A stretch of 64,000 nucleotides of DNA from sequence record LR535910.1. One strand, written 5' to 3'. The notes under the pieces are model-generated. The model was given only the letters and a program-made list of their open reading frames with translations, was not told the DNA's origin and did not search any database. Shown here piece after piece: positions 1 to 64,000 of the stretch; within the stretch, counting starts at the first letter, position 1, and each line of letters begins with the position of its first letter. The position numbers and the translations under genes are program-made.

Positions 1-333
1 TTCTGGTACACCGCAGTAGATGACGCTGAGCTATTGTCTGACACTAAGACGTGGAACGGCTTTACGGTCTTTAACGACCAGATCACCGCTGACTGTTATG
101 CTGCCCACACACAGCGTAAGGTTGGCGACCCGCGGACGTATTTCCGCTACACCCTGAAAAAAGACAGCGATTTGATGAATCGGGTGCAGTTTATTCCGCT
201 GCGTTCAGGTTCATTGAACAAAACTTCCCGGTTGGCCAAGATTGCAGATGTGGAACTGAAACAGGGTATCCGTTCTGCACTCCAGGTCGATCCGGTACGT
301 GCAGAGCCACTCGAGGATTTGTATATGAGGTAA
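1..333 (+). CDS. C-terminal part of virion RNA polymerase subunit (phiKZ gp176-like), 5'-truncated
   Basis: Frame is open from base 1 (FWYTAVDD...IPLRSGSLNKTSRLAKIA...GIRSAL...EDLYMR*). It lies directly upstream of the prohead protease, as gp176/gp175 do in phiKZ-like phages (recalled synteny). Confidence 0.55.
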   Translation, partial: FWYTAVDDAELLSDTKTWNGFTVFNDQITADCYAAHTQRKVGDPRTYFRYTLKKDSDLMNRVQFIPLRSGSLNKTSRLAKIADVELKQGIRSALQVDPVRAEPLEDLYMR

Positions 334-395
334 CTGAGGTAGGGTTATTGTACGTCCCCAATAACCCGCTTCGGTAATAACAACTGGGGAAACCA

Positions 396-1199
396 ATGGA
401 AAACTTGTCACTACGTTATAACTGCGTGGCACTCGCTGGGGTCAATAAAGGGGCAACGCTAAAGAAAGATGCGGACGGATATTACTACGTCCTGTTAGGT
501 GCACTGAATATTTTCAACTCTGAGAATATTTACTACGCCTATAACGAGTCAAAACATGTCTTCGAGCGCTCTAACGTTTTCATGCGTAAAGTTTTGGCGG
601 GGAATCTCTTCGGTGAAGAAGACCATCCGCAATACGAACAAGGCATGAGCGAAGCCCAGTGGATCGAACGTAACGAATGGATCGAAACGCGTAACGTGTG
701 TATGCACATTCGCGAAGTAGAAGTGAAGCCGACCGACCAGATGTGTAACGGTCTGCCGGTGATGGAAATCTGGGGTTGGATTAAACCTAACCGTGAACGT
801 GGTCCGCTTCTGGCGGAAGCACTAGAGAACCCACATCAGAACGTGTGTTTCTCACTGCGTGCTATCGTTCGTGAAGGTCGTCTGGGTACGACAATCGTAC
901 GCCGCATCGATAAACTGGTCACCTTTGACTGGGTTATTGAAGATGGCCTGCAAATCTGTAACAAATACTCTGCGATTCAACGCGGTAGTAAAGTGGCACA
1001 GAAATCTACTCGCACTTACGTCGACCGCCCTATCAGTCGTCAAGTGTTGGAAGACATTCTGTACAATCCGACAACGACCAGCGCTGTTGCCACTGAGTCC
1101 CGTCGTGGTGCTCTCCAGCAACTCGCGCAGGAATACCTGCAGCTGGCTCCGAAAGTGTCCAATCTGCGGGTAATGGGCATGGGTGTAAGGAGCTGGTAA
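396..1199 (+). CDS. Prohead (head maturation) serine protease, phiKZ gp175-like
   Basis: GEEDHP (catalytic His), CFSLRA (catalytic Ser) and FDWVIEDG motifs of T4 gp21-type proteases; C-terminal AVATE|S candidate self-cleavage site. Confidence 0.85.
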   Translation: MENLSLRYNCVALAGVNKGATLKKDADGYYYVLLGALNIFNSENIYYAYNESKHVFERSNVFMRKVLAGNLFGEEDHPQYEQGMSEAQWIERNEWIETRNVCMHIREVEVKPTDQMCNGLPVMEIWGWIKPNRERGPLLAEALENPHQNVCFSLRAIVREGRLGTTIVRRIDKLVTFDWVIEDGLQICNKYSAIQRGSKVAQKSTRTYVDRPISRQVLEDILYNPTTTSAVATESRRGALQQLAQEYLQLAPKVSNLRVMGMGVRSW

Positions 1200-1202
1200 A
1201 AA

Positions 1203-1832
1203 ATGGCAGAACATATCGACCCGTCATTAGAGCGGTGGTGTGAACGCCAGATGCCGCACGTCGCCAAAAAGTTGACGTTACGTAAACTGACTGAACAGCC
1301 GCTGCATTTAAGCAAGTGTAAGATACCGACGTTTTCGCCGCGTATCCCACTTTCGTGCGCGCCAGATGAAGACAAGACCGTGCCCAGGATTTGCTGCTCG
1401 GTAGATTTAGAGCGAGCGATTAAGGGTGCACGTCACAACTTCTCTGCAATCGAAATACCCACACGATTATATCTTTACGGTTTTGATGAACGTGATGTAG
1501 CGCAGCCTTCGGTCAACCTGACACAGGAACCGAATCGGGCGGGTGAAGTATGGATTGTACCACACCGCATGTCGAACTGGGATATCAAACCGATTTACCT
1601 GGGCGAGATGCGATTGTCAGAACTTCGCAACGGTGGTCATGTTTTTGTCTATCACTTAAGTTTCGGACAAGATGTGCGCCTGTCTACCAGTCAACTGCTG
1701 AAAGCCGGCGAGTTTTATCGGCTGATTATCAGCGTCAACTGGGAGCGCGGTGAAGTTAAGGTCTCGGAGGCGGTCGCCACTGCGCGTACTGCTTTTGATA
1801 ACGCACTGAACGAATACGTCGTTTCACCGTAG
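1203..1832 (+). CDS. Conserved phage protein, possible ADP-ribosyltransferase-like fold
   Basis: 209-aa ORF with LHLS...FSPRIP...EDKTVPRICCS motif; the fold is inferred. Confidence 0.5.
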   Translation: MAEHIDPSLERWCERQMPHVAKKLTLRKLTEQPLHLSKCKIPTFSPRIPLSCAPDEDKTVPRICCSVDLERAIKGARHNFSAIEIPTRLYLYGFDERDVAQPSVNLTQEPNRAGEVWIVPHRMSNWDIKPIYLGEMRLSELRNGGHVFVYHLSFGQDVRLSTSQLLKAGEFYRLIISVNWERGEVKVSEAVATARTAFDNALNEYVVSP

Positions 1833-1887
1833 TGCCTAGTTCGTGGTCTGCAAATCACAACTAAAAACCACTACAGTAGGGGGACGC

Positions 1888-2187
1888 ATGAAGGTCGTTA
1901 ACATCGCAATACCTCCGACCCTTCGTTGTTTGACGCCGGAAGAACTGAAAGCGTTAGCGATCTACGCCATCCAAGGAAAGGCTGGTAAGGAAGTGCTTGC
2001 CGAAATCTTATCGGAACGTTTTGATACAAAACGCAAGGTTAATAACATTATCTCCGGAATCGCGTCGCTAGATATCATGGCGCTCTATTGCGACATTAAA
2101 GAGGCCGGAGTGACAATCGACTATCGCCGTACTTACTTTCTACTCACTGAGCCGTATCGTTCGAATATGGCAATAAAGCAGATGTAA
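1888..2187 (+). CDS. Hypothetical protein
   Basis: ATG at 1888 after a GGGGG SD-like run; fills the gap between genes. Confidence 0.6.
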   Translation: MKVVNIAIPPTLRCLTPEELKALAIYAIQGKAGKEVLAEILSERFDTKRKVNNIISGIASLDIMALYCDIKEAGVTIDYRRTYFLLTEPYRSNMAIKQM

Positions 2188-2213
2188 TTTTTACATGACG
2201 TTGGTTTCATGTG
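2186..2213 (+). promoter_or_regulatory. Putative middle promoter
   Basis: AATTTTTAC-N11-TTCATGTG upstream of the 2240 gene; resembles the phiKZ middle motif AAanntTAC. Confidence 0.4.
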
Positions 2214-2239
2214 TTGGGGAACAAAATAAGGACAAGAAA

Positions 2240-2788
2240 ATGTTTTATCTGGATAGCGATGGCGTTTTTGCACGCTGGCGTAAATACGTTTTATCCACAC
2301 ATTTTCCCGGAATGACGATTAAAGAGTTTAACGCATTACCTGAACTCCGTCGTCGTAGTTTGGTTCGTTCGATGTATCAGAACGATCCTGACTTGTTTTA
2401 CAAACTCGAACCAATTGAGGGTGTAGAGCGAATCCTGGAAACGGTAGATAGACTTTGCGACAGTTGGGCAATACTCACCTCTGGGTCAGAAGATCACTAC
2501 GACCACCAATTGGTTGTGGATTCAAAACAACGGTGGTTCATGAAGCACTTTGGGGTACCAGCTGACAAAGTCATCGTCACCGAAAGTTCAGGGCAGAAGA
2601 AAGCTTACGCCTCGCGAGGTAATTTGCTTGTCGACGATTATGGTCGTAACTGTCGAGAATGGATTTTGCAAGGTGGTGCGGCGATATGGTCGCGAACTGA
2701 AGAACCGAACATTGATGGTATTTGCCTCCAGTGTGAAGCATTCTACAATGACCCGATTACTTACTCGGGGACACTACTGCAAGTCTAA
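2240..2788 (+). CDS. HAD-superfamily 5'(3')-deoxyribonucleotidase (NT5C-like)
   Basis: YLDSDGV (DxD motif I), ILTS (motif II), K and LLVDD (motif IV); AAGGA SD before ATG 2240. Confidence 0.8.
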   Translation: MFYLDSDGVFARWRKYVLSTHFPGMTIKEFNALPELRRRSLVRSMYQNDPDLFYKLEPIEGVERILETVDRLCDSWAILTSGSEDHYDHQLVVDSKQRWFMKHFGVPADKVIVTESSGQKKAYASRGNLLVDDYGRNCREWILQGGAAIWSRTEEPNIDGICLQCEAFYNDPITYSGTLLQV

Positions 2789-2796
2789 GCTCCACT

Positions 2797-2840
2797 AGGC
2801 TCATCCTATCTTCGGATACGGGTGAGCCTTTTTATTTTAT
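2797..2840 (+). terminator. Intrinsic terminator
   Basis: AGGCTCATCC-TATC-TTCG-GATA-CGGGTGAGCCT followed by a T-tract. Confidence 0.8.
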
Positions 2841-2862
2841 TAATTGCATTCAAAAAGAACTG

Positions 2863-2882
2863 AGATATATATTACTTAGGTG
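2863..2882 (+). promoter_or_regulatory. Putative early (vRNAP) promoter
   Basis: AGATATATATTACTTAGGTG contains TATATTAC (phiKZ early consensus) and sits after a terminator. Confidence 0.7.
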
Positions 2883-2934
2883 AGCGTTACACGTTAACGC
2901 TTTAATCGACTATTACCCAGAAGGAGTATTTACA

Positions 2935-3333
2935 ATGACTAACCAACTACACCAAGACCCGTTTGTTGCCATGATGGTTTGTGCTAAAGCCGAGAGCAAC
3001 GAAGCCGATTTAATTCGTCTGTTGACTGATGACGAATACCTTATCTCCGAGCGCGATAAACGTTTAAAAGAACTCTACAAGCCAGAAACCGGTGAATCGC
3101 TCGGCAATCAAGACGCCTGGAAGTTTCTTATTCTTGTTGCTGATGAAACGTGGCGAGCAAAAAATCCCATCGTCTGTGATATTACAGACCTACCGTACAA
3201 ATACGGCGGACTCATCACTAGCGACCTGTATCTTAAACCGTTCTTTGTTGGTGAAGCAATGCAAGAACTGCAAGATGTTCTTGTTACAGCAACGAACACT
3301 TTGAGACGTTTGCGCGCTGAGCAGCTAATCTGA
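2935..3333 (+). CDS. Hypothetical early protein
   Basis: 132 aa; AAGGAG SD. Confidence 0.75.
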   Translation: MTNQLHQDPFVAMMVCAKAESNEADLIRLLTDDEYLISERDKRLKELYKPETGESLGNQDAWKFLILVADETWRAKNPIVCDITDLPYKYGGLITSDLYLKPFFVGEAMQELQDVLVTATNTLRRLRAEQLI

Positions 3334-3339
3334 TCTCTC

Positions 3340-3364
3340 AAAAATCACGAATCGTACAAATCCT
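3340..3364 (+). promoter_or_regulatory. Putative middle promoter
   Basis: AAAAATCAC-N11-ATCCT. Confidence 0.35.
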
Positions 3365-3387
3365 TTGACTGTGTAGGAAGGAATAAA

Positions 3388-3777
3388 ATGAAAATCGCAG
3401 AGGGGTTAGTAGATGCGTGCAGAGACCCATTCACGCTATGGGTTCTTTGTGGCTTGCGCCGAGACGATCGTTTCGGTGAGTTTGTTCGAAATCCAGATGC
3501 TTTACTAAGCTTCGTAGAAAGCGAGGAGAAGCGTTTAGAGGAGATTAAAGAGGAAAGTAGTACCCTTACACCAGATATGGTGGTTTATAGCCGTATGACG
3601 TCACACAGGTGGCGTACGACCCATCGGCTGAAGGGAACCACAATGAAGGAATTGATTGAAGGGTTATCAAAGGCGCTTTCGTCTGATAACATTATCTGGC
3701 CGGTGGTGTATACCAACGAAGACCATTCTGATAACGTGAAGGTTACACTGACACGTTGTTATCACACATTCTCGTAG
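3388..3777 (+). CDS. Hypothetical protein
   Basis: 129 aa; AAGGA SD. Confidence 0.7.
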   Translation: MKIAEGLVDACRDPFTLWVLCGLRRDDRFGEFVRNPDALLSFVESEEKRLEEIKEESSTLTPDMVVYSRMTSHRWRTTHRLKGTTMKELIEGLSKALSSDNIIWPVVYTNEDHSDNVKVTLTRCYHTFS

Positions 3778-3811
3778 TAGTTAATCGACCATTATCGTAA
3801 GGAATATTTAC

Positions 3812-4483
3812 ATGCAGGGCACTGAACTCAACAAACTTTGGGAAAAACTGGTTCGTCAATTCCGCGACTTCTATCGTTATACCGATAGTGCGCATCGCAT
3901 GGATCACATCAACTCAGTTAAATCAAATGCGATTCGTATCGCGTATATGCTTGGGCAAACCGAACACCTGAAGCTGGTACTGATTGCGGTGGCAGCTCAC
4001 GATATCTTCTCTACCAAAGAAGACCGTGCGTCGCACCACATCAAAGGGTATAGCTGGATACTGGATAACAAGCCAGTGCTCAAACGTAAGTATAAACTTA
4101 CCGATGATGAATGTTTGACGATTGCCCATGCAGTCTTAGAACACCGCAGTTCTCACAAAGGGAACTACAACGGGATTGTCTCTGAGATAGTTGCCGCAGC
4201 TGACCGTGGTATACCGTCTGTAGATGACGTGAGCAATTACATGCACCGTTCTTATCTGTTTGCCCGTGAACAGGGTAAAAGTAAAGGCGATGCAAAATTC
4301 CATGCCGTTGGTCACGTCCAACAGAAGTTCGGACGCAACGGTATTAGTAATGTCCCTAGTTGGTACGGTACGCTCTTCGCAGAGCGCATTCTGGAACGCA
4401 GGGATTTCGTGGAGCAGCTAGATATTAGCTATTTCACAGATACCATTATCGACGACCTCGAAGCTCGTCTTTCACACGATTAA
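3812..4483 (+). CDS. HD-domain phosphohydrolase
   Basis: H..HI (AHRMDH), AAHDIF, LEHRSS and AADRG: the HD-superfamily H...HD...H...D pattern. Confidence 0.8.
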   Translation: MQGTELNKLWEKLVRQFRDFYRYTDSAHRMDHINSVKSNAIRIAYMLGQTEHLKLVLIAVAAHDIFSTKEDRASHHIKGYSWILDNKPVLKRKYKLTDDECLTIAHAVLEHRSSHKGNYNGIVSEIVAAADRGIPSVDDVSNYMHRSYLFAREQGKSKGDAKFHAVGHVQQKFGRNGISNVPSWYGTLFAERILERRDFVEQLDISYFTDTIIDDLEARLSHD

Positions 4484-4509
4484 TCACACTGACCTTAAGG
4501 AATATTAAG

Positions 4510-4998
4510 ATGGCTGAAGTAACTTCAATGAAAGCACTGCACAAACTGATCGCTGAACTGGACACGCCGGCAGCAACCCTGTCCGAAGACCTGGCGCTGA
4601 ACGCCGACCCGCTGGTTAAGATTTACGAAGACACATTGCCCGTAACGAAAGTTGGGGATGTGGACTATCGCTTCACACTGGAAGACGCGGACGCTCTGCG
4701 ACAGCACGACGCAAACTTCACTGAACTGTTCGGTGGCGTTGCCGGTGGTCTGATTGCTGACCGTGCGAAAGCGGATAGCGATATCGGTGCACTGGACTTA
4801 ACGCTGGATATCGGTAACGCAGCATTCTCTACCGTGTTCTCTCGCCCGGTTACTGAAAACCCAACTCAGAAAGAATGGGCAGCATCCATCTCTTACGGTT
4901 TCGGTTCTCCGAAGTCTAAAGCGTTGGAAGGCAAGCTGCGTAAAGAGTTTGCCAAGTCCATGATGGCAACTGATGAAGAAGACGAAGACGACGAATAA
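4510..4998 (+). CDS. Acidic hypothetical protein with high-expression codon usage
   Basis: 162 aa; AAGGA SD; ends ATDEEDEDDE. Confidence 0.8.
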   Translation: MAEVTSMKALHKLIAELDTPAATLSEDLALNADPLVKIYEDTLPVTKVGDVDYRFTLEDADALRQHDANFTELFGGVAGGLIADRAKADSDIGALDLTLDIGNAAFSTVFSRPVTENPTQKEWAASISYGFGSPKSKALEGKLRKEFAKSMMATDEEDEDDE

Positions 4999-5201
4999 TG
5001 ATTCCGTCCAGCCCAAAGGAACTCGCTGAGCTACTCGGGGCTAAAGTGGAATGCCATCCTAATGTGAATCCTGCTACTGGGTTACGTTGGGATGGCACCA
5101 TTGCGTCACACGAGGAAATCGGTCTCACCGTCACCTTCCCTAAACCCATGCCGAAGCCGCTGCAGTTAGAAGGGCTTGCTTCGCTATACGGTCGGAAGTA
5201 G
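4998..5201 (+). CDS. Small hypothetical protein
   Basis: 67 aa; TAATG stop/start overlap with the upstream gene; followed by a terminator. Confidence 0.6.
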   Translation: MIPSSPKELAELLGAKVECHPNVNPATGLRWDGTIASHEEIGLTVTFPKPMPKPLQLEGLASLYGRK

Positions 5202-5209
5202 TAAACAAT

Positions 5210-5242
5210 GGGGTGGTCTTATGACTGCCCTATTTTTTTTTG
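5210..5242 (+). terminator. Intrinsic terminator
   Basis: GGGGTGGTC-TTAT-GACTGCCCT followed by a T-tract. Confidence 0.65.
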
Positions 5243-5256
5243 ATTTTGGAGCTACA

Positions 5257-5799
5257 ATGAAGCAACTTAATACTCTCGGTCAGGATGATATCAAACCGAT
5301 TCCATCTGATATGAAACGTGAAGACATTATTCGCCACATCAATCAGATCGGTGACGTGTTTACGTTGTCCATGAAAGCTATACTGGAAGATGCTTTCGAA
5401 ACCATTGCCGAATATCCGGTTGAGATTATTCCGCACACCATCAACGGCTACCAGCGTTTTCTCGACACGATCACCAAAGGTAGTAGCGGTCGTATTATCG
5501 CGGGCTTTATCATCCGCTTTAAGTGCCTGTTGCAAGTAGAGCTGGGTGACGATGTACTCCGTCGGCTGGAACACGAACTCATTAGCATGTCCGCCAACGA
5601 CATTCTCGCGGCAGAATCAGGACAAGGTTATAAAGACGGGATGTCTCTCTGGAAGATTGCCCACCCTGACTTGGGCGATGTTCAACCGCCGTCTGAATTC
5701 GATGTGCTTGTAACTTATCTGTTATTGCTGCAAATCAAGAACTTGTTGATTCGTGCCAATGCGCAGCGTGAAATCGATGCTGGTCAACCGAAAAAATAA
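5257..5799 (+). CDS. Hypothetical protein (180 aa)
   Basis: GGAG SD before ATG 5257; the upstream extension in the ORF track runs through a terminator. Confidence 0.7.
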   Translation: MKQLNTLGQDDIKPIPSDMKREDIIRHINQIGDVFTLSMKAILEDAFETIAEYPVEIIPHTINGYQRFLDTITKGSSGRIIAGFIIRFKCLLQVELGDDVLRRLEHELISMSANDILAAESGQGYKDGMSLWKIAHPDLGDVQPPSEFDVLVTYLLLLQIKNLLIRANAQREIDAGQPKK

Positions 5800-5848
5800 A
5801 ACGTACCTCTCTCCAGACGGAGAGAGGTAACGCTTGTTTTTTTTTTGT
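5792..5848. terminator. Bidirectional terminator between convergent genes
   Basis: A-tract, TACCTCTCTCC-AGAC-GGAGAGAGGTA, T-tract. Confidence 0.8.
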
Positions 5849-5849
5849 C

Positions 5850-6725
5850 TTAGCGCATCTGGTTGGCCATCTGCTCGTCGGAGACAGAGTTGTAGCCACC
5901 TGGGGTTGCGTTGACGTCCGGGTTGATACCATCGGTCTGCTGAGACGGAGTAAGCCATAGTTTGCGTTCGTAAGGACGCAGACCGTACAGCTTCATACGA
6001 TCCAGCTCTTTCGCAGCGGCCTGCATCGGACCCCAACCTGTCCATTGCTGGGAGGTAAAGGCGATTGACAGTTCGTTAATCTGCGGACCGGTGTTGGTTT
6101 CACGCTCACCGATATCCTGGCCAGCGGTTTCCGGAATCATGTTCGTTAACCACCACGCGTTCTGCGGTTTACGCTGATACGCATCTGGCTCGATGAACAG
6201 CACGGTCATGCTGTACATATCCGGCAGGTGGTCAGGAACGTTCGGGTTGATTGCGGCCAGGCCTGGATGACCAGTCTGGGGATCACAAACACCGTAAACC
6301 AGCCACGCCCACAGCATGTTTTGGTACACCTTCCCGAGTTTATCCGGGGTGGTGAAGGTAACAGAGGACAGTGCTTCCGTTACCAGACCAGCTTCATACT
6401 GGGTACGGTTGTTACGGCCCTGCTGAGTTTCAACAGCCGCATGGCTCAGGGTTTTATCCAGGCCAGTAATCTCGGAGTGAACCTCGATAAAGGACTTGAT
6501 AGCCTGACGCCACATCTGCGGGTTCGGCATGTAATCCACCCAACGAGGGAATTCCATGACGCGCGCAATGACGTTACGACGCAGACGAGAGGCGTTAGTA
6601 ACGAACTTGCCAACCTGTCCAACCGGGCCGTTTTGGCCCGAGGAGAACGCGTTGACCATATCGTACTGGCCGCCGTCGACGTGCAGACCCTGATCAGGCA
6701 AAATGAGACGATCTTTGATTGCCAT
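5850..6725 (-). CDS. Tail tube protein (phiKZ gp30-like)
   Basis: 291 aa directly downstream of the sheath; size and position match the phiKZ-like tube; high-expression codon bias. Confidence 0.75.
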   Translation of the reverse strand: MAIKDRLILPDQGLHVDGGQYDMVNAFSSGQNGPVGQVGKFVTNASRLRRNVIARVMEFPRWVDYMPNPQMWRQAIKSFIEVHSEITGLDKTLSHAAVETQQGRNNRTQYEAGLVTEALSSVTFTTPDKLGKVYQNMLWAWLVYGVCDPQTGHPGLAAINPNVPDHLPDMYSMTVLFIEPDAYQRKPQNAWWLTNMIPETAGQDIGERETNTGPQINELSIAFTSQQWTGWGPMQAAAKELDRMKLYGLRPYERKLWLTPSQQTDGINPDVNATPGGYNSVSDEQMANQMR

Positions 6726-6728
6726 CTA

Positions 6729-8774
6729 TTAGCTCTCCCGACGGTAAACTTTGATAGTGGTGTTGAACTGGGTGAGCAGCACACCGCCTTCAGCGATCAG
6801 GTCCAGCGTCACAGAGTAACCATTGGATTTATCGTCTGCAGTGAAGTACGCCTTCGGAGTGACGACAGCAACGTTATCGAGACGGCCTTCCAGACGTTCG
6901 ATAATTTTGTTCTCAATCATCTTCGCACGTTCATCATCCGTCATGGCCGCTTCGCCAGACATGTCCGCCCATACACGGTCGGAAACACGATAGACGTAGG
7001 TCATCATGAAGTTGAACAGGGCGTTGTTCAGTACAGAACGATCTTCGCTGTAGATTGACTGAATCGCCGGAATGAACAAGCGATAGTAGTCGTAGGAACG
7101 GGCAGTGATCAGCGACACATCCCAGTCAGACGCATACACTTCGTTGCCTTTCCACGGCATACTCAGGTCAGTCAGATCTTCGATAATCGTCAGTTCGCCA
7201 CGGCTGAAACGATAAGCCGGTTTTGCACGACCGTCGCCTGCACCCAGGTACTTCGAGAAGAAGTTCGCCAGGGAGTAGTTCATCGGAACAGGCTTCTTGT
7301 AGGAAGAGTTCTTGATGAACGCCGATTGGCCGGTGACCATACCACGTGCAGCCGGAGTGCCGTAATAGGCAGATTCCGGTACCGCTGTGATCAATTCGAT
7401 CAGGGCGATTTTTGCACTTTCTTCTGTCTGCTCATCGTTACGGCCTTGGCTGTAAACGTGAGTCGCCAGCGTCAAGAAGGTGTTACGTGAACGACCGATG
7501 AAGTTCACGAGCGCAGCTTTAGTATCGAAGCTAAAGCCAGAGTCCCAGAAACAACCCAGCGAGTATTTCAGCTCATTGTCGTAACGGACTTTACCGCCAT
7601 CCGGGAACAGCAGCATTTCACGGCGAACGAGTTCGTCGTAAACGTCGTTGTTCATGGTACCATCGCTACCACCTTGCAGGTAGTGGATGTTGGATGCGGA
7701 GAACACAACTTTACCGGTTTCAGTAGCCGGGTTTACCTGAAGACCATCGTAAGGCTGGCCCAGTAAATCATAGCCGCCAAAGATGTCAACCATATACGGG
7801 TCAGCAGGCGCATCAGTTGTGATAGCGGCCTGAGCCAAGCCCAGTACAGTTTCCAGGTTCTCGCGATACAGATAGAACTGCTCGAAAGGACCATAATCTG
7901 GCAGCTCGCCAATGTCAGGCATCGTCTGACGATATGCATCCGCAACAACAACTTCGAAGTCGAGTTGCGTTCTCATCGGCTGATAGTATGCATCGGGCTT
8001 AAAGCTAAAATTGATGCTACTCATGCCAGTGAGAGTTTTCCACACTACCGGAGAAGTCACGCCTGCCAGGGTTTCGAACCATTGCAGGGTGTAAACACGA
8101 CCACCGACTTCATTTTGATAGGAGGAGGTCAGAGCCGGGCTGGATTTCTCGCTGAGTGGGATCAGTTTGAAACCGAAACCGTTGACGTCAGCACCCGCAT
8201 ACGGGCCTGCGATATCGAACAACGGATACAGCTTCGATTTCGTGCCGCCTTCGCCAGTCATCGTCCCTTCGATAACCACACCTGCGCCGATGGCCGGGGT
8301 AGTTTCGTCGATTACGACAGAACGGAAGACGATTACCAAACCGTCAACTTGTTCTTTGATCTTGGGCTTGCCCGAGTTGTCGTACTGAACGATCCCGTTG
8401 CTGTCGCGTTCGTAGGACGGAACTTTCGTTTCGAGTACGTCGGCGAATACGCGAACACTTGCGGTTTTCGCATCTTCAGGGATCAAGCGCTGATACATAC
8501 ACTCGTTTGCGTTAGCGTTGAACATCGCCTGATAGGGCGTGTTGAACGTCGCGTAGGGGCCTCGCAAGTCAAAGACATTGCGACCAAGCAGAGACAGTGC
8601 ATTATCCCCGGTTAACGGGAACGCCTCGTTGTCTACCCCGCGCGCGGCAAAGGTGAAGATCAGCGGCTTATGAATTGCGTCACCCGTAGGGGTACGCACA
8701 AGCTCGGGGACAGAGTTATCCTGCCAACCTTGCTTGTTATTCAACGGCGCGCCGTTTCGTGGAATAAAAGTCAT
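6729..8774 (-). CDS. Contractile tail sheath protein (phiKZ gp29-like)
   Basis: 681 aa; GGSDG and FWDSGFSFDTK motifs; C-terminal sheath-like domain; sheath-tube order. Confidence 0.85.
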   Translation of the reverse strand: MTFIPRNGAPLNNKQGWQDNSVPELVRTPTGDAIHKPLIFTFAARGVDNEAFPLTGDNALSLLGRNVFDLRGPYATFNTPYQAMFNANANECMYQRLIPEDAKTASVRVFADVLETKVPSYERDSNGIVQYDNSGKPKIKEQVDGLVIVFRSVVIDETTPAIGAGVVIEGTMTGEGGTKSKLYPLFDIAGPYAGADVNGFGFKLIPLSEKSSPALTSSYQNEVGGRVYTLQWFETLAGVTSPVVWKTLTGMSSINFSFKPDAYYQPMRTQLDFEVVVADAYRQTMPDIGELPDYGPFEQFYLYRENLETVLGLAQAAITTDAPADPYMVDIFGGYDLLGQPYDGLQVNPATETGKVVFSASNIHYLQGGSDGTMNNDVYDELVRREMLLFPDGGKVRYDNELKYSLGCFWDSGFSFDTKAALVNFIGRSRNTFLTLATHVYSQGRNDEQTEESAKIALIELITAVPESAYYGTPAARGMVTGQSAFIKNSSYKKPVPMNYSLANFFSKYLGAGDGRAKPAYRFSRGELTIIEDLTDLSMPWKGNEVYASDWDVSLITARSYDYYRLFIPAIQSIYSEDRSVLNNALFNFMMTYVYRVSDRVWADMSGEAAMTDDERAKMIENKIIERLEGRLDNVAVVTPKAYFTADDKSNGYSVTLDLIAEGGVLLTQFNTTIKVYRRES

Positions 8775-8812
8775 GGAACGTCTCCATATATTCGTCTTAA
8801 AGACCTGATGGT

Positions 8813-8817
8813 CATAC
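8813..8817 (-). promoter_or_regulatory. Putative late promoter (GTATG) for the sheath/tube operon
   Basis: CATAC on the + strand 39 nt upstream of the sheath ATG. The phiKZ late consensus is TATG; a motif this short is weak evidence alone. Confidence 0.4.
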
Positions 8818-8831
8818 TAAGGATCATACTC

Positions 8832-9737
8832 ATGGCACTCGAAAACGCTTACAGCGGTAATCCCTTTAATGCACTTGACCTTACTCGCACCAAGGCAGAC
8901 CTGGAATTAGCCCGTAAACTTAACCAAACTGTCGCACAGTCCGATGAAGTTCATTACGTTGTTGAGACCGCTGATGTAAAACCGTTTCCTTTGCCGATTG
9001 TTATCGGCGACGACGTTTATGTATACGCAGCCACGTTTACCACGCTGGATAAGACCAACGAGCTAAAAATACGAAACCCAGTCGAACACGCATTGCGTCT
9101 CGACCAGGCTCGCTGGGAATTGGTGTGGAAACGGAGTAATGGTAAGCTTGCTGCACTGATGGCACAGATGCCCTACCACCATGAGATTTTCAGCAAATGG
9201 GTGTCGGATGCGATTACCCACACGTTTGCACTTGCTCCATATCAAAGTGGGCAAATCAAAGCGTTGGCTGCATTGTTCTCTGTGGGACAGTTCTATAATC
9301 ACGTCGAAGATGATGTGAAAGCTTTACGTTTGCAGCAGATGCTGGAGCAACAATTAGGCTTACCTGCGGAACTGTTTGAATCAGTGACAGGCCACACAGA
9401 ATATCTTTTCCCGCGTAATATCGCAGAATTCGTCGAAATGGTGCAGGCTGCAGATATCACTCCGCGGGTGCGTGACCTGAGCATTCTGTCTCTGCAGCAG
9501 ATGTTGAATACCAGCTTCTTCGGGGTGAGTTATGAAAAACAACTCGCTACTAGCGCCATCGAATATCCGCCTAGTCTCTTCGTTATGATTAAGGCTTGTC
9601 TGGATAATAACATGTTTAACCGCAGTCGGTTAGGTGGGATTGTGAAGAAGTCAGACACCGCTAAGAAACGCGATAAGTTTGAATTCACCTACAACCTTCT
9701 GATGAATCAAAACACCAAACCACTGAACATCAAGTAA
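8832..9737 (+). CDS. Virion structural protein (phiKZ gp28-like)
   Basis: 301 aa from ATG 8832 (AAGGA SD); divergent from the sheath; first gene of the conserved block leading to the terminase. Confidence 0.7.
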   Translation: MALENAYSGNPFNALDLTRTKADLELARKLNQTVAQSDEVHYVVETADVKPFPLPIVIGDDVYVYAATFTTLDKTNELKIRNPVEHALRLDQARWELVWKRSNGKLAALMAQMPYHHEIFSKWVSDAITHTFALAPYQSGQIKALAALFSVGQFYNHVEDDVKALRLQQMLEQQLGLPAELFESVTGHTEYLFPRNIAEFVEMVQAADITPRVRDLSILSLQQMLNTSFFGVSYEKQLATSAIEYPPSLFVMIKACLDNNMFNRSRLGGIVKKSDTAKKRDKFEFTYNLLMNQNTKPLNIK

Positions 9738-9747
9738 GAGGCCCACT

Positions 9748-12261
9748 ATGGAGAACTGGCTGGTCGCTCACGCCGTTAAAAATGCGTGGCAGCGTCCGTA
9801 CCTCGATGGGGTGTTGAACATTGCGCCTTTTCGATTAACTGAAAAGACCGGAGCGATCGGGTTTTTCAAGCACGGGCGTAATCCGATTCCTTTACCTGGC
9901 GAGGGGTGGTGGCACGCGTTTGTAATTGACAAGCTCCACCTCAACTACGGCAACTTGAGTATCCCTCCTGAGCGCTGGAAGAAACTTACTACGTGTGTAA
10001 ATAACTTCCATGCGTGGATGCAGGTGTACAACGAAGATGGGACAATTATCCCGTCGAACTCTGTGTATTTCTGGCGGACACTCTCTGGTCAGATTTACAT
10101 GGCGATTCCGCAAACGGAACGCTACAAGTGGTTAGACGACACGCCGTGTTATCTACGCATTTATGCTGGTAATGATGGCGGCGAAAACGCTCCTGTTGTT
10201 AAACCGACATTCATCGAACCGTATAATCCGCCGAACCCACAACAGATCCAGATCGTCTTAGACCGTTATAATCTGTTGAAAGGCCAGAAAATCGGCTATG
10301 TCGATTTCTGGGTAAACGGAAAGATGATTGCTGATCCTAAGCCCGCGGATATCAAAGCATGGGATGATGTTGAAATTCGTGTCGACGGCCGCATTCGTCG
10401 TGTAATTGAATACCGTTGTGGGGATTTGCAAACGTTCTACTCAACGCTTGACCAAACACGAAAATACCTGCTGCACATTCCAAAAGGGGATGGTATTTGG
10501 ATTTTCAACAACGACTGTGAAATTCAGTTGTTGTGGAAAGGCGAAGGGCGTTACTACCACCGCCACCGTCATCAGGCCGTGCGTCAATTGACGTGGAACG
10601 ATATATCGATTCCATCGATGCGGATTTCGAAATACCGCACCGCTTTCACTAACCCAATGAATGATATCGACGAACTAACGATTCGTTTATTGATACGTGA
10701 CGATTTCCTTGACCTGAAGCCACTGTATAACTCCACCCACACGCACGACCTCTATCGTCTTAGTGACGAGCAGATCATCGGTGCGATGGTGGGGGCAAAC
10801 TCCAACGTACCAGAGTGGACCGCAGCAGCGCTCGAGGAATCGGCAGCGAATCGGTTAGCGGCAGCCAAACTCCGGAACATCACACGCGATCTCTGCACTG
10901 ATGCGTACGGCTACAATGCCGCCGCACGTTACAGTGCCGACACTCCGCAGCGTCTGGAACTTACATCCGGTGGCTATCGCGGTACTTTGCCCGACTTACT
11001 GGCAACGCTGTCAACTGTATACGAGTACGATGCCGATGGGTTGCTGTTAGAACATCACCGTAATGCAGGCTACGATGTTTACATCCCTCGCAATCCAGAA
11101 GCGCGAATCATCGAGGCTATTGCGGGTGAAGTCTCGGATGCGGTGAAGATCGTTGACAACGCTCCTGACTTTGAAATTGAGCCAGGTTCAAACGTTGGGC
11201 TGTGGATTCGAATGGTCATCGGGGAAGTTCCAACCAACGACTACTACAAAGCCGAGGAAGGAACGGATTATACTCGCGACGGAAATAAAATCACCTGGAC
11301 CGTAGATCGGACACGACGTCACCCGACAGTGATTTACGACGACTTCCATCTGTTCTTCGAAGTGGATGTTAAGGTGTCGGAAGGTCAGATACGTATTCCG
11401 ATTGTAGCACGCAACCAAGACGGGCAGCAGCGCACGCTGTGGCTACCGATGGAAACGGTTGAAGTGTGGTTGAACAACCACCCACTGGTGCACGGTATCG
11501 ATTACCACACCCGCTGGCCGGAAATTGTGGTGGTTTGTAAAGCGTGGATGGCGGACGGGGATACAAATAAAGTCTCAGTGCGTTGTCGTGGCGTGACCGG
11601 TGAACTCCGTATTCCTAAACATGGTTTCGTGTCAAGCGGACTGCTGTCTAATAACAGCCAGTTTGATTGCCGTGACGACAAAGTGATTCGTGTCGTGGGT
11701 GGCGGCTCACTGCTATTGCGTGACGAAGTCGTGTTCCGTGAAGACAACACTGTAGGTGTTGACATCGTGCAAGACGGGTTCCCATACTCGGTCGACGATC
11801 CGACTATTCCGTTGCGGACGCTGGTAAGCGGCGATACGTACGACTTGCGCGACACTGCCCGCGATTTGGACACACGCGTCGAGGCTTACCTGTCTAACTG
11901 GTTCCCGACACCTCCGCCGGTTAACCCGGTACCGTTGCCGTATCTGTATCACCTCTATTCGCCAACCCTGAACAAAATCTTGTGGGACTACTTGCAAGGT
12001 ATTCTGATTCTGCGGGAAGACGATCCGGAGTATCGTATTTCGACATCACAGCTGGATGACATCATGGAGCGTTATAAAGACCTCCTGCCGTTTGACCCGG
12101 CCTATATCGGTTACGATAAAGCGTTTGTGAAACTGCATCCGCATGTGAAGTACGAAACGGTAGAAATCAACGAACTTGGCTTTGCCTTCTTAGACCGCGT
12201 CAATGAACGTTATCTGAATGGCGAAGTGCAGCTTAATCAGTATCTGATAATCAAGGGTTAA
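9748..12261 (+). CDS. Virion structural protein, probably tail/baseplate (phiKZ gp27-like)
   Basis: 837 aa; N-terminal WLVAHAVKNAWQRP pattern and synteny. Confidence 0.7.
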   Translation: MENWLVAHAVKNAWQRPYLDGVLNIAPFRLTEKTGAIGFFKHGRNPIPLPGEGWWHAFVIDKLHLNYGNLSIPPERWKKLTTCVNNFHAWMQVYNEDGTIIPSNSVYFWRTLSGQIYMAIPQTERYKWLDDTPCYLRIYAGNDGGENAPVVKPTFIEPYNPPNPQQIQIVLDRYNLLKGQKIGYVDFWVNGKMIADPKPADIKAWDDVEIRVDGRIRRVIEYRCGDLQTFYSTLDQTRKYLLHIPKGDGIWIFNNDCEIQLLWKGEGRYYHRHRHQAVRQLTWNDISIPSMRISKYRTAFTNPMNDIDELTIRLLIRDDFLDLKPLYNSTHTHDLYRLSDEQIIGAMVGANSNVPEWTAAALEESAANRLAAAKLRNITRDLCTDAYGYNAAARYSADTPQRLELTSGGYRGTLPDLLATLSTVYEYDADGLLLEHHRNAGYDVYIPRNPEARIIEAIAGEVSDAVKIVDNAPDFEIEPGSNVGLWIRMVIGEVPTNDYYKAEEGTDYTRDGNKITWTVDRTRRHPTVIYDDFHLFFEVDVKVSEGQIRIPIVARNQDGQQRTLWLPMETVEVWLNNHPLVHGIDYHTRWPEIVVVCKAWMADGDTNKVSVRCRGVTGELRIPKHGFVSSGLLSNNSQFDCRDDKVIRVVGGGSLLLRDEVVFREDNTVGVDIVQDGFPYSVDDPTIPLRTLVSGDTYDLRDTARDLDTRVEAYLSNWFPTPPPVNPVPLPYLYHLYSPTLNKILWDYLQGILILREDDPEYRISTSQLDDIMERYKDLLPFDPAYIGYDKAFVKLHPHVKYETVEINELGFAFLDRVNERYLNGEVQLNQYLIIKG

Positions 12262-12263
12262 TC

Positions 12264-13907
12264 ATGGCGAAGATTGCGTCCAAATTAATCGACAAGGATC
12301 GCGGGTTCGAAGTCTGGGACCCGAGTGAATTGTACGAACCAAACAAACCAACAGGTTACGTACCTAACCCACGTGACCTTATCGTGAACGACATGACCTC
12401 CGGCTTTGACCGCGTGGTTAGCGTAAACTATTCGGTACCGTCGTGGGAAACAGAACCGTTCGGTGGCGTTGGTGTGGCAAACCAAGACGGGCGTCTTAAT
12501 GGTCACTACCCACTACGCTCTGACAGATATCGCGTCTACGTGGACAGCACCAAACTTCCACCGACGATGGTTATCGATGATGCCGTCACTTTCAACGGTC
12601 CCGATATCGACGGTGTGCGTATCCTGCGTGGGTCATCTGTAAACGATGATGCGGAAATCCTGTCTGGTTATTACAAAGACGGGGTTCTGAAAAAGAACTA
12701 TCTGCCGGTGCAGACCATCAGTGCGGCTGACGCAGAAACTGTGGTGAAACAAGCGATTCCTGGGAGCTGTCTGGCTGAAGTCAGTAACGGTGAAGAGTGT
12801 ACTTTCCTGGTTTACTCTGACACCGGTAACGTTGTTCAGATCGCCCACGGTCACATCATCAAGACCAATCTGGTGATGGCGCAAGAGACTCCGTCTCGCA
12901 CTGTGCTAGGTATTAAACTGGTTTCACCGTTCCTGGTAGACGACAATGGTACTACGCTGACGCTGCCGATTAACATCCCGCTGGAATCTATTCCGCTGTG
13001 GTGTGACATCCAGTACAGCGACGGAACCAAACGCCTACCTATCGATGGTTCGCGTGTGAAGTTTAACGGTCTGCGTAACTCTGGTGCACATGACACGTTT
13101 TACATCGCTTCAAATGCCGGTAATGAGTTACCTTGCCAGTTAAGCTATCAGTTGGCTCGCGGTGAAACCTACGGTGGTACTGACATTGTTAAAGATACAA
13201 TTGTCAAAGACTACACCGCTGTAACCGAAACAGTCGATGGTGCTTATTCCATGAAGCTGTTTGTGGTTCCGCGTTGGTTGGATGCGAACCGTGGTTATCG
13301 TCTGTCGTTCCTGCTGTACAACCTGACACGCGGCCAAGTCTACGACGCGACCGCAAACATCCAGTACACCACAGGGACTACATTCGACCCACTGTTGATG
13401 GGTGTGAAACAGCGTCTGAATGTGCAGGTGGATATCAGCAAAGTAAATCCACAATTCCGCGCATTCATCCAGGCGCAGTCTTTCGCCATCACGTTAGTGA
13501 ACCCAGGTAACGAGTTGAATACCAACTTCCTTATCGAATACCTGCCCGATGGGCTGGTCTACGGTAATGAAATTTGGGCGGAGTTCAAATACTCTAACGT
13601 CAACTACTCCACGCTGAACCTTCGTTGTGGTTGTGCCTCTAAAGCCGAGTGGCTTAAAGCGTTGTACGAGCCGATTTATCCGCTCTACGATCGTCGTAAT
13701 GAATCTGAGGCTCCCGAGCCTACACACTTTGAGGTGCATGTCGGTGGTAAGGTTTACACCCACAGCATCGATGAGTGGTTAAATGAGCAAACGGTAGATT
13801 ATCGTATCGCTCTGGACGATTCGTTAGTTATTCGCTGGATTCGTCGCACTCCTACGGATACGCTTAACCTCGCGGCTACGCCAATGCTGGCGCACCACAT
13901 CGAGTAA
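12264..13907 (+). CDS. Virion structural protein, probably tail/baseplate (phiKZ gp26-like)
   Basis: 547 aa, beta-rich, directly before the terminase. Confidence 0.7.
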   Translation: MAKIASKLIDKDRGFEVWDPSELYEPNKPTGYVPNPRDLIVNDMTSGFDRVVSVNYSVPSWETEPFGGVGVANQDGRLNGHYPLRSDRYRVYVDSTKLPPTMVIDDAVTFNGPDIDGVRILRGSSVNDDAEILSGYYKDGVLKKNYLPVQTISAADAETVVKQAIPGSCLAEVSNGEECTFLVYSDTGNVVQIAHGHIIKTNLVMAQETPSRTVLGIKLVSPFLVDDNGTTLTLPINIPLESIPLWCDIQYSDGTKRLPIDGSRVKFNGLRNSGAHDTFYIASNAGNELPCQLSYQLARGETYGGTDIVKDTIVKDYTAVTETVDGAYSMKLFVVPRWLDANRGYRLSFLLYNLTRGQVYDATANIQYTTGTTFDPLLMGVKQRLNVQVDISKVNPQFRAFIQAQSFAITLVNPGNELNTNFLIEYLPDGLVYGNEIWAEFKYSNVNYSTLNLRCGCASKAEWLKALYEPIYPLYDRRNESEAPEPTHFEVHVGGKVYTHSIDEWLNEQTVDYRIALDDSLVIRWIRRTPTDTLNLAATPMLAHHIE

Positions 13908-13915
13908 CAAACCTT

Positions 13916-13943
13916 CCTCCACCCCTTCGGGGGTGGAGGTATG
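13916..13943 (+). promoter_or_regulatory. Strong hairpin without a U-tract, followed by a GTATG late-promoter motif
   Basis: CCTCCACCCC-TTCG-GGGGTGGAGG then TATG (13940-13943), upstream of the terminase SD GGAG. Confidence 0.45.
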
Positions 13944-13951
13944 GAGATTGT

Positions 13952-16063
13952 ATGATACTGCGAAAAAACGATTGGCGACACTATCCGGGGGCGATTGTTG
14001 ACGATGTCACACCAAACGTGCACTTCCTTCAATTCGCCACAACACTACAAGGATTAGGTGTCCAGCATTGGTACGTCCACCTGGCATTACACAATCCCGA
14101 ACTCCGTGGTGTTGATCCGTTTAGCCCGGATTTAACACTCGAACAAAAAGCGATGATTGTTACGGAGTGTGCGGAAAACCCATGGTACTTCTTCCGTGAG
14201 TGTGTCCGGGTCCCTGCGGATGGTGTAAAGAACGGGATGCCGTTTCGTCTAGACCGCGGTAACTTTTCGATGTATTGGATTTTCTTCAACAACATCGACG
14301 CCGCTATCGAGTTTCTCCGTCAGCATGGTAAAACTGTCGGGATGTCCGCATTGCTATTGTGGCTGATGCGCTTCCTGGAGAACTCACGTACGATTCTTAT
14401 CACGAAGGGTCCTGCCCTGCGTGAAGAAACTATCAACAAAATGAAACAACTGCGTAACGCGTTACCGGATTATCTCTGGCCACATCACCCGGACGATCCT
14501 GATAACCGTGAGACATTTGCATGTCTAGCGCAGGGTAACAAACTTATCACCGGCATCGGTCAAAACGATAAGGAAGCTGCGAACGGGGTAGGCCGTGGAC
14601 TCACAGCCGGACGCCTGTTCTCGGATGAAGGACCGTTTACCAACAACATCCACCATATCCTCCCTGCTGCACTAGCATCGGGTACCGCGGCGCGTCGTAT
14701 TAACGAAGCCGAGGGTGTTCCATACGGCAACGTCTTCGCAACAACGCCTGGGGATTTGGCGACAGAAGAAGGCGAGTACATGTACAGCCTGATGACGTCG
14801 GGGATTTCGTGGGATGAACGGTATATCGACATTCCGACTCGTGCACAGCTGATTGACATGATTCGCAAAGGCTCTACTGCGAAGATTCCACGTATCATGT
14901 TCTACGTGAAATACAACCACCGCCAACTCGGTACCACGGACGAAGAACTCGCAGATATGATTGCGAACGCCCCAGGTACACCAGACCAAATCCGCCGTGA
15001 CTTCGGTGGTGAATGGACAACCGGTGGTTACAACAAACCGTTCTCAGGCGATGATGCAAGACGTATGAACGCCTCGCGTATTCGGGCAGCACAGAAAATT
15101 ATCTCTGCTTCCAACTACGTAACGGATTGGTATTACACCGAAGAACAGATGCTGGTTAAAATGCAAGACCGCCACATCATCGGTTTGGATACTTCCGAAG
15201 CCGTGGGACGTGACGCCATTGCCATGTCAATCGTCAACTCTGTCACTGCCGAATATGCCGGCAAGCTCACCGTGAACGAAACAAACGTCATCGGGTTTGC
15301 GATTCACTTAGCAGACTTCATGATCGAATATCCGAACACGGTACTCATTCTGGAACGACGGTCTACCGGCTCCTCGGTAGCAGATGCCATCATACTGCAG
15401 CTGCAATCTAAGGTTCGCGATTTGCATCGTCGTTTGTACGTGAAAGTGACCCAGGATTACTCAAGGAACGATGAACTTTACAAAGAGTTCCATCGTGGCC
15501 CTGTGGGCAGTCCAGAGCGCTTCTGGGACAAATTCCGTAAATACATCGGTTTCTCAACCGACCAGGATAAACGCCGTAAGTTGTATGGTGAAGTATTTAC
15601 CACGGCGTTGCGTCTTTCTGCGGACTTACTGCGGTCAGGCGAATTGATCGACCAAATCCTCGGTCTCGTCGAACGAAACGGGCGCATAGACCACCGTGCA
15701 TCCGGTCACGATGACCTGGTAATATCCTGGCTTCTGGCAATGTGGTTACTTCTGTTCGGCAACAACTTAGGCCACTACGGTATAAGTAACAGCCGACTGA
15801 TGATGCGCAACCGCAATATGCTCGGGGGCATGGCAGGTGAATTCGATGAAGAGGCTGCAGTCGAGGAAGAAGAAAAGCAACAACAACTGATGGGGCAAAT
15901 TGAAACGATGATTAGGCAGAGTCAAGTTGTAGCCGACCCGGTACAACAGCTCATGTACAAGAATCGTATTCAAGCGCTCGTCTCTCAACTCAACACTGAC
16001 GTTCGTAACGTCGCATCGATGGAAAGCTTGAAAGAGCTAATCCAACGACAGAGGATGAAGTGA
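13952..16063 (+). CDS. terL: Terminase large subunit
   Basis: Walker A LRQHGKT, Walker B LFSDEG, RNase H-like nuclease motifs GLDTSEAVGRD, LERRSTG and HDDLVISW; 703 aa. Confidence 0.92.
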   Translation: MILRKNDWRHYPGAIVDDVTPNVHFLQFATTLQGLGVQHWYVHLALHNPELRGVDPFSPDLTLEQKAMIVTECAENPWYFFRECVRVPADGVKNGMPFRLDRGNFSMYWIFFNNIDAAIEFLRQHGKTVGMSALLLWLMRFLENSRTILITKGPALREETINKMKQLRNALPDYLWPHHPDDPDNRETFACLAQGNKLITGIGQNDKEAANGVGRGLTAGRLFSDEGPFTNNIHHILPAALASGTAARRINEAEGVPYGNVFATTPGDLATEEGEYMYSLMTSGISWDERYIDIPTRAQLIDMIRKGSTAKIPRIMFYVKYNHRQLGTTDEELADMIANAPGTPDQIRRDFGGEWTTGGYNKPFSGDDARRMNASRIRAAQKIISASNYVTDWYYTEEQMLVKMQDRHIIGLDTSEAVGRDAIAMSIVNSVTAEYAGKLTVNETNVIGFAIHLADFMIEYPNTVLILERRSTGSSVADAIILQLQSKVRDLHRRLYVKVTQDYSRNDELYKEFHRGPVGSPERFWDKFRKYIGFSTDQDKRRKLYGEVFTTALRLSADLLRSGELIDQILGLVERNGRIDHRASGHDDLVISWLLAMWLLLFGNNLGHYGISNSRLMMRNRNMLGGMAGEFDEEAAVEEEEKQQQLMGQIETMIRQSQVVADPVQQLMYKNRIQALVSQLNTDVRNVASMESLKELIQRQRMK

Positions 16064-16302
16064 TGACTCAACTCTACTACGCAATCGTGCTGGTAATGTG
16101 GATTTGCCTATACTTTGGCTTACGCCACACCATCGAAGTAATACGCATACACGCACAAAGCCACGATGTCTGCACACGCACAATGCGGCTCGGTCAGATT
16201 ATCTGTAGCTTTGGCGTATTGCTTATCGGTGGACTATCGACCGCGGGGCTACACGTTGTGTATACCCTACATCAAGTTGCCGTATCGGGAGCACTCGCCT
16301 GA
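16060..16302 (+). CDS. Small membrane protein (2 predicted TM helices)
   Basis: ATGA overlap with the terL stop; two hydrophobic stretches. Confidence 0.55.
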   Translation: MMTQLYYAIVLVMWICLYFGLRHTIEVIRIHAQSHDVCTRTMRLGQIICSFGVLLIGGLSTAGLHVVYTLHQVAVSGALA

Positions 16303-16314
16303 ATCAACTTTAAC

Positions 16315-16370
16315 TCGAAAAAATACGACGTAGCCACCTCTCCGAAACTGGAGAGGTGGCATTTTATTTT
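16315..16370. terminator. Bidirectional terminator
   Basis: GCCACCTCTCC-GAAACT-GGAGAGGTGGC flanked by A- and T-tracts. Confidence 0.8.
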
Positions 16371-17745
16371 ATTTCTGCAAAGAGCGGATCAAGAAGTACA
16401 ACAGTAACGCATTACGTAAGGCAGCCAGAGCGGCTTCATGACGGATGTGTGTTTCCCGTGCGGCCAGTTTCTCAATCCGTTCACGCAACGATAACACGTA
16501 TGGGTTAGGGGACTTCGAAGCCTGGTACAACGAACGCATACGCAGTAGAACCGTACTCGCATCGTTAAAGTTCAGACGAGAGGTAACAATTTCATCGAAC
16601 GCGTGCGATAGCGTGTCCTCCATGATAGCGTTAATCTCATCACGCTTTTTGCCAAGCGGTAGACTTGCAATATACGCCAGCAAAGTTTTCAGTGCCGCGG
16701 GAGATGCTTTGGGTACTAGCTCCAACACCACTTTTGCTAATTGCTCTTTGTAAAGATTGTTGATATCGTAAGACGCATCGAACAGATTCTGCTTAGCGAT
16801 ATCCAGCGCACCCACTTTGTCACGAATAATCGATTCGCCGTCTAACTCTATACGAGTTGACTGCGTAATCACACGGCTATTATCGCGACGTACTTTGTCC
16901 AGTACCGCGTAATAGTCCTTCACGGTTTGTTTGGTACGGGTGTTCAAGTCGGTGATGAAGCGCAGCACCAAATCCGGCGTATCGAAGCGTTTAACCGCAT
17001 CGTAGTTTGGGTACTCTGGGGAACAGAAGTATTCTGAACGCTCCTGCATGTGCAAGCCCCAGTTACCTAAACGTCGAATATCGAACTTTAACGACAGCAT
17101 TGAATACGCAGCGTCGGCGGCGGCCATGTCGACCGGCTTGGGGAAGAAGTGGTAATATATACTGGAGTAGAATTTGAATTGCAGAAGCGTTACTAACGAT
17201 ACAGCCGCGGTGTGGATTTCACGATCGGCGAATTTCGACATCATTCGATGTAGAGTATACACCGTAGAGAGGTTATACGGATCACCCGCCACTGCCCAGT
17301 CGGTGTTAATCGTGCCCGATTCTTTAATCATCTCGAACAGATAGTCTTCGTCGACTTTCAAGACATCTTCAAAAAAGCGGTTACGGTCAGAATCGTAGAA
17401 ACGAATGGTGTGGACGCCTAATAGATTAGACCCTAGCCACTCCACATTGCCTTCACGTTTAAGGATGTTGTCTACGTGAAGTTGAATTTGCTTTGCAAAA
17501 CGACGATCGATGACGACGTGTTTAAAGCATTCGTCAAACACTTTACGTAATCGGTCATTCTTCATGGCTTCTGCAGCAACCACCAGTCCCATCGGGACGT
17601 AGCCGCCAAAACCATAGTCGTAATACAAGCCCGTAGAATACGTGTCATCGTCGAAGAATGGGTCACGTCCGAATGATTCGACGGCAACCTTCACTCCGGT
17701 ATCACGATAACAACCGGCACTGAAATCATAAACCAATTCAGACAT
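16369..17745 (-). CDS. Conserved virion/head protein with an AxE-ending propeptide
   Basis: 458 aa; GAGG SD; GTATG motif upstream (17783-17787); two N-terminal repeats ending AVE and AAE. Confidence 0.7.
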   Translation of the reverse strand: MSELVYDFSAGCYRDTGVKVAVESFGRDPFFDDDTYSTGLYYDYGFGGYVPMGLVVAAEAMKNDRLRKVFDECFKHVVIDRRFAKQIQLHVDNILKREGNVEWLGSNLLGVHTIRFYDSDRNRFFEDVLKVDEDYLFEMIKESGTINTDWAVAGDPYNLSTVYTLHRMMSKFADREIHTAAVSLVTLLQFKFYSSIYYHFFPKPVDMAAADAAYSMLSLKFDIRRLGNWGLHMQERSEYFCSPEYPNYDAVKRFDTPDLVLRFITDLNTRTKQTVKDYYAVLDKVRRDNSRVITQSTRIELDGESIIRDKVGALDIAKQNLFDASYDINNLYKEQLAKVVLELVPKASPAALKTLLAYIASLPLGKKRDEINAIMEDTLSHAFDEIVTSRLNFNDASTVLLRMRSLYQASKSPNPYVLSLRERIEKLAARETHIRHEAALAALRNALLLYFLIRSLQK

Positions 17746-17760
17746 GGCACTAAACCTCTA

Positions 17761-17785
17761 AAAATTTACGGATATATGTTATCAT
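17761..17785 (+). promoter_or_regulatory. Putative middle promoter
   Basis: AAAATTTAC-N11-ATCAT, an exact match to AAanntTAC. Confidence 0.5.
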
Positions 17786-17817
17786 ACTGAGAGTATACCT
17801 GAAGGAGATTTTACCCA

Positions 17818-18951
17818 ATGATGAACTATGAACGTAAGCACGCGTGGCAAGAAAAGCTACGCACGGGGCAGATACATTCTGCCCAACAAGTGAAGATGTG
17901 GGTGCTGCCGCACGGCGTCATCTGCGAAATGGTCCAGGTCGGGGGATTACCTATTCTTCGAAATGGCAAATACGATTCGATGAACACGGTACTCGCGCGC
18001 TTGCTGGCCGATGCAGGCATAATGGGTACCGTGATTTTATATTCAACCGCAACGATTCCTCAGAACCTTTCTCGCTGGTTAACACATTGGCTTTCCAATG
18101 ACCCTAGCGAGGACGATCCGTGGCTACGTTCGATGACAGTGACAACAATGGGTCAACGGCCGACGAAACCCCTCCCATTCCAGGTCAATGTAATTGAACC
18201 AGCTATTCTGGAAGCGGGTGAAGTGTTTGAAGCAATCAAACATCGATCTCGCGATGTTAGCATCAGTCAGTTTCTTATCGAAGCGAATGATGTGACTTAC
18301 CGGCTGGAGCCTGTACGACGTATGGACGCTCGTATCGTCGACTGCACAGAGTTCGGTTATGTCTTGCGTACACAGGGCAACCATACCTTCCTGGCATCGA
18401 TGCTCTCTCGCCGCGTGCAGGGACAGTTAGCACACTACAAAGTGTCCCCTGCTGACCTCGTCGGTACCGACGTTAAGGTCGAATACACAATGTTTACCGA
18501 AGGGAATCGACTGTGTAATTTTAAGTCTCCGGTAGTCTATCGGAGTAAGGCACTTGATGCCTTAGGCGACCAGAATGTCCCGACATACGATGGCCCCTAT
18601 CCGTTTAAATCGCAAGCATCTGCAAACCGTGCGCTCCTTACGGTAACTCGGTGTAAACGCGCAGCGATCACACGGACCGACGGGGAAATTTATGGTAAGG
18701 ACACTGAGTCTGACGCAAAACTCTTTTCGTTCCGGCGTGGTGTGAAACCTGGATTGTATGCCGCGACGTTTGAAAAGGGGGATGACGTCGAGTTCTGGCA
18801 GTTCGACAGCGATTTTGCAGTAGATGCGATTGACCCAGATGCGTTAGTGAGTGTCATCACAGACCAAATCTTTTACGCGACGGGTATGAGCCTGCTGGAA
18901 ATCTTTTTAATGTACGATGCCAGATTACCTTCACAGTCAGTCAAAACGTAA
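17818..18951 (+). CDS. Hypothetical protein with a degenerate ATP-dependent DNA ligase-like (NTase + OB) signature
   Basis: 377 aa; AAGGAG SD; LRNGK, GTVILY, YRLEP and LVGTDVKVEY...FKSPVVYRS resemble ligase motifs, but KxDG is absent. Confidence 0.5.
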   Translation: MMNYERKHAWQEKLRTGQIHSAQQVKMWVLPHGVICEMVQVGGLPILRNGKYDSMNTVLARLLADAGIMGTVILYSTATIPQNLSRWLTHWLSNDPSEDDPWLRSMTVTTMGQRPTKPLPFQVNVIEPAILEAGEVFEAIKHRSRDVSISQFLIEANDVTYRLEPVRRMDARIVDCTEFGYVLRTQGNHTFLASMLSRRVQGQLAHYKVSPADLVGTDVKVEYTMFTEGNRLCNFKSPVVYRSKALDALGDQNVPTYDGPYPFKSQASANRALLTVTRCKRAAITRTDGEIYGKDTESDAKLFSFRRGVKPGLYAATFEKGDDVEFWQFDSDFAVDAIDPDALVSVITDQIFYATGMSLLEIFLMYDARLPSQSVKT

Positions 18952-18961
18952 GGAGCCTCCT

Positions 18962-19471
18962 ATGTTTACTGCGCCAACCGTGCAGGTGGGGCAAGGTCTT
19001 AACCTGGTGGTACACGACCAGCGGTTAATCGACCTCTGCGACACAAGCATAATTACTGCGATGATGGACCATAACCCTTTAGGTGACTACGGAAATACCA
19101 GCGAGATTTTGGCTGTTGCTGCCGTCCTCCGTCGTATTTACGGTCAAATAACCATCGTAGATCTCTGTAACTTCATTGACAACCACAGAGATTTAACTAA
19201 AGGGTTGGTCGCACTTACTCAAGATGGGGTGTCAAGTTTTGACAGTTCTCTTGGTAATTTCCTAGACATCGGTTCCGGGTTCGACTCCGGGCTAATGTTC
19301 ATCACTCGTGAACGCTACGTCGCCGTCTGGGAATTTCTGCAACGCATGGGTGTGCATGTTCCTGCAAAGATCATGCATTACCAAACTTACGACCTGAATA
19401 TTTTCGGGGAGCCAGGGTTATGGATAAAACCAGTACACCTTGGCCTTGATGGCTACACCATCAAGTGTTAA
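18962..19471 (+). CDS. Hypothetical protein
   Basis: AAGGAG SD before ATG 18962; 169 aa. Confidence 0.7.
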   Translation: MFTAPTVQVGQGLNLVVHDQRLIDLCDTSIITAMMDHNPLGDYGNTSEILAVAAVLRRIYGQITIVDLCNFIDNHRDLTKGLVALTQDGVSSFDSSLGNFLDIGSGFDSGLMFITRERYVAVWEFLQRMGVHVPAKIMHYQTYDLNIFGEPGLWIKPVHLGLDGYTIKC

Positions 19472-19479
19472 GTCACTAG

Positions 19480-19529
19480 GCGTACTCTCTTCGGGGAGTA
19501 CGCCAATCTTATTTTTTTTTATTTTTTTT
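19480..19529 (+). terminator. Intrinsic terminator
   Basis: GCGTACTCTC-TTCG-GGGAGTACGC followed by a long T-tract. Confidence 0.85.
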
Positions 19530-20059
19530 GGTTACTTTTTAACCAACCGGTTAAAGGGGTCTGGGAAGCATCAGAAAACGATTAGGTGGTATCGACGTAG
19601 GGTAACTCGTTTTTGGCAGTTTATCGTTTTCTAGGGTCAGTTACGTGCGTTTTAGAGGGGGTTATGTATCGTGACAGAGAATTTATTTTTGTCGGGGCGA
19701 GGAAATTCAGGGAATGGGGATTCAGGATTGTATGTTTTTTAACCAGTTATTAAAAACGCTCTAGAAAGCGCTAGAACGAGATTTGACTCAGACCCAGTAC
19801 ACTTGGGTTCCCTATACCGGAAAATCGCGCCAGCGGGCCGCTGAGAGCGCGAGAGTGCCATTCCCGTTTCGGTTCCGAGGTGCCGGCCGCGACCGGCGAC
19901 GACGATCACACGTTGGGTAGCACTTCGTGCCATGTCTGGGTGAAAACTGGATCGTTCTGTAACCGACACACACTGTCGGTTACTTACGAGTTCTTTGGGT
20001 TGTTTAACTCGCTCTAAAATCCCCCTTAGGGGATAATTTAATCTAATTCTCAAAATTTC

Positions 20060-20320
20060 TTTTTAAAACAATCACTTAGATTGTTTTTTAGATTGATCCT
20101 GTGGATCGGGTCGAAGACCCTTTCCTTATACGCGTGCGCGTGCGCACACCCGTATCCTCCAGGATCTTTTAAAAGATATATAATAATATTAAATATAATA
20201 ATACCTTTAGGTATTATATTTAATTATTATAATTATTTATATAAATAAATATATTAATATATTAAGATCTTAAAACGCGTGCAGGCGCGCGCGTGATCCT
20301 TATTAAGAGATCGTGATCGG
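20060..20320. other. Candidate replication origin or packaging-initiation region
   Basis: 109-bp tract (20167-20275) with only 7 G/C, built from abutting palindromes, flanked by ACGCGTGC boxes and 7 GATC sites in 224 bp; no gene present. Confidence 0.5.
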
Positions 20321-20467
20321 ACGGAAGTCCTAGTTTGGGTACCCTGTGTATTTTTTACGTGGTTTCCCTATCGTGTGTTCAGACCACCACACGACGTCCA
20401 AAACCCATAGCTTCGGTGGTCGCCTCCCTGGTCGGTAGACTCTGACAAGTCGACCCACAACACCAAC

Positions 20468-20490
20468 CCGTCCGGGGACGGATTTTTATT
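20468..20490 (+). terminator. Intrinsic terminator in the non-coding region
   Basis: CCGTCC/GGACGG followed by ATTTTTATT. Confidence 0.55.
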
Positions 20491-20544
20491 CCAACGACAA
20501 GCTCCACGAAAATCCCCGCAGAGGGACTCACTGCTGTGTGACTC

Positions 20545-20585
20545 ACCGGCTCCTGGACGCCTACGCCTCGAGCCGGTAATTTTTT
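20545..20585 (+). terminator. Intrinsic terminator in the non-coding region
   Basis: ACCGGCTC/GAGCCGGT followed by AATTTTTT. Confidence 0.55.
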
Positions 20586-20982
20586 GATTACGTGAGTTTG
20601 TTGTTATATGCGAATAGCGATTGACCGCGCCAATGGTCCAATCACTTTTAAACCCTGCACGCTAGGGCTCCAAGTCCTGGGATTGTTACCCAGGACGCTT
20701 TTTCGAAAATACCTACCGTGGTGTCTTCGACAAAGCGCAATCTAACACTGCGTGATTTATTATGTTCTGGAAAACTTTCGCCGTGGAACAGAACCGGTGA
20801 GCGTCGGCGGGGATTCCGACAATCACCACCCATTCAGGTACTCGGTAAATAACCGGGCTATCGGCTTAAACGTCGAGGGCCTCGTTGGCACTGCAAGCGC
20901 CGGTGCATCCAGGACCGAGTTAGCCGTGGCAGCTCCAGAGGACTGGGCAGCGGAGAGACGTCGTTGAACTTACCTCCGATAG

Positions 20983-21173
20983 TCAGTCGCTGATTCCGCT
21001 CTGGGGTGCGGCCAGATTAAAATCGAATTCGGCGTTGCGTCGAAGCGTGGGTCTGCGTGTAGAACCGCAGACTTGGGGGATAACTCCGATGAGGAGGTTG
21101 GTCCATATCTTGCCGGCTCGGAACAGACGAGAGGGGTGGGTACTCCCGTTGTGAAACGCCAGTACCTGGCTGA
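20983..21173 (+). ncRNA. Candidate structured ncRNA (about 190 nt)
   Basis: Closing helix TCAGTCG/TGGCTGA, inner TTCCG/CGGAA enclosing several hairpins; no ORF with an SD. Confidence 0.35.
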
Positions 21174-21176
21174 TTA

Positions 21177-21203
21177 AAATTTACAGATTCTGCGTGAGGT
21201 ATG
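21177..21203 (+). promoter_or_regulatory. Middle-type (AAAATTTAC) and late-type (GTATG) motifs upstream of 21228
   Basis: AAAATTTAC at 21177-21185; GTATG at 21199-21203. Confidence 0.4.
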
Positions 21204-21227
21204 ATAAACCAAACGGAGAATTAAACC

Positions 21228-21803
21228 ATGAACTTGTATCGCATCGGGTTTTACCGAAACGAGATGCCTGAATCGGTTTTGGTTGTCTTAGCCGAAAACG
21301 AGGAGCAGGCCAAATCCTTCTGGCCGGTTAGCGCAGAGCGTCCAGCGGTTGCGTGCTGCTACGACGGCGCTGTGTCTACCCCGATGGTTACGCCTGGGGT
21401 GGTTCTGAAGCAAGGCCGTTGGGATGATTATTCCCATCCCGGTTTGGAATTTGTTTCCGAATCCGCCAGACACACCTGGAATCTCACCACGGGTAAAACC
21501 AGAGTGTACTTCGGCCACCAAGCCAAGCAACCGTCGCTCATCAAGCTGTACCTGGTTTACAGCGACGTCGCTACCGAAGACTATGTCGACACCGGAATCA
21601 TCGTCGGGGCAACAACCCCCGAGGCGGCATTCGCACATTGGGACGGCGATAAACCCGGAATCGTTTCGGTCTGTGAACTACCACTTGAAGCCGGTTTGGT
21701 TACGAACATCAAGTGTGAGCAAGGCCAGGAGCTGACTTGGATGCGCCAGGATTACCTGACGGAAACGACATTCGAGTACACACCGAGGAAGGTGACCCAA
21801 TGA
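21228..21803 (+). CDS. Hypothetical protein with two tandem copies of a small phage domain
   Basis: GGAG SD; repeats MNLYRI...VVLAENEEQA and IKLYLV...IVGATTPEAA. Confidence 0.7.
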   Translation: MNLYRIGFYRNEMPESVLVVLAENEEQAKSFWPVSAERPAVACCYDGAVSTPMVTPGVVLKQGRWDDYSHPGLEFVSESARHTWNLTTGKTRVYFGHQAKQPSLIKLYLVYSDVATEDYVDTGIIVGATTPEAAFAHWDGDKPGIVSVCELPLEAGLVTNIKCEQGQELTWMRQDYLTETTFEYTPRKVTQ

Positions 21804-22291
21804 CCACGATAGCGTTCGATGGAAAAGTCTTGGCTGCTGACGGTCAGCTGACCCGCGGGTCGAATATCTGCAACCTGAACACCCAGAAGTTATTCATCTG
21901 CCCTTCTGACGAGGAATGGTGGATTACTGGTGAACGGATTGTGGCGTTCGGAGTAAGCGGTGACATCACAGGACAGTTGGCCTTGCTGGAAACTGTCCGC
22001 TTGAGACCCGGATACAAGGGGTTAACACAAAGCTCGCAGTTACCTGCGAAGATGGATTTTACTTTCCTGATGCTTTTGGCCTCAGGAAAAGCGATAGTCG
22101 GCGGAAAACGTGAAGACGACGTGACGTTGTGGTGGAGTGAAGCCACACCACCTCTGGCAACCGGAAGCGGTTACGAGTATGCGTTGGGTGCGATGAAGAT
22201 GGGCGCGAATGCGGTTCGTGCTGTTGAGATTGCGTCCGAATGCGATATCTACACCGGTGGTGAGATTAGCACTTACGAACTACGGAGGTGA
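21800..22291 (+). CDS. Ntn-hydrolase, HslV/proteasome beta-subunit-like peptidase
   Basis: Starts MTTIAFDGKVLAAD (N-terminal Thr nucleophile); ATGSG, ALGAM and D-I-Y-TGG motifs; ATGA overlap with the upstream stop. Confidence 0.75.
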   Translation: MTTIAFDGKVLAADGQLTRGSNICNLNTQKLFICPSDEEWWITGERIVAFGVSGDITGQLALLETVRLRPGYKGLTQSSQLPAKMDFTFLMLLASGKAIVGGKREDDVTLWWSEATPPLATGSGYEYALGAMKMGANAVRAVEIASECDIYTGGEISTYELRR

Positions 22292-22384
22292 ATCATGCGG
22301 GAGTCAGAAGCACGCAAGCTTGACCCCATCAATCGCCTGCGATAACGGGGTAGCGCATCCGTATAAACACGTTTAAAGAATTCT

Positions 22385-22460
22385 AGGAAAGTGACGCAAT
22401 TGGTAGCGTACCGGTCTCCAAAACCGGCTGTTTAGAGTTCGAGTCTCTACTTTCCTGCCA
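22385..22460 (+). tRNA. trnW: tRNA-Trp(CCA)
   Basis: Full 76-nt cloverleaf: AGGAAAG/CTTTCCT, ACGC/GCGT, CCGGT-CTCCAAA-ACCGG, TAGAG-TTCGAGT-CTCTA, encoded CCA. Confidence 0.95.
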
Positions 22461-22526
22461 CATTTAGCCAACAAGGCCATGATTCAAAGCAGAATGACAC
22501 CGAATGTCTAACTGCGGAGAATAATC

Positions 22527-22769
22527 ATGAACTTGTATTTGCTAGAACGAACTGACGATATCGGGTATGATGAATTTGATTCCATAATCGTGGCGGCTCC
22601 TACGGAGCAAGCTGCGTGTGCAATTCCTCCCGACTGTGGTCATTGGATGGACTGCCGCTGGTTACCGAAAGAGCGCTGGGATGAAGGGCTTACCCTGACC
22701 GTTACTCTTATCGGTACTACGCACTATCCTGCTGGGACCGTCGTTCATGAATCGTTCAATGCTGGCTAA
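22527..22769 (+). CDS. Small hypothetical protein, single-domain paralog of 21228
   Basis: GGAG SD; MNLYLLERTDDIGYDEFDSIIVAAPTEQAA. Confidence 0.7.
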   Translation: MNLYLLERTDDIGYDEFDSIIVAAPTEQAACAIPPDCGHWMDCRWLPKERWDEGLTLTVTLIGTTHYPAGTVVHESFNAG

Positions 22770-23043
22770 ACAGTGGGCTTCGGCCCACTAACCCTATTCG
22801 AGCCGTGATACTTACTCAGATTGTGCGGGTTGATGTCCCGCATGAGCCGGTAGCAGCTCAGACCTACGGTAGACCAATAAATCCGTAGCAGCCAGGTACA
22901 CAAAGCACCAGGTCGCTTGTACAGGATGCTGGGTATCTGACCGGTCATAACCTCATTCGATACGAGACACGTTTATGCATGAAATACTCCAGTACATCAG
23001 GATGTTGATTTCCAACGTCCGGTTCTGGGTATTCAATCATGTT

Positions 23044-23345
23044 TGGTTTACAGGCGATGGGTTTTCCCGCAAGGGCCCCACTTACAGACTGGCGTCTCCA
23101 CGACAACCGTCCCTAGGGGACAGGCAAGCACCGGCCCATTAAGCCGCTACGCTACGCCTGTAAATCCACAATCTGATAACCGAATGGGGTTGAGTTCCCA
23201 GTGTTAGGGTGACTGTGTGTCACCGTAGGCGCGGTACCTCATACGGCCGGAACGCCACGAATGTACGTGATAGCGGGTGGTGCTTGGAGGCGCTAAGACC
23301 TGACCTTGCGGCCAGGCTCAGAAGAAGAAGAAGTCCATCACCCGC
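23044..23345 (+). ncRNA. Candidate structured ncRNA domain(s)
   Basis: 12-bp closing helix 23045-23056/23155-23166, GCAA tetraloop, 10-bp helix 23273-23282/23336-23345, single-stranded (AAG)4 tract. Confidence 0.4.
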
Positions 23346-23418
23346 ATTCAGAAATGAATTTAGGTTAATTATTATTTATGGAAGTGATGAAATCGTTTAC
23401 GTGATAACTTAGTAGTAT

Positions 23419-23790
23419 GCAACGAACAATACCAGAGTGACTTTACGAGGTTACTGTGGTATATGTCGGTGCTCCGGGCAACGTGTTGCCGCAGATAAGC
23501 CCGAGGGAGCTGAGTGCACTAACACCCGCCGGGATGCACCGGCACCTTACAATGGGAGCGCTGTCACCATCAGTGATGACAGGAGTGAAGGATTCGTACC
23601 TCACTCGACTGGGCGGAAGCCTGGGCGTTCCCCCATCTTCACATCATGGCCGGCTTGCCGGTTCAACGTAGACGTCTCGTAAGAGATTTCCAGTCAGGCA
23701 ACTGATAACACACCTAAGCGTCGACCTGGACGTATGGTGTCTGGTTAAGTCCCCCGAAACGGAAACCAGTAGGGGTGTGGTACGTTGAGT
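23419..23790 (+). ncRNA. Candidate ornate ncRNA (about 370 nt)
   Basis: Begins at the G of a GTATG motif; at least 7 consecutive hairpins including a GNRA loop; no SD-bearing ORF. Confidence 0.4.
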
Positions 23791-23816
23791 GTAACTATCA
23801 TGATGCCGTGAACAAT

Positions 23817-23886
23817 GGCTTTGTAGCTCAGGTAGGTAGAGCAACCTCTTCGAGGAAGGTCGCCGGTTCGAGTCCGGTCAAAGCAA
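23817..23886 (+). ncRNA. tRNA-like element with a collapsed anticodon arm
   Basis: Acceptor GCTTTG/CAAAGC, D arm GCTC/GAGC with AGGTAGGTA loop, T arm GCCGG-TTCGAGT-CCGGT; the anticodon arm is only CCTC-TTC-GAGG; no CCA. Confidence 0.7.
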
Positions 23887-23967
23887 GAGCAGCGAAGTTA
23901 GAGGAATTAACACCCGACTCATAATCGGATATTTCGACGGTTCGAATCCGTCCGTTTGCTCGCCCCA
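23887..23967 (+). tRNA. Degenerate tRNA with CAT anticodon (Met/Ile2-type), bulged acceptor stem
   Basis: D arm GTTA/TAAC, CCGA-CTCATAA-TCGG, GACGG-TTCGAAT-CCGTC; acceptor GAGCAGCG/CGTTTGCTC with one bulge; ends GCCCCA. Confidence 0.6.
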
Positions 23968-24252
23968 TTTGTGTTACCCTTATCCCGAAGGCATTCGAAT
24001 TAAGACGCGTATCCACACACGGGTCAAGGGTAACACGAACCACTTCCGCGGTCACCGTGTCCATTGCCGCCTACCTGCATGGGCTGTCCTCCGACACGGT
24101 GACTTCGGGCCAACTTACAGGCCAGGGCCGTTTGGGTTTTTCTTACGCATCCATCCAGAGCCACCTCGCGCCCTAGTCTGTATACCCCTTTTCTGTTCCT
24201 GGTTTGCCAACTAAATCAATTAAGCCTGGTGCGTTGCCCTGGGAACAGAAAA
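23968..24252 (+). ncRNA. Three long-stem loop units downstream of the tRNA-like pair
   Basis: Stems of 14 bp (23968-23981/24026-24039), 11 bp (24051-24061/24093-24103) and 11 bp (24189-24199/24242-24252). Confidence 0.4.
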
Positions 24253-24340
24253 ACTTATTCGGTTACACACCGAACCCACCCACGAGGGATATGTCGTGGA
24301 CTACCAATAGAAGCAGCAATAGTAGTAAGAAGGAAGCAAC

Positions 24341-25162
24341 ATGTTTACAGTTAAACGTGTAATTGATGGTGACCGCATTATTACCGAACATGAAAAAGTT
24401 CGTATCGGTGACCGTAAGTCTCGTGTATTCCGCGAGGCGTTAAAGATGCTCGAGAACGAGCGATTCGACATCGTTGTCGATGATGAAAAGTTAGCCCTTA
24501 ATCCGGGGTTAAAACGCGTTGCCCCTGATGTGCCTGATCCGAACACCATGCATTTGTCTGACTACTGCAGCTGGTCGCACAGATTATATAAAAGTCAGGT
24601 TTATGCACACACGTATTTGCGGCAGCTTTTCCCCAACCTTATTATCCCCGATTTGGAAACGGTCGAGGTGTTTAACTGCAACGCACGCGAGTTTATTAGC
24701 TACGTGCTAGATAATAAGGGCAATGCTATCTTGGTACTGGACACAAATTCCCGCATACCTGATGCTGTGGCTAGCATACGCGGTGAAATCATCGGTTACG
24801 GTACTCCCCCAGAGAAATTAGGCTGGTACAAACCATCTCCTGATAGCGACATGGCGATCATTGTCTACACTCAGGAAGAACTGCAACAAGTCGAATTAGA
24901 GCCTGGTCCATCTATCGAGTTCACTGATGTCCAGGAGCAGTCGCAGTGGATTAACGGTGAGTCTGTTGTTACTGTTTTAAAAGGCGCTCGCCCTGGCGAC
25001 CGGTCAGTCGATGAACTGATTGGCGCAATGTGCATCGAAGAAGAATCTGGATACGATCCTGATAACCAGATCAGTACCGGTGCGTTGTACGAACTGTTTT
25101 ATAAAGGCGACGAAGTCTACGTGGTTAACTCTCACGGTAAGACTACCGACGTCCTTCGCTGA
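24341..25162 (+). CDS. Hypothetical protein
   Basis: 273 aa; AAGGA SD; ends YVVNSHGKTTDVLR, a pattern common in phage proteins. Confidence 0.75.
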   Translation: MFTVKRVIDGDRIITEHEKVRIGDRKSRVFREALKMLENERFDIVVDDEKLALNPGLKRVAPDVPDPNTMHLSDYCSWSHRLYKSQVYAHTYLRQLFPNLIIPDLETVEVFNCNAREFISYVLDNKGNAILVLDTNSRIPDAVASIRGEIIGYGTPPEKLGWYKPSPDSDMAIIVYTQEELQQVELEPGPSIEFTDVQEQSQWINGESVVTVLKGARPGDRSVDELIGAMCIEEESGYDPDNQISTGALYELFYKGDEVYVVNSHGKTTDVLR

Positions 25163-25252
25163 ATTAGCTAACGCCCAGTAGCTATGTTCCTGACGATTAG
25201 CCCTCGTCTGACCTTGTAAGACCTTGTAGATTTACATGCCAACACCAGGGAA

Positions 25253-25294
25253 GTCCTCACTCTTCGGAGTGAGGACAACTCTTTTATTTTTTTT
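25253..25294 (+). terminator. Intrinsic terminator
   Basis: GTCCTCACTC-TTCG-GAGTGAGGAC followed by a T-tract. Confidence 0.85.
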
Positions 25295-25311
25295 GTATCC
25301 CAAATATTCAC

Positions 25312-25331
25312 AGATAGATATTACCTAAGTG
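25312..25331 (+). promoter_or_regulatory. Putative early promoter
   Basis: AGATAGATATTACCTAAGTG. Confidence 0.7.
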
Positions 25332-25385
25332 AGATGAGAAAGCCTCATCTGAATTCCCCCAACTCGACTATAAAAGGTAAGCATC

Positions 25386-26333
25386 ATGTACAGACCAAGT
25401 AATCCTAGTGCTATTGAAGGATTAAACCAGGATGGCTTCAGCCTCGCAGAAGCAACCCGCATTCGACCTTTCTTACCTCGCAGATTCTTCCCTTTCGGTT
25501 CGTTATACAGAACGAATTTCGACGCTTGGGAAGCGATACGTGCTGTAAAAGATGCACTACAGTACAAGAACTTCGAATTCCGATTTGTTTTCAAATGGGG
25601 CAACGGCGAATTGCTCCACCACTTCGGATTCCAACAGAACGAGTTCATTGAGTATACCTCACCTACGTACCACACCAGGTTCTTAAGTATCGAATTCGTT
25701 CGCCATTTCGGCGATGCACTCTTTACGGAACGGGCTACAGATGAAAACCACGGACGTAGGCTGATGTTAACGAACGGCGCACTGCGCATCAAGATGAATC
25801 GTTTACGGGAAGCGTATAACCAGCTTATCAATCCTGAACCGGTAATGTTTCCAACTGTAGCTGATTTGAACATCACACCGCTCCAGTTACCTGTGGATGT
25901 GGATAGACCGATTCTGGCAATCCACGCTCTCCAGGCAGGCTATGCAAACTGGTATAAAGAGCACAGTCTCCCGAACACCAGATTGAACATCGCACCGTTT
26001 GAGTTGTGCCTGTTCTTAACGTTACGCAAACAGCTCGAGCCAGAAAACTTAGACTTACGTTATCTGGCTAAAACAGATAGCGGTAGTTACTACCCAACGA
26101 CCTGGATGCTGGCGGCTGTACTACCCGGCGGTGAAATTATCGGTAACCCAGTCACCGATGTTCAACAGTTACCATCACCGTTAGCACCACCGAAAGATTC
26201 AATCTATCCGTACGCTTCGTGGTACGCGAGCAGTATTGGCGTGAGATGGTTAATGTTACACGTTCCTGAAGAGGTCTATAATTTATTCCCGCATGAGCAA
26301 TGGCTCCGTGCGTATGAAAATCGGTTTGGTTAG
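25386..26333 (+). CDS. Hypothetical early protein
   Basis: 315 aa; AAGG SD; lies between an early promoter and a terminator. Confidence 0.75.
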   Translation: MYRPSNPSAIEGLNQDGFSLAEATRIRPFLPRRFFPFGSLYRTNFDAWEAIRAVKDALQYKNFEFRFVFKWGNGELLHHFGFQQNEFIEYTSPTYHTRFLSIEFVRHFGDALFTERATDENHGRRLMLTNGALRIKMNRLREAYNQLINPEPVMFPTVADLNITPLQLPVDVDRPILAIHALQAGYANWYKEHSLPNTRLNIAPFELCLFLTLRKQLEPENLDLRYLAKTDSGSYYPTTWMLAAVLPGGEIIGNPVTDVQQLPSPLAPPKDSIYPYASWYASSIGVRWLMLHVPEEVYNLFPHEQWLRAYENRFG

Positions 26334-26347
26334 TAGTCGATGCTTTT

Positions 26348-26377
26348 GAGGGAACTTCGGTTCCCTCTTTTTTTTTT
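26348..26377 (+). terminator. Intrinsic terminator
   Basis: GAGGGAAC-TTCG-GTTCCCTC followed by a T-tract. Confidence 0.85.
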
Positions 26378-26378
26378 C

Positions 26379-26404
26379 TTTTTTCACGACTGCCTCAGAA
26401 TCTT
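26379..26404 (+). promoter_or_regulatory. Putative middle promoter
   Basis: TTTTTTCAC-N12-ATCTT(ATAG); closely similar to the site upstream of the DNA polymerase. Confidence 0.35.
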
Positions 26405-26420
26405 ATAGGAGGAAGTTACC

Positions 26421-26837
26421 ATGATTACGCAGTGCTACTACCAGACGCAAGATTTATTTAAAGCATTGGAAGAAAATAAGCTACCCACGACTTTAAGACC
26501 GCAGTGCAGTTATTCAAGAATGCTTGCAAGTGAGGTCTTTCCGGTGCTAATGCAGTTGCCTCAATTCCAACCGTGGCTCGACTCGCTAGATGCGGTAGAT
26601 GTTGTGGCTATCTACACTGGGTCAGACACACCAACAATAAATACAAGCGAGTGTTTATCCCGTAGCGAATCGTCGGCGATAAATGAAATGCCGCAGCTAA
26701 TGCCTTCTTTATTCGATTCGATGTGCGCTGCAGTTATGCAGAAACGACTACCTTATGAGGAAGTATTCGCCATTGTGTTAGACAGCATCCACGCAATGAA
26801 TTATAAACACTATAAAACCCTCGGAACCTTACACTGA
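26421..26837 (+). CDS. Hypothetical protein
   Basis: 138 aa; GGAGG SD. Confidence 0.7.
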   Translation: MITQCYYQTQDLFKALEENKLPTTLRPQCSYSRMLASEVFPVLMQLPQFQPWLDSLDAVDVVAIYTGSDTPTINTSECLSRSESSAINEMPQLMPSLFDSMCAAVMQKRLPYEEVFAIVLDSIHAMNYKHYKTLGTLH

Positions 26838-26904
26838 CTTTTTTACGGCAGGCACCTATCTTGTAGGGAGTCTGTGCTGTAATAGATTCCAAAGGAGATG
26901 CTCG

Positions 26905-27294
26905 ATGAAAAACAAACTGCGTCCGCTGGACGTGATTATGGCGCATCCGGATACCCTCAAGAAAATTAAAGTGGTCAATGAACTTGACCGTGGTCTCCTG
27001 GATACTATTCAATGGGGTTTTACTTTCCACCCCGATGAAGAGAACAACACGCGTCAATTAGATGTCTGCGACGGCGTAGAAATTGATTGGTCTTCTAACG
27101 AAGGCTTTGATGATGTCGTCGATTATGTTAAACAGGCCACCGTTCCTCCTGTGTTCCCAGTAGCGGGTTTAGCGGAACACACAATTTCTCTCCGCCGACT
27201 GGTTAACGCTCAACCAGAAATCGTGCGTGAAGGCGAGGCGTGGACGTCAGGCATTACCCATCATCTTAAGGATGTGCTGGGTGTTGCCGGTTAA
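26905..27294 (+). CDS. Hypothetical protein
   Basis: 129 aa; AAGGAG SD. Confidence 0.75.
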   Translation: MKNKLRPLDVIMAHPDTLKKIKVVNELDRGLLDTIQWGFTFHPDEENNTRQLDVCDGVEIDWSSNEGFDDVVDYVKQATVPPVFPVAGLAEHTISLRRLVNAQPEIVREGEAWTSGITHHLKDVLGVAG

Positions 27295-27345
27295 AAAAGA
27301 AGAAGTACCTCTACTCACGTAGAGGTACGGAATCTTTCTTTTTTG
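27295..27345. terminator. Bidirectional terminator
   Basis: GTACCTCTAC-TCAC-GTAGAGGTAC between convergent genes. Confidence 0.75.
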
Positions 27346-28158
27346 TTACGACTTGAAGCGACCACCGTTCATGTAGTTCCAACGGTTTCCGATGTTGTCG
27401 TTGTGGACCAGACAACGTTGCATTTTCGGCAAGGTGTCTTCGAACATTTGACCCGCGTCCGAGTAACCTTCAATAACGTTTCTGAAGGCACCGAACTCCA
27501 TACCATTTTCCAGTTTACCGGAGTCCATGTCGAAGATCATGGTGTTGTAAATATATTGCTTAACAGCCATGACTGCCAGCTCACCTACAACCGGATAGAA
27601 TGCTGGTTTGATTTCGTTCATCTCCTGGGATAGTTCGTACTTCACCACGAGTTTGGTAGAGTAAACGAACATGCCTGGGTCTTTGATACGGATGGTATTC
27701 GGGCCGAGTACCTCGACCTCTGGTGAGGCGATACGTGGCATCGCCGACTGACTATCAACTACTTGTTGGGTGGATGCTAATACGCCAGAGGTGGCACCGT
27801 CCAGATATGAACCTGCGGGAGGCATGGTGTACGCCTGTCCGGCAACGGGTGTTACAGAAATGTGGGCATCCAGAATAGGACGACCGCCTGTTTTGATGTC
27901 GTCGAGATAATACACGCGACTGAAATAATCTTGCGTGTCGTTATCCCAAGGGACACCTTGCAAATCTACTTCTTGATACTGCCCCATTCTGGAGATTTCA
28001 GGGACCAGAATCTCACGAATAACACGTTGTTGGATTTCGTTATCTACAGAGCTTGCAATTCCCAGTAACTTGAGGTTTTCTGGAACAAAAGCCGCCTGTA
28101 GAATCGGGGCAGGAATATGCTGTCTGATTTTACGCAGACAGTAGTCGATAACATTCAT
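27346..28158 (-). CDS. Conserved phiKZ-like virion structural protein (270 aa)
   Basis: True start is probably MNVIDYCLRKIRQHIP (ATG 28158, AGGAG SD, GTATG at 28191-28195); N-terminal pattern typical of a conserved phiKZ-like virion family. Confidence 0.7.
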   Translation of the reverse strand: MNVIDYCLRKIRQHIPAPILQAAFVPENLKLLGIASSVDNEIQQRVIREILVPEISRMGQYQEVDLQGVPWDNDTQDYFSRVYYLDDIKTGGRPILDAHISVTPVAGQAYTMPPAGSYLDGATSGVLASTQQVVDSQSAMPRIASPEVEVLGPNTIRIKDPGMFVYSTKLVVKYELSQEMNEIKPAFYPVVGELAVMAVKQYIYNTMIFDMDSGKLENGMEFGAFRNVIEGYSDAGQMFEDTLPKMQRCLVHNDNIGNRWNYMNGGRFKS

Positions 28159-28276
28159 TCTAAGGCTCCTATGAAGCTCGTAGGACAACTCATACCATCG
28201 GGTAATGCTATCCCATTGCCTGACATTAAAATACGTTTTACGACCTTTATGTGCGCACCATACTCGAAGAAATTTT

Positions 28277-28296
28277 GCATAGATATTATCTTCGTG
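28277..28296 (+). promoter_or_regulatory. Putative early promoter
   Basis: GCATAGATATTATCTTCGTG; intergenic once the reverse gene start is set to 28158. Confidence 0.6.
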
Positions 28297-28321
28297 AATT
28301 ATCCTTAAGGAGCATTTCTCG

Positions 28322-28642
28322 ATGACGCGCATGTTCTTTAATTTCTCTCCAGGGACAAATGAACAGATTGTGCCTGCGGACATGTTACTGTGCGCGATAC
28401 AAGAAGTCATTTATCCCGGCACGCATGAGTTTCCACGCGAGTGGACACGCATTGCCGAAAGTTATTTTGGCACGGAAGCGTGGTTTGTTATTTCGGCGTT
28501 GGGCCGAAACCATAGCTATCCCTTTCATTACAAAAATGGAGTTGTGCAAACGTGGTCAGAATATACCTCGAACCAGCTGCGGTTCATTCTAGCTTCTGGG
28601 GGCCTGTCGATGCTTCCCAGTACGCTACCGCTCTGCGGATGA
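28322..28642 (+). CDS. Hypothetical protein
   Basis: AAGGAG SD; 106 aa. Confidence 0.65.
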   Translation: MTRMFFNFSPGTNEQIVPADMLLCAIQEVIYPGTHEFPREWTRIAESYFGTEAWFVISALGRNHSYPFHYKNGVVQTWSEYTSNQLRFILASGGLSMLPSTLPLCG

Positions 28643-29202
28643 GCCAAAAAGAACGCGAGATGTTAACTGTACAACTGTTACACACTGCGCTCGAAGATAT
28701 CTTTTACTCCGTTCCGGAAATGCCTAATGCACGTATGGAACCTTTGCTGGAACCTTATACTGACGCTTTTAATCTCACGATGATGTTGGTGGCTGACCAG
28801 ATCATACTTCCACCGAAAACAGTTCCTGTGGAACGTACACACGTTTCCAGTGGCGGTTTGGGTACTCCGGTTAATAAGACGAAAGAGACCGTAGCGATTT
28901 TACGTTCTACCGAATATCTTATCGGATTAGCATTCGAAGACTGTTACAACAGTTTCCTGGACAGTATCCATGCGCTTGTGGAGAATGCTGTGAAAGCCGC
29001 CAAACACCCGTTTAATCGTTATGCGACGATTAAACTGGAACCACACATAACCCGTCGTGGGCAGGTGCAATCTCTGGAGTTACAAATTGGAGAAGACATC
29101 AGATTCATCCACTACCGCCAATGCTTCCCAAACAAACGATATCGTCCGTCTGGTACTGATCGATCACATTGCCTCGACGGCATACGTCAGGATATTGAAT
29201 GA
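28639..29202 (+). CDS. Hypothetical protein
   Basis: ATGA overlap with the upstream stop; 187 aa. Confidence 0.7.
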   Translation: MSQKEREMLTVQLLHTALEDIFYSVPEMPNARMEPLLEPYTDAFNLTMMLVADQIILPPKTVPVERTHVSSGGLGTPVNKTKETVAILRSTEYLIGLAFEDCYNSFLDSIHALVENAVKAAKHPFNRYATIKLEPHITRRGQVQSLELQIGEDIRFIHYRQCFPNKRYRPSGTDRSHCLDGIRQDIE

Positions 29203-29524
29203 CCCCAGCGACATCATGTTCAGCATGTATGATGTTAACACGGGGTTGAAGCATATCATTCTCTGTATGCTCGAATACATGATTCCGACATTTACAGAAC
29301 ACGGTGCGTGGGACACAGAAACAGTCTCACTGATTGTTAGGTGTTATCGTCCCAGAAGTCATTCGCGGGAAATCCACACCATCGCGTCACACGTTCATCG
29401 TGCTATCTGTGAGGAAATGGGCATTCCTCCGAAAGGGTATCGGTATCATTATAATCAAGCAGACAGAATTCTCCGTTTCATTCCACGTAAGGTAACAGAT
29501 GTCTATGATGACGGTTTATACTGA
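29195..29524 (+). CDS. Hypothetical protein (start uncertain)
   Basis: Fills the gap in a tightly coupled operon; TTG 29195 or ATG 29216. Confidence 0.55.
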   Translation: MNDPSDIMFSMYDVNTGLKHIILCMLEYMIPTFTEHGAWDTETVSLIVRCYRPRSHSREIHTIASHVHRAICEEMGIPPKGYRYHYNQADRILRFIPRKVTDVYDDGLY

Positions 29525-29906
29525 GTTCGTGCGATTGACTTGCCGACTCACCGCACTCGTCAAAGAGAATCTCGGCATCGATTACCAGGATGCTGCGGTA
29601 GAGCTTGACGACTATATCGAGCAAATTGTTCGGTTGCATGTTCTGCGGAAAAAATATGGCGTTATCGATAGCATGATACGCCAGTTCTTCATGGAGTATG
29701 TTCACGATAACCCAATCATTACTCCAACCACGTCGGCAAAATACTGGGCTCTTTGTCGATTTGAGTTGTTGATACGGGACACCGATTGCATCTGGCAAGC
29801 AATCGACGAGGACATGACTTTTTTACCACAATCCGACTTTCTCCTCTGGCATGTAGGAGACGGTGTCTGGAAAATGTTAACTACAGGGGTTACTTACAAT
29901 GATTGA
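29499..29906 (+). CDS. Hypothetical protein
   Basis: 135 aa, overlapping neighbours. Confidence 0.65.
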   Translation: MSMMTVYTEFVRLTCRLTALVKENLGIDYQDAAVELDDYIEQIVRLHVLRKKYGVIDSMIRQFFMEYVHDNPIITPTTSAKYWALCRFELLIRDTDCIWQAIDEDMTFLPQSDFLLWHVGDGVWKMLTTGVTYND

Positions 29907-30408
29907 GCGATCTCATTTTTATATCCCCGGCTATCAGTTATTGGCTGGGCCGTTAACGGAGTTTTCGCCAAACGATGTTCTCCGCGAAGTGAATGACGAT
30001 TTGAATTCGATAATCAATACCGCCATGAGCTTCGTGGAACGTGGAACCATTGGTAGTGAGTTAAAGTTTATGATGAACAATACCTTTGGGTTTGTTTCTC
30101 GTACACTGAATGCACACGGTGTTGTGTTGGAAAATGAACAAGTAATCACGTACGGCACTGCAATTCAAAACATCGGTCGAGCGTATATGACTGCTGTGTC
30201 ACAGTCTCCGTATTGGTTCACTCACTACGGTCGCTGGGTAGGGGCACAATACACAACGCGCAATCCGGCGGATGTCGAATTCTTACTGGACTATAATGGC
30301 GGTGATAAATTCCCACAGTTTGCCAGCCAGGAAGCGTACGAGCGCATTACCCCACAGCTTCTGCCTGTTATCGATTTGCTTATCGGTAATCTCGGAGGCC
30401 GTGTATGA
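29899..30408 (+). CDS. Hypothetical protein
   Basis: 169 aa, coupled to neighbours. Confidence 0.7.
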   Translation: MIERSHFYIPGYQLLAGPLTEFSPNDVLREVNDDLNSIINTAMSFVERGTIGSELKFMMNNTFGFVSRTLNAHGVVLENEQVITYGTAIQNIGRAYMTAVSQSPYWFTHYGRWVGAQYTTRNPADVEFLLDYNGGDKFPQFASQEAYERITPQLLPVIDLLIGNLGGRV

Positions 30409-30893
30409 GCGTTCTGTTTGATGTGGCGGATATTGCGAACCAATATAGCGCGACTCGGTTTTACGAGCACGTTCGCGAAGCAGCATTGCGTGTATTGGAA
30501 GCCAGTAACCTGGAGATTGATGAAACGCAGATACGTGATTTTTATCAACGTTTTGCGTTTGCGTATATCATCGGTGTGAAAACTCGTGACCCATCGACAA
30601 TGGTTGATTTGTTACAGGAAGACACGCTTGAACCTCTGGGCAATTGGGAGTTGGTGACCGATGGTCTGTCCGTTGACCAGTTCGCTAAAGAAACGTCTGT
30701 CGATACGACGTTTCTGGCAGCACAAGGTTCGCCCGAACAACATCAAGCTGCCTTCGGCGCTGCGGTAAGTTTGTTGGTCGAAGAGTTAACAAACTTAACT
30801 GGTTTCGCTGGATTGATAGAGTCGCTGTATCCGGGTCGATATCAAACGTATGTAGGTGATAGTTTTAACGATGTGGTGTTAATCTGCGAATGA
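30405..30893 (+). CDS. Hypothetical protein
   Basis: 162 aa; GGAGG SD; ATGA overlap. Confidence 0.7.
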   Translation: MSVLFDVADIANQYSATRFYEHVREAALRVLEASNLEIDETQIRDFYQRFAFAYIIGVKTRDPSTMVDLLQEDTLEPLGNWELVTDGLSVDQFAKETSVDTTFLAAQGSPEQHQAAFGAAVSLLVEELTNLTGFAGLIESLYPGRYQTYVGDSFNDVVLICE

Positions 30894-31321
30894 AACTGTA
30901 CATGACCATAGGCGAAGTCTTCAAATATGAGTCGTTGTTGGCACGGGCCGAGATTGCTGATACTAGCGAGATCGAGCCCGCTGTCGCTTATTTGTTTCTG
31001 GCCAGTTACGCCGAATTAACGGTTCGTTCTATTGTTAATGGGCTAGGTAAGGGTAAGAACTTTCTTACTTTTATTCCCCCAGACCCTGCGTTGATACTGG
31101 AACAGTTGCGCGGGATGTGGGGTACTGAAAAGGTGCTGCCTCTAAACTGCTACAGCATGAGCAGTGGGATTAAGGATGATGTTCGGTTCTATGAAATCCT
31201 TTCCGTGATAGAACGTGTGTGGGGCATGGCTGGCTTGACTCCAGAAGACGGAGCAAAAAAGACAAAGGTTTCACTCCTTATGAATGAAATTGGCAACGCA
31301 CTCATCTGTGTTGAATGTTAA
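30890..31321 (+). CDS. Hypothetical protein
   Basis: 143 aa; ATGA overlap. Confidence 0.7.
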   Translation: MKLYMTIGEVFKYESLLARAEIADTSEIEPAVAYLFLASYAELTVRSIVNGLGKGKNFLTFIPPDPALILEQLRGMWGTEKVLPLNCYSMSSGIKDDVRFYEILSVIERVWGMAGLTPEDGAKKTKVSLLMNEIGNALICVEC

Positions 31322-31330
31322 GGAGTACGA

Positions 31331-31930
31331 ATGATCTACAAGGTGATCGCCAACCACTTGATTAATGTGGACTTGGGGGTCGTGGGGTATCTTCCGGACG
31401 GTATGCGGTTTTTGGATTTGGTGGTTGACACCGTGGTCCGCCTACCGCGTATCACCGTGGAGATACCCGTAAAAGAATTGGACCAGGACGAGATACACGA
31501 ACTTATACGTGAAACGCTGACTAGCTATACGTACGAGTTTCGTTGCATGTTGCCTCGCACCGACCTTACGTTCTTGCACGACTTCTTTACGTTACTGACT
31601 GACGAGTACCGTCGGTGGAAGTTTAATGTTGCAATGGAAGCCAGCACTGAGTCACATTTTAACGGGCTGACACCATTGTTAGATTTAGCGTTGGTGTACA
31701 AAGAGCAAGACAGTTCACACTGGGCTACGCTCAAGCACTACACGTTGGATCTAATGGCGACCGCCGTAACGGAGGCAGTTATGGCGCATTATGTTGAGCC
31801 GGTGAAGATGTTCTTAGAGGCGCATAATGGCGCTATCCGTACGTTGGTTCTCAAGGTGGACTTCCCGAAAACACCAGTGACCAATGCTTTGGATATGAGG
31901 CTGCTTATTGATGTTCCTGAGGAGGAATAA
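31331..31930 (+). CDS. Hypothetical protein
   Basis: 199 aa; AAGGAG SD. Confidence 0.75.
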   Translation: MIYKVIANHLINVDLGVVGYLPDGMRFLDLVVDTVVRLPRITVEIPVKELDQDEIHELIRETLTSYTYEFRCMLPRTDLTFLHDFFTLLTDEYRRWKFNVAMEASTESHFNGLTPLLDLALVYKEQDSSHWATLKHYTLDLMATAVTEAVMAHYVEPVKMFLEAHNGAIRTLVLKVDFPKTPVTNALDMRLLIDVPEEE

Positions 31931-32340
31931 TGTTCGATTTACGCACACTGGTCGCTGGGCAAAAAGTTAACATTGTTTACGACACCCCTTTGAAAGGGCA
32001 AGAGACGCGTGTAATTATTCTGGCAACCGGCGTTGGCTACGAGATGGCCAAAAGTTATATGGATGTGATGGCGGAGCAGAAGAATATCTACTCGTCCATC
32101 GTTTCCCAGCCAGAAGATAATGTGAACAAATACACGTATCTGATTTTCAAAGGTGTTGACGGCAAACCAAAAGTCGCTGCCGATGCCTGGATTCGTGATG
32201 TTCAGATTATCGAAAACACGAAGGTGCGCTTCACCGTCACCCTGGATAACAAACAGGAGATTGACGACCTTAAACGCGCCCTGGCTGCCAATGGTTTCAA
32301 TGACGTCGATTTTGAAATCGTTGAGAGTATTGCCGGTTAA
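31930..32340 (+). CDS. Conserved phiKZ-like small protein (gp49-like, SH3-like fold)
   Basis: 136 aa; YTYLIF...AADAWIRDV pattern; directly upstream of the DNA polymerase as in phiKZ. Confidence 0.6.
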   Translation: MFDLRTLVAGQKVNIVYDTPLKGQETRVIILATGVGYEMAKSYMDVMAEQKNIYSSIVSQPEDNVNKYTYLIFKGVDGKPKVAADAWIRDVQIIENTKVRFTVTLDNKQEIDDLKRALAANGFNDVDFEIVESIAG

Positions 32341-32343
32341 AGT

Positions 32344-32382
32344 AAGCCCACTCTTCGGAGTGGGTTATTTTTTTTCTTTTTT
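32344..32382 (+). terminator. Intrinsic terminator
   Basis: AAGCCCACTC-TTCG-GAGTGGGTT followed by a T-tract. Confidence 0.85.
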
Positions 32383-32401
32383 CACGTATCCCGCAAGTCT
32401 T
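32377..32401 (+). promoter_or_regulatory. Putative middle promoter for the DNA polymerase
   Basis: TTTTTTCAC-N11-GTCTT(ATAG). Confidence 0.35.
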
Positions 32402-32431
32402 ATAGCTGAGTAAAAAACCAAGGGGCCAGAC

Positions 32432-34711
32432 GTGGACTACAATTCACCATTTCGTCTTAGTCAAGACGAGTATCATCGCGACATTGACGTTATCGATGCG
32501 TACTACGAACAACTGGCGCTCTACATTCATACCGTCACCAACGGGAAATATTCTTTGGAGTTCTGTCGACAGCAGGTCGAAGAAATGTTCCAACCTGGTG
32601 GTGAGTTAGTACACGAATTCCCCGTGTGTAAGATGTGGGTGCGCAATCAAAAGACCGGCGATCGCGAAGAAAAATACACCACGGTAGATAAACTGTTCCG
32701 TACAGTGATTGATAAGCAGATTATCTCTGCACCGTCGCTGACCTTTTATCTGCCTGAGCACGTCAAGCGCTCTAAGCTTGCTGAATTTACCGCAGAGAAC
32801 GTGCGTAAGCGTGCGGTTGTTAAGAAAGAGATGTACGCAGCAGGTGCTGCGGGTAATGAAGTTCTGCGTATTAACAAAAAGAACGAACAGAACGCTGTTA
32901 AGACGTTGAACAACGGGATGTCGGGTGCATTCTCATCACCGTACACGGTAATCTTTAACCAGTCTTCGCACTCTGTATTGACGTCAACCTGCCGTACGGC
33001 TACATCGTTCGGTAACGCGGGCAACGAACGTCTACTGGGCGGTAATCGTCACTACGACACGCCGTCCCGTGTTATCGACCACTTACTGTCTATTGGTACA
33101 CTGACTAACTTTGCGGAGTTCAAGAAGTGTATGGAACTCTATAACCTCCACTACCCAACAGTGGACGAGGTTATGGAAGTGGTTATGTACTCTGCAGAGT
33201 TTTACTTCCGTAACGACGAAGGGCTGGAGTTCATTCGTCACTACGTCGGTAATTGTAGCCCGCTGGTACGTGCAGCGTTTGTCTATATGGGTGACTTCTA
33301 CCACCTGGCGAAATACAACGATGAATTCATGCGCGGATTTATCGGTGCGCTGATTGCCGAGGAGATGGAAGACGAGATCACCGATTGGGATGCTGCTGAG
33401 CGCTCTATCGACGGTGACATGCAGATCATTATCTCGCAGTTCCGTACTGATATCGTGCCGTTAGGTAAGTCGTTCTCTGACGTTAAACTCAAAGACGAAA
33501 ACACGAACAAAGCGGAACCGTGGGATAAGCAGGAAAAATACAAAGAGCTGATTCGCTCAGCTGTGTATCTGCAGAAAACCATCGGTAAGTACGCGTGCTT
33601 GATTCGTAATATCCTGACTACCAAAAACCTGCCGATTAACATTGCCAGGATGCCTGACGTGGTTCGTCGTGTCGGTGTGGTATCTGATACCGACTCCACG
33701 ATGATGACTGCACAGTGGTGGGCACAGTGGTATACCGGTCAACATTACGGTCGTGAAGCTACGCGCGTATCGGATGCGATGATTTATATTGCAACCCAGC
33801 ACTTACGTCATCTGATGGCGAGTATGTCGGCGAACATCGGTGTGGCGAAAGAGCGTCTGTTTTTGTACGCAATGAAGAACGAATTTAAGTTCGACTCCTT
33901 TGCGTTAACCACAAAAGCAAAACACTACTTCTCCATCATCACTGGCCAGGAAGGACAATTGAAGTCCGACCCTGAGTTAGAAGTTAAAGGTGTGTCTTTA
34001 CGTACGTCGAACATACCGCCTGTGGTCATGAAAGAGTTCAAACGCACGATTAAAGAACTCTGTGAGATTGTAGCGCGCGGCGATAAGATTAAGATTCTGC
34101 CTCTGCTGGAAAAGGTTGCTGCAATTGAGCACGTTGTGGTGGACTCTATTCGTGCTGGTAAAGCAGGCTACCTGAAAACAACCAACGTCAAAGACCGTAG
34201 TGCGTACTCTGAAGATGATGAAAAGAGCTACCACTACCACCGCATGTACAACGCCATCTTTGGACCGAAGTACGGCTACCTGGACGAACCGCCTTATGAC
34301 GCCGTGAAACTTCCGGTAAATCTGGAGAACAAAACAGCCGTTAAAGAATGGCTGGAAAATATTAAAGACCCGATGATTAAGACCACCGCAACACGGTGGT
34401 TCGAAGAGAACAACTATCGTACCTATCGTACACTGATACTGCCAGAGTTCTTGGTGGAAAACTTCGGTATTCCGCCGGAGCTGATTGATGCTGCAGACAC
34501 ACGTCGAAGCGCATTCTCCACAGTAGAACCTTACTATCACATCCTGGAATGTCTGGGTGTGTTCATGATGGACAAGAACAGAACTCGTCTGCTTTCGGAT
34601 TACTACGGCGAGTCCGTAGACTCCGTCAAGGAAGAATTAGGTAGCGGCGAGTACGTTAAGAAATCTGAACGTGATGGAGAGGAAGAGGATGGGGAAGAAG
34701 CGGAGGAGTAA
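32432..34711 (+). CDS. Split family-B DNA polymerase, subunit carrying motifs B and C (phiKZ gp50-like)
   Basis: QNAVKTLNNGMSG (motif B), VVSDTDS (motif C), KHY and KGV; GTG start; acidic tail; lacks motif A and the exonuclease domain. Confidence 0.88.
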   Translation: MDYNSPFRLSQDEYHRDIDVIDAYYEQLALYIHTVTNGKYSLEFCRQQVEEMFQPGGELVHEFPVCKMWVRNQKTGDREEKYTTVDKLFRTVIDKQIISAPSLTFYLPEHVKRSKLAEFTAENVRKRAVVKKEMYAAGAAGNEVLRINKKNEQNAVKTLNNGMSGAFSSPYTVIFNQSSHSVLTSTCRTATSFGNAGNERLLGGNRHYDTPSRVIDHLLSIGTLTNFAEFKKCMELYNLHYPTVDEVMEVVMYSAEFYFRNDEGLEFIRHYVGNCSPLVRAAFVYMGDFYHLAKYNDEFMRGFIGALIAEEMEDEITDWDAAERSIDGDMQIIISQFRTDIVPLGKSFSDVKLKDENTNKAEPWDKQEKYKELIRSAVYLQKTIGKYACLIRNILTTKNLPINIARMPDVVRRVGVVSDTDSTMMTAQWWAQWYTGQHYGREATRVSDAMIYIATQHLRHLMASMSANIGVAKERLFLYAMKNEFKFDSFALTTKAKHYFSIITGQEGQLKSDPELEVKGVSLRTSNIPPVVMKEFKRTIKELCEIVARGDKIKILPLLEKVAAIEHVVVDSIRAGKAGYLKTTNVKDRSAYSEDDEKSYHYHRMYNAIFGPKYGYLDEPPYDAVKLPVNLENKTAVKEWLENIKDPMIKTTATRWFEENNYRTYRTLILPEFLVENFGIPPELIDAADTRRSAFSTVEPYYHILECLGVFMMDKNRTRLLSDYYGESVDSVKEELGSGEYVKKSERDGEEEDGEEAEE

Positions 34712-34767
34712 GAATAAGTCACGATCGTGTGTACCACAAACAATAACCGTTACGGGGGTGGAAGGGT

Positions 34768-34968
34768 ATGTATCGAAATAGTGGGAAGTCCACAGAGATG
34801 ATAACCGCAATCCGTCGCGACCTCGAAGAACGGGGTTGCGTGGATATTGAGTTACATCAGGCAGGCGAAACGGTGCATATCACGGCATTGGATGCCAAAC
34901 GGAAACGTAGTATCACTGTGTGGGGTAAACCATACGCAAGTGATTTTACGGAGACGATAAAATACTAG
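34768..34968 (+). CDS. Small hypothetical protein
   Basis: 66 aa; GGAAGGG SD-like sequence; followed by a terminator. Confidence 0.5.
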   Translation: MYRNSGKSTEMITAIRRDLEERGCVDIELHQAGETVHITALDAKRKRSITVWGKPYASDFTETIKY

Positions 34969-34981
34969 ACAGACAAAAAAT

Positions 34982-35015
34982 AAAAAAGAACTACACACCG
35001 AAGTGTGTAGTTTTT
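34982..35015. terminator. Bidirectional terminator
   Basis: AACTACACAC-CGAA-GTGTGTAGTT flanked by A/T tracts. Confidence 0.75.
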
Positions 35016-35064
35016 GTATATAGTATGAATACTCGAAAGAGTGTTCGCGAGGAGAGAGTAAGTC

Positions 35065-36132
35065 TTATTTTTCTTCTAGCTCTGTCGTCAATGGGATAAT
35101 CAAATCCCGTTGGATAAAGTTATAGAAGGATTTGGTCAGACGTGTGAGGACTTTAGAGTCCACATAACGCGCCAAATCAACCAACATCGTACGTTTATGC
35201 TTTTCCATATTCCCCTGGTTGTATTGAAGACAAAACAGTGCCCAGTACCAGTTCACCATGTTCTGGTGCCAGGTGTTCTGCAGTGTTTGACCTGGTTCTC
35301 GAAAGACAATCAGTTCCAGTGCTGTGTGGCCTTCTTCATCAGGGTGTTGGAAGAACAATGGGATGTTGTTTAAGACTTGTCCCGGTAACGGGTTGGCAGC
35401 CAGTAGTTTACTACGGATGCCTTTTGCGTGCTTCACAGCTAAAGCTTGAAGCGGCGGAACAGGAATGACACGTAATGTTTCATCCGGTTCAATCTCTTTC
35501 CCGAAGGCTATCGCACGATGTATATTTACAAAGGCGATATCCATGTAGCTCGGCAACATGCGAGAGATCACATGTCGTTGGAGATACACAGGTGTGGCAA
35601 TAGGTTCGGTACCGCGACTGTAGTGCTGCTGACCTTTGACATATTGCCAAAGCAAAGCAACCAGGTTGATTTCGATCACCGTAACACCTCGGGGCCGTCC
35701 GTCACCGAACTTCCAATTGAGGTTGGTATACTCATGGTAGAGGTAACGTGCGGGGGTGTAGTCGCGGAACGAAAGGTCTGGATTTACTGGGCGGGCTACG
35801 AGAGAGATTACCTCATCTTGGCCCTGGATAAACTTGCTATTAAAGATTTGACCGTACTCACCAACAGACGTCAAGCGTAAGGCGTTACCGATCTGAACAA
35901 GTTTGCGACGGCAAGCCCATTCGATGTCTTCGTACTCTGGTTCACCGGCATAGCCGATGGCAGACAACACCTCTTGCAACAAATGGCCATTACCAGCACT
36001 GCGATTAAGCTGTTCGTAGTAGTTGCGTATACGCTGGCTGTTGTTTTTTACGTGAGCCGCTAATGTTATAGCGGAGGGGTCCGTGCTGTGACCCTTTATG
36101 GCCACTTGGTTTAACTCGGCTTGGCTGAACAT
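35065..36132 (-). CDS. Conserved protein divergent from chimallin
   Basis: AAGGAG SD before ATG 36132; 355 aa. Confidence 0.75.
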   Translation of the reverse strand: MFSQAELNQVAIKGHSTDPSAITLAAHVKNNSQRIRNYYEQLNRSAGNGHLLQEVLSAIGYAGEPEYEDIEWACRRKLVQIGNALRLTSVGEYGQIFNSKFIQGQDEVISLVARPVNPDLSFRDYTPARYLYHEYTNLNWKFGDGRPRGVTVIEINLVALLWQYVKGQQHYSRGTEPIATPVYLQRHVISRMLPSYMDIAFVNIHRAIAFGKEIEPDETLRVIPVPPLQALAVKHAKGIRSKLLAANPLPGQVLNNIPLFFQHPDEEGHTALELIVFREPGQTLQNTWHQNMVNWYWALFCLQYNQGNMEKHKRTMLVDLARYVDSKVLTRLTKSFYNFIQRDLIIPLTTELEEK

Positions 36133-36184
36133 GGCAGACTCCTTAGATTCCACATAGGAAGTCAGTCACAGTCAAAAATATCTC

Positions 36185-36204
36185 AGATTGATATTATCTA
36201 TGTG
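36185..36204 (+). promoter_or_regulatory. Putative early promoter 1 of chimallin
   Basis: AGATTGATATTATCTATGTG. Confidence 0.7.
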
Positions 36205-36277
36205 ACAGTTCCTGAGAAATGTCTGGACTATGTGCCTTGTAAGTAAGCGACGGCGTACTTGCATTCCATGAAATTAC

Positions 36278-36297
36278 AGGCAGATATTATCTCTGCG
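36278..36297 (+). promoter_or_regulatory. Putative early promoter 2 of chimallin
   Basis: AGGCAGATATTATCTCTGCG. Confidence 0.55.
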
Positions 36298-36338
36298 AAC
36301 CGAACTATGATTGCAATCACTATTAAGGAATATTTAAA

Positions 36339-38192
36339 ATGGTAAAAATCGTTGACTCTAACAACAACGCTCAGCAGAACAACACTCAGACTCAAGACAC
36401 CGCACCACTGGGCGGTCTGGGCAACGAGACTGTAAAAGTGCAAACTGCTGTGCCGGGTACTTCTACTGTCAGCCAATTCGATAACGCATTTGGCATCCGC
36501 AACATCAGCACCTATGCAATGCACTTCGTCAACCTCCTGGACGAGCTGAAGAAAAGCAACGAATACCTCAACGCATTCCGCTGGGGCACCATCGCCGGCG
36601 TAGGTAACGAAATGGGTTCCGCGGCGTATGTCGCAGGCCAATGGCAGGGCCACTGGCTGTACGGTATTATCTTCTTTGAACGCGGTCAGTCTCTGCGTCT
36701 GAAAGAAACTACCAACAACGGCCAGGAAGACTACTACACCATCACTGAACTGTTCAACAAAGACGTGCTGGCAGTAGTACAGAAAAACATCATGGAAGCG
36801 CATGGTCTGACCAATGCGAACTTCATGATCATCAACTCCGTACCAGACCTGGGTAAAGTTCTGGATGCTGAGTGGGCACGTACTCTGATGGGTCAGATGA
36901 TGATGGGCATCTTCGGTCGTATCGCAGGCTACCTGGGTACGCTGAACCTGCGTAAGCATGACCGTTATCAGGCTGCAGTAATGCCGCTGGAAGATGGTGC
37001 GGTTGTGGATGCTAACGGCCACGCACAACGTGCTGATTTCGCAATCACCGTTGAGCACAGCCCAAGCAACGTATCCGACGCCACTCCGACTCTGCTGGAC
37101 ACCAATCAGGTACAGGTGTATCCGCGTGTATCCGGTACTGGTTTCGTCAACATGCGTTTCACCGGTCAGAAGCCTGTCGTTAACGGCGTTTACGACCTGA
37201 AACAGCTGCAGGCTGAAATCGTAGTAAGTCTGGTCGATTCTCAAACTGAAGGTGCAATGGCACCGTATGAACGTCAACTGCTGCTGCTGGCTGCATTTGC
37301 AGAAATCGCGGCAATCGGTGGCTGGCGTGACCTGTTTGTGAAACGTCTGAACAAACAAGATCGCAAGTTCTCCCGTGTGGCAGAATACCTGTCCTGGGGT
37401 GCTGACGCTCGTCCTGATGTATCCAAAATCGACGGTAGCCGTGAAGCCATCGAAGGTTGCCTGGATATGTTCGCACCGCGTGAAGCAGCACTGGTAGTTA
37501 GCCATCGTGCCGGTAACGGTCTGGGTGGTCTGTCTACTATGCTGTCTGAAATTGCGGTCGGTTACGACAACTCTCTGAAACAGCTGCTCGCTATTCTGAA
37601 TTCCATGTCCCCGCGTGATCAGAACGGCGAAGTTGTTGCAGCGACCAGCTTCACTGCAGTATTTGCTTCTGCACTGAAAGCACAGCTGGGCGATGCCTTC
37701 AATGGTACCATCCATTGCAGCCACATCGTGAAAGCAGCCGTACCGACTGTTTCCGGTGTTTACACCGGTACTGCACAGAAACGTAGCTTCCAGGATATGG
37801 ACCTGATTTCCGTTGTTACCAAACTGGGTGATAACGCGAACGACGTCTATAGCTACCTGAACGCACAGTCCTACAGCCACCGTGAACTGAACGAGCGTCA
37901 ACAGCGTATCTACATGCTGAAACTGGCCGCTTCTCTGTTCGCATCCAAAGCACCGCAAGCTACCGGTGAATCTCTGGATATGGCTATCAACCCGATCTTC
38001 GGTAAATGCCTGCTGGACTTCGTCCGTAACAATTGCACCTGGTCTATGACTGGTGTAAATGCCTACAACACGATGGCGACCTCTCTGTTCTTCAACAACG
38101 GTGGGGAAGACTTCACGCTGTCTGGCAACGGCCTGTCTGCAAGCGGTTCCGATTTCGGTCTGGGCGTGTCTCTGAGCAACTTCAAACTGTAA
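36339..38192 (+). CDS. chmA: Chimallin, major phage nuclear shell protein
   Basis: 617 aa; extreme high-expression codon bias; low-complexity N-terminus and extended C-terminus; directly upstream of nvRNAP beta'-N (phiKZ gp54/gp55 order); tandem early promoters. Confidence 0.8.
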   Translation: MVKIVDSNNNAQQNNTQTQDTAPLGGLGNETVKVQTAVPGTSTVSQFDNAFGIRNISTYAMHFVNLLDELKKSNEYLNAFRWGTIAGVGNEMGSAAYVAGQWQGHWLYGIIFFERGQSLRLKETTNNGQEDYYTITELFNKDVLAVVQKNIMEAHGLTNANFMIINSVPDLGKVLDAEWARTLMGQMMMGIFGRIAGYLGTLNLRKHDRYQAAVMPLEDGAVVDANGHAQRADFAITVEHSPSNVSDATPTLLDTNQVQVYPRVSGTGFVNMRFTGQKPVVNGVYDLKQLQAEIVVSLVDSQTEGAMAPYERQLLLLAAFAEIAAIGGWRDLFVKRLNKQDRKFSRVAEYLSWGADARPDVSKIDGSREAIEGCLDMFAPREAALVVSHRAGNGLGGLSTMLSEIAVGYDNSLKQLLAILNSMSPRDQNGEVVAATSFTAVFASALKAQLGDAFNGTIHCSHIVKAAVPTVSGVYTGTAQKRSFQDMDLISVVTKLGDNANDVYSYLNAQSYSHRELNERQQRIYMLKLAASLFASKAPQATGESLDMAINPIFGKCLLDFVRNNCTWSMTGVNAYNTMATSLFFNNGGEDFTLSGNGLSASGSDFGLGVSLSNFKL

Positions 38193-38221
38193 TCGAATCG
38201 GTTACTGAGTAGTTAGGAAAC

Positions 38222-38259
38222 GGACGGGGGCTAACGCCTCCGTCCTTCCCTCTTTTTTT
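38222..38259 (+). terminator. Terminator or attenuator after chmA
   Basis: GGACGGGGGC-TAAC-GCCTCCGTCC followed by a T-tract. Confidence 0.75.
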
Positions 38260-38274
38260 GTTGAGGTTGACAGA

Positions 38275-39870
38275 GTGAGAAAGGTACCAAAATTCTACGG
38301 AATATCCGGCCGGTTGGTTAGTCAGGATAACTATTTGTCCGATTTGCAAATAGAAGCTGCAGCCAAAGGTATTAAACCACCCACTATTATTAACGATGTC
38401 GCCGTTAACGGGGATGCGATCGAGGTTGCTGAACTTATCGATCGCATGGTACAGAACAGAATCGTTGACGAAGAACTGAACTCTGCACCGATTTGTAGTT
38501 TGGATTGTCCGGCACCGATCGCGCATCGTTACAATCTCGGTTGTAAGTGTCCGACGTGTGGCTATGTTGTAACTGAACATCGAATTGAATCCGATGTCTG
38601 GTTACGTGCACCTGATGAAATGGGTAACTTCGTCAACCCACGATTCTGGGCAATGTTCAATGCTTTCTTTAATAGCAAGTTGAAGAAGTTTGAACGTAAC
38701 AAGGTCACTATCGAACGCGGTAATGACTTGATGATGTGGATGATTGACCCGTATTACCGTATAGAAGAACCAGACGGTAAACGCGCACATGCTGTGAAAC
38801 GTGTATTGGAAGAACATGGTTTCGTTCGTGGCTTGCGCAATCTGGTTGATAACCACGTTAGTATCTTTAACATCCTTACCACGCCAGAAGCCTGGAAGGA
38901 AATCTTCGCACCTAATCGGCATAACGCCGCTGAAGGTGAACGCTTACGTTTACAATGGAAGGAGCTATTCGAAACGCAACGTCACGCATTCTTCCCAAGA
39001 CATTTACCGCTAATCTCCTCTAAACTTATCGTTACTGAGGAAGGTCGTCGTGGTGTCATGGTAGACCCAGTGTTCACGGGTGCTATTGACGCGGTGAAAA
39101 ATATCGCGTTGCTCTATACGCGGCGTAAAGCGATCGAACCACGTTTTCTGATTAGTCGTGCTTTGAAGGCGAACCGTCAGCTAACGTACTTCCACATGGA
39201 CTTCCGTCGTGAGTCTATGGAAGGTAAACCGGGTGACTATCGTGCGAAATTGGGTTCTACCCACATCCCGTTCGGTGGTCGTGCAACCATCTCACCTATC
39301 TCAGAACCACACGATGCCTGGAAGTTAAAAGCACCATGGCGTTGGATGGTTGGGTTGATGTCGACCCACATCGAGAACAAACTGCTACGACGGGGTTATT
39401 CGTCACGGCAATGTGAACGTATCGTTGCAAAAGCGGCAATGCAGTATGACCCGCTTGTAGATGAAATCTTTAAAGAGCTAATTCGTGAATCCCCAGGCGG
39501 TCTTGGGATCATGGTCATACCGTTACGTAACCCAACGCTGGTACAGTTGTCTATTCAAACGCTGTACATCGATGAAGTTGTTACCGATGTTAACCAGTGT
39601 TCGCTGCGTATCTCTGACCGTGTGATCAAGATGGCAAATGGAGATTTCGATGGTGACCAGTTCCAGGTACGTTTGCCAGTCGATGAAACTGAGATGAAGT
39701 TGGCGCTCCAATTCCGTCCAGATAACGGCTTTATGTCTTCTACTGATGTGGACCGCGTAGAACACGGCATGGTTTTACATAACGAGCTAATCAGTATGCA
39801 GAACCAGTTCCTTATTGAAGCAGATGAGGATGATGAAGAAGGCATTCCGTTGGAAGCGGTGATGGGCTAA
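38275..39870 (+). CDS. Non-virion RNA polymerase beta' N-terminal subunit (phiKZ gp55-like)
   Basis: Zn-binding CSLDC/CKCPTC; catalytic NGDFDGD; RNPTL; GRATISP. Confidence 0.9.
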   Translation: MRKVPKFYGISGRLVSQDNYLSDLQIEAAAKGIKPPTIINDVAVNGDAIEVAELIDRMVQNRIVDEELNSAPICSLDCPAPIAHRYNLGCKCPTCGYVVTEHRIESDVWLRAPDEMGNFVNPRFWAMFNAFFNSKLKKFERNKVTIERGNDLMMWMIDPYYRIEEPDGKRAHAVKRVLEEHGFVRGLRNLVDNHVSIFNILTTPEAWKEIFAPNRHNAAEGERLRLQWKELFETQRHAFFPRHLPLISSKLIVTEEGRRGVMVDPVFTGAIDAVKNIALLYTRRKAIEPRFLISRALKANRQLTYFHMDFRRESMEGKPGDYRAKLGSTHIPFGGRATISPISEPHDAWKLKAPWRWMVGLMSTHIENKLLRRGYSSRQCERIVAKAAMQYDPLVDEIFKELIRESPGGLGIMVIPLRNPTLVQLSIQTLYIDEVVTDVNQCSLRISDRVIKMANGDFDGDQFQVRLPVDETEMKLALQFRPDNGFMSSTDVDRVEHGMVLHNELISMQNQFLIEADEDDEEGIPLEAVMG

Positions 39871-39883
39871 TAGGAGTATTGTA

Positions 39884-40465
39884 ATGTGGCTACAAGGTAG
39901 CACGGTGTGGACGAAACAGACCGAAGGTAGCGGGGCACTCAGCGTATTCAAAGAATCGTTTTCGCTGTCTAGCCTGGCACCCGATCTCGTTGACCGTGTA
40001 AAAGAACATTGTCAGGACTTAATCTCACTGGAGCGTTTCCGTGAAACATTCAGTACCGCACGTAAATTGCGTTATAGCGATGCGGTAGAGATGGTAAGAC
40101 AGATCGAAGAGTTGGGTGAATTCCAGTTCGCCAATGCTGCTTTACAGCCATTCCTCGTTGCCATGCCGGAATATCGTAAGTTGTATAATGACGGTATGGC
40201 GACTGGTTATGAGAACGGCTTTTCGCGGTTGGATGTGTTCAAAGGCAATGCGTATATGCGTACCGATGACCACTTCCGCGAAGCAACATCGGGCATTTCG
40301 ACGAAGTACGATGAAGATAAGATTTGGCAATGGGCTACCAATGAAGATCGTGCAGTACGACTGAGTCGAATCGATAAAGTGGATATTCAACTTAACTGGG
40401 CACGCATGTCAGCTTTCGACTGGGAAGATGGTGATCCCTGTTCGGAACTTGGCGCGACGTGTTAA
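39884..40465 (+). CDS. Conserved hypothetical protein
   Basis: 193 aa; AGGAG SD. Confidence 0.75.
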   Translation: MWLQGSTVWTKQTEGSGALSVFKESFSLSSLAPDLVDRVKEHCQDLISLERFRETFSTARKLRYSDAVEMVRQIEELGEFQFANAALQPFLVAMPEYRKLYNDGMATGYENGFSRLDVFKGNAYMRTDDHFREATSGISTKYDEDKIWQWATNEDRAVRLSRIDKVDIQLNWARMSAFDWEDGDPCSELGATC

Positions 40466-40495
40466 AAAGATGGGGCTTCGGCCCCTCTTTTTTTC
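40466..40495 (+). terminator. Intrinsic terminator
   Basis: GGGGC-TTCG-GCCCC followed by a T-tract. Confidence 0.8.
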
Positions 40496-40510
40496 TTCAC
40501 TGGGGGCTGT

Positions 40511-40936
40511 ATGCAGCATCCTATATTGGCGTATATCGAGGGCTTGGTAGCACGGTATCGATACCGACCATTACCCAAGAAAGTACGTGAAGAAGCTTTG
40601 TCAGTTTATCAGCAACACTTAAACGGGTTCGATAAGGTAAGGGCTGCCACAATAGGTGGCGTGTCTGTGTGCCTACGTTGGAACCGTGTGGTGGTTGGTG
40701 ATTATGGTGCGTATCTCGAGATAGATGAGAAGGATCTGCTCGTTGGATTGGATGTGCCTCCTGAACAAGCCTGGCGGTTAGACGAAGAGTATATCGCTGG
40801 CCGTAAGCTGAGTATCAAATATCATTGGTTAACATTTCGGGGTGTAAAAGTTTACCATCAAGTCGACACCGTTAAGTATGCGGACTATCGACCGGGCAAA
40901 TATTACATTTCCGTCCTTGAATTTGACAGGAGCTAA
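40511..40936 (+). CDS. Hypothetical protein
   Basis: 141 aa; VVVGDYGAYLEI...VYHQVDTVKYADY...GKYYI pattern. Confidence 0.7.
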   Translation: MQHPILAYIEGLVARYRYRPLPKKVREEALSVYQQHLNGFDKVRAATIGGVSVCLRWNRVVVGDYGAYLEIDEKDLLVGLDVPPEQAWRLDEEYIAGRKLSIKYHWLTFRGVKVYHQVDTVKYADYRPGKYYISVLEFDRS

Positions 40937-40937
40937 C

Positions 40938-41324
40938 ATGATTGCGGTAGGAACCTTATCCACACGTGGCTGGGCACGTACACCCCAGGAAAAGGCGCGT
41001 GAGTTGATGAACCATTACACCGAGTCTGGCTATAGCCAATCGGTGGTATATCGTGGGAACATTAAATCACTCGCGTATACGCAAGCTGTGTTTGCACAAG
41101 ATCCCGACGGGATGGTTGCCCAGATTAAAATGGATTTGGAGAACCTCTACGGGAACGTATTTCCTGCTGGCGTTGAAGTTGAAACCAGCTGGGAGTTTTT
41201 AAAAGATTCAGATGTGCGTTACCGCATCTTCATTAGTGTCCGTGTGCAAGAAGTTGTAGACGGTGAATGGTACGATGTTGAGCGGTACGTGGATACCGAG
41301 TCGAGTGCGATTGAGGATATGTAA
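40938..41324 (+). CDS. Conserved small protein, possibly T4 gp25-like baseplate wedge/sheath initiator
   Basis: 128 aa; AGGAG SD; TLSTRGW...SQS pattern. The gp25-like fold is inferred. Confidence 0.45.
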   Translation: MIAVGTLSTRGWARTPQEKARELMNHYTESGYSQSVVYRGNIKSLAYTQAVFAQDPDGMVAQIKMDLENLYGNVFPAGVEVETSWEFLKDSDVRYRIFISVRVQEVVDGEWYDVERYVDTESSAIEDM

Positions 41325-41998
41325 TGAGCCAGGAACCTACATTTAACGGTGTACCGTTAAGTCAGATGAATGAGCAGATGCGCTTTGAGTATAACAAACT
41401 CAAAGAGATTGAAAACGATTTGGCGGAAAGCCAGAACGTCTGTAGTGTCTTCACCGAAGCACAGTTCCGTCGACAGGGCTTACCACTGCTGTCCGGGATG
41501 CTTGATGGTACTTTTAACGAAGAGACCTGGACGGCTTACGTAGGAAGTCCATTTGTACCCCTACAGATTGTGGACGATGCTGATAACAGCAAACTGCTAT
41601 TTACCATCCCTGCTCTGTTGAACACCGGTCGCTCGTTAATCACCGTTGACGGCGAACCCTCCCTCTCCGATGAGACTGAGTACATCCGTCGTCAGGTTGA
41701 TGTGATTGCAACCGTCGGTGAAACCCAGATGTACAAGATGATCGATTACACCTTAACCGGGATCGAAAATATGTCTCTGGCTGAAAATTCAGTTCGTGCG
41801 AAGTACATTATTGACTTGCTGAACTGGATTTTCCGACGCTACGGTGTGGGTGGTCAATTGCCATATCCGGAAGGGTTGGTTGAATACGTCGATAAAATTA
41901 CCGGCGGTAAAAACACAGCGACAGCTGCAGAGACTTCGGTGCAAGCCCCAGCTCAAACGCAGCCAATCGTAGGGATCGGTGATGGAGAAGATTACTAA
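41324..41998 (+). CDS. Conserved hypothetical protein
   Basis: 224 aa; TAATG overlap. Confidence 0.75.
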   Translation: MSQEPTFNGVPLSQMNEQMRFEYNKLKEIENDLAESQNVCSVFTEAQFRRQGLPLLSGMLDGTFNEETWTAYVGSPFVPLQIVDDADNSKLLFTIPALLNTGRSLITVDGEPSLSDETEYIRRQVDVIATVGETQMYKMIDYTLTGIENMSLAENSVRAKYIIDLLNWIFRRYGVGGQLPYPEGLVEYVDKITGGKNTATAAETSVQAPAQTQPIVGIGDGEDY

Positions 41999-43130
41999 AC
42001 CTCCTAAGAAACCAGAAGGCGTTAAGCGCCTTTTGAACACTAACGATATCCATTTGTTGCATAAACGTGTGCCTACTTGGCACATCGTGGATGTGATACG
42101 TGAGGTACTCATTAGCTGCGAAAATACGCTTGATGCCTTTTATATAGCAGGGGATTTATTTGATGATTCCCGACATCTTCGCCAGGAAGATTCTCAAGAA
42201 GCTGTGGGCTTCTTGACGTGGTTGCTCCAGTGGTCTAAGGCCACTAATACCGCAGTTCGCATCGTTGAGGGAACACCGTCCCATGACCATGGCCAGTCCA
42301 AAATAGTTGAGTCGCTGAACATCAGTATAGGCGCAGACTGTTTGTATTTGGCAGGGATCGGGATATTTTACGATCCGGCTCTCGATGCGATGGTAGGTTG
42401 GGTGCAGGACGAATATAAAGCTGCTGGCGTCGATGAAATTAATGCTGCTGCCACTGAGGCAGAAATGGCAGAACTGATGGCGACACGAGGCTTGGAGAAG
42501 TTAGACTTTATCTTCATGCACGGCTGCTTCCAGTTTCAACTCCCTGTCGAGTCCCCTCGTTCTTTCCACGAGGAGTTCTGGTTGCCGAGAGTCAAGCACC
42601 TGATATTTATCGGGCATGACCATCGACCCAAGGAATTAGACAAGATAAGAGTTGTAGGTAGTCCTGAGCGACTATCTCAAGGTGAAGAGGAGGACAAAGG
42701 CGTAGCTCTTGTCGATTTCACCGATACGGTTGCCAGGGATTATTTCCTGGTTAACCCACGCGCGTGCCCGCAGAAAAAGATTCGGGCACAGGAAGACTTT
42801 GATGCGCAGTTAGCAGCTTGTCTTTCTGCATTAGAATACATCGACAATCATCCCTCGTCCGCTATTGGGCGATTTGAGGTCGAGTATTACGCAGGCTCAC
42901 CGATGGCCGAATACGTCAGTCGGTGGAAAAAAGAATACACGTTCCACATTTCTGGAGAGCGTGTGCGCTCCTCTGAAGAGGAGGAGTTGTTAGTGAAGAG
43001 TTTTTCGAACGAGGCCCCAGTGTACGAAAAACCTACTCCTGAGAACTTCGAACGGTTGGTTCTCGAAGAGCTAACATCAGTGAAGTACGACCCTGATGTT
43101 GTTACTGCAATCATTAGGAAAATAGAATGA
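41979..43130 (+). CDS. sbcD: SbcD/Mre11-like metallophosphoesterase nuclease
   Basis: DIH, AGDLFD, EGTPSHD, MHG and GHDH metallophosphoesterase motifs. Confidence 0.85.
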   Translation: MMEKITKPPKKPEGVKRLLNTNDIHLLHKRVPTWHIVDVIREVLISCENTLDAFYIAGDLFDDSRHLRQEDSQEAVGFLTWLLQWSKATNTAVRIVEGTPSHDHGQSKIVESLNISIGADCLYLAGIGIFYDPALDAMVGWVQDEYKAAGVDEINAAATEAEMAELMATRGLEKLDFIFMHGCFQFQLPVESPRSFHEEFWLPRVKHLIFIGHDHRPKELDKIRVVGSPERLSQGEEEDKGVALVDFTDTVARDYFLVNPRACPQKKIRAQEDFDAQLAACLSALEYIDNHPSSAIGRFEVEYYAGSPMAEYVSRWKKEYTFHISGERVRSSEEEELLVKSFSNEAPVYEKPTPENFERLVLEELTSVKYDPDVVTAIIRKIE

Positions 43131-43963
43131 ATCCAATCAGTGTTGATCGCACTTTCGGGTTCTATTCAGTGTCAATCGCCAGTTCGCTGGCGTTTGAAGG
43201 TCTGCTGCATACCGGCGAATACGCCGACTGGAAAGGCGAATTGCCTATCCATTCCTATCAGGAAATATACCTGAATCTCCGGACATTGTTCCGTAACGCC
43301 TTCTATGCGTTTGAAGAGAATAGAGAACGGTTAACACCCGACGTGATGCTAACATCGATTGAAGAAGATATTAATAATCTTACGGCTACCGCGAGAGCGG
43401 TAGCCCCTTCGGTGTTATGCGTTCCGTACCTTTGTAGCTATCGTAGCGCTAACAAAGTGTTTCCCGAAGCCTCGTTCAAAAACATTGCAGGCGGTCAGGA
43501 TAAGATGACGCCAAACCAGCTGCACTATAATGCACTGGAACACGACACCTTAAAAATGTACGGTGAGAAACACGAAAATGACTTCCGTCAATTCGATGTT
43601 TTCCCAGAGGGTAGCCGCGACACACTGTTACTGACCCACATGCCAGCTGATCTCCTGGCACGTAAAGATTTCCCTAAACTGGGTTTGTTGGAATCGCACA
43701 CCGGTAAAGTGAAAACACAACTGGAGTGGTACACCAAACTTAACGGGAAACCCCAACATATTCCGTTTAACAAAGCGTTCCTGACGTTGTTTGGCGACGG
43801 GATAATGTTTTCACCCCTCGATCGCAAAACGCGTGGGGTGGTGTTAAAAACCGCAGAGAAGTACAGCTGGAAACAGGATACCACAATGGACCGTATTTAT
43901 AACTGTCTAAAACTGGTGAATGAGCCATTTGTAATTGAACTGCTCCGCAGGCTTATGAAGTAA
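43127..43963 (+). CDS. Conserved Chimalliviridae core protein (phiKZ gp66-like)
   Basis: 278 aa; R.FG.YSVSIASSLAFE N-terminus; synteny between SbcD and ChmC. Confidence 0.65.
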   Translation: MNPISVDRTFGFYSVSIASSLAFEGLLHTGEYADWKGELPIHSYQEIYLNLRTLFRNAFYAFEENRERLTPDVMLTSIEEDINNLTATARAVAPSVLCVPYLCSYRSANKVFPEASFKNIAGGQDKMTPNQLHYNALEHDTLKMYGEKHENDFRQFDVFPEGSRDTLLLTHMPADLLARKDFPKLGLLESHTGKVKTQLEWYTKLNGKPQHIPFNKAFLTLFGDGIMFSPLDRKTRGVVLKTAEKYSWKQDTTMDRIYNCLKLVNEPFVIELLRRLMK

Positions 43964-43966
43964 GTT

Positions 43967-43994
43967 AAAATTTACGTTAGTGGGACATCATGTG
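43967..43994 (+). promoter_or_regulatory. Putative middle promoter
   Basis: AAAATTTAC-N11-ATCATGTG. Confidence 0.5.
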
Positions 43995-44028
43995 TGAACC
44001 ACTAGACTGCTTTTCCGAAAAGGATGAA

Positions 44029-44688
44029 ATGATGATTAACCAAGAAATTTTCAAAGACAAATGGCTTTACCCGCAGACCGAACCGGATCAGCAAAACCGT
44101 ACGCGTAAACTCAACATCGAACCGAATGATTTCAACGGTGATGTTGAAACTATGAAGTTTAGCTACTCCTTTGGTAAGGGCGAAGGTCTCTATTTCTCTG
44201 CGCCGATTACGGTTTGCCGTACCATTATCGAAGCTCTGCAGGATTGTCTGCGTAAGAGCGAAAAGAGTATGCTGAAGTTTACTAACGAAAACGGCAACAA
44301 ACCGCCCGTTAGTCTGATTGTTGGCCGTGAAGACAACCTGGTACCGTTCATCGCTATTGCCGGTGAAATCCAGGGCGTTGGTGCCCGCCAGAAGAAGTTC
44401 TACTTCTCCTACCCGAAAGGTTTCCGTATTTTCCGCGACGGCCAGCAGGTTTCTGATTTAGAACTTGCCGAGCGCTGCGCACGTGCGTTTATCACTAACT
44501 TCGAGAAGTTCTTACAGAACCTGGAAGAGAAATATAAGCCGCGTGAATTCCAGCAAGGTGGTGGTAGCTTCGGTCGTGGTGGATACGGCGGTGGCCAGGG
44601 TGGTGGTCAGCGTAGCGGCGGCGGTTATCAACAGCAGCAACAATCTGCACCTCCAGCAACCACTGATTCTTACGACGAATTCCTCTAA
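44029..44688 (+). CDS. chmC: ChmC-like nucleus-associated RNA-binding protein (phiKZ gp67-like)
   Basis: Directly upstream of the sigma-like nvRNAP subunit; RGG/YGG/polyQ disordered tail ending DSYDEFL; AAGGA SD. Confidence 0.6.
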   Translation: MMINQEIFKDKWLYPQTEPDQQNRTRKLNIEPNDFNGDVETMKFSYSFGKGEGLYFSAPITVCRTIIEALQDCLRKSEKSMLKFTNENGNKPPVSLIVGREDNLVPFIAIAGEIQGVGARQKKFYFSYPKGFRIFRDGQQVSDLELAERCARAFITNFEKFLQNLEEKYKPREFQQGGGSFGRGGYGGGQGGGQRSGGGYQQQQQSAPPATTDSYDEFL

Positions 44689-44694
44689 GAAACA

Positions 44695-44732
44695 AAATAA
44701 AAAATACGCCCAAGGGAAACCTTGGGCTATTA
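44695..44732. terminator. Hairpin/terminator after the chmC-like gene
   Basis: GCCCAAGG-GAAA-CCTTGGGC; the following U-tract is weak. Confidence 0.5.
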
Positions 44733-44774
44733 ACGCTTATGCGTGGTCCTGCAACACACACTGTAAGAAGATTG

Positions 44775-44794
44775 AGATAGATATTATCTCAGTG
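44775..44794 (+). promoter_or_regulatory. Putative early promoter
   Basis: AGATAGATATTATCTCAGTG. Confidence 0.75.
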
Positions 44795-44823
44795 CAATCG
44801 ACTATTCGCGGAGTTCAACTATA

Positions 44824-46458
44824 ATGAAAATTATGAAGATTAAAGACCGGATGACAATCGAGCATCATGGTCAAGAGGTCACGTTTATTGGCTTACGTTA
44901 TCGGAAGGATAACAACGCACCCGACTACATCACTGTTAAAGGTAAACAGATTGCACGCGACAACATTCTCTTCATGGAATTACAACGCGTGTGGGATTAT
45001 TTAACGCCAGACGAACAAGATGAACTGTTCATGGCGTATCTGATGCTGGACGAGCTGGCAAACGAATCGACGGAAACGCAGCGTAAGCACATGCCGAAGA
45101 TTGTGCAGACGATTGCGAAGTTCCACAAGGCCGAAGTGTATCGTAAGCTGTATCCCATCGATAAGCTGTGGATTCCGCAGAACATGGAAGATACGCACGA
45201 TGAAATGAACAGTAATTATCCGGAAGCGATGACGTACATTCGTCCGGACTATTACGAGTTGTTGATACTGGTCCTGATGATTAAACCGTATATTCCGGTG
45301 TTCCTCACCATGGGGACGTTCCCGATAGGTAAGAACTTGCCAATCGAAACACACCGGAAAATGGTGTACAATCTGACATACTGTCTGGAGATGCTTCAAG
45401 ACACGGAAGTCATGTCTTTACCTGCTATTCCGAAACTGCGTGGGTTCCTACAGACAGTGATGGAAAAGGTAGAAAAAGAACTGGCAAACAAAGGTACGAA
45501 CAGCACCAGTTTGTCGGTACTGGCTACGGTGCGGGGCTATGGCACGGATATGATGGAAGATTATATCCTGGCGTATGCTATTATTAAATTGTTGGCTGTC
45601 CGTGAAGTCGGTGGTGAATTACCGGTTGAAATCATGGTTAACAACAATATCGTCACCGGCATGTATTTTCTGGTTAAACAAGAGATTGAAACAGGTTTTG
45701 CAAACAAAATCTCTAACCAGCCGGTGCTGTTAAAAGCGCATCCGGAAAGTGTGGTATTCAATGGCGAAAAGGGTAAGATAAACGCCATGGATTTGGTGCA
45801 GGCACGTTCTCCTGCACAGATGAAAGAATACGTCCGTACCGAGTACGTATTTAAAGAATACCGCTCTTTCTTGAAAACAATGCGTCTGGATAATGCCGCT
45901 CCAGCAGATGTTAAGTTATTGATTGATTCGCAACTGGCAACACATGACGGTCCTGTCTATACGTTGCACGAATGGTTAGTCGCATTAGCACTCCATCGTA
46001 GCGCGCATTATAAGACGTATACTGAATGTGGACCAGAAGCGTTTCGCTACGGTATGGCGTTGGCACAGGCAACTTATCTCAATTATGGAATGTATGACGT
46101 TGCGCAACTATTAAGTTGCAATATGGTGCGTTCTGAGATGTCCGCCGGTTATGCAGCCGACCCAATTCGATCTGAACTCAAAGCAGATTTAGATAGATAT
46201 TATCTTCAGGAGTATCGCAACCCGCGTAATCTCGAACCGCAATCTACACCACGGGAATCACTGACCTTGTTACACAAGGATCACATCAACCCGTATCTGT
46301 TCCATCTCAGGGCTACACCAGAAGCAGCTGCGCTGCTGAAGTGTGAGACGGATCAGCCAAACTATATACCTCACTTGTCACTGCACAATAGCCTGGCGGA
46401 GTTTATGGTGTTGAATGCACGTCGCAAGTTAGAAGAAGTTGAATGGTTTAATTCTTAA
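44824..46458 (+). CDS. nvRNAP promoter-specificity (sigma-like) subunit (phiKZ gp68-like)
   Basis: 544 aa, helical; position in the conserved gp67-68-69-70-71/73-74-75 block; early promoter upstream. Confidence 0.65.
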   Translation: MKIMKIKDRMTIEHHGQEVTFIGLRYRKDNNAPDYITVKGKQIARDNILFMELQRVWDYLTPDEQDELFMAYLMLDELANESTETQRKHMPKIVQTIAKFHKAEVYRKLYPIDKLWIPQNMEDTHDEMNSNYPEAMTYIRPDYYELLILVLMIKPYIPVFLTMGTFPIGKNLPIETHRKMVYNLTYCLEMLQDTEVMSLPAIPKLRGFLQTVMEKVEKELANKGTNSTSLSVLATVRGYGTDMMEDYILAYAIIKLLAVREVGGELPVEIMVNNNIVTGMYFLVKQEIETGFANKISNQPVLLKAHPESVVFNGEKGKINAMDLVQARSPAQMKEYVRTEYVFKEYRSFLKTMRLDNAAPADVKLLIDSQLATHDGPVYTLHEWLVALALHRSAHYKTYTECGPEAFRYGMALAQATYLNYGMYDVAQLLSCNMVRSEMSAGYAADPIRSELKADLDRYYLQEYRNPRNLEPQSTPRESLTLLHKDHINPYLFHLRATPEAAALLKCETDQPNYIPHLSLHNSLAEFMVLNARRKLEEVEWFNS

Positions 46459-46470
46459 GGAGTATTTAAA

Positions 46471-48171
46471 ATGCAGCTTGTAAATCTACTGATGTATCCG
46501 GTCTACGATGTTCCAGAGCAAGTTCGTCGCCGCATCGGCTTTAACGCATCGACGGGTGCACTGGATGACTTAGCAGCAGCGGTTGAACTGGGCGGGGAAA
46601 AAGCTGTGGGAACACAGCAGTATCAAGAAGCATTATCTGCCATCGTGGGCTTCGATGGCACCCAGAATGGTTTTGAGCGTCCATTCATCAACGTGTCCGA
46701 TGATGACAATCGTCCTGTACAGTTCCAATGGGAATCACGTGATACCGGTATCTTTAACTTCGTGGCGGTGTTTATTGCTAAACCTCTGAATGCAACACGC
46801 ACTCAGGAAACGCAATACATCGTATCCGGTTATACCAGTCAGGCAGAAACCAGCCTGGGTAGCTTGCTGCCGGACGATATGGTGTTGTACATTAACGACA
46901 TCTACGGCTTACAGGCAACGTATACACACGATGCCCTGGGCGGCAAAACATTGAACCCAGACTCATTCCGTCTACTGGATAACTACGTTTTATCGAAAGC
47001 GCTGTCTGTTGAAGGCCAAACAGAAAGTACGGTAGATATCATTTCGATCGCGAAAGCAGCGGATATGGTAAAACGTATTGAAATGAACAGTGGTGAGAAG
47101 TTCGTCCCTACGAGCGACTCTGTGCTATCCGCAACTAGTAGCTCTGCACCACAGTTGATGGTATCCCAACTCCAGCGTCCAGAAAACTACGTATCTGCCA
47201 TCAGTAATGCGTATCTGGCAAGCTCTGGGGTAGATACCGAACTCGGTAGCGTGGAAAGCTTCTTTGCAGGTAATAACTCCATCGGCGTTGAATCTGAATT
47301 GAAGCAACGTGGTGTTATCCGTAACTACAGCAACCACGAACTGATTGCTGCGATGCGTCAAGCACTCCAGAACGGGATGTCTGATGTATCTGGCGGCTGG
47401 AAAGCAACCAGTAAGGCGACGTTCCGTTTGGCTGATTTGCGTAATGCGATTGTCAACCCAATGCGGTTGGATGAATGTATCCGTGAATCGCTGGCGCTGG
47501 CAAGTCGCCGTGGGTTGGGTGCAGGGCTGGTTAACCAAACCGACCACTGGATTGGACGTAATGGCTTCTCCACGCAGGGTAGTCTAGTTGCGTATGATCT
47601 GGCTATGTCTATCGGGCCGATTATGTCACGTAACCTGATTGGTGAAGTGAGCTTTGTCTTTGATAACCGCAACACAGATATCATGATAGAGCCTACGCTG
47701 GAAGTTATTCCTAACTCAGTCAGCAGCATCACGCACCATCAGTTACCTGCTGCGTTAGGTCGTCGTTTCTTGCAGAACATGAAAGAAGCGATGGTTCAGG
47801 TTACTAAACATAACCATATTCGCTGCCACATGCTGGTCACCGCATTGTTGGGGACCGTTACTCGTATTGAAATCCGTGTCGACGACGAACCGCTGGAATA
47901 TTACACCTACGCGTCGTTTATGCAATTCCGTCTCCATACCGGCAACACCACCGATCTCAAATACGTTGGTGAGCTGGCACAGAACACCGCAACGCTGTTG
48001 AAAGCCGTGGAAGAAGGTTATACAGAATTCGAGAAAGGCCAAGGCCGGGGTCGAATGCTATCTAACATTCCAACTAACACAGGTGGCTTAGATCCTCTCG
48101 GAGGTCTTGACCTGGGTGGTGGCTTAGGCGGTATAGGCGGAAACGGACTCGGCAACGGTCTCATTGATTAA
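46471..48171 (+). CDS. picA: PicA/Imp1-like phage nuclear import factor (phiKZ gp69-like)
   Basis: 566 aa directly after the gp68-like gene. Called mainly on synteny. Confidence 0.6.
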   Translation: MQLVNLLMYPVYDVPEQVRRRIGFNASTGALDDLAAAVELGGEKAVGTQQYQEALSAIVGFDGTQNGFERPFINVSDDDNRPVQFQWESRDTGIFNFVAVFIAKPLNATRTQETQYIVSGYTSQAETSLGSLLPDDMVLYINDIYGLQATYTHDALGGKTLNPDSFRLLDNYVLSKALSVEGQTESTVDIISIAKAADMVKRIEMNSGEKFVPTSDSVLSATSSSAPQLMVSQLQRPENYVSAISNAYLASSGVDTELGSVESFFAGNNSIGVESELKQRGVIRNYSNHELIAAMRQALQNGMSDVSGGWKATSKATFRLADLRNAIVNPMRLDECIRESLALASRRGLGAGLVNQTDHWIGRNGFSTQGSLVAYDLAMSIGPIMSRNLIGEVSFVFDNRNTDIMIEPTLEVIPNSVSSITHHQLPAALGRRFLQNMKEAMVQVTKHNHIRCHMLVTALLGTVTRIEIRVDDEPLEYYTYASFMQFRLHTGNTTDLKYVGELAQNTATLLKAVEEGYTEFEKGQGRGRMLSNIPTNTGGLDPLGGLDLGGGLGGIGGNGLGNGLID

Positions 48172-48183
48172 GGATTATTAACC

Positions 48184-49551
48184 ATGAAATTGATTGAATT
48201 CTACCGTTCGTTTCTGACCTCGCTCGGATACGGATTCGAAGGTGACATGCTGACTATCGATGATGGTCATCCGGCAATGTTCACCTACAACAAAGTGAAG
48301 CGCCGCTTGGTGCTTCCAACTGCAGCGATGATTAAGCGTGGGTTGGAAGATGACGAAGGTAGTGAATGTCATGCGTTCCACCCGCTGTGTGAATCGGTGC
48401 TGGCTGGCGAATCTGGAACGATTCGTTTCCTGAAGAAAGCCATCAACGCGAACCTCTTCCTGAAAAGCTTCGAGTTAATCGATGCGATTTTGGAAACAGC
48501 AGCCGAAGGAAAAAATATCCGTCTGGCAGCGTACAAGAAGTTTTTAAGCGATGTGGTTTGTGCTGACCTGAAAGATCCAACGATGGATAAGAAACTGGTT
48601 CAGAGCTGGCACGCAGTGAAGAACTACGTTTACGGGTTGCTGGAAGAAGATAAAAAGACAAAGATCACCAGTATCTTCATCTCCAGCGATATGACCATTG
48701 AAGGTATCAAATATATCCGTGTGGCGAACTACAAACACATGTTTGAAGAAGAGTCACTGGATGGTACGGCAACATTCTTCGGTGTCAAGCTCCAGCGTAA
48801 GCAGGATAAGGTCATTATCTTTAACCTGCTAACTGCAGTGTTTGGTTGGTATCCTTCGGTTACTGGTTCTAACGATCCGCGTCCGTACTTCGGTTCTTTG
48901 GCACGCGGTTGGGCACAATACGTGACCAACTACAATCAAGTGGTTCGTGGTCTGCGTGACCACACTCCACTGCGTCCGTTAGAAGAAGAATGGATTGGCC
49001 AACTGGATAACATGAGCGTTTATGATAACGTTATCCAAACTCTGCCGTATAATACCGGCCCACGCACCGATCAGGCAACAGACACCACCGCAACGGATTT
49101 CCGTATCGGGCGTACACCTGCCGGCACAAAGCCGGTCGTTGCTTTAGCTTCTCAACAAGCTCCGCAGGAAAATCTTGATCTCAACGATCCGGTAAACTAT
49201 TTCCGTGCGAAGAAAGCGCAACAGGCGTCTTCAGCTAATAGCTTCAATGCGTTAGCACCGAAGATTCAGGAAGCGCTGCGTGAGAACAACGGCCATTTAC
49301 CGAAAGGGACAATTAAAGAACTGTCTCTCGGTGAGGCGCTGCGTGGTAATGCGGTGACGAAAGAAAGTGGTCTGGGTTCTGGTTTGCTGGGAAGTAGTAA
49401 TAATCTCTTGGGGGGTAGCACGCAGTTGGGCGGCGGTAGCACCAACCTCTTAGGAGGGAGTAGTGACGTGTTAGGTGGTCTGGGTGGTTTAGGTGGCGGA
49501 AGTAGCAGCAGTTTAGGCAACCTACCATTCTCATCAGCTAATTTACGTTAA
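48184..49551 (+). CDS. Conserved nucleus-block protein (phiKZ gp70-like) with a Gly/Leu/Ser low-complexity tail
   Basis: 455 aa; FHPLCES motif; AAGGA SD. Confidence 0.7.
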   Translation: MKLIEFYRSFLTSLGYGFEGDMLTIDDGHPAMFTYNKVKRRLVLPTAAMIKRGLEDDEGSECHAFHPLCESVLAGESGTIRFLKKAINANLFLKSFELIDAILETAAEGKNIRLAAYKKFLSDVVCADLKDPTMDKKLVQSWHAVKNYVYGLLEEDKKTKITSIFISSDMTIEGIKYIRVANYKHMFEEESLDGTATFFGVKLQRKQDKVIIFNLLTAVFGWYPSVTGSNDPRPYFGSLARGWAQYVTNYNQVVRGLRDHTPLRPLEEEWIGQLDNMSVYDNVIQTLPYNTGPRTDQATDTTATDFRIGRTPAGTKPVVALASQQAPQENLDLNDPVNYFRAKKAQQASSANSFNALAPKIQEALRENNGHLPKGTIKELSLGEALRGNAVTKESGLGSGLLGSSNNLLGGSTQLGGGSTNLLGGSSDVLGGLGGLGGGSSSSLGNLPFSSANLR

Positions 49552-49557
49552 GCGTTA

Positions 49558-49589
49558 GAAAGAAGGGACTGGGCGTCCCTTCTTTTTTT
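49558..49589. terminator. Bidirectional terminator
   Basis: AGAAGGGAC-TGGGC-GTCCCTTCT followed by a T-tract. Confidence 0.75.
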
Positions 49590-49912
49590 CAAGATTCTAC
49601 GATAGTCGATAAGATGTTACTTACCACGCCGACACTAGGAACCAATAAGGTTCTTATCTCTGGCGTGAAATCAAACGGAGTAGAAATTCCGTTCATTAAC
49701 ATCATCGGATAAATAATACTATTATCGTACTGTTTGAGACGACAGTACGCGTAGAAACTGTGTACCTCTGGGTAGGCATATTTTGGGTCAACAACTTCTT
49801 CTGTAGTATCTGGGTGTTTGCGAAGGAAGTCTGTATAGTCATGCAACACCTTATACTTGGTCGAATCAGGCGAAGGTATTATTTCGGATAAGGTAGCAAA
49901 TTTATCTAGCAT
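49589..49912 (-). CDS. Small conserved protein, LysM/T4 gp53-like baseplate wedge candidate
   Basis: 107 aa; AAGGAG SD; ...IIYPMMLMNGISTPFDF...LLVP resembles the LysM-type wedge C-terminus (inferred). Confidence 0.5.
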   Translation of the reverse strand: MLDKFATLSEIIPSPDSTKYKVLHDYTDFLRKHPDTTEEVVDPKYAYPEVHSFYAYCRLKQYDNSIIYPMMLMNGISTPFDFTPEIRTLLVPSVGVVSNILSTIVES

Positions 49913-49933
49913 CGTCTCTCCTTAAAATAAAAC

Positions 49934-49953
49934 AGATAGATATTATCTTACCG
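49934..49953 (+). promoter_or_regulatory. Putative early promoter
   Basis: AGATAGATATTATCTTACCG. Confidence 0.7.
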
Positions 49954-49978
49954 AGGTAACCAAAAGGAGCATTTACGA

Positions 49979-52216
49979 ATGAAAACACCAGTCGAACTCA
50001 TGTCAAGCGTTGCTGACCGTGAGGTGAATATCACTGGCGTATCTGGGGCACGTGCCTCAATGGTGGGTGGACATATGAAGTCGGCGGTACCACTGGACAA
50101 TCCAGATCCGACTATCCATTTTACCGGCGCTGATGTGAACTACCACGATTATTGTTTTAACGATATCGTGGAAGACAGTGGTACCGTGTGCAGTTACACA
50201 ACCAAAGAAGGTGTTACTCGTGCAGCTGTTTTTGCACGCTATGGTCGTGAAGGGGATCACGATCCGCTCCAACATGTTATCTTCTTCACGCGCGCAGATT
50301 TAACCAACCAGCGCAAAGTGATGATTGATGTAATCGATATCAAGTATTACACCAACCACGATAACATTTTCTCGTCTAAGAAAGAGGCTACTGGGAAACT
50401 TCAGGCGTTGCTGCGCGGGCAGACTCAGCACCTGGAAAAAGATGAAATGCTTACCGTGCTGCCGGCACAGAAAGACGGTGAGTTTGTCGATGGGGTCAAC
50501 CTGCACACCGTGACAATGTCGCACCCGGACATTATCGAGGACTCGTACACCATCTCCGAAACTGCAGCGAAGGCGATGCACGCTTATGGTTTGCGTGCAA
50601 TTGACTTTACCCTGCGTGACGACGAGTACCTGCTCGACACGTATGGGACAACGGGCATTGATGGCGTTCGTCGACCACAGTACCTGCCCAATAAAGGACA
50701 GGCAATTCGTGATGATGGGTTGGTTATTGCCGCGCGCCGTTTCGATAAGCTATGGGCAGCCATTGACTCGCACGTAGGTGAAACACAACATATCTCTCCG
50801 CACTTCGACCGTTGTGAGTATGTTGATGCCGACCCTGAGCATTACAAAGCGCGTCAGGCTGGCGACTTTGAAAAGATGGAACGTACTGGTTCTCGTGTCG
50901 TTGATATTCAGGTATGGCGGGACGAAACCAAATGCGATCGTGGTGTTAACAATATCGCATGTACCGAAGAGAACAAACGCGAGTTAGATCACTACGCGAA
51001 CGCTTTGAAACGTTTTTACAATGATATCGTGCGATTCTATTTTGCGATGTCCAAGGACAAGAATATTGTCTGGTCACCGAAAGCGTTTGAGATTCTTGAC
51101 AAGGCGTTCTGTTCTGAGACGTATGAAGTCTATAACGACTTCCGTGAAGAGATTGGTCGTGAATACGATGAAGCCATGCGTAAAGGTGAGTATAACCGTT
51201 CTGCTGATAAGAACGTGTTGAACAAACTGGCGCAGCCGGTTCAGCGTGGTCTCTGGGACCCAATTGGTAGCTACACGATACGCATCGTGGTACGTTATCC
51301 AATCCCAGTTACCGTCTCATCGAAAATCACCGACCGTTCAGGTACAAAAGGTATCGTGGGCGCAGTGCGGCCTGATGAAGAAATGCCGATTAACGAGTTC
51401 GGAGAACGTGTGCATGTCATTCGTTCCATGAACGCCGTAATTCGTCGTTCGACTTATGCTGCGCTGTTCCACATGTATTGGTCTGCTGCATCCGAGCAGT
51501 TGAAGATGCGGTTGAAACCATTACTTGCTGCCAACCAGGTTGATGAAGCCTGGGAAATCCTGATGGACTATATCGATCGCTATAACCCGCGCTGGACATT
51601 CTATCTCAATGCCAGTCACCCAGATACTGAGTCACGTCTGGAACTCTTTAAAGAGATTTACGACTTCACGATTCGTATCTGGCTTCCCCACGAATTGAAT
51701 GCCACCCAGGTAGAAATCTGCCGTGCTCTAGGCGAGTACGCACCACGCAAGTCTAAGCTACTGATTACTAACTATCAGGGTGAGAAAGAGTGGACGAAGA
51801 ACCAGTTCTACGTCGGCATGGTAGAGACTCTGCGCCTGGATAAAACCGGTCGTGAGTTCTCCAGTATCTCGTCGATGTACACGAACTATTTGGGTTGTAT
51901 TGATGCATCCAACCAAGGACGTGGTTCATATCCGATTAACCTGAAAGGGTTGAAGTGGGGTGGTCCTTCCGAGCAGCGTCTTACCGACGGCTTTGGTCCG
52001 GGCAACTTCCCCGAAACTCATGACCGCGCTAATAACCCTGCGGTACACCGTGCGATCGTAACGGGGTTGTATAACTCGCCAACACCAACCAATCCGGGGG
52101 TGCTGGTCGATCGTAAGAAACTGCCAATGGGAGATTCGCAGATTGACAGGATGATACGTAACATCCATCGCTGTGAAGGTTTTGAATTAGTGCGTCCAAT
52201 TCGGGAGGATAAATAA
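49979..52216 (+). CDS. nvRNAP beta C-terminal subunit (phiKZ gp71/73-like), uninterrupted
   Basis: RASMVGGHMKSAV, GVNL...IEDSYTISE, SKITDRSGTKGIVG and GLKWGGPSE are RpoB region H/I equivalents. Confidence 0.88.
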   Translation: MKTPVELMSSVADREVNITGVSGARASMVGGHMKSAVPLDNPDPTIHFTGADVNYHDYCFNDIVEDSGTVCSYTTKEGVTRAAVFARYGREGDHDPLQHVIFFTRADLTNQRKVMIDVIDIKYYTNHDNIFSSKKEATGKLQALLRGQTQHLEKDEMLTVLPAQKDGEFVDGVNLHTVTMSHPDIIEDSYTISETAAKAMHAYGLRAIDFTLRDDEYLLDTYGTTGIDGVRRPQYLPNKGQAIRDDGLVIAARRFDKLWAAIDSHVGETQHISPHFDRCEYVDADPEHYKARQAGDFEKMERTGSRVVDIQVWRDETKCDRGVNNIACTEENKRELDHYANALKRFYNDIVRFYFAMSKDKNIVWSPKAFEILDKAFCSETYEVYNDFREEIGREYDEAMRKGEYNRSADKNVLNKLAQPVQRGLWDPIGSYTIRIVVRYPIPVTVSSKITDRSGTKGIVGAVRPDEEMPINEFGERVHVIRSMNAVIRRSTYAALFHMYWSAASEQLKMRLKPLLAANQVDEAWEILMDYIDRYNPRWTFYLNASHPDTESRLELFKEIYDFTIRIWLPHELNATQVEICRALGEYAPRKSKLLITNYQGEKEWTKNQFYVGMVETLRLDKTGREFSSISSMYTNYLGCIDASNQGRGSYPINLKGLKWGGPSEQRLTDGFGPGNFPETHDRANNPAVHRAIVTGLYNSPTPTNPGVLVDRKKLPMGDSQIDRMIRNIHRCEGFELVRPIREDK

Positions 52217-54321
52217 TGGCGGGTCGTTCTGTACACGTACGTGATTTGCGTATGCTTAACTCTGATCAGGTGTGGAAACTACGCGGGCGTTATTACGTGA
52301 CATTCGACGATGGTAAGTCGTTGGAAATGTCTAGTCGCCACATCAAACTCAGCTGGCCGTATTGGGGTGTGTCGCGTCTGTATCCGCAGGTGCCCACTCC
52401 ATCGACCATGGCGTATCGTCCAGGTCAGGTAGCAACAGATGACCTGCATCTGGACTTTATGTCGGAAGCAGCGGTACTGGCCCGTAAAGCAGGTGTCGAC
52501 CTTGCTGAAACGCGTTATATCCTGAGTCAACATGTCTACGCCGATGCGTTCAACATGACAGTGAAGAACTTGCTGTCGTATTGTACGACAATCGACTTTG
52601 ATACGATGATGGAGATCTACGACCACCCGAACTTCGAACTCATCCGTCAGTGGGAAGTGCAATACCCTACTGGCTACGATGAAGATGGTCAGGATATGGT
52701 TGAAGAAGCGTACAAGCTTATCGAGAAAATCTTCAAAGACCCTGCGCTACGGTATAACCCGGTCGTGATGTCGGTACTGGACGGTACTGTGAAGATGAAC
52801 CAGGTACTGCAAGCCTTCGTGCGTGGTAAAACGTCAGAAATTGACTCACGTGTATACACCAATCAGGTGTGGGAAGGCTTCTTTACCGGAATGCACTCGG
52901 TTATTTCGCGTTTGAAAGAATCCGGTGCAACTTCACGTTCCCACTTGTACAACACTGACAAGATTGCCGAAGCAGAATACGCCTCACGTAAACTGCAGTT
53001 GGCAGCAAACGTACTGATGTATTTCACGTACGACGACTGCGGTACAACTCACGCACACCGCTACACGTTTAAGGATACGCAGCTGGATGAGCGTGCCTAT
53101 AAAGCGATGGTGGGGATGCGTTATCGTTTAGAAGGCGATAATGGTCCGTGGTTGAGATTTGAGAAAGGTGGATACGCAGACCTGGTTGGTAAACCGCTGG
53201 TCTTCCGTAGTGCAATGACCTGTAAAGAGATGGCGAATCAGTCCATCTGTGCGACCTGTATGGGGGATTTGATTTATAATCTCTCCGAAGGTACGTCACC
53301 AGGTCACCTGGCCTCCACGTCCATCTCGGAAAAGGGTACACAGGGAATTCTCTCCACCAAGCACCTTGACTTCTTGCGTTATCTGCTCAACCTGGTACTC
53401 ACCCCACGTATGCGTGAGTACATGACCGAATACAAACATAACTCTCTGAAAGGGTTGTGCTTGCTACCAAAACCACAGCGTGGGAATTGGTCAGAATACG
53501 AGTTGGTTGTTACCGATAAAGTTTATTCGGAGCTGAGCCAGATTGCGTACCATGAAGATCTCGATGCAATTGATGAAACGGCATTGCCGGAAATCACCGA
53601 CTTGACATTCCAGCGTCGTTTAGAAGATGGGCAAATCATCGCTGCAGATTCTATCGATGTGCGAATGGGTGTTTGTGGGAACTTCTCTAAACCGTTCTTG
53701 CATTACTTCTTGAAACAACGTGCGAACATTCGTATCGAGAAGAAGACGGTTCAGATTCCTTTGAAAGGATGGAACCCGAAACACCCGGTACTGGTATACA
53801 CCAACCGTTCTGAATCGATGGCAGAATTCGTGGCAGGGTTAGAAACCAAGCTACGTTCAATCGCAGCCGATAAGAACGAAGACATTGTGGAAATCATCAA
53901 CACAGCATCGACTGTGAAGTTGAACAAGAAACAAGGTCGTGTGAAACCGGTAACGTTGGTTGAAATGGGTGGTGCTACAGAGAAACAGTGTACTTATGCG
54001 TTGATGGACACGTTTAAGTATATCCAGCGTAAGCTGAGCGGTATACCGATGACGCACATTGCGATTATGTTGGCGATATCTCGTGTAGAGTCACCAACCA
54101 ATCCGTTCCCGGCAGTAGGATTTGACAGTGAGGATTCTACTAATGCCACCGGGAAACGGTTTGTCGATCACAACACGCTCATTAGTTTGCGCTCGGCAAT
54201 TCCGATGTTGTTGTTTGAAGGACAGCAGGGGAATATCGATCGCGTTGGTTTTTATACCGAGTACAAAATCCCGGCATCGTTGTACGATGACCTAGGAGCC
54301 GCTGTGGTAATTGAGTTGTAA
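52216..54321 (+). CDS. nvRNAP beta' C-terminal subunit (phiKZ gp74-like)
   Basis: DDCGT, RSAMTC...ICATCMG Zn site, GHLASTSISEKGTQGILSTKH (trigger-loop region). Confidence 0.88.
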   Translation: MAGRSVHVRDLRMLNSDQVWKLRGRYYVTFDDGKSLEMSSRHIKLSWPYWGVSRLYPQVPTPSTMAYRPGQVATDDLHLDFMSEAAVLARKAGVDLAETRYILSQHVYADAFNMTVKNLLSYCTTIDFDTMMEIYDHPNFELIRQWEVQYPTGYDEDGQDMVEEAYKLIEKIFKDPALRYNPVVMSVLDGTVKMNQVLQAFVRGKTSEIDSRVYTNQVWEGFFTGMHSVISRLKESGATSRSHLYNTDKIAEAEYASRKLQLAANVLMYFTYDDCGTTHAHRYTFKDTQLDERAYKAMVGMRYRLEGDNGPWLRFEKGGYADLVGKPLVFRSAMTCKEMANQSICATCMGDLIYNLSEGTSPGHLASTSISEKGTQGILSTKHLDFLRYLLNLVLTPRMREYMTEYKHNSLKGLCLLPKPQRGNWSEYELVVTDKVYSELSQIAYHEDLDAIDETALPEITDLTFQRRLEDGQIIAADSIDVRMGVCGNFSKPFLHYFLKQRANIRIEKKTVQIPLKGWNPKHPVLVYTNRSESMAEFVAGLETKLRSIAADKNEDIVEIINTASTVKLNKKQGRVKPVTLVEMGGATEKQCTYALMDTFKYIQRKLSGIPMTHIAIMLAISRVESPTNPFPAVGFDSEDSTNATGKRFVDHNTLISLRSAIPMLLFEGQQGNIDRVGFYTEYKIPASLYDDLGAAVVIEL

Positions 54322-54324
54322 ACC

Positions 54325-54350
54325 GAGGGGCCTTGCGCCCCTCTTTTTTT
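54325..54350 (+). terminator. Intrinsic terminator
   Basis: GAGGGGC-CTTGC-GCCCCTC followed by a T-tract. Confidence 0.75.
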
Positions 54351-54367
54351 GTGCGAAGAGGGGCAGC

Positions 54368-56074
54368 ATGGTAGAAATTCAAATGACTTACACGAGTATG
54401 GGGGTACGGGTTGAAGTCCCCATCCGCCAGGCTGAAAGGGCCATACTCGCGTGGGCCGAAGAGAATATGCACGCCCCAAAGATGGGCAAGCAGCATGGAC
54501 GAATAACTACGGAACGCGGCGATGCGTACTACGCCCACATTCCGTCTTTAAGGACATTCATTTTCCATAAAGTGTTCGCTGAGAAGATTAAACATATCCT
54601 CCAACGGGCAGCAATTGAATACGCTTTTCAGTACAAGCTTACAGAGCACCATCCTGAGCGAGGAACACCTTACAGCTGTACATTCGATAACTACGGTTTC
54701 TCGATGGTAGAAAGCGATCCGGAGTCGCGGTTCTATTATCAGAACGAGGTTGTGGATGCAGCGTCCGATCCAAACCGACCGCAGACAATCTTTGCCATTC
54801 AGACAGGTCGTGGGAAGACGAAATCGTGTATGAAGTCGATGGTTAAACGGGGAACCCGTACCGCATTGATTCACCGTCCGTCATACGTTCCCAAATGGCT
54901 GTTTGACGTCTGTGATGATGAAACAGGACTTCGTATACTTCGTGACGAGGTGTTAGTTTGTACAGGCGTACAGGCGATTTACGACGCGCTGGAGATGGGT
55001 AAGTCGGGAGAGCTAGATAGACGCGGTATTAAGGTAATAATCCTCCCCACGGTCTCTCTACAGCGTTTCCTGAAGGAGTACATTAACACTGCTGCGACTA
55101 ACCCTGTAGACCTGGATACGTTTTATGATGTTCTGGGTGTGGGTCTGGTGGCGATGGATGAGGTGCACGAGCATTTTCACCTCGTTTACATGGCTGGTAT
55201 AATGTTGAACCCGCCGGCATCGATAGAGATGTCTGCAACTCTTAAACCGGGTAGCAGTAAAGCCTTTATCGCGGAGCGGTATTTAGAACGTTTCCCAATG
55301 GAGTACCGAATCAGTATTCCAATCATTCCGGTGGTTGACGTGAAAGCGTTGTACTATCGACTGGATGATAAGAAGTTCGCGTGGTGGGCGTCGAAGATGA
55401 CGCCGTATAACCACAAACTCTTCGAAGGGAAGCTGATTAAAGAGAACTTGCATTTAGAATACGCGAACATGATCTGGGATGTGGTTGAGAAATCGTTCCT
55501 TAAACGGTATCAACCCGGCCAGAAGTGTTTGCTGCTATTTGCCACGGTTGCAATGTGTGAGTTCTTTACCGAGTATGTGAAAGATAAGTTATCGCGTGAC
55601 CCTGTATTCCATCCACTGATGGTGGCGAAATATAATGCAGGCGATTCGTATGACGACTTTATCCAAGCAGACTTCTCTATCTCCACACCGGGGAAAGCGG
55701 GGACTGCGGTCGATAAACCTGGGTTGGTGCACATGTACATCTCAACCCCGGTAGAAGACCAGCAACTGAACGAACAGATGGCCGGTCGTCCACGTAAGAT
55801 TCTCCACAACGAGTGGGGTGAAATAGACCCAACGGTGTGGTTATTCCATGCGTATAACGTACCGAAGCATTGCAATTACTTGAATGCCCGCCAGAAATCA
55901 CTCAAGGATGTCGTATTGTCGTTCCGTATCGCGACATCCCCCTACGTTGTAAGGAAATCACATGCTCACTCCGCCGCGTCCAGCAGAGCCACTGCCGCCC
56001 TACATCGGAATGACTTTAGCAAGTTTTCTCGAAAACATTCTAAAGGCGTATCCCGGCGTAGAAGACGTCGCTAA
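54368..56074 (+). CDS. Superfamily 2 (DExH) helicase (phiKZ gp75-like)
   Basis: QTGRGKT (Walker A), MDEVHE, SAT (motif III), QMAGRPR (motif VI). Confidence 0.88.
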   Translation: MVEIQMTYTSMGVRVEVPIRQAERAILAWAEENMHAPKMGKQHGRITTERGDAYYAHIPSLRTFIFHKVFAEKIKHILQRAAIEYAFQYKLTEHHPERGTPYSCTFDNYGFSMVESDPESRFYYQNEVVDAASDPNRPQTIFAIQTGRGKTKSCMKSMVKRGTRTALIHRPSYVPKWLFDVCDDETGLRILRDEVLVCTGVQAIYDALEMGKSGELDRRGIKVIILPTVSLQRFLKEYINTAATNPVDLDTFYDVLGVGLVAMDEVHEHFHLVYMAGIMLNPPASIEMSATLKPGSSKAFIAERYLERFPMEYRISIPIIPVVDVKALYYRLDDKKFAWWASKMTPYNHKLFEGKLIKENLHLEYANMIWDVVEKSFLKRYQPGQKCLLLFATVAMCEFFTEYVKDKLSRDPVFHPLMVAKYNAGDSYDDFIQADFSISTPGKAGTAVDKPGLVHMYISTPVEDQQLNEQMAGRPRKILHNEWGEIDPTVWLFHAYNVPKHCNYLNARQKSLKDVVLSFRIATSPYVVRKSHAHSAASSRATAALHRNDFSKFSRKHSKGVSRRRRRR

Positions 56075-56345
56075 GAAACTCTGCACCGACGCCACTATCA
56101 ACCAGGCGTTTCATTACTACATGGTCACTGAACATTACAGCGGCCTGTTCCTTAACCAACGCGGGTTGACGTATTACGTCACCCGCACGTCAAGTATCCG
56201 TAACACTTCGTCGTACGAGTTATATACGTACGTGTTGTGGAATGAGAACCCGGCCGGTAGTGTCGATCAGAATCCAAAGATGGCTTATCGTCTTTACTCT
56301 GAAAAATGGCACGATTGGGTGACTGTTCCACACGATGCAAGTTAA
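55962..56345 (+). CDS. Hypothetical protein overlapping the helicase 3' end
   Basis: AAGGA SD; 127 aa; 113-nt overlap. Confidence 0.6.
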   Translation: MLTPPRPAEPLPPYIGMTLASFLENILKAYPGVEDVAKKLCTDATINQAFHYYMVTEHYSGLFLNQRGLTYYVTRTSSIRNTSSYELYTYVLWNENPAGSVDQNPKMAYRLYSEKWHDWVTVPHDAS

Positions 56346-56368
56346 TCACGTTTTGGGTGTATATTGTG
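56341..56368 (+). promoter_or_regulatory. Possible middle promoter
   Basis: GTTAATCAC-N11-ATATTGTG. Confidence 0.25.
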
Positions 56369-56405
56369 TATACACCCAACCCCTAATTGCAAAAGGATTA
56401 TTACG

Positions 56406-57026
56406 ATGAGTCGTCGCAAAAAGAAACCCGCTTATAACCCACGTAAAGACGCACGCGATTTCGTCAAAGCGATGATGCAGTCTGTGTTGAAAAAACAAGC
56501 TGTGTTTATCGAAAGTACCGAATTCCTGTCGGGCAAAATTGATCGGGAGCGTGAAGTAACTGAAGCCATTGCGCACGAAGAGCTGAAAGCTTTCACGTTG
56601 AAAGCGCTGGATGAAGCACAAGCAGCATTCCTCGGCATGTGCCAACAAGGCAAAGAGCTGTTCGGTAAACTGATTGTTGAGGCAGATGCTAAGGCTGTGC
56701 CGGTGTTTGACATGCTGAACGATAGCAGCAAAACCTGGAAAGAGGTTAAAGACCAGTTCCATGTCGATCACACCGAGCTGTCTTTGATTGACCAGCGGGC
56801 GAATATGCTCGCGATGGATATCCAGGGCACCAGTATCGAAATCTTCTCTACGTATAACGCGAAAGTGAAGTTCGTGAAGCAGGCGCTGAATAACGGGCAT
56901 ACCGTGGAACAAGCCGAAGTTCTGTTGGCCGAAGCTCTGGCTAATAATTCGAAAGAACTCCCTAAAAACGCCATCGTCGATCACAACGACGTTGTAGTAG
57001 AAACCGAGGAAGCGGCACATGTCTGA
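56406..57026 (+). CDS. Hypothetical coiled-coil protein with a basic N-terminus
   Basis: AAGGA SD; starts MSRRKKKPAYNPRK. Confidence 0.75.
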   Translation: MSRRKKKPAYNPRKDARDFVKAMMQSVLKKQAVFIESTEFLSGKIDREREVTEAIAHEELKAFTLKALDEAQAAFLGMCQQGKELFGKLIVEADAKAVPVFDMLNDSSKTWKEVKDQFHVDHTELSLIDQRANMLAMDIQGTSIEIFSTYNAKVKFVKQALNNGHTVEQAEVLLAEALANNSKELPKNAIVDHNDVVVETEEAAHV

Positions 57027-58986
57027 GATCCAAGATCAGCGTCCGGGTAATGCCCGTCGCCCTAATCCCGATCAGCCAGCCCCTGTGGCGGCTGCTACCC
57101 AACAAGAGATGATTCTTCCGACCGTGCCTGATGACGCGAATCCGGATGCAATCATCATGGCTATTAAACAAGCCAACCCCGATTTTTCTTTTGCCCGTGC
57201 AGAAGAAGTTTATCACCAGCATTATCATCAGCCGGAGCCTAAGCTCGAGCGTCCGACGTTTGTAGAAGAAGCTTTGCCCGAACCGGCACCGGTACAGCCT
57301 GTAGCCCAGACCTTCTCTGAACAGGTGCACGAGCATATTCATCACACCCCAGAACCGGTGGTAGAGAAAGCGCCTGCGGTAGAACCTGCTCCGCAGCCAA
57401 AAGCTCCGGAAGCGGTTGCACCGGCACAGCCGGCTGTAAAAGAAATGGAAGACGCAGCACCGAAGGTTCCGGAACAACAACAGGTCCGTGAGATTGACTT
57501 CGGTAATACCCATTTAGCTGAAACCGCCGAAATGGGTGAAGATGAAGCTGATCGTATCCTGACACAGTCGAAGATGTTGATTGGTCTGAAACAAGACCCT
57601 AACATCATTGCAGACTCCCTGCAAAAGTTCCTCGGTAATATTAAACGTTCACCGAAAGACGGTCGGCTGCTGTTCGAAAGTCCTGAACAACAACAGGTCT
57701 ACGACGACATCTATCGTGCTTTGAACATGACACCGCCACGTCTACAGGACGGCGTACCGGCATTCGCTGGTGCACTGGACCGTGGTGACACCGCTTGGGA
57801 ACAGCGTGTGATGTTGCCGGACGGTAAGGCATCTGGTGCTATTGCACCGCGTGACAATATGCACACTGGCGCGCTGGCTGCTTTGCGTCGTGTACGTAAG
57901 TCGGGTATTCCGAACATGGTTTGGCTGCCGGCCACAGGTATCTACGTGGGCTTCCGCGCACCACATGAACGCGACCTTTGTGACTTCGACATGCGTCTAA
58001 CACTGGAAACTGCGACCATCGGTATGCAGACCTACGGATTGATGCTGTCGTCGTCTTCTGGCGTGTACATGCGTCACATGGTTGAATTCGCACTTCAGTT
58101 TGTTACCGAAGCAACCATCGATTGCGCGGGTAACGATCTGCGTACGGTGCTGTTGGATACCATTGATCTGGCTGACTACTGGCTGGTTATTCTGGGTCCG
58201 TTGCAGGCGAAGTGGCCGTCTGGTATTCCATGGACGCTGATGTGTGGCGAAGACGGTTGCACTCAGCAGGAAGATGTGAAGCTGAATATCGCACGTTGTA
58301 TCCGTTTCGGTTCCGGTCTGTTTAGCGACCTGCAGAAACAACTGTGGGCACGTCAGCGCGGTACTGAGCGTCCAGTGATTTCTATTGCTGAACAGCGCGA
58401 ATATATCGCGGCGCATCAGGTCGACCCATCCTCGGTATTTGAATACCACGACGTGCGTGTTGAATTTGGCCGTTCTACCCTGGGTAGCTTCTTTGACTCC
58501 ACCGAGAAGTGGATTGAAGACGTTAACGCGTCAACTACGGCAGCGCTGTCTGAATTTGCTACCGAGCGTGAACGTGAATCCCATATGCGTTTAACTGCGG
58601 AAGCCCGTCGCTTAACGCGCTACGCTCACATGGTGAAATCTATCACTGTTAATGAGCAACGTGAAGTAAACGGTGAAATGCAGGTTATCCCACAAACTGA
58701 AACCGACACAGCGAAAATCGTTGAGATGCTGGAAGAGCTGTCTTCCGACCGTATCTACGTTGGTCAGTTTGAAAACGCGATTGCTGAATACAACGAACGT
58801 ACACGTTTAGCGGTATTCGGTTACATGGGTAAACGCTGCCCGGCGTGCGGTAAAACACACGGCGAGAAAGACGGTCTGTATCGCGGTATTGTTACCATCT
58901 CACCGGACAGGGTTTTTTTCGTGCTCTCTCGAGTGGTGTCCGAGATTCAGAAATTCTTGCTGGATCAATACGCCGATATTGGCTAG
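57019..58986 (+). CDS. Candidate tail/baseplate-hub assembly chaperone (gpG / T4 gp26-like), 655 aa
   Basis: Pro/Glu-rich N-terminal region; C-GEDG-C and CPACG Zn-knuckle motifs; slippery site near the 3' end. Confidence 0.55.
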   Translation: MSEIQDQRPGNARRPNPDQPAPVAAATQQEMILPTVPDDANPDAIIMAIKQANPDFSFARAEEVYHQHYHQPEPKLERPTFVEEALPEPAPVQPVAQTFSEQVHEHIHHTPEPVVEKAPAVEPAPQPKAPEAVAPAQPAVKEMEDAAPKVPEQQQVREIDFGNTHLAETAEMGEDEADRILTQSKMLIGLKQDPNIIADSLQKFLGNIKRSPKDGRLLFESPEQQQVYDDIYRALNMTPPRLQDGVPAFAGALDRGDTAWEQRVMLPDGKASGAIAPRDNMHTGALAALRRVRKSGIPNMVWLPATGIYVGFRAPHERDLCDFDMRLTLETATIGMQTYGLMLSSSSGVYMRHMVEFALQFVTEATIDCAGNDLRTVLLDTIDLADYWLVILGPLQAKWPSGIPWTLMCGEDGCTQQEDVKLNIARCIRFGSGLFSDLQKQLWARQRGTERPVISIAEQREYIAAHQVDPSSVFEYHDVRVEFGRSTLGSFFDSTEKWIEDVNASTTAALSEFATERERESHMRLTAEARRLTRYAHMVKSITVNEQREVNGEMQVIPQTETDTAKIVEMLEELSSDRIYVGQFENAIAEYNERTRLAVFGYMGKRCPACGKTHGEKDGLYRGIVTISPDRVFFVLSRVVSEIQKFLLDQYADIG

Positions 58987-59402
58987 ACCAGGAAGACGTT
59001 CCGTCCGAGCAAATCATTACAACGCTCAAGATGGATACCACCTCTCTCTTCAAGCAGCGTAGCACACGTCCTATTACGTATCAGGAAGCCCATAACGAGC
59101 TTCTGGAAGCGTATGACCGTACACTGGCTCTTAATACCGGCGACCATCAGGTAGGGTTGTCGGATTTTGAAAACCCGGTATACGGTAGTCTTTACGATAT
59201 CTGGTACGCCACTTACTTACGTGAAGAGGTCGGTGAAAACTACCGGATGTCGATAGACGAGTTCCTCGACCGTCCCCGCTGGCAGATACTGCTGATGCTC
59301 GACAATATCCGTCGTCGCAAAGCAATTATCGCCAAAGCCGGCGAACAGGTGGCAGGTGAACGTGCGCTAAAGGAGCTGGAGAAAGATCTGACGGGACATT
59401 AA
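58917..59402 (+). CDS. -1 frame extension (gpGT-like); includes the 59031-59402 ORF
   Basis: The -1 frame is open from 58854 to the stop at 59400-59402; ATG 59031 has no SD; SIDEFLDRPRWQILLML resembles chaperone T-segments. Confidence 0.6.
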   Translation, partial: FRALSSGVRDSEILAGSIRRYWLDQEDVPSEQIITTLKMDTTSLFKQRSTRPITYQEAHNELLEAYDRTLALNTGDHQVGLSDFENPVYGSLYDIWYATYLREEVGENYRMSIDEFLDRPRWQILLMLDNIRRRKAIIAKAGEQVAGERALKELEKDLTGH

Positions 59403-59410
59403 TAGAAATT

Positions 59411-59440
59411 CGGGGCTTCGGCCCCGTTTTCTTTTTTTAT
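59411..59440 (+). terminator. Intrinsic terminator
   Basis: CGGGGC-TTCG-GCCCCG followed by a T-tract. Confidence 0.85.
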
Positions 59441-59481
59441 TCGCCTTGGTATGAATGCCCTTTTCACTATGGAACAGAGCC

Positions 59482-60339
59482 ATGATTGATATTTATACCG
59501 ACTATGCGGCTGTATTGACAGTCAACCGTCACGAAGGTCGTGCAGCACCGATGCTAGATTTAGTGACGCTCGGTATGGATTACGGTTACGATGTGGCGTT
59601 ATCCGATGTTTATAGCAACCCGTTGTCTGACCCTGCGGACGAAACTGTTCGTCTGGAATCCATTATCGTGAAGGTAGCGGTTGGGTTAGGCAACCGCCTC
59701 GGTATCGGACTTAATCCACAAATCGTCTTCCAGAAACCGAAAGAAACCGTACGTATCCTTCACGGTGTGTTGGAAGCCTTCGAAGAGTTCGAAGACAGTG
59801 ATGCCCTTTACGGGATTGTCTCCTCTGGTGAGACACCAGAGTATATCCTGGAGAACATGTGTCGTTATGTTTACGGTGACGAAAACCTGCACTTCGAAGA
59901 CCTGATTACTGTTGTCAGCCCACGCGTGCTTACCGTGATGGAAAACTTCTTAGCGGCAGAGTCGTTGGAAAGCCAGAAAAGAAATGGCGATGATGAGCGC
60001 CAAGAGCGTATCGTCACTTACTTGCGGTTGTTCCCTGAGAACCCGTCAGCGTTTGTCTTTATGAATCTGCCTGCTGAACCAGACTTAACAGTGGTGCAAC
60101 AATCGTTAGAATTTCGCGTAGAAGACATTAGCGAAATTGATTTGCTGACGATGTATGCGGTAGGTTTATCGATTATTCCTCATGCGGAGTTTGACGGGGC
60201 TTACGGTGACTTAGAAAAGAACCTTGCCTTGTTGAACGTCGACAACGTCCCGCCTGGAGAAATCTTGCGGAAAGGATTGGAAGCGTTGAAAGTCATATAC
60301 GCTAGTGGGGACGCGGAGGTAGATGATGAACAAGATTGA
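59482..60339 (+). CDS. Virion/head protein (phiKZ gp79-like)
   Basis: 285 aa; GTATG at 59449-59453 upstream; precedes vRNAP beta'-C. Confidence 0.65.
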   Translation: MIDIYTDYAAVLTVNRHEGRAAPMLDLVTLGMDYGYDVALSDVYSNPLSDPADETVRLESIIVKVAVGLGNRLGIGLNPQIVFQKPKETVRILHGVLEAFEEFEDSDALYGIVSSGETPEYILENMCRYVYGDENLHFEDLITVVSPRVLTVMENFLAAESLESQKRNGDDERQERIVTYLRLFPENPSAFVFMNLPAEPDLTVVQQSLEFRVEDISEIDLLTMYAVGLSIIPHAEFDGAYGDLEKNLALLNVDNVPPGEILRKGLEALKVIYASGDAEVDDEQD

Positions 60340-61621
60340 TTATCTGGTTGCTGCGTGTAAAGCAGAAGCTTGGCGTAGACTGGTGTGGCGTATTGCGGTT
60401 TTCAACGTGGCCATCTTTAATGAAAAAGGTGAGCCACCTGAGCAATACGACCTGAACTACATTGACGGCTTACCCCACTACTGGGAAAACGAAGAAACCA
60501 AGTGGGTGCCGATTGAAGGGTGCAAAAAAGATGAAGAGCTGTTCGTGCCGGAAGAGCAGTTTGAATTGCGTCCTGAGATGTACCCAGGTTTAGCTGGTCC
60601 CATTCCAACTACTGTGGGTCGCTATGTCTTTAACTGGATTGCTATCTACTATGCTTTCGGTACCCGTCTCCCGTATCTGGCAGAGTCTCGTGACCCGCTA
60701 GCCTACCGTAAAGAGATGTATGAGCGTTGTGTGGAATATGATGACACCGATCCAGACAACGAAGACGCGATTCGACCGTACATGATAGGACGCTTTGTAG
60801 GGGGTCTACACGAGCTTGCTCCGTTGTGTCGTGGGATTGCCCCAACAGGAACTATTAGAAGCCTTACAACGCATCCTGACGCGTATAAGGTACGAGATGC
60901 GTTGCTGTTGAAGCACAAAGACGAACTGGATAACCCTGCGGTTATCGTTATGATTGAAAAAGCTCTCGACGAACTTGATAAAGAGTGGTTGAGTGGCGAC
61001 CAGTCCGTTGAGTTCTACAGCTCTCCTAAAGCGCGTATGCGTCGCCGTAAGCTGATGCTGATGTATGGTATTCAGACCGCTTTTAAAGAAGGTGCAGATT
61101 TTACCTTAATCCCAACGAGTCTGATGGAAGTTGATCAGACCGGGATGAAGTATCTGGTAGAGAAATTCAATGATACGCGAGAAGGTTCCTTCATGCGTGG
61201 TGCAGAAACTGCCAAGGGCGGGGAGCAAGTACGTATCATCCAGATGATTTTCCAGAACCACAAAATCGTGCCTGGGGATTGCGGGACAAAACTGACACAT
61301 GCACTTGTAATTAACCAGTATAACTACAAGCGTTATGTTGGCATGAACGCGATGATTAACGGTAAAGTTACCCAACTTACTGAAGAGTATTTGAAAACGC
61401 AATTTGGTAAAGTTGTTCGACTCCGCCGACCCATCTTATGTCAGCAAGGTCACGTAGACTGTTGTGCGGCGTGCGCCTCTGCACACAAAGCAGAAGAGCC
61501 ACGGGCAATCGCTGCGGATATCTCTTCCGGCTTCTCGAACGTTATGACCACTGCAATGGGTGCGATGCACGGTCGTGAAACCGTGGTTAAAGAGTACATC
61601 CCTAAATTCCACATCACCTAA
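60323..61621 (+). CDS. Virion RNA polymerase beta' C-terminal subunit (phiKZ gp80-like)
   Basis: REGSFMRGAETAKGG (bridge-helix-like), PGDCGT, RRPILC, CCAAC, AMHG. Confidence 0.85.
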   Translation: MMNKIDYLVAACKAEAWRRLVWRIAVFNVAIFNEKGEPPEQYDLNYIDGLPHYWENEETKWVPIEGCKKDEELFVPEEQFELRPEMYPGLAGPIPTTVGRYVFNWIAIYYAFGTRLPYLAESRDPLAYRKEMYERCVEYDDTDPDNEDAIRPYMIGRFVGGLHELAPLCRGIAPTGTIRSLTTHPDAYKVRDALLLKHKDELDNPAVIVMIEKALDELDKEWLSGDQSVEFYSSPKARMRRRKLMLMYGIQTAFKEGADFTLIPTSLMEVDQTGMKYLVEKFNDTREGSFMRGAETAKGGEQVRIIQMIFQNHKIVPGDCGTKLTHALVINQYNYKRYVGMNAMINGKVTQLTEEYLKTQFGKVVRLRRPILCQQGHVDCCAACASAHKAEEPRAIAADISSGFSNVMTTAMGAMHGRETVVKEYIPKFHIT

Positions 61622-61634
61622 GGATTGTTTCCTC

Positions 61635-62135
61635 ATGACTAAGAAAGACACTACTACCCTTGACCCGCGTACAGAAGGCGTGGTCCGTGATAGCGCTTCT
61701 TACAGCAACGACGACCAATATCGTGTTAAACTGATCACCACGATGCTCGATGAAGCAGGTAACAATGCCGGCCCACGTAAAGCATCTGGTACCCAGGCTG
61801 AGAAAGATGCGTATAATAAGCTGCATCACTCTTTCCGTGAGCTGTTTAAACTGCGCGGTCAGGCCTTCCTGGATGGTTTCTACGCCTTCGTAGAAGCGGC
61901 TAATAAGCACCGTAACGGTATTTTCTACGCACCGGCTGCTAATAACCGTATCAGTGAGAACTTCCCGAATCGTGACGAGCGTGAAGTCTTCGTTATCTTT
62001 ATTAACATGCTGATTCGTTACGCACGTTGCGCCGATAAAGGCCGTTTCCGTGATACCAACGATGTTGACCGTCTGGCTCGTCGCCTGAACGACCCGGACC
62101 TGCGTTCGCTGGTTATGCACGCCTTTGGCGGTTAA
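61635..62135 (+). CDS. Conserved hypothetical protein
   Basis: 166 aa; AAGGA SD; high-expression codons. Confidence 0.75.
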   Translation: MTKKDTTTLDPRTEGVVRDSASYSNDDQYRVKLITTMLDEAGNNAGPRKASGTQAEKDAYNKLHHSFRELFKLRGQAFLDGFYAFVEAANKHRNGIFYAPAANNRISENFPNRDEREVFVIFINMLIRYARCADKGRFRDTNDVDRLARRLNDPDLRSLVMHAFGG

Positions 62136-62186
62136 ATAAAAGTACCTCTCTACCCTAGGGTAGAGAGGCCTTTCTTTTTTTGTTTT
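62136..62186. terminator. Bidirectional terminator
   Basis: CCTCTCTACC-CTAG-GGTAGAGAGG flanked by A/T tracts. Confidence 0.8.
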
Positions 62187-62790
62187 AGAACCCGCAGATG
62201 TACTCCATAGGCTCTGTCACTACTTCCCCTTGCTTACGTAAGAACGTAGACAGGACAGTGTCTTTGTCCGGTAAGCAGAAGAAGTCTGTCGCTATTTCCA
62301 TGGCATTAACTCGCCCAGCAGTTAAGTTGACGCCCGTGCGACGTCGAATCTCTTCACTAACCCCATTGATGGACAGTAGTTCGATGAGTGTGGTCTCACG
62401 AGACTGGTTCATCATGTTTGTGGCCGAAGGGTAGGCCTGGGTTAAGTCCGCATCCGCAGTTTGTCCACGGAACGCAGAGTAATATTCGTCAATCTCCTCC
62501 AGAATGTTATTCAGACCGTTCTCAGCATTCATACATGCTGTCAGGGTAACAATCCAACCGTCTGTACCGATAACCTCTTCATCGTAATCGTTACGCATTG
62601 CAGACCCTACGGAACCGATGACGTATCCTTTGTCATACAGATAGTAGGTAAAGGCCACACAGATACGTTTTGGTAGCGACGGGAAGATATCGTACATCGA
62701 GAAACCTGCCAGAATGGATATTGCCGAAGACAAGTCGTTCGTCTTCTTATCCAGCAACACGATTAACAAGTTATCCATCATGTTGTATAC
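62185..62790 (-). CDS. C-terminal fragment of the second DNA polymerase subunit (exonuclease + motif A; phiKZ gp82-like), cut by the assembly junction
   Basis: TADADLTQAYPS is family-B motif A (DxxSLYPS); its 5' part is replaced by adapter sequence. Confidence 0.75.
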   Translation of the reverse strand, partial: VYNMMDNLLIVLLDKKTNDLSSAISILAGFSMYDIFPSLPKRICVAFTYYLYDKGYVIGSVGSAMRNDYDEEVIGTDGWIVTLTACMNAENGLNNILEEIDEYYSAFRGQTADADLTQAYPSATNMMNQSRETTLIELLSINGVSEEIRRRTGVNLTAGRVNAMEIATDFFCLPDKDTVLSTFLRKQGEVVTEPMEYICGF

Positions 62791-62865
62791 CTGTTCTCTT
62801 ATACACATCTCCGAGCCCACGAGACTAAGGCGAATATCGTATGCCGTCTTCTGCTTGAAAAAAAA
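62791..62865 (+). other. Illumina Nextera adapter read-through (artefact)
   Basis: CTGT(T)CTCTTATACACATCT-CCGAGCCCACGAGAC-TAAGGCGA (N701 index)-AT(A)TCGTATGCCGTCTTCTGCTTG-AAAAAAAA. Confidence 0.98.
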
Positions 62866-64000
62866 TATGAAGACACAGGTTCTTTCAATAAAATTCTCGA
62901 CTCATTCGGAATCGGAGGGTCAGCTGGATCAGAAGACTTTGCTACAGCAGCAGCCATTGCTGACAAAGACCTAGCCGGTGTTTTCACTTCAATACCGTAT
63001 GATTCCAAATTACCGGTAAGAATAATCATGGTAACACGGGATGCACGGCCTTTTGTTTGTTGATACCACAATGAATCACGACCAGCTTTATATGCTTTTT
63101 CCCAATCTCCGGCTAACATAGCAGTTAACATTGTGTTAAATTTAGCTACACCGCCAACACCCATCTGAAATGCCATATTTTCTAATGCCATTTGACGAGA
63201 ACGATTAACCGCTTGCCAAACTGGGCCAACTTTAGAATGTGATTTAATGTCACGTTGCATATCAGCTAAATCACGTTCAAATAAAGTTACCGCTTCTTCC
63301 ATTGTAATAGAACCTGGATTTCCGGTAATTTCACGACCAACTTGTTTTGATAAAACTTTATTAATTTGAGTCATATCACGAACTGGCTGCTTCATGATAA
63401 GATGACCAATGCCAATTGTCGGATATCCTTCAGTATCCCAATAAACTTTTAGTCTTAATCCTTCATCACGGCGAAGCATTTCAGCCATTGACATATTTGG
63501 ATTATCATCAGTTGGAATTTCTGATAGCGGTCTATCATCAGGATTTATCGCAGTATCTAGATTACTATCTTGGATAATATTAGAAGACGAATCATATCCT
63601 ACTTCTCCGCCTTGGTTTAATACGTTAGTATCATTTCCTAGACGTCTAGGATACTGTCCAGTCGGGTCAGAAAATCCTTCGAGTCTATTAGGCTTTTCGC
63701 GAACTATTCCGCCATATGTGCCAAGGACAATTCCGTTAGTTTTCCATTTGTCTAAAAAATGACCATAAACTCTAGTTCCTTCTACCGGACCAGTAACGGA
63801 GCCTCCAATTCCAGACATTGCTGCAGAAGTTATAGGTTGAATAACTGACATCCATGGTAATTTATCAGTTGGAATACCCATTACATCACCTTGTGCTCTT
63901 TGAGGTGGATGCAAACCAACCACACGAACACGAACACGACCTAATTTTAATGGGTCCATTCTATCTTCAACAACACCAACAAACCAATTAAGGTTATTAC
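62866..64000 (-). CDS. gp5: T4-like baseplate hub and tail lysozyme gp5 (partial, contaminant)
   Basis: (S)NNLNWFVGVVEDRMDPLKLGRVRVR OB domain and RRDEGLRLKVYWDTEGYPTIGIGHL T4-lysozyme motif, near-identical to T4 gp5 as recalled; visibly more AT-rich than the rest. Confidence 0.95.

Follow-up and report, generated by a model that had tools for sequence, protein, structure and literature searches.

An AT-rich, single-copy cis element conserved among SPN3US-like jumbo phages, and a candidate replication origin

The stretch of DNA analysed here (64,000 nt of LR535910.1, hereafter the window) carries, at nt 20052–20362, a single-copy unit of about 310 bp to which a long AT tract (nt 20167–20275) belongs. 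This cis element is real, conserved and present in a single copy, and the literature searched does not describe it. Its most likely role is that of the DNA-unwinding core of a replication origin, a reading to which we would give a probability of about 0.45. A fuller version, in which it is the first defined origin of a chimalliphage, independent of the host initiator, with a 109-bp tract that is held between clamps of covarying GC palindromes, recognised by a phage factor and gated inside the phage nucleus by the Dam of the phage, is more doubtful and is put forward tentatively.

The window derives from an SPN3US-like Salmonella jumbo phage of the genus Seoulvirus. Across the 1.9 kb compared, it matches SPFM4, SPFM11, SPFM13 and other Salmonella phages at 100%, and SPLA1a at 98%. 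The SPLA1a genome (240,348 bp) was the main reference for genome-wide statistics, which were computed on whole genomes of relatives. The element sits inside an ORF-free gap (nt 19472–21227) bordered on the left by a 184-aa ORF (nt 18917–19471) and on the right by a 191-aa ORF (nt 21228–21803), and the large terminase gene (nt 13952–16063) ends about 4 kb upstream of the AT tract. The corresponding gap in SPLA1a measures 1,753 nt, and this gap and the next one (2,044 nt, containing tRNA genes) are by far the two longest ORF-free stretches of that genome.

Two genes upstream, on the plus strand, a 377-aa protein (nt 17818–18951) is annotated as hypothetical. It has the fold of an ATP-dependent DNA ligase (AF2 model, pLDDT 84.6), and its best Foldseek matches are the ligases of Chlorella virus, ASFV, T7 and T4 (E values of 3e-6 and up). 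In the family alignment, read by eye rather than by structural superposition, LPHG stands where motif I (KxDG) would be expected, and the adenylated lysine may therefore be missing. Its gene has very high RNA contig coverage. Both this protein and a 169-aa protein beside the gap are confined to the SPN3US-like clade; the latter matched no family and gave no usable model (pLDDT 53). An atlas look-alike had pointed to a DUF772 transposase N-terminal domain in the 169-aa protein (score 0.95), but neither Pfam, nor a PDB profile search, nor the model supported it. The 191-aa ORF at the other border (plus strand) is missing from SPN3US and from the phage of the RNA run, one RNA contig joining nt 21227 to nt 21800 with 572 nt skipped. 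It has no PHROG or Pfam family, and is an accessory insertion adjoining the gene of an HslV-like peptidase.

The AT tract is 109 nt long and 94% A+T, and a recount gave exactly the seven G/C of the preliminary description, all of whose quoted sequences were recovered at their coordinates. No other 100-nt stretch of the 64-kb window is as high as 78% A+T. When the 240,348 bp of SPLA1a were scanned, the tract was the sole 100-nt stretch of at least 75% A+T, and in the Asesino genome it was the sole one of at least 80%. By nearest-neighbour energies, the element region contains the genome-wide stability minimum among 100-bp duplexes in SPLA1a (z 8.6), Asesino (9.4), Huxley (6.8), Kwan (6.1) and Phobos (5.7), although in Kwan the minimum lies on the left motif (see below) and in Phobos the margin over the runner-up is slim. 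A DNA-unwinding element is expected to be the locally least stable duplex; the element region holds the global minimum in five genomes.

The tract is essentially a string of short palindromes. These are ATCTTTTAAAAGAT (nt 20164–20177), TAATACCT-TT-AGGTATTA (nt 20199–20216, which extends to 9-bp arms at nt 20198–20217), two perfect 16-mers (nt 20233–20248 and nt 20248–20263) and TTAAGATCTTAA (nt 20262–20273). Compared with dinucleotide-preserving shuffles of the tract, palindromes with arms of at least 7 are in excess (6 vs 1.45 expected, P=0.0025) and palindromes cover far more of it (67% vs 19%, P=0.001), but the longest arm by itself is unremarkable (P=0.27). The earlier label of a cruciform-rich region holds in part: short local palindromes are dense, but a single long dyad or cruciform spanning the tract was not consistently above shuffles across the 13 phages compared (described below). 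A perfect 10-bp hairpin noted earlier outside the tract is present at nt 19959–19983.

From left to right, the unit opens with an AT-rich motif, AAAATTTCTTTTTAAAAC..ACTTAG (nt 20052–20086, plus strand), which is conserved in four genera and overlaps a hairpin, AAACAATC/GATTGTTT. This is followed by a pair of GATC sites (nt 20095 and 20104) with the hairpin GGGTC-GAA-GACCC (together nt 20095–20120), the sequence of which is different in relatives. The left GC box (nt 20127–20149) contains 20 nt of strictly alternating purine and pyrimidine, inside which is the palindrome GTGCGC-GT-GCGCAC, and forms a direct repeat with the right GC box. Conservation is highest in the next box, TCCTMCAGGATCTTTTAAAAGA (nt 20155–20177), which holds the one GATC that is retained in all 13 phages. 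Within the tract, the central palindrome ATAATACCT-TT-AGGTATTAT (nt 20198–20217) has a fixed position and covarying arms. The right GC box, ACGCGTGC-AGGC-GCGCGCGT (nt 20275–20294), is a hairpin or palindrome of the form ACGCG..CGCGT; runs of ACGCGTGC on both sides of the tract had been described earlier and were found at nt 20130 and nt 20275. As single-stranded DNA, the right GC box pairs with the left one (z -4.8). Next comes a conserved right box, GTGATCCTTATTAAGAGATC plus GTGATC (nt 20293–20318), with three GATC sites and one match per genome in each of ten whole genomes. The unit closes with the motif TTTTTTACGTGG (nt 20351–20362, plus strand), which all four genera have 50–70 nt beyond the right box.

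Conservation in relatives had been proposed as a check on the element, and it was borne out. Thirteen phages, including an uncultivated contig of 237 kb, were compared at this locus; they belong to Seoulvirus, Erskinevirus, Machinavirus and Wellingtonvirus, and the unit is syntenic in all four genera. The order of its parts is constant: on the left the AT motif (with nt 20052–20079 as its shared extent), GATC with a variable hairpin, the GC palindrome box and a near-invariant box around CAGGATCTTTTAAAAGA, and on the right the AT tract (65–109 nt among the 13 phages), the ACGCG..CGCGT palindrome, GTGATCCTTATTAAGAGATC, more GATC, the TTTTTTAC motif and a transcribed region. The two boxes at the tract borders are near-invariant across the four genera. 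The palindromes behave differently, as their positions are fixed and their sequences are not. The left GC palindrome is found at -26/-27 from the anchor in 12 of the 13 phages, with a different sequence in each, and the central palindrome (arms of 6–9 bp, spacer of 2–3 nt) begins at +31 to +41 in all 13, with arm cores that covary (ACCT/AGGT, TCCC/GGGA, ATCT/AGAT or TATAT/ATATA). This pattern argues for selection on symmetry and position rather than on the letters themselves.

In the Erwinia phages the match at the DNA level is limited to about nt 20119–20320, and the neighbouring protein is only 48–60% identical. The element always lies downstream of the same gene pair, but the remaining flanking ORFs vary between genera. 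Relatives have one or two additional ORFs in the left flank, no decayed remnants of which were found in the left flank of the window. At the same syntenic place, Derbicusvirus phages carry a different tract of 78–80% A+T (CR5, L040:2700–2990; Phobos, L042:2230–2460; Derbicus, L043:2225–2380). Their version has a left box of G-runs and GATC (G6-ATC-AAG6), repeated ATGGAT/GAATGAAT words and a central palindrome of its own, TAATTGAT-nnn-ATCAATTA. The chimalliviruses pVa-21, Goslar, RAY, SL2 and DT01 have no comparable tract (no 60-mer of at least 95% A+T genome-wide), so that an origin of this kind, if it is one, would be a clade-specific solution.

All seven GATC sites listed in the preliminary description (nt 20095, 20104, 20163, 20266, 20295, 20309 and 20315) were confirmed, and seven in 260 nt is the maximum of the window, the mean being 0.63. 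In SPLA1a the GATC cluster of the element is the densest in the genome. Across the genomes that encode Dam, GATC is the most avoided 4-nt palindrome (observed/expected 0.29–0.40); the ratio is 0.09 in Phobos, which is without Dam. In ten of the 13 phages there are 5–8 GATC sites within about 325 nt of the element, where about 0.6 would be expected, and in the lineage of Caitlin, SNUABM4 and ChrisDB the cluster is down to 2–3 sites. The dominant contexts within the elements are GGATC and GATCC. A gene for a Dam-family methyltransferase (PF02086, E values of 1e-51 to 1e-61) was found in every one of the seven element-bearing genomes tested (nt 109432–110163 of the SPLA1a record). It is absent from two Derbicusvirus genomes, which have the GATC-poor variant of the element, and from Goslar, RAY, SL2 and DT01, but Vibrio phage pVa-21 has the gene and lacks the tract. 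As this co-occurrence may go back to one evolutionary event, it is a hint rather than a test.

Unwinding at an origin had been suggested when the element was first noticed, and this is strengthened by the genome-wide uniqueness of the tract, by the stability minimum in five genera and by the conservation of the unit as an island with covarying palindromes. The results from GC skew were mixed. With all bases and after correction for orientation, a switch in skew lies near the element in two genomes (ranks 3/120 and 4/123), but at 4-fold sites the best fits are 8–10 kb off in those two genomes and 40–75 kb off in three others. Skew was discarded as origin evidence, since the support from whole sequences is lost both at 4-fold sites and in three further genera. 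T4 uses recombination-dependent replication, and SPN3US-like phages may largely rely on it too, which also counts against the origin reading.

The closest bacterial parallel is oriC of E. coli and Salmonella, where conserved boxes likewise adjoin an AT-rich unwinding region and GATC sites are densely clustered within about 250 bp. The phage element differs in that it has no DnaA boxes, its AT tract is far longer and more extreme, and the methylase is the phage's own. Between -250 and +400 nt of the element, 12 of the 13 phages have no DnaA box within one mismatch, and a DnaA-like match at +385 in SNUABM6 is off-consensus and fails TTWTNCACA, leaving none of the 13 with such a box. Likeness to E. 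coli oriC did not reach significance: the best local alignment, which pairs the right box with a 13-mer (GATCTnTTnTTTT type), scored 24 against 20.7 ± 3.1 for shuffled sequences (P=0.15). T4 oriF and oriG and the primary origin of T7 resemble the element in having a promoter-like motif next to an AT-rich tract in a non-coding, transcribed neighbourhood; unlike them, the phage element has GC palindromes and GATC clusters on both sides of its tract, and its left flank is near-silent in RNA. Herpes simplex virus oriS and oriL, from the same realm (Duplodnaviria), share an A+T centre, flanking boxes containing GC and local hairpin potential, but the boxes of the phage are self-palindromic direct repeats, a long dyad does not reach significance, and a UL9-like protein is not known. 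An initiator was not identified, the 169-aa protein being uninformative and the ligase fold of the 377-aa protein not being an initiator fold.

If the element is an origin, it could work as follows. Negative superhelical stress or a bound factor would melt the 109-bp tract, and the GC palindromes, with their alternating purines and pyrimidines, would act as clamps that limit the bubble. The same GC palindromes, together with the invariant boxes, are putative binding sites of a phage factor. On the melted strands the short palindromes could fold as hairpins, at which the phage helicase and primase could load or prime. The phage Dam, by methylating GATC, may control the timing or licensing of firing, and transcription from the conserved flanking motifs may assist opening, as at the origins of T4 and T7.

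Transcription is also the basis of the first alternative, which is unlikely but has several observations in its favour. Here the element would be a transcription-control hub, i.e. a boundary, promoter and terminator that insulates the upstream operon and drives a non-coding RNA to the right, with the hairpins as terminators and the AT tract as an upstream element for activation or bending. To view the locus at the RNA level, contigs from RNA-seq of an infection by a related phage were aligned to the window; such contigs carry neither strand nor ends. Coverage is very high over the upstream gene pair (1e4–1e5), falls to 3.5e3 at nt 19340–19523 and then to 300/11. A terminator-like hairpin with 11 pairs and a T-rich tail (nt 19479–19504, plus strand) directly follows the 184-aa ORF and marks the end of this highly expressed operon. 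The ORF-free left flank beyond it (nt 19505–20051), where gene content varies by genus, is near-silent (depths of 300 and 11–18), and its contigs reach no further than the left edge of the tract (nt 20158/20163). To the right, coverage returns, with a contig depth of 2.4e3–1.6e4 over the ORF-free nt 20260–20995.

The right-hand region (nt 20351–21000) is both transcribed and structured. Two plus-strand terminator-like hairpins lie within the right flank (nt 20468–20481 and nt 20674–20696), which folds with a z of -4.3 on the plus strand and -3.3 on the minus strand. The better fold of the plus strand, these hairpins and the TTTTTTAC motif suggest that the RNA is read from the plus strand. No Rfam family matched within nt 18500–22000, and an nhmmer search of SPLA1a found no further copies. 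Together with the gap up to nt 21227, the region probably represents one or several undescribed non-coding RNAs. The TTTTTTACGTGG motif (1–3 copies per genome) is probably its promoter or start. Other copies of a TTTTTTACRWG motif in the genome are found only at about nt 36040 of the window (SPLA1a 27206) and at SPLA1a 233594; that at SPLA1a 27206 is conserved in Huxley (18465), and this may be a rare promoter class. On the other side, about 100 nt to the left of the tract, lies the conserved left motif, which occurs once in each of the genomes of SPLA1a, Asesino, Huxley and Kwan. It may be a promoter directed at the tract, although RNA contig depth is only low from there to the left edge of the tract.

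The proposed hub is favoured by the interruption of RNA coverage at the tract, by candidate promoter motifs conserved on both sides, by an enrichment of terminator-like hairpins in the gap (10 vs 2.4 expected) and by the folding of the right flank. Against this, a strong terminator already ends the upstream operon about 650 nt before the tract, and the tract, at 75–185 nt upstream of the putative RNA start (nt 20351–20362), was judged too far away and too long to be an upstream promoter element. The flanking motifs are not general promoters of the genome, and a similar tract is missing from every other transcription unit. A search for general promoter motifs found no multi-copy AT-rich motif, and the over-represented T-runs proved to be terminator tails. 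Control of transcription also leaves unexplained the GATC cluster, the GC palindromes, the position-fixed covarying palindrome and the uniqueness of the tract. The two functions may coexist, as they are combined in transcription-activated origins, and some role in transcription would be compatible with the origin reading.

A packaging (pac) site, also raised in the preliminary description, is less probable again. In this case the terminase would read the GATC-ringed boxes and make its first cut in the AT tract, from which headful packaging would proceed. In favour of this, the site occurs only once, the large terminase gene is about 4 kb upstream of it, GATC clusters stand on either side of a spacer of about 100 bp, the phage encodes Dam, and many GenBank records start or stop in or near the tract. 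The likeness is to the Dam-controlled pac of P1, where a spacer of about 100 bp likewise separates two groups of Dam sites and the phage brings its own Dam. Unlike P1 pac, the element lacks repeated TGATC[AG] hexamers (0–1 per element in the 13 phages), and the record ends are scattered (nt 20034, 20160, 20196–20212, 20259 and 20268). Neither a small terminase subunit nor an adjacent gene of the pacA/terS type was identified. Known pac sites are not, to our knowledge, marked by so long and AT-rich a tract (109 bp, 94% A+T).

The scatter is accompanied by loss of sequence, as several records are short of 37–224 bp of the tract. The SPFM2 record breaks at the central hairpin with a 17-nt overlap, and for another isolate one DNA contig runs through the tract unbroken. 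The SPFM libraries were made with Nextera XT and assembled with SPAdes, and the genomes were described as circularly permuted (PMC6614189); for the Erwinia phages, base 1 was placed by alignment to relatives (PMC6256631). The record termini are more probably Nextera or assembly dropouts, which their scatter and lost sequence fit, than physical DNA ends. What remains of the pac proposal is a shared opening. The records of Lh1B (OK428535) and JN03 (MT799840) are opened at the junction 20259/20260 with no sequence lost, that of SPFM17 (LR535914) starts at nt 20259, and in the search table EC001 ends at the same coordinate. The coincidence of Lh1B, JN03 and SPFM17 keeps packaging alive at a low level; it may stem from a start coordinate copied from a reference, from an artefact of the library or from a genuine preference for this end. 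The literature search found no analysis of packaging ends for Seoulvirus. A separate peculiarity of the SPFM records LR535901, LR535903–LR535908, LR535911–LR535913 and LR535917 is that they align as 12–31 short pieces per 0.9–1.9 kb, and that the ligase-like gene matches in them only as fragments, which suggests local sequence errors in these records.

Improbable, too, is a structural site of another kind, either a preferred place of hairpin or cruciform cleavage or of recombination, or an anchoring or segregation site in the phage nucleus. A recombination hot spot could seed recombination-dependent replication. The dense short palindromes and the ability of the left and right GC boxes to pair as single strands are consistent with such a role, and a RusA-type resolvase is annotated in related SPFM phages (PMC6614189). 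However, the failure of a long dyad to reach significance consistently across the 13 phages speaks against it, iterated partition-type repeats are missing from the element, and no link was found to a cytoskeletal or shell protein. A protelomerase target like telRL of N15-type phages is scarcely credible: the left box of Asesino and phiEaH2 does contain ATTATACGCGCGTA, a 14-mer that occurs within a perfect palindrome at the ends of many viral contigs of about 20–90 kb (which, from the hit pattern, we take to be N15-like linear prophages), but the match (14–15 nt of identity) is restricted to one lineage, the phage box has a dyad centre (GCGCGT/ACGCGC) unlike that of the tel palindrome, the box sequence is free to vary among relatives, and there is no long perfect dyad centred on the TACGCGCGTA core of the N15 site.

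The phage nucleus is a protein-walled compartment reported to exclude host proteins, and how replication begins inside it is the question on which the element bears. The preliminary description knew of no mapped origin for nucleus-forming phages; the literature search agreed, finding none for phiKZ-like or SPN3US-like phages and no other cis-acting genome site of nucleus-forming jumbo phages. In practical terms, the tract is a reproducible dropout or break point in Illumina assemblies of these phages. The element also provides a precise 310-bp target, with two invariant boxes that are usable as probes or bait for a binding protein. Should it prove to be an origin, it would open the way to replicon-type vectors and dosage markers for these phages, and would give a use for the Dam that they encode.

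Follow-up and report, generated by a model that had tools for sequence, protein, structure and literature searches.

Annotations of phage tRNA arrays usually record tRNAs and, between them, ‘spacers’. The stretch at 23419-23790 of a 64,000-nt window from sequence record LR535910.1 (the window being the whole stretch of DNA analyzed) lies upstream of two tRNA-like units and raises the question of what such a spacer encodes: one large structured RNA, as a sequence-only reading had proposed, or something more composite. The DNA is that of an SPN3US-like Salmonella jumbo phage (Seoulvirus), SPN3US being the type phage that the reading had named, and the window matches Salmonella phages of the SPFM series at 100% identity. 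At the same locus, relatives carry tRNA arrays of up to 15 tRNAs, with HNH endonuclease genes inside the arrays of phage 1252 and pEa29; CCA is encoded in all of the canonical tRNAs of these arrays. The clade studied here is without the Tyr, Glu, Asp, Ile, Gln and Asn tRNAs, all of which are kept at the SPAsTU locus, and the canonical tRNAs of the array have been lost in this phage lineage. ARAGORN made a single call in the window, a tRNA-Trp at 22385-22460, and called no tmRNA there. A search for related loci with the downstream 315-aa protein recovered SPN3US only, and a literature search found no description of the elements reported below.

We interpret the interval, with a probability of roughly 0.7, as the promoter-proximal part of a T4-like tRNA-operon precursor that consists of three independent modules and carries embedded non-tRNA RNAs. 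The features of the locus are as follows:

23396..23419, plus strand: conserved promoter-proximal motif, TTTACGTGATAAC ... GTAGTATG, without variation among SPN3US-type phages, SPAsTU and pEa_SNUABM_29
23419..23551, plus strand: 133-nt two-domain leader RNA, based on folding, covariance model R2 and compensatory pairs
23549..23555, plus strand: first ACAATGG repeat, spanning the junction ACAAU/GG at the 5' end of the cloverleaf
23554..23635, plus strand: 82-nt cloverleaf tRNA mimic (‘tle’), based on RNAalifold, MFE, model R1 and compensatory pairs
23554-61 with 23625-32, plus strand: 8-bp acceptor-type stem of the cloverleaf, followed by CCA at 23633-35
23562-23581, plus strand: cloverleaf arm 1, with loop UCAG or CACUGU
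23583-23606, plus strand: cloverleaf arm 2, with a UUCG cap
23609-23624, plus strand: cloverleaf arm 3, with a GGAA tetraloop
23637..23811, plus strand: 175-nt spacer (‘sp’) specific to the lineage; GGCCGG/CCGGTT and TCTC-GTAA-GAGA are among its several local hairpins
23812..23818, plus strand: second ACAATGG repeat, where the next tRNA-like unit has its 5' end
23817..23886, plus strand: tRNA-like unit B (RF00005, 40.9 bits), with a truncated anticodon loop
23889..23960, plus strand: non-canonical tRNA(CAU)-like gene (RF00005, 30.6 bits) that closes the reduced array

The local hairpins that had been picked out by eye (23429-23462, 23477-23490, 23528-23543, 23561-23582, 23583-23606 and 23648-23663, plus TCTC-GTAA-GAGA at 23675-23686) are all present at these coordinates, but two of them, GGCAA/TTGCC and GCCGG/CCGGC, give way to longer-range pairs in the MFE and consensus folds, and the acceptor-type stem and third arm of the cloverleaf had not been listed. 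The interval is GC-rich, as described (53-59% vs. 43-52% in the flanks). Its description as ORF-poor holds in effect: plus-strand ORFs of 81 aa (23437-23682) and 71 aa (23456-23671) exist but are broken in relatives. That either ORF encodes a small protein has a next to negligible probability. A hypothetical gene annotated in Huxley (gp17) does overlap the cloverleaf homologue, but tblastn matches gp17 only weakly (E 0.05), and at the site of the RNA homology; moreover, the ORFs are interrupted in SPN3US by a 263-bp deletion whose length is no multiple of 3, a gap of 880 nt splits them in SPAsTU, the substitutions in stems are compensatory and the indels do not preserve frame.

The 372-nt stretch folds better than its dinucleotide shuffles (-151.5 vs. 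-126.5±6.1 kcal/mol; z = -4.13, with 0 of 100 shuffles as good; minus strand, z = -2.69), and Rfam has no match within 23419-23790, either at the gathering threshold in a scan of the window or at E≤10 in a scan of 22300-24400. At E≤10 the Y RNA and YrlA models had no match in 22300-24400, and clan CL00001 matched nothing here except tRNA. A sub-threshold YrlA match in Asesino coincides with a true tRNA-Ile, and a weak mascRNA match (27.5 bits, below the gathering score) falls only on a relative’s true tRNA-Glu. Readings as a tmRNA or a Y RNA were rejected, and so was a group I intron or ribozyme, which has no Rfam support.

The folding excess of the whole stretch, its position next to tRNA-type genes, the occurrence of the CAACG/CGTTG closing pair (23420-24/23783-87) in the single-sequence MFE structure and the lack of an Rfam match, by which it would be new, could together denote one ornate ncRNA of ~370 nt (23419-23790), closed by this pair and representing a new GOLLD/ROOL-like class. 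Comparison with relatives makes this highly improbable, and the single-RNA proposal is largely refuted. The 3' 263 nt, comprising the cloverleaf and spacer (23549-23811), are missing in SPN3US, SEGD1, JN03, EC001, Lh1B, SaP7 and SPLA3; in SPAsTU an ORF and five tRNAs separate the leader from the cloverleaf by ~880 nt; and in Asesino only the 82-nt part of the interval exists. The closing helix is not conserved, because SPN3US lacks the second and third modules and SPAsTU has the ORF and five tRNAs between the first and second. Comparative support for it is also absent, as the CGTTG half belongs to the segment that is missing in SPN3US and has no homologue elsewhere, and this half has an alternative partner within that same segment.

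Searches with blastn, nhmmer and both covariance models place the leader, cloverleaf and spacer in different contexts in different phages, and the interval is modular. Compensatory pairs occur in the leader (15) and the cloverleaf (7); the spacer has no homologues outside near-identical phages. What stands of the proposed new class of large structured RNA is a non-coding stretch that contains conserved RNA structure outside Rfam, in three modules instead of one ~370-nt molecule. The likeness to GOLLD and ROOL lies in being phage-borne and non-coding and in the neighboring tRNA genes that these RNAs often have. It goes no further: the interval falls well short of their size, is not conserved as one large (>500 nt) unit, matches neither Rfam model in the two scans and is a mosaic from which SPN3US has a 263-nt deletion. 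A caution for similar surveys is that a strong folding z-score over a window may come from adjacent, unrelated modules.

The leader consists of a 15-bp hairpin (domain 1, 23429-23462) and a branched hairpin (domain 2, 23464-23544), and its 3' end is the ACAAU junction, where the first tRNA-type unit starts. Its MFE is -58.4 kcal/mol (z = -4.78 for 23419-23548) and the RNAalifold consensus is -54.6 kcal/mol. With model R2 the score is 157 bits at this locus, against 131-142 bits in SPAsTU and pEa29; four Machinavirus phages score 25-35 bits, and in them each match lies directly 5' of tRNA-Tyr; the leader is thus conserved in Seoulvirus and Machinavirus, and it is nearly invariant across lineages that are ~75% identical elsewhere. 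In an alignment of only 8 distinct sequences, fitted to the model and therefore favoring the structure, 96.5% of cells are paired, 15 pairs show compensatory changes and covariation is 0.270 vs. 0.120 in shuffles (0/500). This bias is partly offset by a MAFFT-only alignment, which recovered hairpin 1 with two C-G/A-U swaps. The leader alone precedes tRNA-Tyr in pEa_SNUABM_29 and Machinavirus phages. Whichever tRNA or tRNA-like unit comes first, the leader always adjoins it on the 5' side, the exception being SPAsTU, in which a small ORF follows and the leader immediately precedes its ribosome-binding site.

The conserved motif upstream of the leader ends in TATG (23416-23419), with G23419 as its last base. 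This TATG is conserved in two genera, and Machinavirus homologues have TATATATG at the equivalent place. The late promoter consensus of phiKZ is TATG, with the G as the start site (PMC4666361). A start at the G of a late-promoter-type GTATG had been suggested from the letters alone, and it fits the conservation of TATG and the RNA data: in two RNA libraries (Logan contigs), positions 23294-23407 have no contig cover, and a new contig begins at 23408 and continues unbroken through both tRNA-like genes and past 24400 into the downstream ORF. A contig from a third, very deep library bridges 23167-23683. All of these are assembled contigs that carry neither strand nor local depth, from which a single transcript is not provable; they cover the stretch without giving a direction. 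Transcription of the interval is therefore supported and not proven. The plus strand is probably transcribed from a start at or near TATG, with G23419 the likely +1. Elsewhere in the window the upstream motif does not recur as a promoter consensus, its matches being at chance level. Scans for sigma-70 promoters and intrinsic terminators gave no more matches than in shuffles, and no terminators are predicted on the plus strand of the locus.

The placement of two stem-loop domains directly downstream of the presumed start, always at the head of the array and, in SPAsTU, just ahead of the small ORF’s ribosome-binding site, together with an RNA contig that is continuous from 23408 into the downstream ORF, would also suit a leader that works in cis only (perhaps along with the tRNA-like units) on a transcript into the 273-aa ORF at 24341. 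It could provide antitermination or anti-pausing for the phage RNA polymerase as it transcribes a highly structured template, for which the rrn leader and HK022 put RNA are comparison systems, or serve as a stabilizing or regulatory 5' UTR. We regard a purely cis-acting leader as quite unlikely: it has no homology to known cis-regulatory families (Rfam, E≤10, 22300-24400), and there are no predicted plus-strand terminators at the locus. To our knowledge, nothing has been described of antitermination for these phage polymerases. A role in cis is compatible with the tRNA-operon precursor and does not compete with it exclusively.

The second module has an 8-bp stem and three arms (23554-23632), on which RNAalifold, applied to a MAFFT alignment, and the single-sequence MFE structure agree. 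The folding z-score of 23552-23634 is -3.05, and the score with model R1 is 110.6 bits. The cloverleaf is found in three phage genera, with homologues in SPAsTU, pEa29, Asesino, Huxley, pSal-SNUABM-04 and three metagenome contigs. In an alignment of only 8 distinct sequences, again fitted to its model, 98.1% of cells are paired, compensatory changes occur in 7 pairs and covariation is 0.302 vs. 0.168 in shuffles (0/500). The G-U pairs establish the plus strand as the RNA strand. The cloverleaf is 90.6% identical between this phage and Asesino, the flanks being ~70% identical, and it is more conserved than either the flanks or tRNA-Trp. Its neighbors vary: it follows tRNA-Gln in SPAsTU, lies between tRNA-Ile and tRNA-His in Asesino, and follows tRNA-Ser in Huxley and pSal-SNUABM-04. 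In a blastn search of the ‘phages’ collection it matched Seoulvirus and Erskinevirus records only, and pattern scans of IMG/VR, metagenome contigs and GTDB genomes returned only near relatives and one new Machinavirus-type copy. The 28 pattern matches in bacterial genomes and 24 of those in metagenomes are chance matches, which the model rejects.

The cloverleaf resembles tRNA (RF00005) in its four-arm topology, 7-8-bp acceptor stem, U at -1, G at +1 and 3' CCA, and it fills a tRNA slot in the array, 4-5 nt from its neighbors in Asesino. U(-1) and G(+1) are invariant in the 8 sequences, whereas the 3' end is CCA in 4/8, CCG in 3/8 (the Machinavirus-type copies) and UCG in 1/8 (pEa29). It differs from tRNA in that arm 1 joins the acceptor stem without linker nucleotides, and in having no T-loop (GTTCRANYC; arm 3 ends in the GGAA tetraloop), no D-loop GG in the loop of arm 1, and no 5-bp anticodon stem with 7-nt loop, U33 and purine 37. 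In place of the last of these, arm 2 has 8-9 bp, a bulged A, a UUCG-type cap, a loop of 6-7 nt and U or C at the would-be position 37. ARAGORN makes no call here, and RF00005 has no match at 23552-23636 even at E≤10. Because its arms end in stable loops and not in D, anticodon and T loops, the cloverleaf cannot decode.

The third module, the spacer, is a different case. Its folding z-scores are -2.41 on the plus strand and -1.92 on the minus strand, and it is present only in phages that are >98% identical. Outside these, homologues were found neither by blastn of the phage collection, nor by nhmmer across all fetched loci, nor by low-stringency blastn across all array gaps; self-blast within the window, related tRNA arrays and metagenome loci likewise yielded none, and tblastn with the neighboring proteins of relatives detected no protein relic. 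A MITE-like element was rejected, the spacer being flanked by only a 7-bp inverted repeat. In SPN3US-type phages, the 263-bp deletion lies between the two ACAATGG repeats and joins 23548 to 23812, thereby removing cloverleaf and spacer together; Caitlin has the same ACAAU/G junction before tRNA-Tyr. The spacer is dispensable and lineage-specific, and since SPN3US-type phages are viable without both elements, neither cloverleaf nor spacer is essential in the laboratory.

Such dispensability invites the view that the array is decaying and that the cloverleaf and spacer are functionless relics whose folding was inherited from former tRNAs. The clade has indeed lost six tRNAs that SPAsTU keeps, arrays are churned by homing endonucleases, and the spacer combines a lack of homologues with a weak folding excess, for which decay is a plausible explanation as far as the spacer alone is concerned. 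As an account of the other modules it is unlikely: the cloverleaf is retained in three genera with compensatory changes, above the conservation of its surroundings, and its loops have been swapped for UUCG and GNRA caps and not randomly degraded, while the leader is nearly invariant and covaries with its Machinavirus homologues.

The tRNA-like pair that the sequence-only reading had placed beside the interval is matched by RF00005 at 23817-23886 and 23889-23960. Unit B has normal D and T arms, with CCUC-UUCG-GAGG in place of the anticodon arm, and receives no ARAGORN call (23817-23886); at the same place SPAsTU has a ~39-nt insert, and in Huxley the homologue is called as a tRNA-Ile(aat) with an intron. 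Homologues of 23889-23960 are called tRNA-Met(cat) at ~33 bits (Asesino, Caitlin and others), and none of them encodes CCA.

Under the tRNA-operon reading, transcription would most likely begin at G23419 of the conserved TATG and traverse the 133-nt structured leader, which ends exactly where the first tRNA-type unit begins. The cloverleaf retains an acceptor stem in the style of a tRNA, together with U(-1), G(+1) and an encoded CCA, and host RNase P and 3'-end enzymes may excise it like a tRNA. Excision would free the leader as a separate RNA of ~135 nt, with the cloverleaf remaining as a stable small RNA, by analogy with species I and II of phage T4. These end features agree with tRNA-type processing, without being proof of it.

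Species I and II of T4 are matured by the tRNA-processing machinery, and we know of no function for them. They are non-tRNA RNAs inside a phage tRNA cluster, and the ~1.75-kb primary transcript of the T4 tRNA region contains both along with eight tRNAs and a homing endonuclease gene (PMC2330249). The likeness to the present locus is one of cluster context. As differences, the cloverleaf is smaller (82 nt), with a compact four-way junction and UUCG and GNRA caps, its processing is putative, and it belongs to a phiKZ-like jumbo phage that has RNA polymerases of its own. A second parallel is offered by the mascRNA of MALAT1 and by mitochondrial tRNA punctuation, in which tRNA-shaped, non-decoding elements of a longer transcript are cleaved by RNase P/Z, separating their flanks. 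Those examples are eukaryotic or organellar; they serve here as a working analogy for how the leader and downstream mRNA might be released, with cleavage in the phage being putative.

The extra G-C pair atop the 7-bp stem is invariant (8/8 sequences) and in 4/8 is directly followed by CCA, recalling tRNA-His and histidine-accepting viral TLS; the phages’ own tRNA-His genes have the same G(-1):C73-CCA arrangement. The cloverleaf differs from tRNA-His in having no GUG anticodon and in that CCA is not found in all lineages, so that a histidine-type acceptor end is suggested as a lead only. Building on this lead, the cloverleaf could be a purpose-built, anticodon-less mimic that retains only the tRNA-His-type acceptor end and, once excised, acts in trans, either as a decoy or sponge or as a non-translational aminoacyl carrier. 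Its targets as a decoy might be a tRNA-targeting defense nuclease, HisRS, the CCA-adding enzyme or RNase P; it and the UUCG-capped unit B would then form a class of phage ‘blank tRNAs’, and the leader, released by the same cut, would be a second trans-acting RNA. Trans-acting roles for the leader or cloverleaf are inferred, and we consider this full scenario rather unlikely.

At this locus, at least two of the ‘spacers’ are RNA families on which structural selection acts in three genera of nucleus-forming jumbo phages (Seoulvirus, Machinavirus and Erskinevirus). The cloverleaf is a clean natural case of a tRNA scaffold without any decoding or elbow features, yet it is conserved, raising the question of how an acceptor end alone is used in infection, e.g., as transcript punctuation, as a decoy in the tRNA-centered arms race with host defenses, or otherwise. 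Natural polymorphism makes its role directly testable, since SPFM-type phages have the cloverleaf and SPN3US-type phages are without it. Just upstream, at 23104-23352, lies a separate structured RNA of 240 nt with strong covariation, a third RNA family that, like the other two, is outside Rfam.

The 1.7 kb around the interval 23419-23790 is 100% identical to several SPFM-series Salmonella phages and 96-99% identical to other Seoulvirus SPN3US members; more distant matches are to SPAsTU and the Erwinia phage pEa_SNUABM_29 (pEa29) (74-83%), followed by Erwinia/Salmonella Machinavirus and Erskinevirus phages. The interval lies inside a 1.57-kb gap without long ORFs (22770-24340), flanked by an 80-aa ORF and a 273-aa ORF. 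The sole ARAGORN call in the window is a tRNA-Trp (22385-22460). In Rfam, 23817-23886 and 23889-23960 match the tRNA family weakly (40.9 and 30.6 bits), and 23419-23790 matches no family, even when the filters are permissive and E≤10 is allowed. The equivalent locus in relatives is an array of 3 to 15 tRNA genes, which the SPN3US clade carries in strongly reduced form.

Features of the locus
22975-23142, + strand: unannotated conserved 55-aa ORF
~23104-23352, + strand: non-coding structured RNA block, ~240 nt
23419-23551, + strand: leader, 133 nt, with the best fold of the three modules of the interval (-58.4 kcal/mol, z = -4.78)
23549-23555 and 23812-23818, + strand: ACAATGG direct repeats, each spanning the 5' junction of a successive tRNA-type unit
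23554-23635, + strand: cloverleaf, 82 nt
23637-23811, + strand: spacer, with a weak folding excess (z = -2.41; minus strand, z = -1.92)
23817-23886, + strand: anticodon-less tRNA-like gene whose D and T arms are normal (homologues in related phage loci L003, 3246-3356, and L015, 4921-5014)
23889-23960, + strand: tRNA(CAU)-like gene, low-scoring, whose D arm is odd and acceptor stem imperfect

Within a reduced tRNA operon, the locus comprises a dispensable spacer and two conserved modules, a leader and a tRNA mimic that has no anticodon. The sequence-only reading had proposed one ornate ncRNA of ~370 nt. All of the motifs that it listed were found where it placed them, and the 372 nt fold better than dinucleotide shuffles (-151.5 kcal/mol, z = -4.13; minus strand, z = -2.69); the GC content, described as rich, is raised moderately. 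One large RNA is, however, contradicted by the comparative data, in which three pieces differ in distribution (pairwise blastn, nhmmer and a search of a phage collection). The first, 23400-23548, extends the homology of the region upstream and is present in SPN3US-type phages, SPAsTU and pEa29. The second, 23549-23636, is a tRNA-sized block (identity of 95% in SPAsTU, 83% in pEa29 and 90.6% in Asesino) that in SPAsTU directly follows tRNA-Gln, ~880 nt 3' of the first piece with an ORF and five tRNAs in between, and in Asesino occupies the slot between tRNA-Ile and tRNA-His. The third, 23637-23811, is restricted to phages >98% identical to the window. The interval is thus a mosaic. In the CAACG/CGTTG helix proposed to close it, the 5' end is conserved and the 3' half lies in a segment specific to this lineage, inside which it has an alternative partner as well.

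Positions 23549-23811 are absent from SPN3US, SEGD1, JN03, EC001, Lh1B, SaP7 and SPLA3. The ACAATGG repeats are the end points of this 263-bp deletion, which separates SPN3US-type from SPFM-type phages, so that a single phage species is polymorphic for the cloverleaf; the same 263-nt skip is seen in one contig assembled from a public run with an SPN3US-type phage.

The leader is nearly invariant in three Seoulvirus lineages that are otherwise ~75% identical. R2, our covariance model of the leader, also recovers diverged homologues (25-35 bits, E from 1e-6 to 3e-4) in Caitlin, ChrisDB, pEa_SNUABM_4 and pEa_SNUABM_9, all four of which stop 1-4 nt 5' of tRNA-Tyr, the first tRNA of the array. Across eight sequences, in an alignment fitted to the model, compensatory changes affect 15 of the 44 pairs, the paired cells amount to 96.5%, and covariation is 0.270, against 0.120 for shuffles (0/500) and ≤0.054 for slid partners. 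Hairpin 1 (15 bp) also emerges independently when the 5' half is simply aligned with MAFFT, and two of its pairs swap C-G for A-U. The consensus folds 23464-23544 as one branched domain whose long-range pairs supersede the local GGCAA/TTGCC and GCCGG/CCGGC hairpins, although both sequences are present. A TATG lies a few nt 5' of hairpin 1 in both genera, and the phiKZ late promoter has the consensus TATG with +1 at its G (PMC4666361); the 5' boundary first placed there is therefore reasonable, and a structured non-coding RNA starting at TATG is borne out.

For the cloverleaf, the single-sequence MFE agrees with the RNAalifold fold of a MAFFT alignment: three arms closed by an 8-bp terminal stem with almost no linker nucleotides. 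R1, the covariance model of this module, scores 110.6 bits on the window copy, 100-111 bits on homologues in SPAsTU, pEa29, Asesino and two metagenome contigs, and 42-47 bits on diverged copies in Huxley, pSal-SNUABM-04 and one further metagenome contig; no copies were found in bacterial genomes or beyond these jumbo phages. In eight distinct sequences 98.1% of cells are paired, with a covariation of 0.302 against 0.168 for shuffles (0/500). Of the seven pairs with compensatory changes, five lie in arm 2; the Machinavirus copies have an entirely different sequence in this arm but keep its bulged A. Conserved G-U pairs identify the + strand as the RNA strand. Arms 2 and 3 are capped by UUCG and GGAA, and the ends carry an invariant U(-1) and G(+1). 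The module has no T-loop, D-loop GG or anticodon loop, and is called by neither the Rfam tRNA family (RF00005) nor ARAGORN. Its terminal stem is one pair longer than a tRNA acceptor stem and is directly followed by CCA in 4/8 sequences (CCG or UCG in the rest); the canonical tRNAs of these arrays encode CCA without exception. The tRNA-His genes of these phages have the same arrangement, G(-1):C73 then CCA, and a histidine-type acceptor end is a tentative lead. A coding reading of the interval was rejected on a frame-breaking deletion and the compensatory pattern.

Of the three modules, only the spacer would match pure decay debris of a tRNA array. Homologues of the spacer were found in near-identical phages alone, it holds no protein relic, and it was lost together with the cloverleaf in SPN3US; its GNRA hairpin is real but, as far as the data go, unconstrained. 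None of these data favour a function.

Downstream, 23817-23886 is a second anticodon-less tRNA mimic, with a CCUC-UUCG-GAGG hairpin as anticodon arm and a covarying acceptor stem (GGCUUUG/CAAAGC vs. GGCUCCG/CGGAGC). Its SPAsTU homologue has a ~39-nt structured insert at the anticodon arm, and that of Huxley is called an intron-containing tRNA-Ile(aat). The 23889-23960 gene is kept across genera, where copies are called tRNA-Met(cat) (~33 bits), and does not encode CCA, unlike every canonical tRNA of these arrays. The further 380 nt up to the 273-aa ORF (23960-24340, + strand) are non-coding; their conservation is 72-74% in pEa29, and SPAsTU, Caitlin, ChrisDB, pEa9 and Asesino keep part of them after tRNA-Asn. 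They contain a long hairpin, GTGTTACCCTT...AAGGGTAACAC.

Many 100-300-nt non-tRNA gaps in the relatives' arrays (L003-L016; e.g., Glu>Asp, Ser>Met, Met>Glu) are 76-97% conserved between genera, which suggests a wider repertoire of embedded RNA modules. Two arrays also contain ~178-aa ORFs encoding HNH_3 homing endonucleases (phage 1252, L007 2819-3358; pEa29, L004 2521-3057). The ORF of phage 1252, inserted at a point equivalent to window position ~23968, has a sub-threshold NUMOD4 match (17.3 bits; cut-off, 23.4). These endonucleases likely drive module shuffling.

The locus reads most simply as a tRNA operon like that of T4, whose primary transcript of ~1.75 kb includes eight tRNAs together with the homing-endonuclease gene segB and the species I and II RNAs, which have no known function (PMC2330249). 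The relatives' arrays likewise have HNH endonuclease genes and many non-tRNA spacer modules conserved across genera; the leader is always at the head of the array and the cloverleaf sits in tRNA slots. From these parallels we infer that a phage polymerase would start at G23419 and transcribe the leader first, that host RNase P would cut at the ACAAU|G junction to release it, and that 3' processing would yield the free cloverleaf, a small RNA of great stability that does not decode. The SPN3US clade has lost nearly all true tRNAs of the array; the retained tRNA-shaped units (the cloverleaf and UUCG-capped 23817-23886) may be mainly cleavage signals between the leader and downstream mRNA, and may also act in trans. 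A purely cis-acting leader, for antitermination or stability, is compatible with these data. The leader and the cloverleaf are both new families, absent from Rfam, of a kind of RNA known since T4.

Public RNA-seq runs contain the sequence of this phage, here as assembled Logan contigs, which are unstranded and resolve neither small RNAs nor sites of processing. Contigs of two transcriptomic libraries end at 23289-23293 (one end with sequencing adapter attached), 23294-23407 is uncovered, and the next contig starts at 23408 or 23474 and runs unbroken across the interval and both tRNA-like genes into the 273-aa ORF. This pattern argues for assembled RNA rather than contaminating DNA, and for a transcription unit starting close to TATG; in a third, very deep library one contig bridges 23167-23683. 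The modularity, conservation and structure of the interval are shown, and its transcription is supported. Word depth over 22513-22725, at the 80-aa ORF (22527-22769), is 85,000-147,000 in one RNA library, 20-60x that of neighbouring contigs; the mRNA of this ORF may be extremely abundant, though contig depth is a poor gauge of expression.

The most strongly supported structured RNA at the locus lies upstream, at 23104-23352, and is probably its best new-structured-RNA candidate. It is found in all 16 of the diverse Seoulvirus, Machinavirus and Erskinevirus sequences examined, with long invariant stretches (e.g., GGTGCTTGGAG, GAAGAAGTCCATCA, ATGGGATTAAGTTCCCAG), and has no Rfam match. RNAalifold predicts 43 pairs, 15 with compensatory changes, and AAGCACC/GGTGCTT could form an added long-range or pseudoknot helix. 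RNA-seq contig ends at 23289-23291 fall within it, as do the last codons and stop of the 55-aa ORF. This ORF has no Pfam match; its protein-level homologues (30-38% identity, E down to 1e-7) are small annotated proteins, ChrisDB gp9, Huxley gp9, pSal-SNUABM-04 008 and Asesino gp9.

Follow-up and report, generated by a model that had tools for sequence, protein, structure and literature searches.

Phage tRNA genes are mostly discussed as helpers for codon usage or as replacements for tRNAs destroyed by defence systems. In the tRNA cluster of phage T4, tandem tRNAs without encoded CCA mature together, the small, stable, non-tRNA RNAs called C and D in that phage arise from the same transcripts, and a mutation in one tRNA of a dimeric precursor blocks the making of both. 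The parts of a tRNA that are read by RNase P, RNase BN/Z and the CCA-adding enzyme are the 12-bp stack of acceptor and T stems and the elbow. Likenesses to tRNA are also seen in mascRNA and the MEN-beta tRNA-like RNA at the 3′ ends of vertebrate MALAT1 and NEAT1, in the t-elements of plant mitochondria, and in the tRNA-like domain of tmRNA and the bacterial Y-RNA-like YrlA. The locus analysed here holds what is, as judged from its sequence and that of its relatives, a real, conserved, non-decoding, tRNA-derived RNA gene, which two genera of giant phages have kept for a long time and which is unable to decode.

The stretch of DNA that was analysed (64 kb, hereafter the window) comes from an SPN3US-like jumbo phage of the genus Seoulvirus. 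In BLAST searches the 801 bases around the element were 100% identical to phages of the Salmonella SPFM series and 95–99% identical to other SPN3US-like Seoulvirus jumbo phages. The element, referred to here as element C, is a 71-nt cloverleaf within a non-coding stretch of about 1.9 kb that runs from a tRNA-Trp gene to an open reading frame (ORF) of 273 aa, and it is followed directly by a tRNA(CAU)-like gene, referred to as gene D (Table 1).

Table 1. Position of element C, its parts and the neighbouring features in the window
Feature	Coordinates	Strand	Evidence or remarks
Element C, anticodon-less tRNA-like RNA	23817-23887	+	Rfam tRNA match; minimum-free-energy (MFE) and centroid fold; family alignment
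C, G1	23817	+	
C, acceptor stem, 6 bp	23818-23823/23879-23884	+	MFE fold
C, D arm	23826-23842	+	Stem GCUC/GAGC
C, short hairpin	23845-23855	+	CCUC-UUC-GAGG; loop UUC at 23849-23851
C, T arm	23862-23878	+	GCCGG-UUCGAGU-CCGGU
C, 3′ end A72-A73-G74	23885-23887	+	
Gene D, tRNA(CAU)-like	23888-23961	+	Rfam tRNA 30.6 bits; anticodon 23920-23922
tRNA-Trp(CCA), canonical, for comparison	22385-22460	+	ARAGORN; Rfam 63.6 bits; encoded CCA, ...CCUGCCA end
ORF of 273 aa, always after the tRNA island	24341-25162	+	
ORF of 78 aa overlapping C and D	23828-24064	-	Annotated as hypothetical protein
AT-rich stretch	23351-23399	+	One weak sigma-70-like match at 23347-23375, not above chance
Leader AACAAT	23811-23816	+	Directly 5′ of C
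Module A, structured, non-coding	23400-23548	+	In all Seoulvirus genomes
Module B, about 263 nt	23549-23811	+	Ends at ACAATGG direct repeats, 23549-23555 and 23812-23818
B1, second tRNA-shaped RNA, in module B	23554-23635	+	Part of predicted upstream fold

A first-pass annotation of 23817–23886 had described a D arm, a T arm and a 6-bp acceptor stem, an anticodon arm reduced to 11 nt (CCTC-TTC-GAGG) and the lack of an encoded CCA. All of these are present as described, the D and T arms in canonical form, the short hairpin is seen both in the sequence and in the Rfam alignment, and the 3′ terminus reads AAG instead of NCCA. We placed the end of the element one base further, at G74, because the next tRNA begins at 23888. 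The Rfam tRNA family (RF00005, gathering score 29) matched 23817–23886 over its full length with 40.9 bits (E = 3.2e-05 in the 64-kb window), and the cmscan alignment lacked four anticodon-loop positions and had a non-standard 1–72 pair. The D stem of 4 bp closes a GG-containing loop of 9 nt (AGGUAGGUA), G1 stands opposite A72 as a mismatch beyond the 6 bp of the acceptor, and the variable region has five bases in the predicted fold. The element thus has a cloverleaf scoring above the family threshold, and it lacks the 5-bp stem with a 7-nt loop bearing U33 and a purine at position 37, as well as the encoded CCA. ARAGORN made no call for C in the window, which agrees with the pseudogene call or absence of a call that had been anticipated, and a permissive Rfam search (E up to 10) of 21500–25500 gave three tRNA matches and otherwise noise. 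Minimum-free-energy and centroid predictions agree on the cloverleaf, but its folding-energy z-score of only -1.1 is not distinctive, so that thermodynamics alone proves nothing; C is more than a chance fold because of its covariance-model score and its conservation with compensatory changes in relatives.

Homologues of C were located by their position immediately upstream of D. This place is taken by a homologue in >25 genomes from Seoulvirus, Machinavirus and metagenomes, among them every Seoulvirus and Machinavirus genome examined, and the homologues amount to about 19–20 distinct sequences when the IMG/VR contigs are counted in. A protein-anchored search of IMG/VR added few loci, complete E. 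coli genomes gave no BLAST match to the 71 nt of C, and the sequences returned by a DNA-pattern search with its 5′ half were ordinary tRNAs, for the most part tRNA-Phe, with no new C-like element among them. Public records label C variously as tRNA-OTHER, tRNA-Asp, tRNA-Ile or a minus-strand hypothetical protein, or not at all, and the anticodons assigned to its homologues disagree as well: Asp in Proteus phage 7, Pro(CGG) in pSal-SNUABM-04, Ile(AAT) in Machina and Huxley, and "???" elsewhere. No published description of C was found in the literature on SPN3US-like phages and on tRNA-like RNAs, nor any transcript, cleavage or CCA-addition results in the literature on these phages, and the family appears to be undescribed so far.

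The arm at the anticodon position of these homologues ranges in length from 11 to 49 nt across the relatives, and a canonical loop is present in none. U33 and/or the purine at position 37 are absent from all of them, and no seven-base loop has both. All seven Seoulvirus haplotypes have a hairpin of 4 bp and 3 nt, with UUC, AUC or UUU as the loop; SPAsTU has a structured arm of 49 nt that ends in a GAAA hairpin (fold z = -4.0); IMG/VR contig L040 has a 4-bp stem with an AGAA loop, and L037 a 6-bp stem with a GUAA loop; pSal-SNUABM-04 has an arm of 6 bp and 5 nt, and pEa_10 and pEa_43 an arm of 5 bp and 6 nt. In the Caitlin group, stems of 5–7 bp with loops of 3–7 nt differ between otherwise near-identical phages, and Machina, Huxley and pEa_6 have added a long variable arm. 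A normal 17-nt arm in relatives had been named beforehand as grounds for discarding the element as a recent deletion or error, and the range of arms found instead indicates that the collapsed arm is not a recent deletion. A sequencing or assembly error was rejected, since many independent genomes share this collapsed arm, and so was a spliced intron in SPAsTU, as removal of the insert would leave no loop. Judging from this comparison, some helix is retained at the anticodon position, whatever its length, and its loop is free to vary.

Conservation of the remainder of the element was assessed in a MAFFT alignment of 16 C variants, of which the first 7 and the last 29 columns align cleanly. Counting pairs 2–71 to 7–66 and the five T-stem pairs, 176/176 acceptor and T-stem cells hold standard pairs, and in nine of the eleven pairs both sides have changed in a compensatory manner. 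None of 2000 column shuffles reached full pairing, and shifting the partner by 1–3 columns lowered pairing to 26–49%. The boundaries of C in relatives were partly set by requiring pairing, with independent fixes from the MAFFT alignment, the leader motif and the abutting D gene. Four acceptor stems occur, each with its own complement (GGCUUUG, GGCUCCG, GGUUUCU and GGCCUCU/GACCUCU), and G1·A72, A73 and G74 are invariant, with G2 nearly so. The T loop is always UUCRANN, with UUCRA, G52–C62 and G53–C61 invariant, and the D-loop region of all variants contains GG. This pattern indicates that selection keeps the coaxial 7+5 stack of acceptor and T stems together with the T loop and, for the elbow, a D loop that contains GG. 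The suggestion in the first-pass annotation that loss of decoding with retention of the elbow is selective holds family-wide in two genera, with every stem pair kept and most pairs showing compensatory changes; maintenance by selection rather than random decay is thus supported by the alignment. As no lineage has a canonical loop and yet all have the stems, the simplest history of C would be an old loss of decoding followed by long upkeep of its shape, and the best reading of its distribution is that decoding was lost before Seoulvirus and Machinavirus split.

In relatives a tRNA island occupies the corresponding stretch, and its content varies widely, from one canonical tRNA in SPN3US-type genomes to seven in SPAsTU and up to thirteen in Erwinia and Salmonella Machinavirus phages; the SPFM genome paper counts one tRNA per genome. 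Island tRNA genes are gained and lost fast, and most tRNAs have been lost in the Seoulvirus lineage. While other tRNA cassettes come and go between genomes, C and D were never split, and the invariant neighbour of C is this downstream tRNA(CAU) gene, with nothing invariant upstream. An encoded CCA terminates each of the approximately 80 canonical tRNAs in these islands and is missing only from C and D: D, which begins directly after G74, has no encoded CCA in any genome and a 3′ end of CGCC... The T stem and acceptor of D show compensatory changes among Seoulvirus haplotypes, and a conserved one-base bulge in the 3′ strand of the acceptor is kept through this covariation. Its anticodon loop is a canonical CUCAUAA, and the anticodon stem-loop resembles that of E. 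coli tRNA-Ile2. ARAGORN calls the D homologues tRNA-Met(cat), and Machinavirus annotations give tRNA-Ile or tRNA-Met. Unusual forms of D were noted at several loci (the window, L011, L015, L019 and L022): it has a long variable arm in ChrisDB, pEa_9, pEa_4 and pEa_6, and in Machina and Huxley C33 replaces U33. Three distant relatives from IMG/VR (L008, L009 and L014) have a D-like tRNA with anticodon AAT and loop CUAAUAA and no C; there it lies right after an HslV-like gene, at the position that tRNA-Trp holds in the window.

The 273-aa protein, whose ORF evolves fast, has no Pfam domain, and its predicted model (pLDDT 76.6) has no PDB match at E < 0.1, so no functional link to C follows from it; a Pfam search of eight neighbouring ORFs, including a plus-strand 81-aa ORF over module A, gave no matches. 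The 78-aa minus-strand ORF, annotated in SPN3US (SPN3US_0003) and in the SPLA5c, SaP7 and SPFM records, is very likely a spurious gene call, given its overlap with both tRNA-like genes and the lack of any Pfam match. Scans of the region for sigma-70 promoters and intrinsic terminators stayed at chance level; SPN3US-like phages transcribe with their own RNA polymerases, which are beyond the reach of a sigma-70 scan. That the AT-rich stretch marks the start of a transcription unit is only a guess. Just downstream of D, at 23972–24037 (plus strand), lies a long-range stem GUGUUACCCUU/AAGGGUAACAC, which recurs in Machinavirus with other but complementary sequences (GCAUUGCCCG/CGGGCAGUGC) and may be the 3′ end structure of the transcription unit.

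As to origin, 42 viral tRNAs share the 5′ half GGCUYYGUAGCUCAG..GGUAGAGC, and 23 of these are tRNA-Phe. The best match to C, a tRNA-Phe(GAA), is identical at 57/71 positions and has C72 and CCA versus A72 and AG in C, which suggests that C derives from a tRNA-Phe-like gene of class I. C retains what tRNA-processing enzymes read, and the part that is read by the ribosome and by most synthetases is gone. The reading that we prefer, tentatively and at a little less than even confidence, is that C is a tRNA-Phe-like gene turned into a non-decoding look-alike, and that it makes up, together with D, a dimeric precursor without CCA in which C is the 5′ member. A polycistronic precursor of the tRNA island would carry both; RNase P would cut at 23816/23817 to give the 5′ end of C, and its cut at 23887/23888, the 5′ end of D, would also create the A72-A73-G74 end of C. 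Both RNAs would then need their 3′ ends trimmed, by RNase BN/Z or by exonucleases, and would also require the CCA-adding enzyme of the host. By analogy with the phage T4 dimers, C would have to remain folded for the precursor to mature rather than be degraded, which would account for stems that are conserved while the anticodon is not. The fold, its conservation with covariation, the lost anticodon loop, the missing CCA and the fixed place beside D are shown by the sequences; that the pair is transcribed, cut at these sites and given CCA, and that D depends on C, is what we infer. If C is such a processing partner, the logic of a dimeric precursor can preserve a "dead" tRNA.

Some features of C sit less easily with a role as dimer partner. 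D is itself a tRNA, and RNase P should therefore cut it without C; the retention of the full four-arm shape is not explained by this model; and the invariant G1·A72, A73 and G74 are left unexplained by a purely structural partner, thus pointing to a specific factor that recognises the acceptor end of C. A second reading, which is possible but on present evidence rather unlikely, is that C acts in trans once excised, as a mimic or decoy that binds, occupies or misleads a protein reading the acceptor end and elbow of tRNA. The candidate targets, put forward with the same reserve, include host defence enzymes sensing or modifying the 3′ ends of tRNAs, the quality control exerted by the CCA-adding enzyme, or a phage protein. 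The invariant terminal positions and the near-invariant G2 would be unnecessary for simple excision and suggest a specific partner, every lineage has the four-arm shape with its GG loop and T loop and not a mere minihelix, and anticodon nucleases cannot attack a tRNA without an anticodon loop. CCA-adding enzymes reportedly tag unstable acceptor stems that start with GG with CCACCA. In E. coli, unstable tRNAs do receive such a tag (PMC5824355). On the other side, a single gene copy would need to out-compete the whole tRNA pool in order to titrate a catalytic enzyme, the free variation of the acceptor stem among four sequences argues against an enzyme that reads stem sequence, and the neighbours offer no candidate partner, the ORFs being without Pfam match and the 273-aa protein without structural relative. 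We are more doubtful still that nucleus-forming jumbo phages have a family of trans-acting, anticodon-less tRNA mimics with C as its founding member, and have similarly little confidence that the acceptor end of C (G1·A72, A73, G74, or an added CCA or CCACCA) engages, together with the elbow, a tRNA-end-reading protein of host or phage. Were C a mimic acting in trans, its target might lie in tRNA-end-targeting defence or tRNA quality control, anticodon nucleases could not harm it and the ribosome would not see it, and it would be for bacterial viruses what tRNA-like small RNAs are for eukaryotes, as well as a novel participant in the conflict over tRNAs.

That C is a decaying, functionless tRNA pseudogene, kept only through recent common descent, is improbable. 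Such a relic would fit the quick gain and loss of genes in the islands and the loss of most tRNAs in Seoulvirus, and C does score lower (31–42 bits) than canonical tRNAs (45–76 bits), with several homologues below the Rfam threshold. Stem mismatches without compensation, as expected of a pseudogene, were nevertheless not seen: no stem pair is broken in 16–19 distinct sequences from two genera, compensatory change is the rule, and the loss of the canonical loop in every lineage makes that loss old, with the stems maintained since. New and well-formed hairpins, such as that of SPAsTU, have arisen at the anticodon position. Within Seoulvirus 6/71 sites of C are variable (8.5%), each of them unpaired or pairing-preserving, versus 36% in the adjacent 273-aa ORF; the non-coding modules between tRNA-Trp and this ORF have 3–12% variable sites and the AT-rich stretch has 14%. 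Finally, neighbouring cassettes have been deleted and C never.

Similarly improbable is a role as generic punctuation in the manner of a t-element, in which C would give RNase P a handle to free upstream non-coding RNAs. The stretch 23400–23816 does fold better than its shuffles (z = -3.5) and contains conserved structured modules, and the leader motif is common to other cassettes: each C homologue is preceded by ACAAT, ACAAA or ACAAC, and the spacer AACAAY/AACAGU is found 5′ of C and also 3′ of the CCA of many canonical tRNAs of the islands. This stretch is, however, a string of separate modules and not one unit. Module A varies at 8% of sites among 15 genomes. Module B is absent from SPN3US, SPLA3, Lh1B, SaP7, JN03, SEGD1 and EC001, in which C directly follows module A, and at the module B junction SPAsTU carries an insert of one ORF plus five tRNAs. 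The upstream neighbour of C is therefore not constant (module B here, module A in SPN3US, a CCA-bearing tRNA-like RNA in Machinavirus), module B is dispensable, and no particular upstream RNA depends on C. As these neighbours differ between genomes, the earlier proposal that C releases one upstream RNA of 370 nt in the manner of MALAT1 is unsupported, the region being modular with about 263 nt of it missing in SPN3US.

The repeats that bound the module B indel (SPFM-type versus SPN3US-type genomes; also L002 around 2740) are the leader of many tRNA cassettes, and since the indel is bounded by these shared repeats, cassettes may be gained and lost by recombination between leaders. Module B contains the tRNA-shaped RNA B1, which has a terminal stem of 7 bp (GGGAGCG/CGUUCCC). 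Of its three hairpins, the last has a GGAA tetraloop where a tRNA would have the T loop; B1 is kept with compensatory changes in SPAsTU and Machinavirus, though it lies in a block that SPN3US-type genomes lack. A further non-canonical tRNA-like RNA is found just upstream of C in Machinavirus (about 2917–2999 in L004, pSal-SNUABM-04; also in L013, L016, L020, L021 and L033), in which the acceptor is GGUUCCC/GGGAAUC, GUGG-UUCAACU-CCAC resembles a T arm, and ACCA is encoded; where a tRNA has its D and anticodon arms, this RNA has hairpins whose loops are not those of tRNA. A non-coding element of about 230 nt (23125–23349, plus strand) invariably precedes the tRNA island; it is conserved at 68–77% identity in all Machinavirus loci and L037 and has the invariant motif UGGUGCUUGGAG...GGCUCAGAAGAAGAAGUCCAUCA. 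RNAalifold on nine sequences gave 50 pairs for it, 19 of them with compensatory changes, and it has no Rfam match; a 62-aa ORF is annotated over it in Lh1B and EC001. It is probably an undescribed structured RNA. The tRNA island can thus be flagged as a cluster of several conserved, unannotated, structured RNAs.

An unconventional decoder, for instance one with an alternative 3-bp stem and the 7-nt loop UCUUCGA presenting the anticodon UUC, is highly improbable despite the anticodons (Asp, Pro(CGG), Ile(AAT)) that annotators or ARAGORN sometimes give to homologues, because bodies that hardly differ would then have to decode Glu in one case and Asp or Lys in others, no homologue has both U33 and purine 37, and loops of 3–6 nt cannot present an anticodon. 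C is probably a processing partner or a tRNA mimic, and not a working tRNA.

Compared with canonical tRNA, and tRNA-Phe(GAA) in particular, C shares the acceptor, D and T arms, U8, A14 and G18-G19, the G15/C48 positions, the T loop UUCGAGU and the discriminator A73. It differs in having 11 paired-plus-loop bases (13 with flanking bases) versus an anticodon arm of 17, A72 opposite G1 versus C72, and no encoded CCA. The tRNA-like domain of tmRNA and YrlA also mimic the acceptor/T-arm half without an anticodon. C differs from tmRNA in having C3–G70 instead of the alanine identity pair G3·U70 and in lacking a tag-coding region, and it keeps a normal D stem and open 5′ and 3′ ends, without a Ro-binding stem; ARAGORN reported no tmRNA, and Rfam no tmRNA or Y-RNA match.

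In its presumed working C can be likened to mascRNA and the plant mitochondrial t-elements, although it is unrelated to either. The label mascRNA-like, applied to C at first reading, stands for the tRNA-like fold: C shares with mascRNA and the MEN-beta RNA an intact elbow and a reduced, non-decoding anticodon arm, and would likewise be handled by tRNA-processing enzymes. It fails for the link to one upstream RNA, as mascRNA ends one long upstream RNA, whereas C, from a phage of a bacterial host, has no fixed place at the 3′ end of one long non-coding RNA and is instead fixed beside a downstream tRNA. There is no sequence relation either, and only tRNA models matched C at E up to 10. The t-elements are tRNA-derived processing signals with acceptor/T-arm features read by RNase P and RNase Z (PMC1920247), a structure that C mimics; they flank mRNAs, however, whereas C, with its putative processing, sits in a tRNA island between non-coding RNAs and a tRNA. 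BLAST matches in T4-like phages were to tRNA-Thr only. In organisation, the T4 tRNA cluster with its dimeric precursors and stable non-tRNA RNAs is the nearest phage precedent for C; both members of the T4 dimers are decoding tRNAs, unlike the pair of C and D.

Follow-up and report, generated by a model that had tools for sequence, protein, structure and literature searches.

Low-complexity tails of chimallin, PicA, and gp70-like proteins change their chemistry in concert within each chimallivirus

The FG-nucleoporins are characterised by disordered segments of very low charge, by the Phe-Gly unit itself, by dozens of such units over 100+ residues, and by retention across orthologs. A low-complexity import conduit is also known outside the nuclear pore, namely the YG-rich phase of PEX13 in the peroxisomal import pore, which is cited in PMC11087766. 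This phase is a Gly-aromatic low-complexity meshwork. The concept is similar to that considered below, while PEX13 is a membrane-anchored eukaryotic system and the phage tails described here are known from sequence and models. In the phage shell, the chimallin segments CTS1 and CTS2 are carried on flexible linkers and dock onto neighbouring protomers, and these short terminal segments, together with NTS, tie the subunits into the lattice (Laughlin et al., 2022, PMC9365700). In vitro, the N/G-rich C-terminal region of the shell-associated protein ChmC has been shown to drive condensate formation with RNA (Enustun et al., 2024, PMC11077065). The need for PicA (Imp1) in selective import and its punctum on the shell have so far been documented only in phiKZ, PhiPA3, and Goslar (PMC11087766, 10.1101/2024.03.27.586873), and PhiPA3 gp61, gp63, and gp64 were reported as shell-localised and ChmA-proximal (10.1101/2023.05.18.541317).

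The whole stretch of DNA analysed here (64 kb, designated as the window) is from an SPN3US-type Salmonella jumbo phage of the Chimalliviridae, and its features are listed in Table 1. In agreement with the PicA-like and ChmC-like assignments in the preliminary description of this DNA, the PicA-, ChmC-, and gp70-like ORFs have the PHROG families and gene order of phiKZ gp69, gp67, and gp70, respectively. The PicA ortholog matched phrog_3141 over residues 1–535 with an E-value of 6.6e-157 (2.7e-179 for phiKZ gp69 against the same profile), and direct profile-to-sequence alignment by hhalign was weak (E 0.014) yet collinear across 425 columns. The gene order is conserved in 17 genera, and the position of PicA between the genes of the gp68-like nvRNAP subunit and the gp70-like protein is kept in phiKZ, PhiPA3, 201phi2-1, Moabite, RAY, RSF1, pVa-21, and ten further phages. 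The E-values of the gp70-like protein and phiKZ gp70 against phrog_3520 are 8.7e-135 and 4.1e-122, respectively. The gp70-like protein consists of a folded orphan N-domain (residues 1–283), which matched phiKZ gp70 by BLASTP (2e-13), and a disordered C-half. No convincing fold match to the N-domain was obtained by Foldseek against the PDB (best E-value 0.12), by a wide search with VIA-align (best Z of 5.8, a designed helical protein), or in the ESM Atlas (no usable match).

An iterative HMM ties the window chimallin to the ORFs at the chimallin position of phiKZ and 201phi2-1, and the latter ORF matched the chimallin of PDB 7SQQ with an E-value of 0. The chimallin ORF adjoins the gp55-like nvRNAP subunit, directly upstream, in 33/33 loci. 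Its sequence identity with the Stratton/Asesino homolog is 63%, and shell formation has been demonstrated for Asesino gp039 (PMC11724907). The C-terminal tail region of the window chimallin is probably the counterpart of CTS1/CTS2. A tblastn search with PicA retrieved enterobacterial kin only, and chimallin gave no match in a protein search of five Pseudomonas, Serratia, and Erwinia phage records or in searches of the PDB by phmmer and with a profile of 13 chimallins. Single-sequence searches failed to join the SPN3US-type and phiKZ proteins, and the link is based on PHROG profiles and iterative HMMs together with gene order and identifications from the literature. The gp68-like nvRNAP subunit has no low-complexity tail and served as a control in the co-variation tests described below. 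The minus-strand ORF downstream of the gp70-like gene occupies the same position in most loci and was used as a syntenic landmark only.

Table 1 Features of the window discussed in the text.
Feature	Position	Strand	Assignment or remark
Chimallin (ChmA), 617 aa	36339..38192	+	phrog_8316 match
ChmA disordered N-tail, ~residues 1–45	36339–36473	+	
ChmA C-terminal tail region, ~residues 578–617	38070–38189	+	
ChmC/Imp6-like RNA-binding protein, 232 aa	43990..44688	+	phrog_3284, family of phiKZ gp67
ChmC-like G/Q/R/Y-rich tail	~44530–44685	+	Acidic-aromatic motif at end
gp68-like nvRNAP subunit, 544 aa	44824..46458	+	phrog_3209; synteny with phiKZ gp68
PicA/Imp1 ortholog, 566 aa	46471..48171	+	phrog_3141; predicted folded to ~residue 527
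PicA disordered C-tail, residues 528–566	48052..48168	+	pLDDT 33–40 (AlphaFold2); Gly/Leu-rich part 48079–48168
phiKZ gp70/PhiPA3 gp64 ortholog, 455 aa	48184..49551	+	phrog_3520
gp70-like disordered region, residues 285–455	49036..49548	+	
gp70-like G/L/S/N repeat array, last 61 aa	49366–49548	+	End is conserved LPF-x-SA-x-L type motif
Small conserved ORF, 107 aa, between gp70-like gene and nvRNAP genes	49589..49912	-	phrog_3455
nvRNAP beta and beta' genes (745 and 701 aa), downstream	49979..54321	+	phrog_3295, phrog_3015, Pfam RNA_pol_Rpb2_6

The low-complexity ends noticed in the preliminary description were recovered. The final 30 residues of PicA comprise 14 Gly and 7 Leu (21/30) with 3 charged residues, and codon counts of the last 61 residues of the gp70-like protein gave 19 Gly, 14 Leu, and 2 charged residues. 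The ChmC-like ORF ends in a tail of G/R/Y/Q composition, and GLG-containing termini are present in chimallin as PLGGLG (N-tail) and DFGLGV (C-tail). In a scan of 17,474 windows of 30 aa from the 61 putative genes of the 64-kb stretch, the highest G+L fractions were those of the PicA (0.70), gp70 (0.67), and ChmC (0.50) tails, followed by 0.40. These ranks and the binomial probabilities of the PicA and gp70 tails against the G+L frequency of the window itself (3e-11 and 4e-12, respectively) indicate that the tails are not due to chance. In the AlphaFold2 models, the folded parts of PicA and gp70 reach pLDDT values of 80–96, and those of gp70 residues 285–332 and 373–455 are below 50. Judged from these models, the PicA/Imp1 and gp70/gp64 orthologs are extended at their C-termini by the Gly/Leu tails, which are intrinsically disordered and of low complexity. 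Synonymous Gly and Leu codons are mixed and only a single tandem repeat (9 nt × 2.8) was found, so that the tails are not fresh slippage products. PicA relatives at 82–88% identity have undergone indels but preserved both the make-up of the tail and its end, and close kin share GL[IL]D as the terminal motif.

A disordered gp70 tail of 115–351 aa was present in all of the 26 representative chimalliviruses that were compared (a length of 90 for L011, outside this range, was a stray HMM match), while the PicA tail was missing (≤14 residues) in 10 of the 26, including RAY, Moabite, RSF1, and SA002. The chemistry of the gp70 tail is lineage-specific. It is G/L in the window, consists of FG or NPF repeats in close kin, is Q/P/M in the phiKZ and RAY types, and is 52–68% charged (Arg/Asp) in six phages, and its composition changed at least nine times on the tree. 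FG-type units occur only in L004–L007 (FG) and the CR5/Derbicus type (NPF/FSFG); true FG repeats are present in both proteins of sister lineages (SFG in L004–L007), with approximately 4–5 FG in PicA and 8 per 50 aa of gp70. Within subclades, the end motifs are kept despite linker indels (GL[IL]D or NSLLD in PicA; LPF-x-SA-x-L or GF-x-W in gp70). Conservation of the tails across the Chimalliviridae, a point raised in the preliminary description, holds for the presence of the gp70 tail and fails for its chemistry and, largely, for the PicA tail. In contrast to the other tails, whose changes it does not follow, the ChmC tail has the same chemistry in 34/34 loci. It resembles the window tails as a disordered C-terminal segment encoded in the same operon, and differs from them in its family-wide conserved chemistry and acidic-aromatic end.

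The same preliminary description proposed that the Gly-hydrophobe tails of PicA and its neighbour, together with the ChmC and chimallin termini, condense into an FG-nucleoporin-like selectivity phase at the import site. The support for this proposal is partial. The window tails are disordered, nearly uncharged, and repetitive, and present Gly-flanked hydrophobic units on proteins of a selective nuclear boundary; the unit is literally FG in the sister lineages, the L-to-F change occurred in concert in several proteins as suits like-with-like cohesion, and the condensates of ChmC also fit (PMC11077065). However, the hydrophobe in the window is Leu, as Phe is absent from the PicA tail and occurs once in the gp70 tail, and the arrays of 39 and 61 aa (30 in the Gly/Leu-rich part of PicA), with approximately 7–8 motifs each, are short relative to the hundreds of residues in nucleoporins. 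The absence of the PicA tail in many orthologs also argues against a selectivity phase, and the hyper-charged gp70 tails are a poor fit to an uncharged sieve. The chemistry is also found on every chimallin protomer and on a gp124-like protein and is therefore not specific to the import site, while the ChmC tail neither shares nor tracks it. Moreover, selectivity mutations map to folded PicA surfaces (PMC11087766), and the hits listed for the antisense screen do not include phiKZ gp70 (PMC12571901). We consider such a phase very unlikely.

The main new result is that the tail chemistry shifts in concert across ChmA, PicA, gp70, and the protein at the gp124 position of each phage. Within one phage, the chemistry is common to the N- and C-tails of ChmA, the tails of PicA (if present) and gp70, and an internal stretch of the gp124-like protein, whose gene is approximately 50 kb away. 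The within-phage similarity of centred composition was compared with 20,000 label shuffles, which ignore relatedness, and none of the shuffles reached the values for ChmA C-tail and gp70 tail (0.495), PicA end and gp70 tail (0.509), or PicA and ChmA (0.288). The similarity of the ChmA N-tail to the gp70 tail was 0.320, and no such tracking was detected within the clade of Seoulvirus kin alone. For the gp124-like stretch, the similarity was 0.559 with the ChmA C-tail and 0.742 with the gp70 tail. The latter two form the tightest pair, with an equal coarse class in 14/18 phages and 8.2 common exact 4-mers (2.1 when shuffled). In the same phages, no signal was detected for the controls (ChmC tail, gp68 and gp55 C-ends, and gp70 N-domain). 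Genome-wide scans of SPN3US (98.7% identical to the window over this locus), RSF1, and RAY located the tail chemistry exclusively in this protein set. We found no description of matched tail chemistry in the searchable literature.

The correspondence extends to exact units. GNSLL (ChrisDB type) and SFG (L004–L007) are common to PicA and gp70 of one phage, NPF repeats to gp70 and the gp124-like protein of CR5, and SGSLLGGG (L012) and DDRRSSRR (pVa-21) are further units shared within a phage. At the DNA level, the sequences coding for these units resemble each other no more than codon-shuffled nulls do. The changes of type are recurrent on the tree. The Arg/Asp type occurs in three separate lineages, where ChmA and gp70 have it in an identical set of phages, and the F type has two origins inside the L-type clade. 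In addition, the acidity of the ChmA core is higher (D+E of 16–21% versus 8–14%) exactly where the tails are Arg-rich. Independent-pairs tests yielded 2–3 pairs for the Arg/Asp trait and 2 for the F/L trait in the clade of Seoulvirus kin, none of them opposite, which is below significance; with approximately five truly independent transitions, sign tests cannot reach it.

Two other sources of shared composition were ruled out. For gene conversion or slippage, no DNA repeats common to the tails were present in the window, and the longest common DNA words in four phages (9–16 nt) were within codon-shuffled nulls. Genome-wide compositional bias is countered by the controls, which do not co-vary, and by the confinement of the chemistry in the whole-genome low-complexity scans. 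A non-specific role of the tails, as entropic spacers or as solubility tags, is also conceivable, and their common make-up would then reflect lineage-level constraint or drift and no mutual recognition. Their poor positional conservation with frequent indels, the repeated turnover of gp70 composition, the dispensability of the PicA tail in some phages, and the blindness of the shuffles to relatedness are in line with this explanation. Spacers would not, however, account for exact repeated units common to genes 10–50 kb apart without DNA similarity, for the ChmC tail of the same operon failing to follow, for the restriction to one protein set, or for terminal motifs conserved within subclades. 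Although the most plausible of the alternatives, it remains unlikely.

The extreme C-termini were compared with those of the cognate chimallin, and the C-end scores exceeded the shuffles with z of 2–3.3 overall. The final residues of ChmA, PicA, and gp70 are SFNF, SFNF, and GFSF in L012 and HFTF, PFSF, and NFTF in L017; the terminal motif is that of the cognate chimallin in these two and in L013/14, and partly in SPLA10. No such match was found in the window, phiKZ, PhiPA3, or 201phi2-1. The window proteins end in NFKL (ChmA), GLID (PicA), and ANLR (gp70), and in 201phi2-1, for which CTS2 has been solved, the PicA and gp70 ends are alike and neither resembles CTS2. Mimicry of CTS2 as a universal rule was ruled out by these mismatches. 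In the phiKZ-type phages, the PicA and gp70 ends (LGLL in both) are closer to each other than to ChmA.

Units of the NPF and FG type are classically bound as ligands by folded domains. The repeats might be short linear motif arrays for a shared third partner other than chimallin, which each of the carriers would follow. Such a partner, of phage or host origin and varying with lineage, could be, e.g., a further component of the shell, a chaperone, or a factor of the cytoskeleton or of transcription. The mutual likeness of the PicA and gp70 ends in the phiKZ type and the tight pairing of gp70 with the gp124-like protein agree with this possibility, as does phiKZ gp124 having been cited as a binder of host DnaX/FtsZ (PMC11849849). 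No candidate receptor was found. Moreover, the chemistry is also followed by the tails and the core charge of chimallin, for which the simplest explanation is that chimallin itself is the partner. We regard a third partner as quite unlikely.

The carrier genes are all interleaved with nvRNAP subunit genes (ChmA–gp55; gp68–PicA–gp70–gp71/74; gp123–gp124), and the low-complexity regions of gp70 and the gp124-like protein might organise the non-virion RNA polymerase (nvRNAP) or transcripts at the inner shell face as a transcription/mRNA-export hub, with the PicA tail joining for polymerase import. Antisense knock-down of phiKZ gp124 changes phage transcription (PMC12571901), Imp1 is needed for nvRNAP import (10.64898/2026.09.21.753271), and docking of the polymerase at the shell has been proposed (PMC9365700). 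Nevertheless, the support specific to the hub consists of gene neighbourhood and one knock-down phenotype only, and neither G/L nor Q/P/M chemistry binds nucleic acids. Of the explanations considered, the hub appears the least probable.

We favour, with a probability of roughly 45%, the explanation that matched low-complexity stickers couple the tail-bearing proteins to the chimallin lattice. The concerted chemistry, as read from sequence, speaks more for a code of attachment to the shell than for a conserved pore filter of the nucleoporin kind. The window tails are the form that the lineage-specific chemistry takes in Seoulvirus, and their repeated Gly-flanked hydrophobic units (elsewhere Arg/Asp-rich, Q/P/M, NPF, or FG) may act as matched weak stickers. 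These could make multivalent contacts with the chimallin tails or with the grooves where the chimallin tails dock, and such contacts would recruit and retain the proteins on the lattice via a flexible leash, while the activity at the shell would be fixed by each folded domain (cargo licensing in the case of PicA). The tails resemble the flexible linkers and terminal docking segments of chimallin, and the composition of the ChmA tails and, in some lineages, their last 4–5 residues match those of PicA and gp70 from the same phage; the tails differ in residing on non-chimallin proteins and in the end motifs of the window and 201phi2-1. We infer that the tails may bind chimallin and serve recruitment.

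Several observations speak against attachment by stickers. A pull-down of phiKZ Imp1 did not recover gp70, with both proteins terminally tagged, and phiKZ gp70 was listed as nuclear and not shell-bound (10.1101/2024.03.27.586873). PicA proteins that lack a tail also have to arrive at the shell. Most of the published work on localisation and pull-downs relied on C-terminal tags, and such tags may mask the relevant motifs.

A variant of the attachment code is that the lineage-specific tails on chimallin and the shell- or nvRNAP-linked proteins build a thin cohesive layer, of true FG type in some lineages, that gates or organises traffic. Because the chemistry differs between lineages, this layer would also block mixing of the shell factors of co-infecting phages and so keep them apart. 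We regard it as no more probable than the FG-like phase; if true, the tail code would amount to a programmable counterpart of the nucleoporin barrier that arose by convergence and is a species barrier at the same time.

The bona fide FG- and NPF-repeat tails on proteins of bacterial viruses bear on how low-complexity domains for transport and assembly evolved. For the recruitment of proteins to the chimallin lattice and their crossing of it, the tail chemistry offers a concrete handle that is testable by tail swaps. It could also reveal membership in the shell machinery, and flags two uncharacterised proteins in this respect. Furthermore, a tail code could partly explain the incompatibility of co-infecting nucleus-forming phages.

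Over the 5.7 kb around the tails, identity is 100% with several SPFM phages of Salmonella and 98.7% with the nucleus-forming jumbo phage SPN3US (Seoulvirus). In a PHROG search, phiKZ gp67 (ChmC/Imp6), gp69 (PicA/Imp1) and gp70 matched the families of the corresponding ORFs with E values of 6e-80, 3e-179 and 4e-122, respectively. The gene order (SbcD-like, gp66-like, ChmC, gp68, PicA, gp70, a small minus-strand ORF, and the β and β′ subunits of the non-virion RNA polymerase, nvRNAP) is common to phiKZ and 16 further genera. These matches and the kept gene order therefore bear out the gene identifications of the preliminary description. The chimallin (ChmA) ORF is immediately followed by the gene for the gp55-like nvRNAP subunit in 33 of 33 loci, and iterative HMM searches connected chimallin with the same-position ORFs of other phages, of which that of 201phi2-1 is the solved chimallin (7SQQ). 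It is 63% identical to the homolog of Stratton, a relative of Asesino; Asesino chimallin gp039 was demonstrated to form a shell (PMC11724907). The 34 bases up to and including the ATG of chimallin and PicA are 76% alike and both hold TTAAGGA-x-TATTTAAAATG; these two early genes, both highly expressed, may have a translation-initiation context in common. The GenBank PicA/gp70 proteins of SPFM5/7/8/9/10/12/14/15/20 (P0029, P0030, P0033, P0034, P0063, P0064, P0066, P0074, P0076) are scrambled block-wise, with segments in reversed order and tblastn matches to those records split into 5–8 pieces, which has the appearance of an artefact of assembly or of the records in some SPFM genomes and not of biology.

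Positions and products of the features in the window and in related genomes.
Feature	Position	Strand	Details
Chimallin initiation context	36308-36341		34 bases
Chimallin	36339-38192		617 aa
ChmC-like ORF	43990-44688	+	232 aa; PHROG family 3284
ChmC end motif	44640-44685		..YDEFL
gp68-like ORF	44824-46458	+	544 aa; PHROG family 3209
PicA initiation context	46440-46473		34 bases
PicA-like ORF	46471-48171	+	566 aa; PHROG family 3141
gp70-like ORF	48184-49551	+	455 aa; PHROG family 3520
nvRNAP β ORF	49979-52216	+	PHROG family 3295
nvRNAP β′ ORF	52216-54321	+	PHROG family 3015
gp124-position gene, SPN3US	JN641803 75564-77240		locus L121; 558 aa; phrog_8185; outside the window
Acidic-tailed protein, SPN3US	JN641803 77974-80715		913-1002 aa family
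Acidic-tailed protein, RAY	6077-8989		913-1002 aa family
Acidic-tailed protein, RSF1	96791-99799		913-1002 aa family
Cys/Gly/Ser/Thr repeat ORFs, SPN3US	JN641803 143413-144220	-	130 and 134 aa, adjacent; outside the window

The Gly/Leu tails of PicA and gp70, reported earlier from the sequence, were reproduced to the residue by ORF translation and codon counts. Among 17,474 30-aa windows from 61 putative genes, the three highest Gly+Leu fractions belonged to the tails of PicA (0.70), gp70 (0.67) and ChmC (0.50), followed by 0.40 (binomial P ~1e-11), and the enrichment is real and non-random. The tail codons are mixed synonymous ones, with tandem DNA repeat almost absent. In AlphaFold2 models based on family alignments, PicA is folded through a long helix whose last residue is 529, with pLDDT values of 33–40 for residues 528–566. 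Residues 1–283 of gp70 are folded (pLDDT ~90) and residues 285–455 are mostly below 50; a structure search found no recognisable fold relative of this N-domain. The ChmC/Imp6 tail ends family-wide (loci L001-L033) in an aromatic residue, two acidic residues and I/L-P-F/W or similar. This end resembles a docking motif, and its partner may be Imp1, which binds Imp6 in phiKZ.

The four syntenic genes were gathered from IMG/VR contigs and GenBank phages, 34 loci in all, and reduced to 26 non-redundant representatives. For PicA, the segment beyond the last shared profile position was measured, and ~59 of its residues are folded in the window model. This segment spans 91–119 residues in the Seoulvirus-kin clade, 88–94 in phiKZ-type phages, 103 in pVa-21 and 79 in LucasX. 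It spans just 49–73 residues in RAY, SA002, pEa48, KpHz_2, PhiEaH1, SPLA10, RSF1, MJ359, Moabite and C-ZP2022, so the tail of these ten phages is at most ~14 residues; a Gly/Leu-rich PicA tail is limited to the SPN3US and EaH2/Asesino sublineages. The gp70 protein has a disordered C-terminal region of 115–351 residues beyond the N-domain in all 26 representatives (a value of 90 for locus L011 is a stray HMM match outside this range). Its make-up is lineage-specific: G/L/S/N in SPN3US and Erwinia kin, dense FG repeats in loci L004-L007, NPF repeats in the CR5/Derbicus/Phobos type, Met/Gln/Pro in phiKZ, PhiPA3, RAY, SA002 and pEa48, Gln/Pro/Asn/aromatic in 201phi2-1, RGG/GW in LucasX, and 52–68% Arg/Asp/Glu in pVa-21, RSF1, SPLA10, PhiEaH1, MJ359 and Moabite. 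A conserved uncharged FG-like filter, for which tail conservation had been named as the test, is contradicted by the missing PicA tails and the variable gp70 chemistry.

Unexpectedly, tail chemistry shifts jointly in several proteins of one phage. The PicA and gp70 tails hold common units (GNSLL in the ChrisDB/Caitlin/Huxley type and SFG in L004-L007), and both end in ..LGLL or ..MGLI in PhiPA3 and 201phi2-1. The chimallin C-tail follows suit: it is rich in F in phages with an F-type gp70 and in Arg/Ser or Arg/Asp in those with an Arg/Asp-type gp70, and in LucasX it is RG-rich. The last residues of chimallin, PicA and gp70 coincide in some lineages (SFNF/SFNF/GFSF in L012 and HFTF/PFSF/NFTF in L017), as do the ends SFTL/NFTL in L014. 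The mean same-phage cosine of mean-centred amino-acid composition among 25 representatives was 0.495 for the last 40 residues of ChmA versus the last 80 of gp70, 0.509 for the last 35 of PicA versus the last 80 of gp70, 0.288 for PicA versus ChmA and 0.320 for the first 45 of ChmA versus the gp70 tail, and none of 20,000 label shuffles was as high in any comparison. No composition signal came from the controls (all z <1.7), which were the tail of ChmC, the C-ends of gp68 and gp55 and the N-domain of gp70. In the Seoulvirus-kin clade alone, the values were 0.509 for PicA versus gp70 (0/20,000 shuffles) and 0.36 for the ChmA C-tail versus gp70 (20/20,000), and the composition of the ChmA N-tail did not track gp70. 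C-terminus-anchored BLOSUM scores of the last 4–8 residues exceeded shuffles at z 2–3.3, for which a subset of lineages is responsible; the ends of the window's own chimallin, PicA and gp70 did not match in this comparison. The D+E content of the chimallin core is 16–21% in the six Arg/Asp-tailed phages versus 8–14% elsewhere (loci L034-L080); the charge of the lattice surface and the chemistry of the tails seem to have shifted in step. In the DNA encoding the matching units, common words were no longer than in codon-shuffled versions, and no DNA repeats connect the tails inside the window. Gene conversion was ruled out as the source of these units by this lack of DNA similarity beyond the codon-shuffled nulls, and the matching is therefore kept at the protein level.

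This like-with-like chemistry and the true FG variants favor the proposal that the tails form a cohesive, nucleoporin-like barrier at the import site, but the missing PicA tails, hyper-charged variants, short arrays and chemistry lacking site specificity make it quite improbable. The orthology of the tail-bearing proteins was correctly assigned, and the nucleoporin analogy has partial support at the level of chemistry and none at that of a conserved pore filter.

Whole genomes of SPN3US, RSF1 and RAY were scanned for low-complexity windows. Each encodes one extra protein with that phage's own tail chemistry, in all three cases immediately downstream of the gp123-like nvRNAP subunit gene (phrog_2943); by this position it is the counterpart of phiKZ gp124. 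The phiKZ protein has a Met/Gln/Pro/Gly stretch at ~165–250, and that of SPN3US has an internal Gly/Leu stretch at residues ~110–135. Across 18 phages, the gp124-like stretch and the gp70 tail mirror each other phage by phage, with common units such as NPF repeats (CR5), SGSLLGGG (L012), DDRRSSRR (pVa-21) and QQPMMQQP (SA002). The cosine of the gp124-like stretch with the gp70 tail was 0.742 and that with the ChmA C-tail 0.559, and exact 4-mers common to the stretch and the gp70 tail numbered 8.2 versus 2.1 in shuffles; comparisons with the ChmC and gp68 controls were null. Knock-down of the uncharacterised phiKZ gp124 lowers plaquing and alters transcription, and gp70 is absent from the listed knock-down hits (PMC12571901). 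That the tails belong to an nvRNAP or transcript hub is very improbable. Separately, a conserved 913–1002 aa protein has a strongly acidic low-complexity C-tail in SPN3US, RAY and RSF1 whatever the tail type; its gene adjoins the gp124-like gene in SPN3US and RAY and lies ~17 kb away in RSF1. The lowest-complexity proteins of SPN3US are two with extreme Cys/Gly/Ser/Thr repeats, unrelated to the tail chemistry.

On a tree from two tail-less nvRNAP subunits (gp68 and gp55), the Arg/Asp type is split between pVa-21, RSF1 and the SPLA10-PhiEaH1-MJ359-Moabite clade, which are three distinct lineages, with an identical phage set and three changes each for ChmA and gp70. The F type is found twice within the L-type clade, once in L004/L005, nested beside a G/L-type EaH2-like phage, and once in CR5/Phobos, which are basal. 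With a coarse four-class scheme, gp70 changed class at least nine times on the tree; the same class as gp70 was found for the gp124-like stretch in 14 of 18 phages, for ChmA in 14 of 26 and for ChmC in 6 of 26. Independent-pair tests had 2 or 3 pairs for Arg/Asp and 2 for F/L within the clade, none discordant, so few that significance is out of reach. The co-variation pattern is strong and the independent events are few; that the tails are a non-specific spacer with lineage-level drift is doubtful.

PicA/Imp1 is essential and makes a single punctum on the shell; the mutations that affect its selectivity are located on folded surfaces (PMC11087766; 10.1101/2024.03.27.586873). In PhiPA3, gp61 (ChmC), gp63 (PicA) and gp64 (the gp70 ortholog) are shell-localised, ChmA-proximal and co-purify with ChmB (10.1101/2023.05.18.541317). 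The phiKZ gp70 was classed as a nuclear protein, and in E. coli it failed to co-purify with Imp1; terminal tags were present on both (10.1101/2024.03.27.586873). A shared third partner served by the tails is unlikely. In chimallin, CTS1 and CTS2 are borne by flexible linkers and dock on neighbouring protomers, and residues 1–47 form a disordered, dispensable N-tail (PMC9365700). In vitro, the tail of ChmC drives condensates with RNA (PMC11077065). The searchable literature yielded no description of PicA or gp70 tails or their co-variation, and as far as it goes, co-evolving tail chemistry over chimallin, PicA, gp70 and the gp124-position protein is new. The most economical reading, to which we assign a probability of roughly 0.45, is that the tail segments are matched weak stickers tying a small protein set to the chimallin lattice. 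Each tail would be a flexible leash, with a chimallin-like end motif in some lineages, and the stickers would couple the proteins to the lattice via chimallin's own tails or the grooves those tails occupy.
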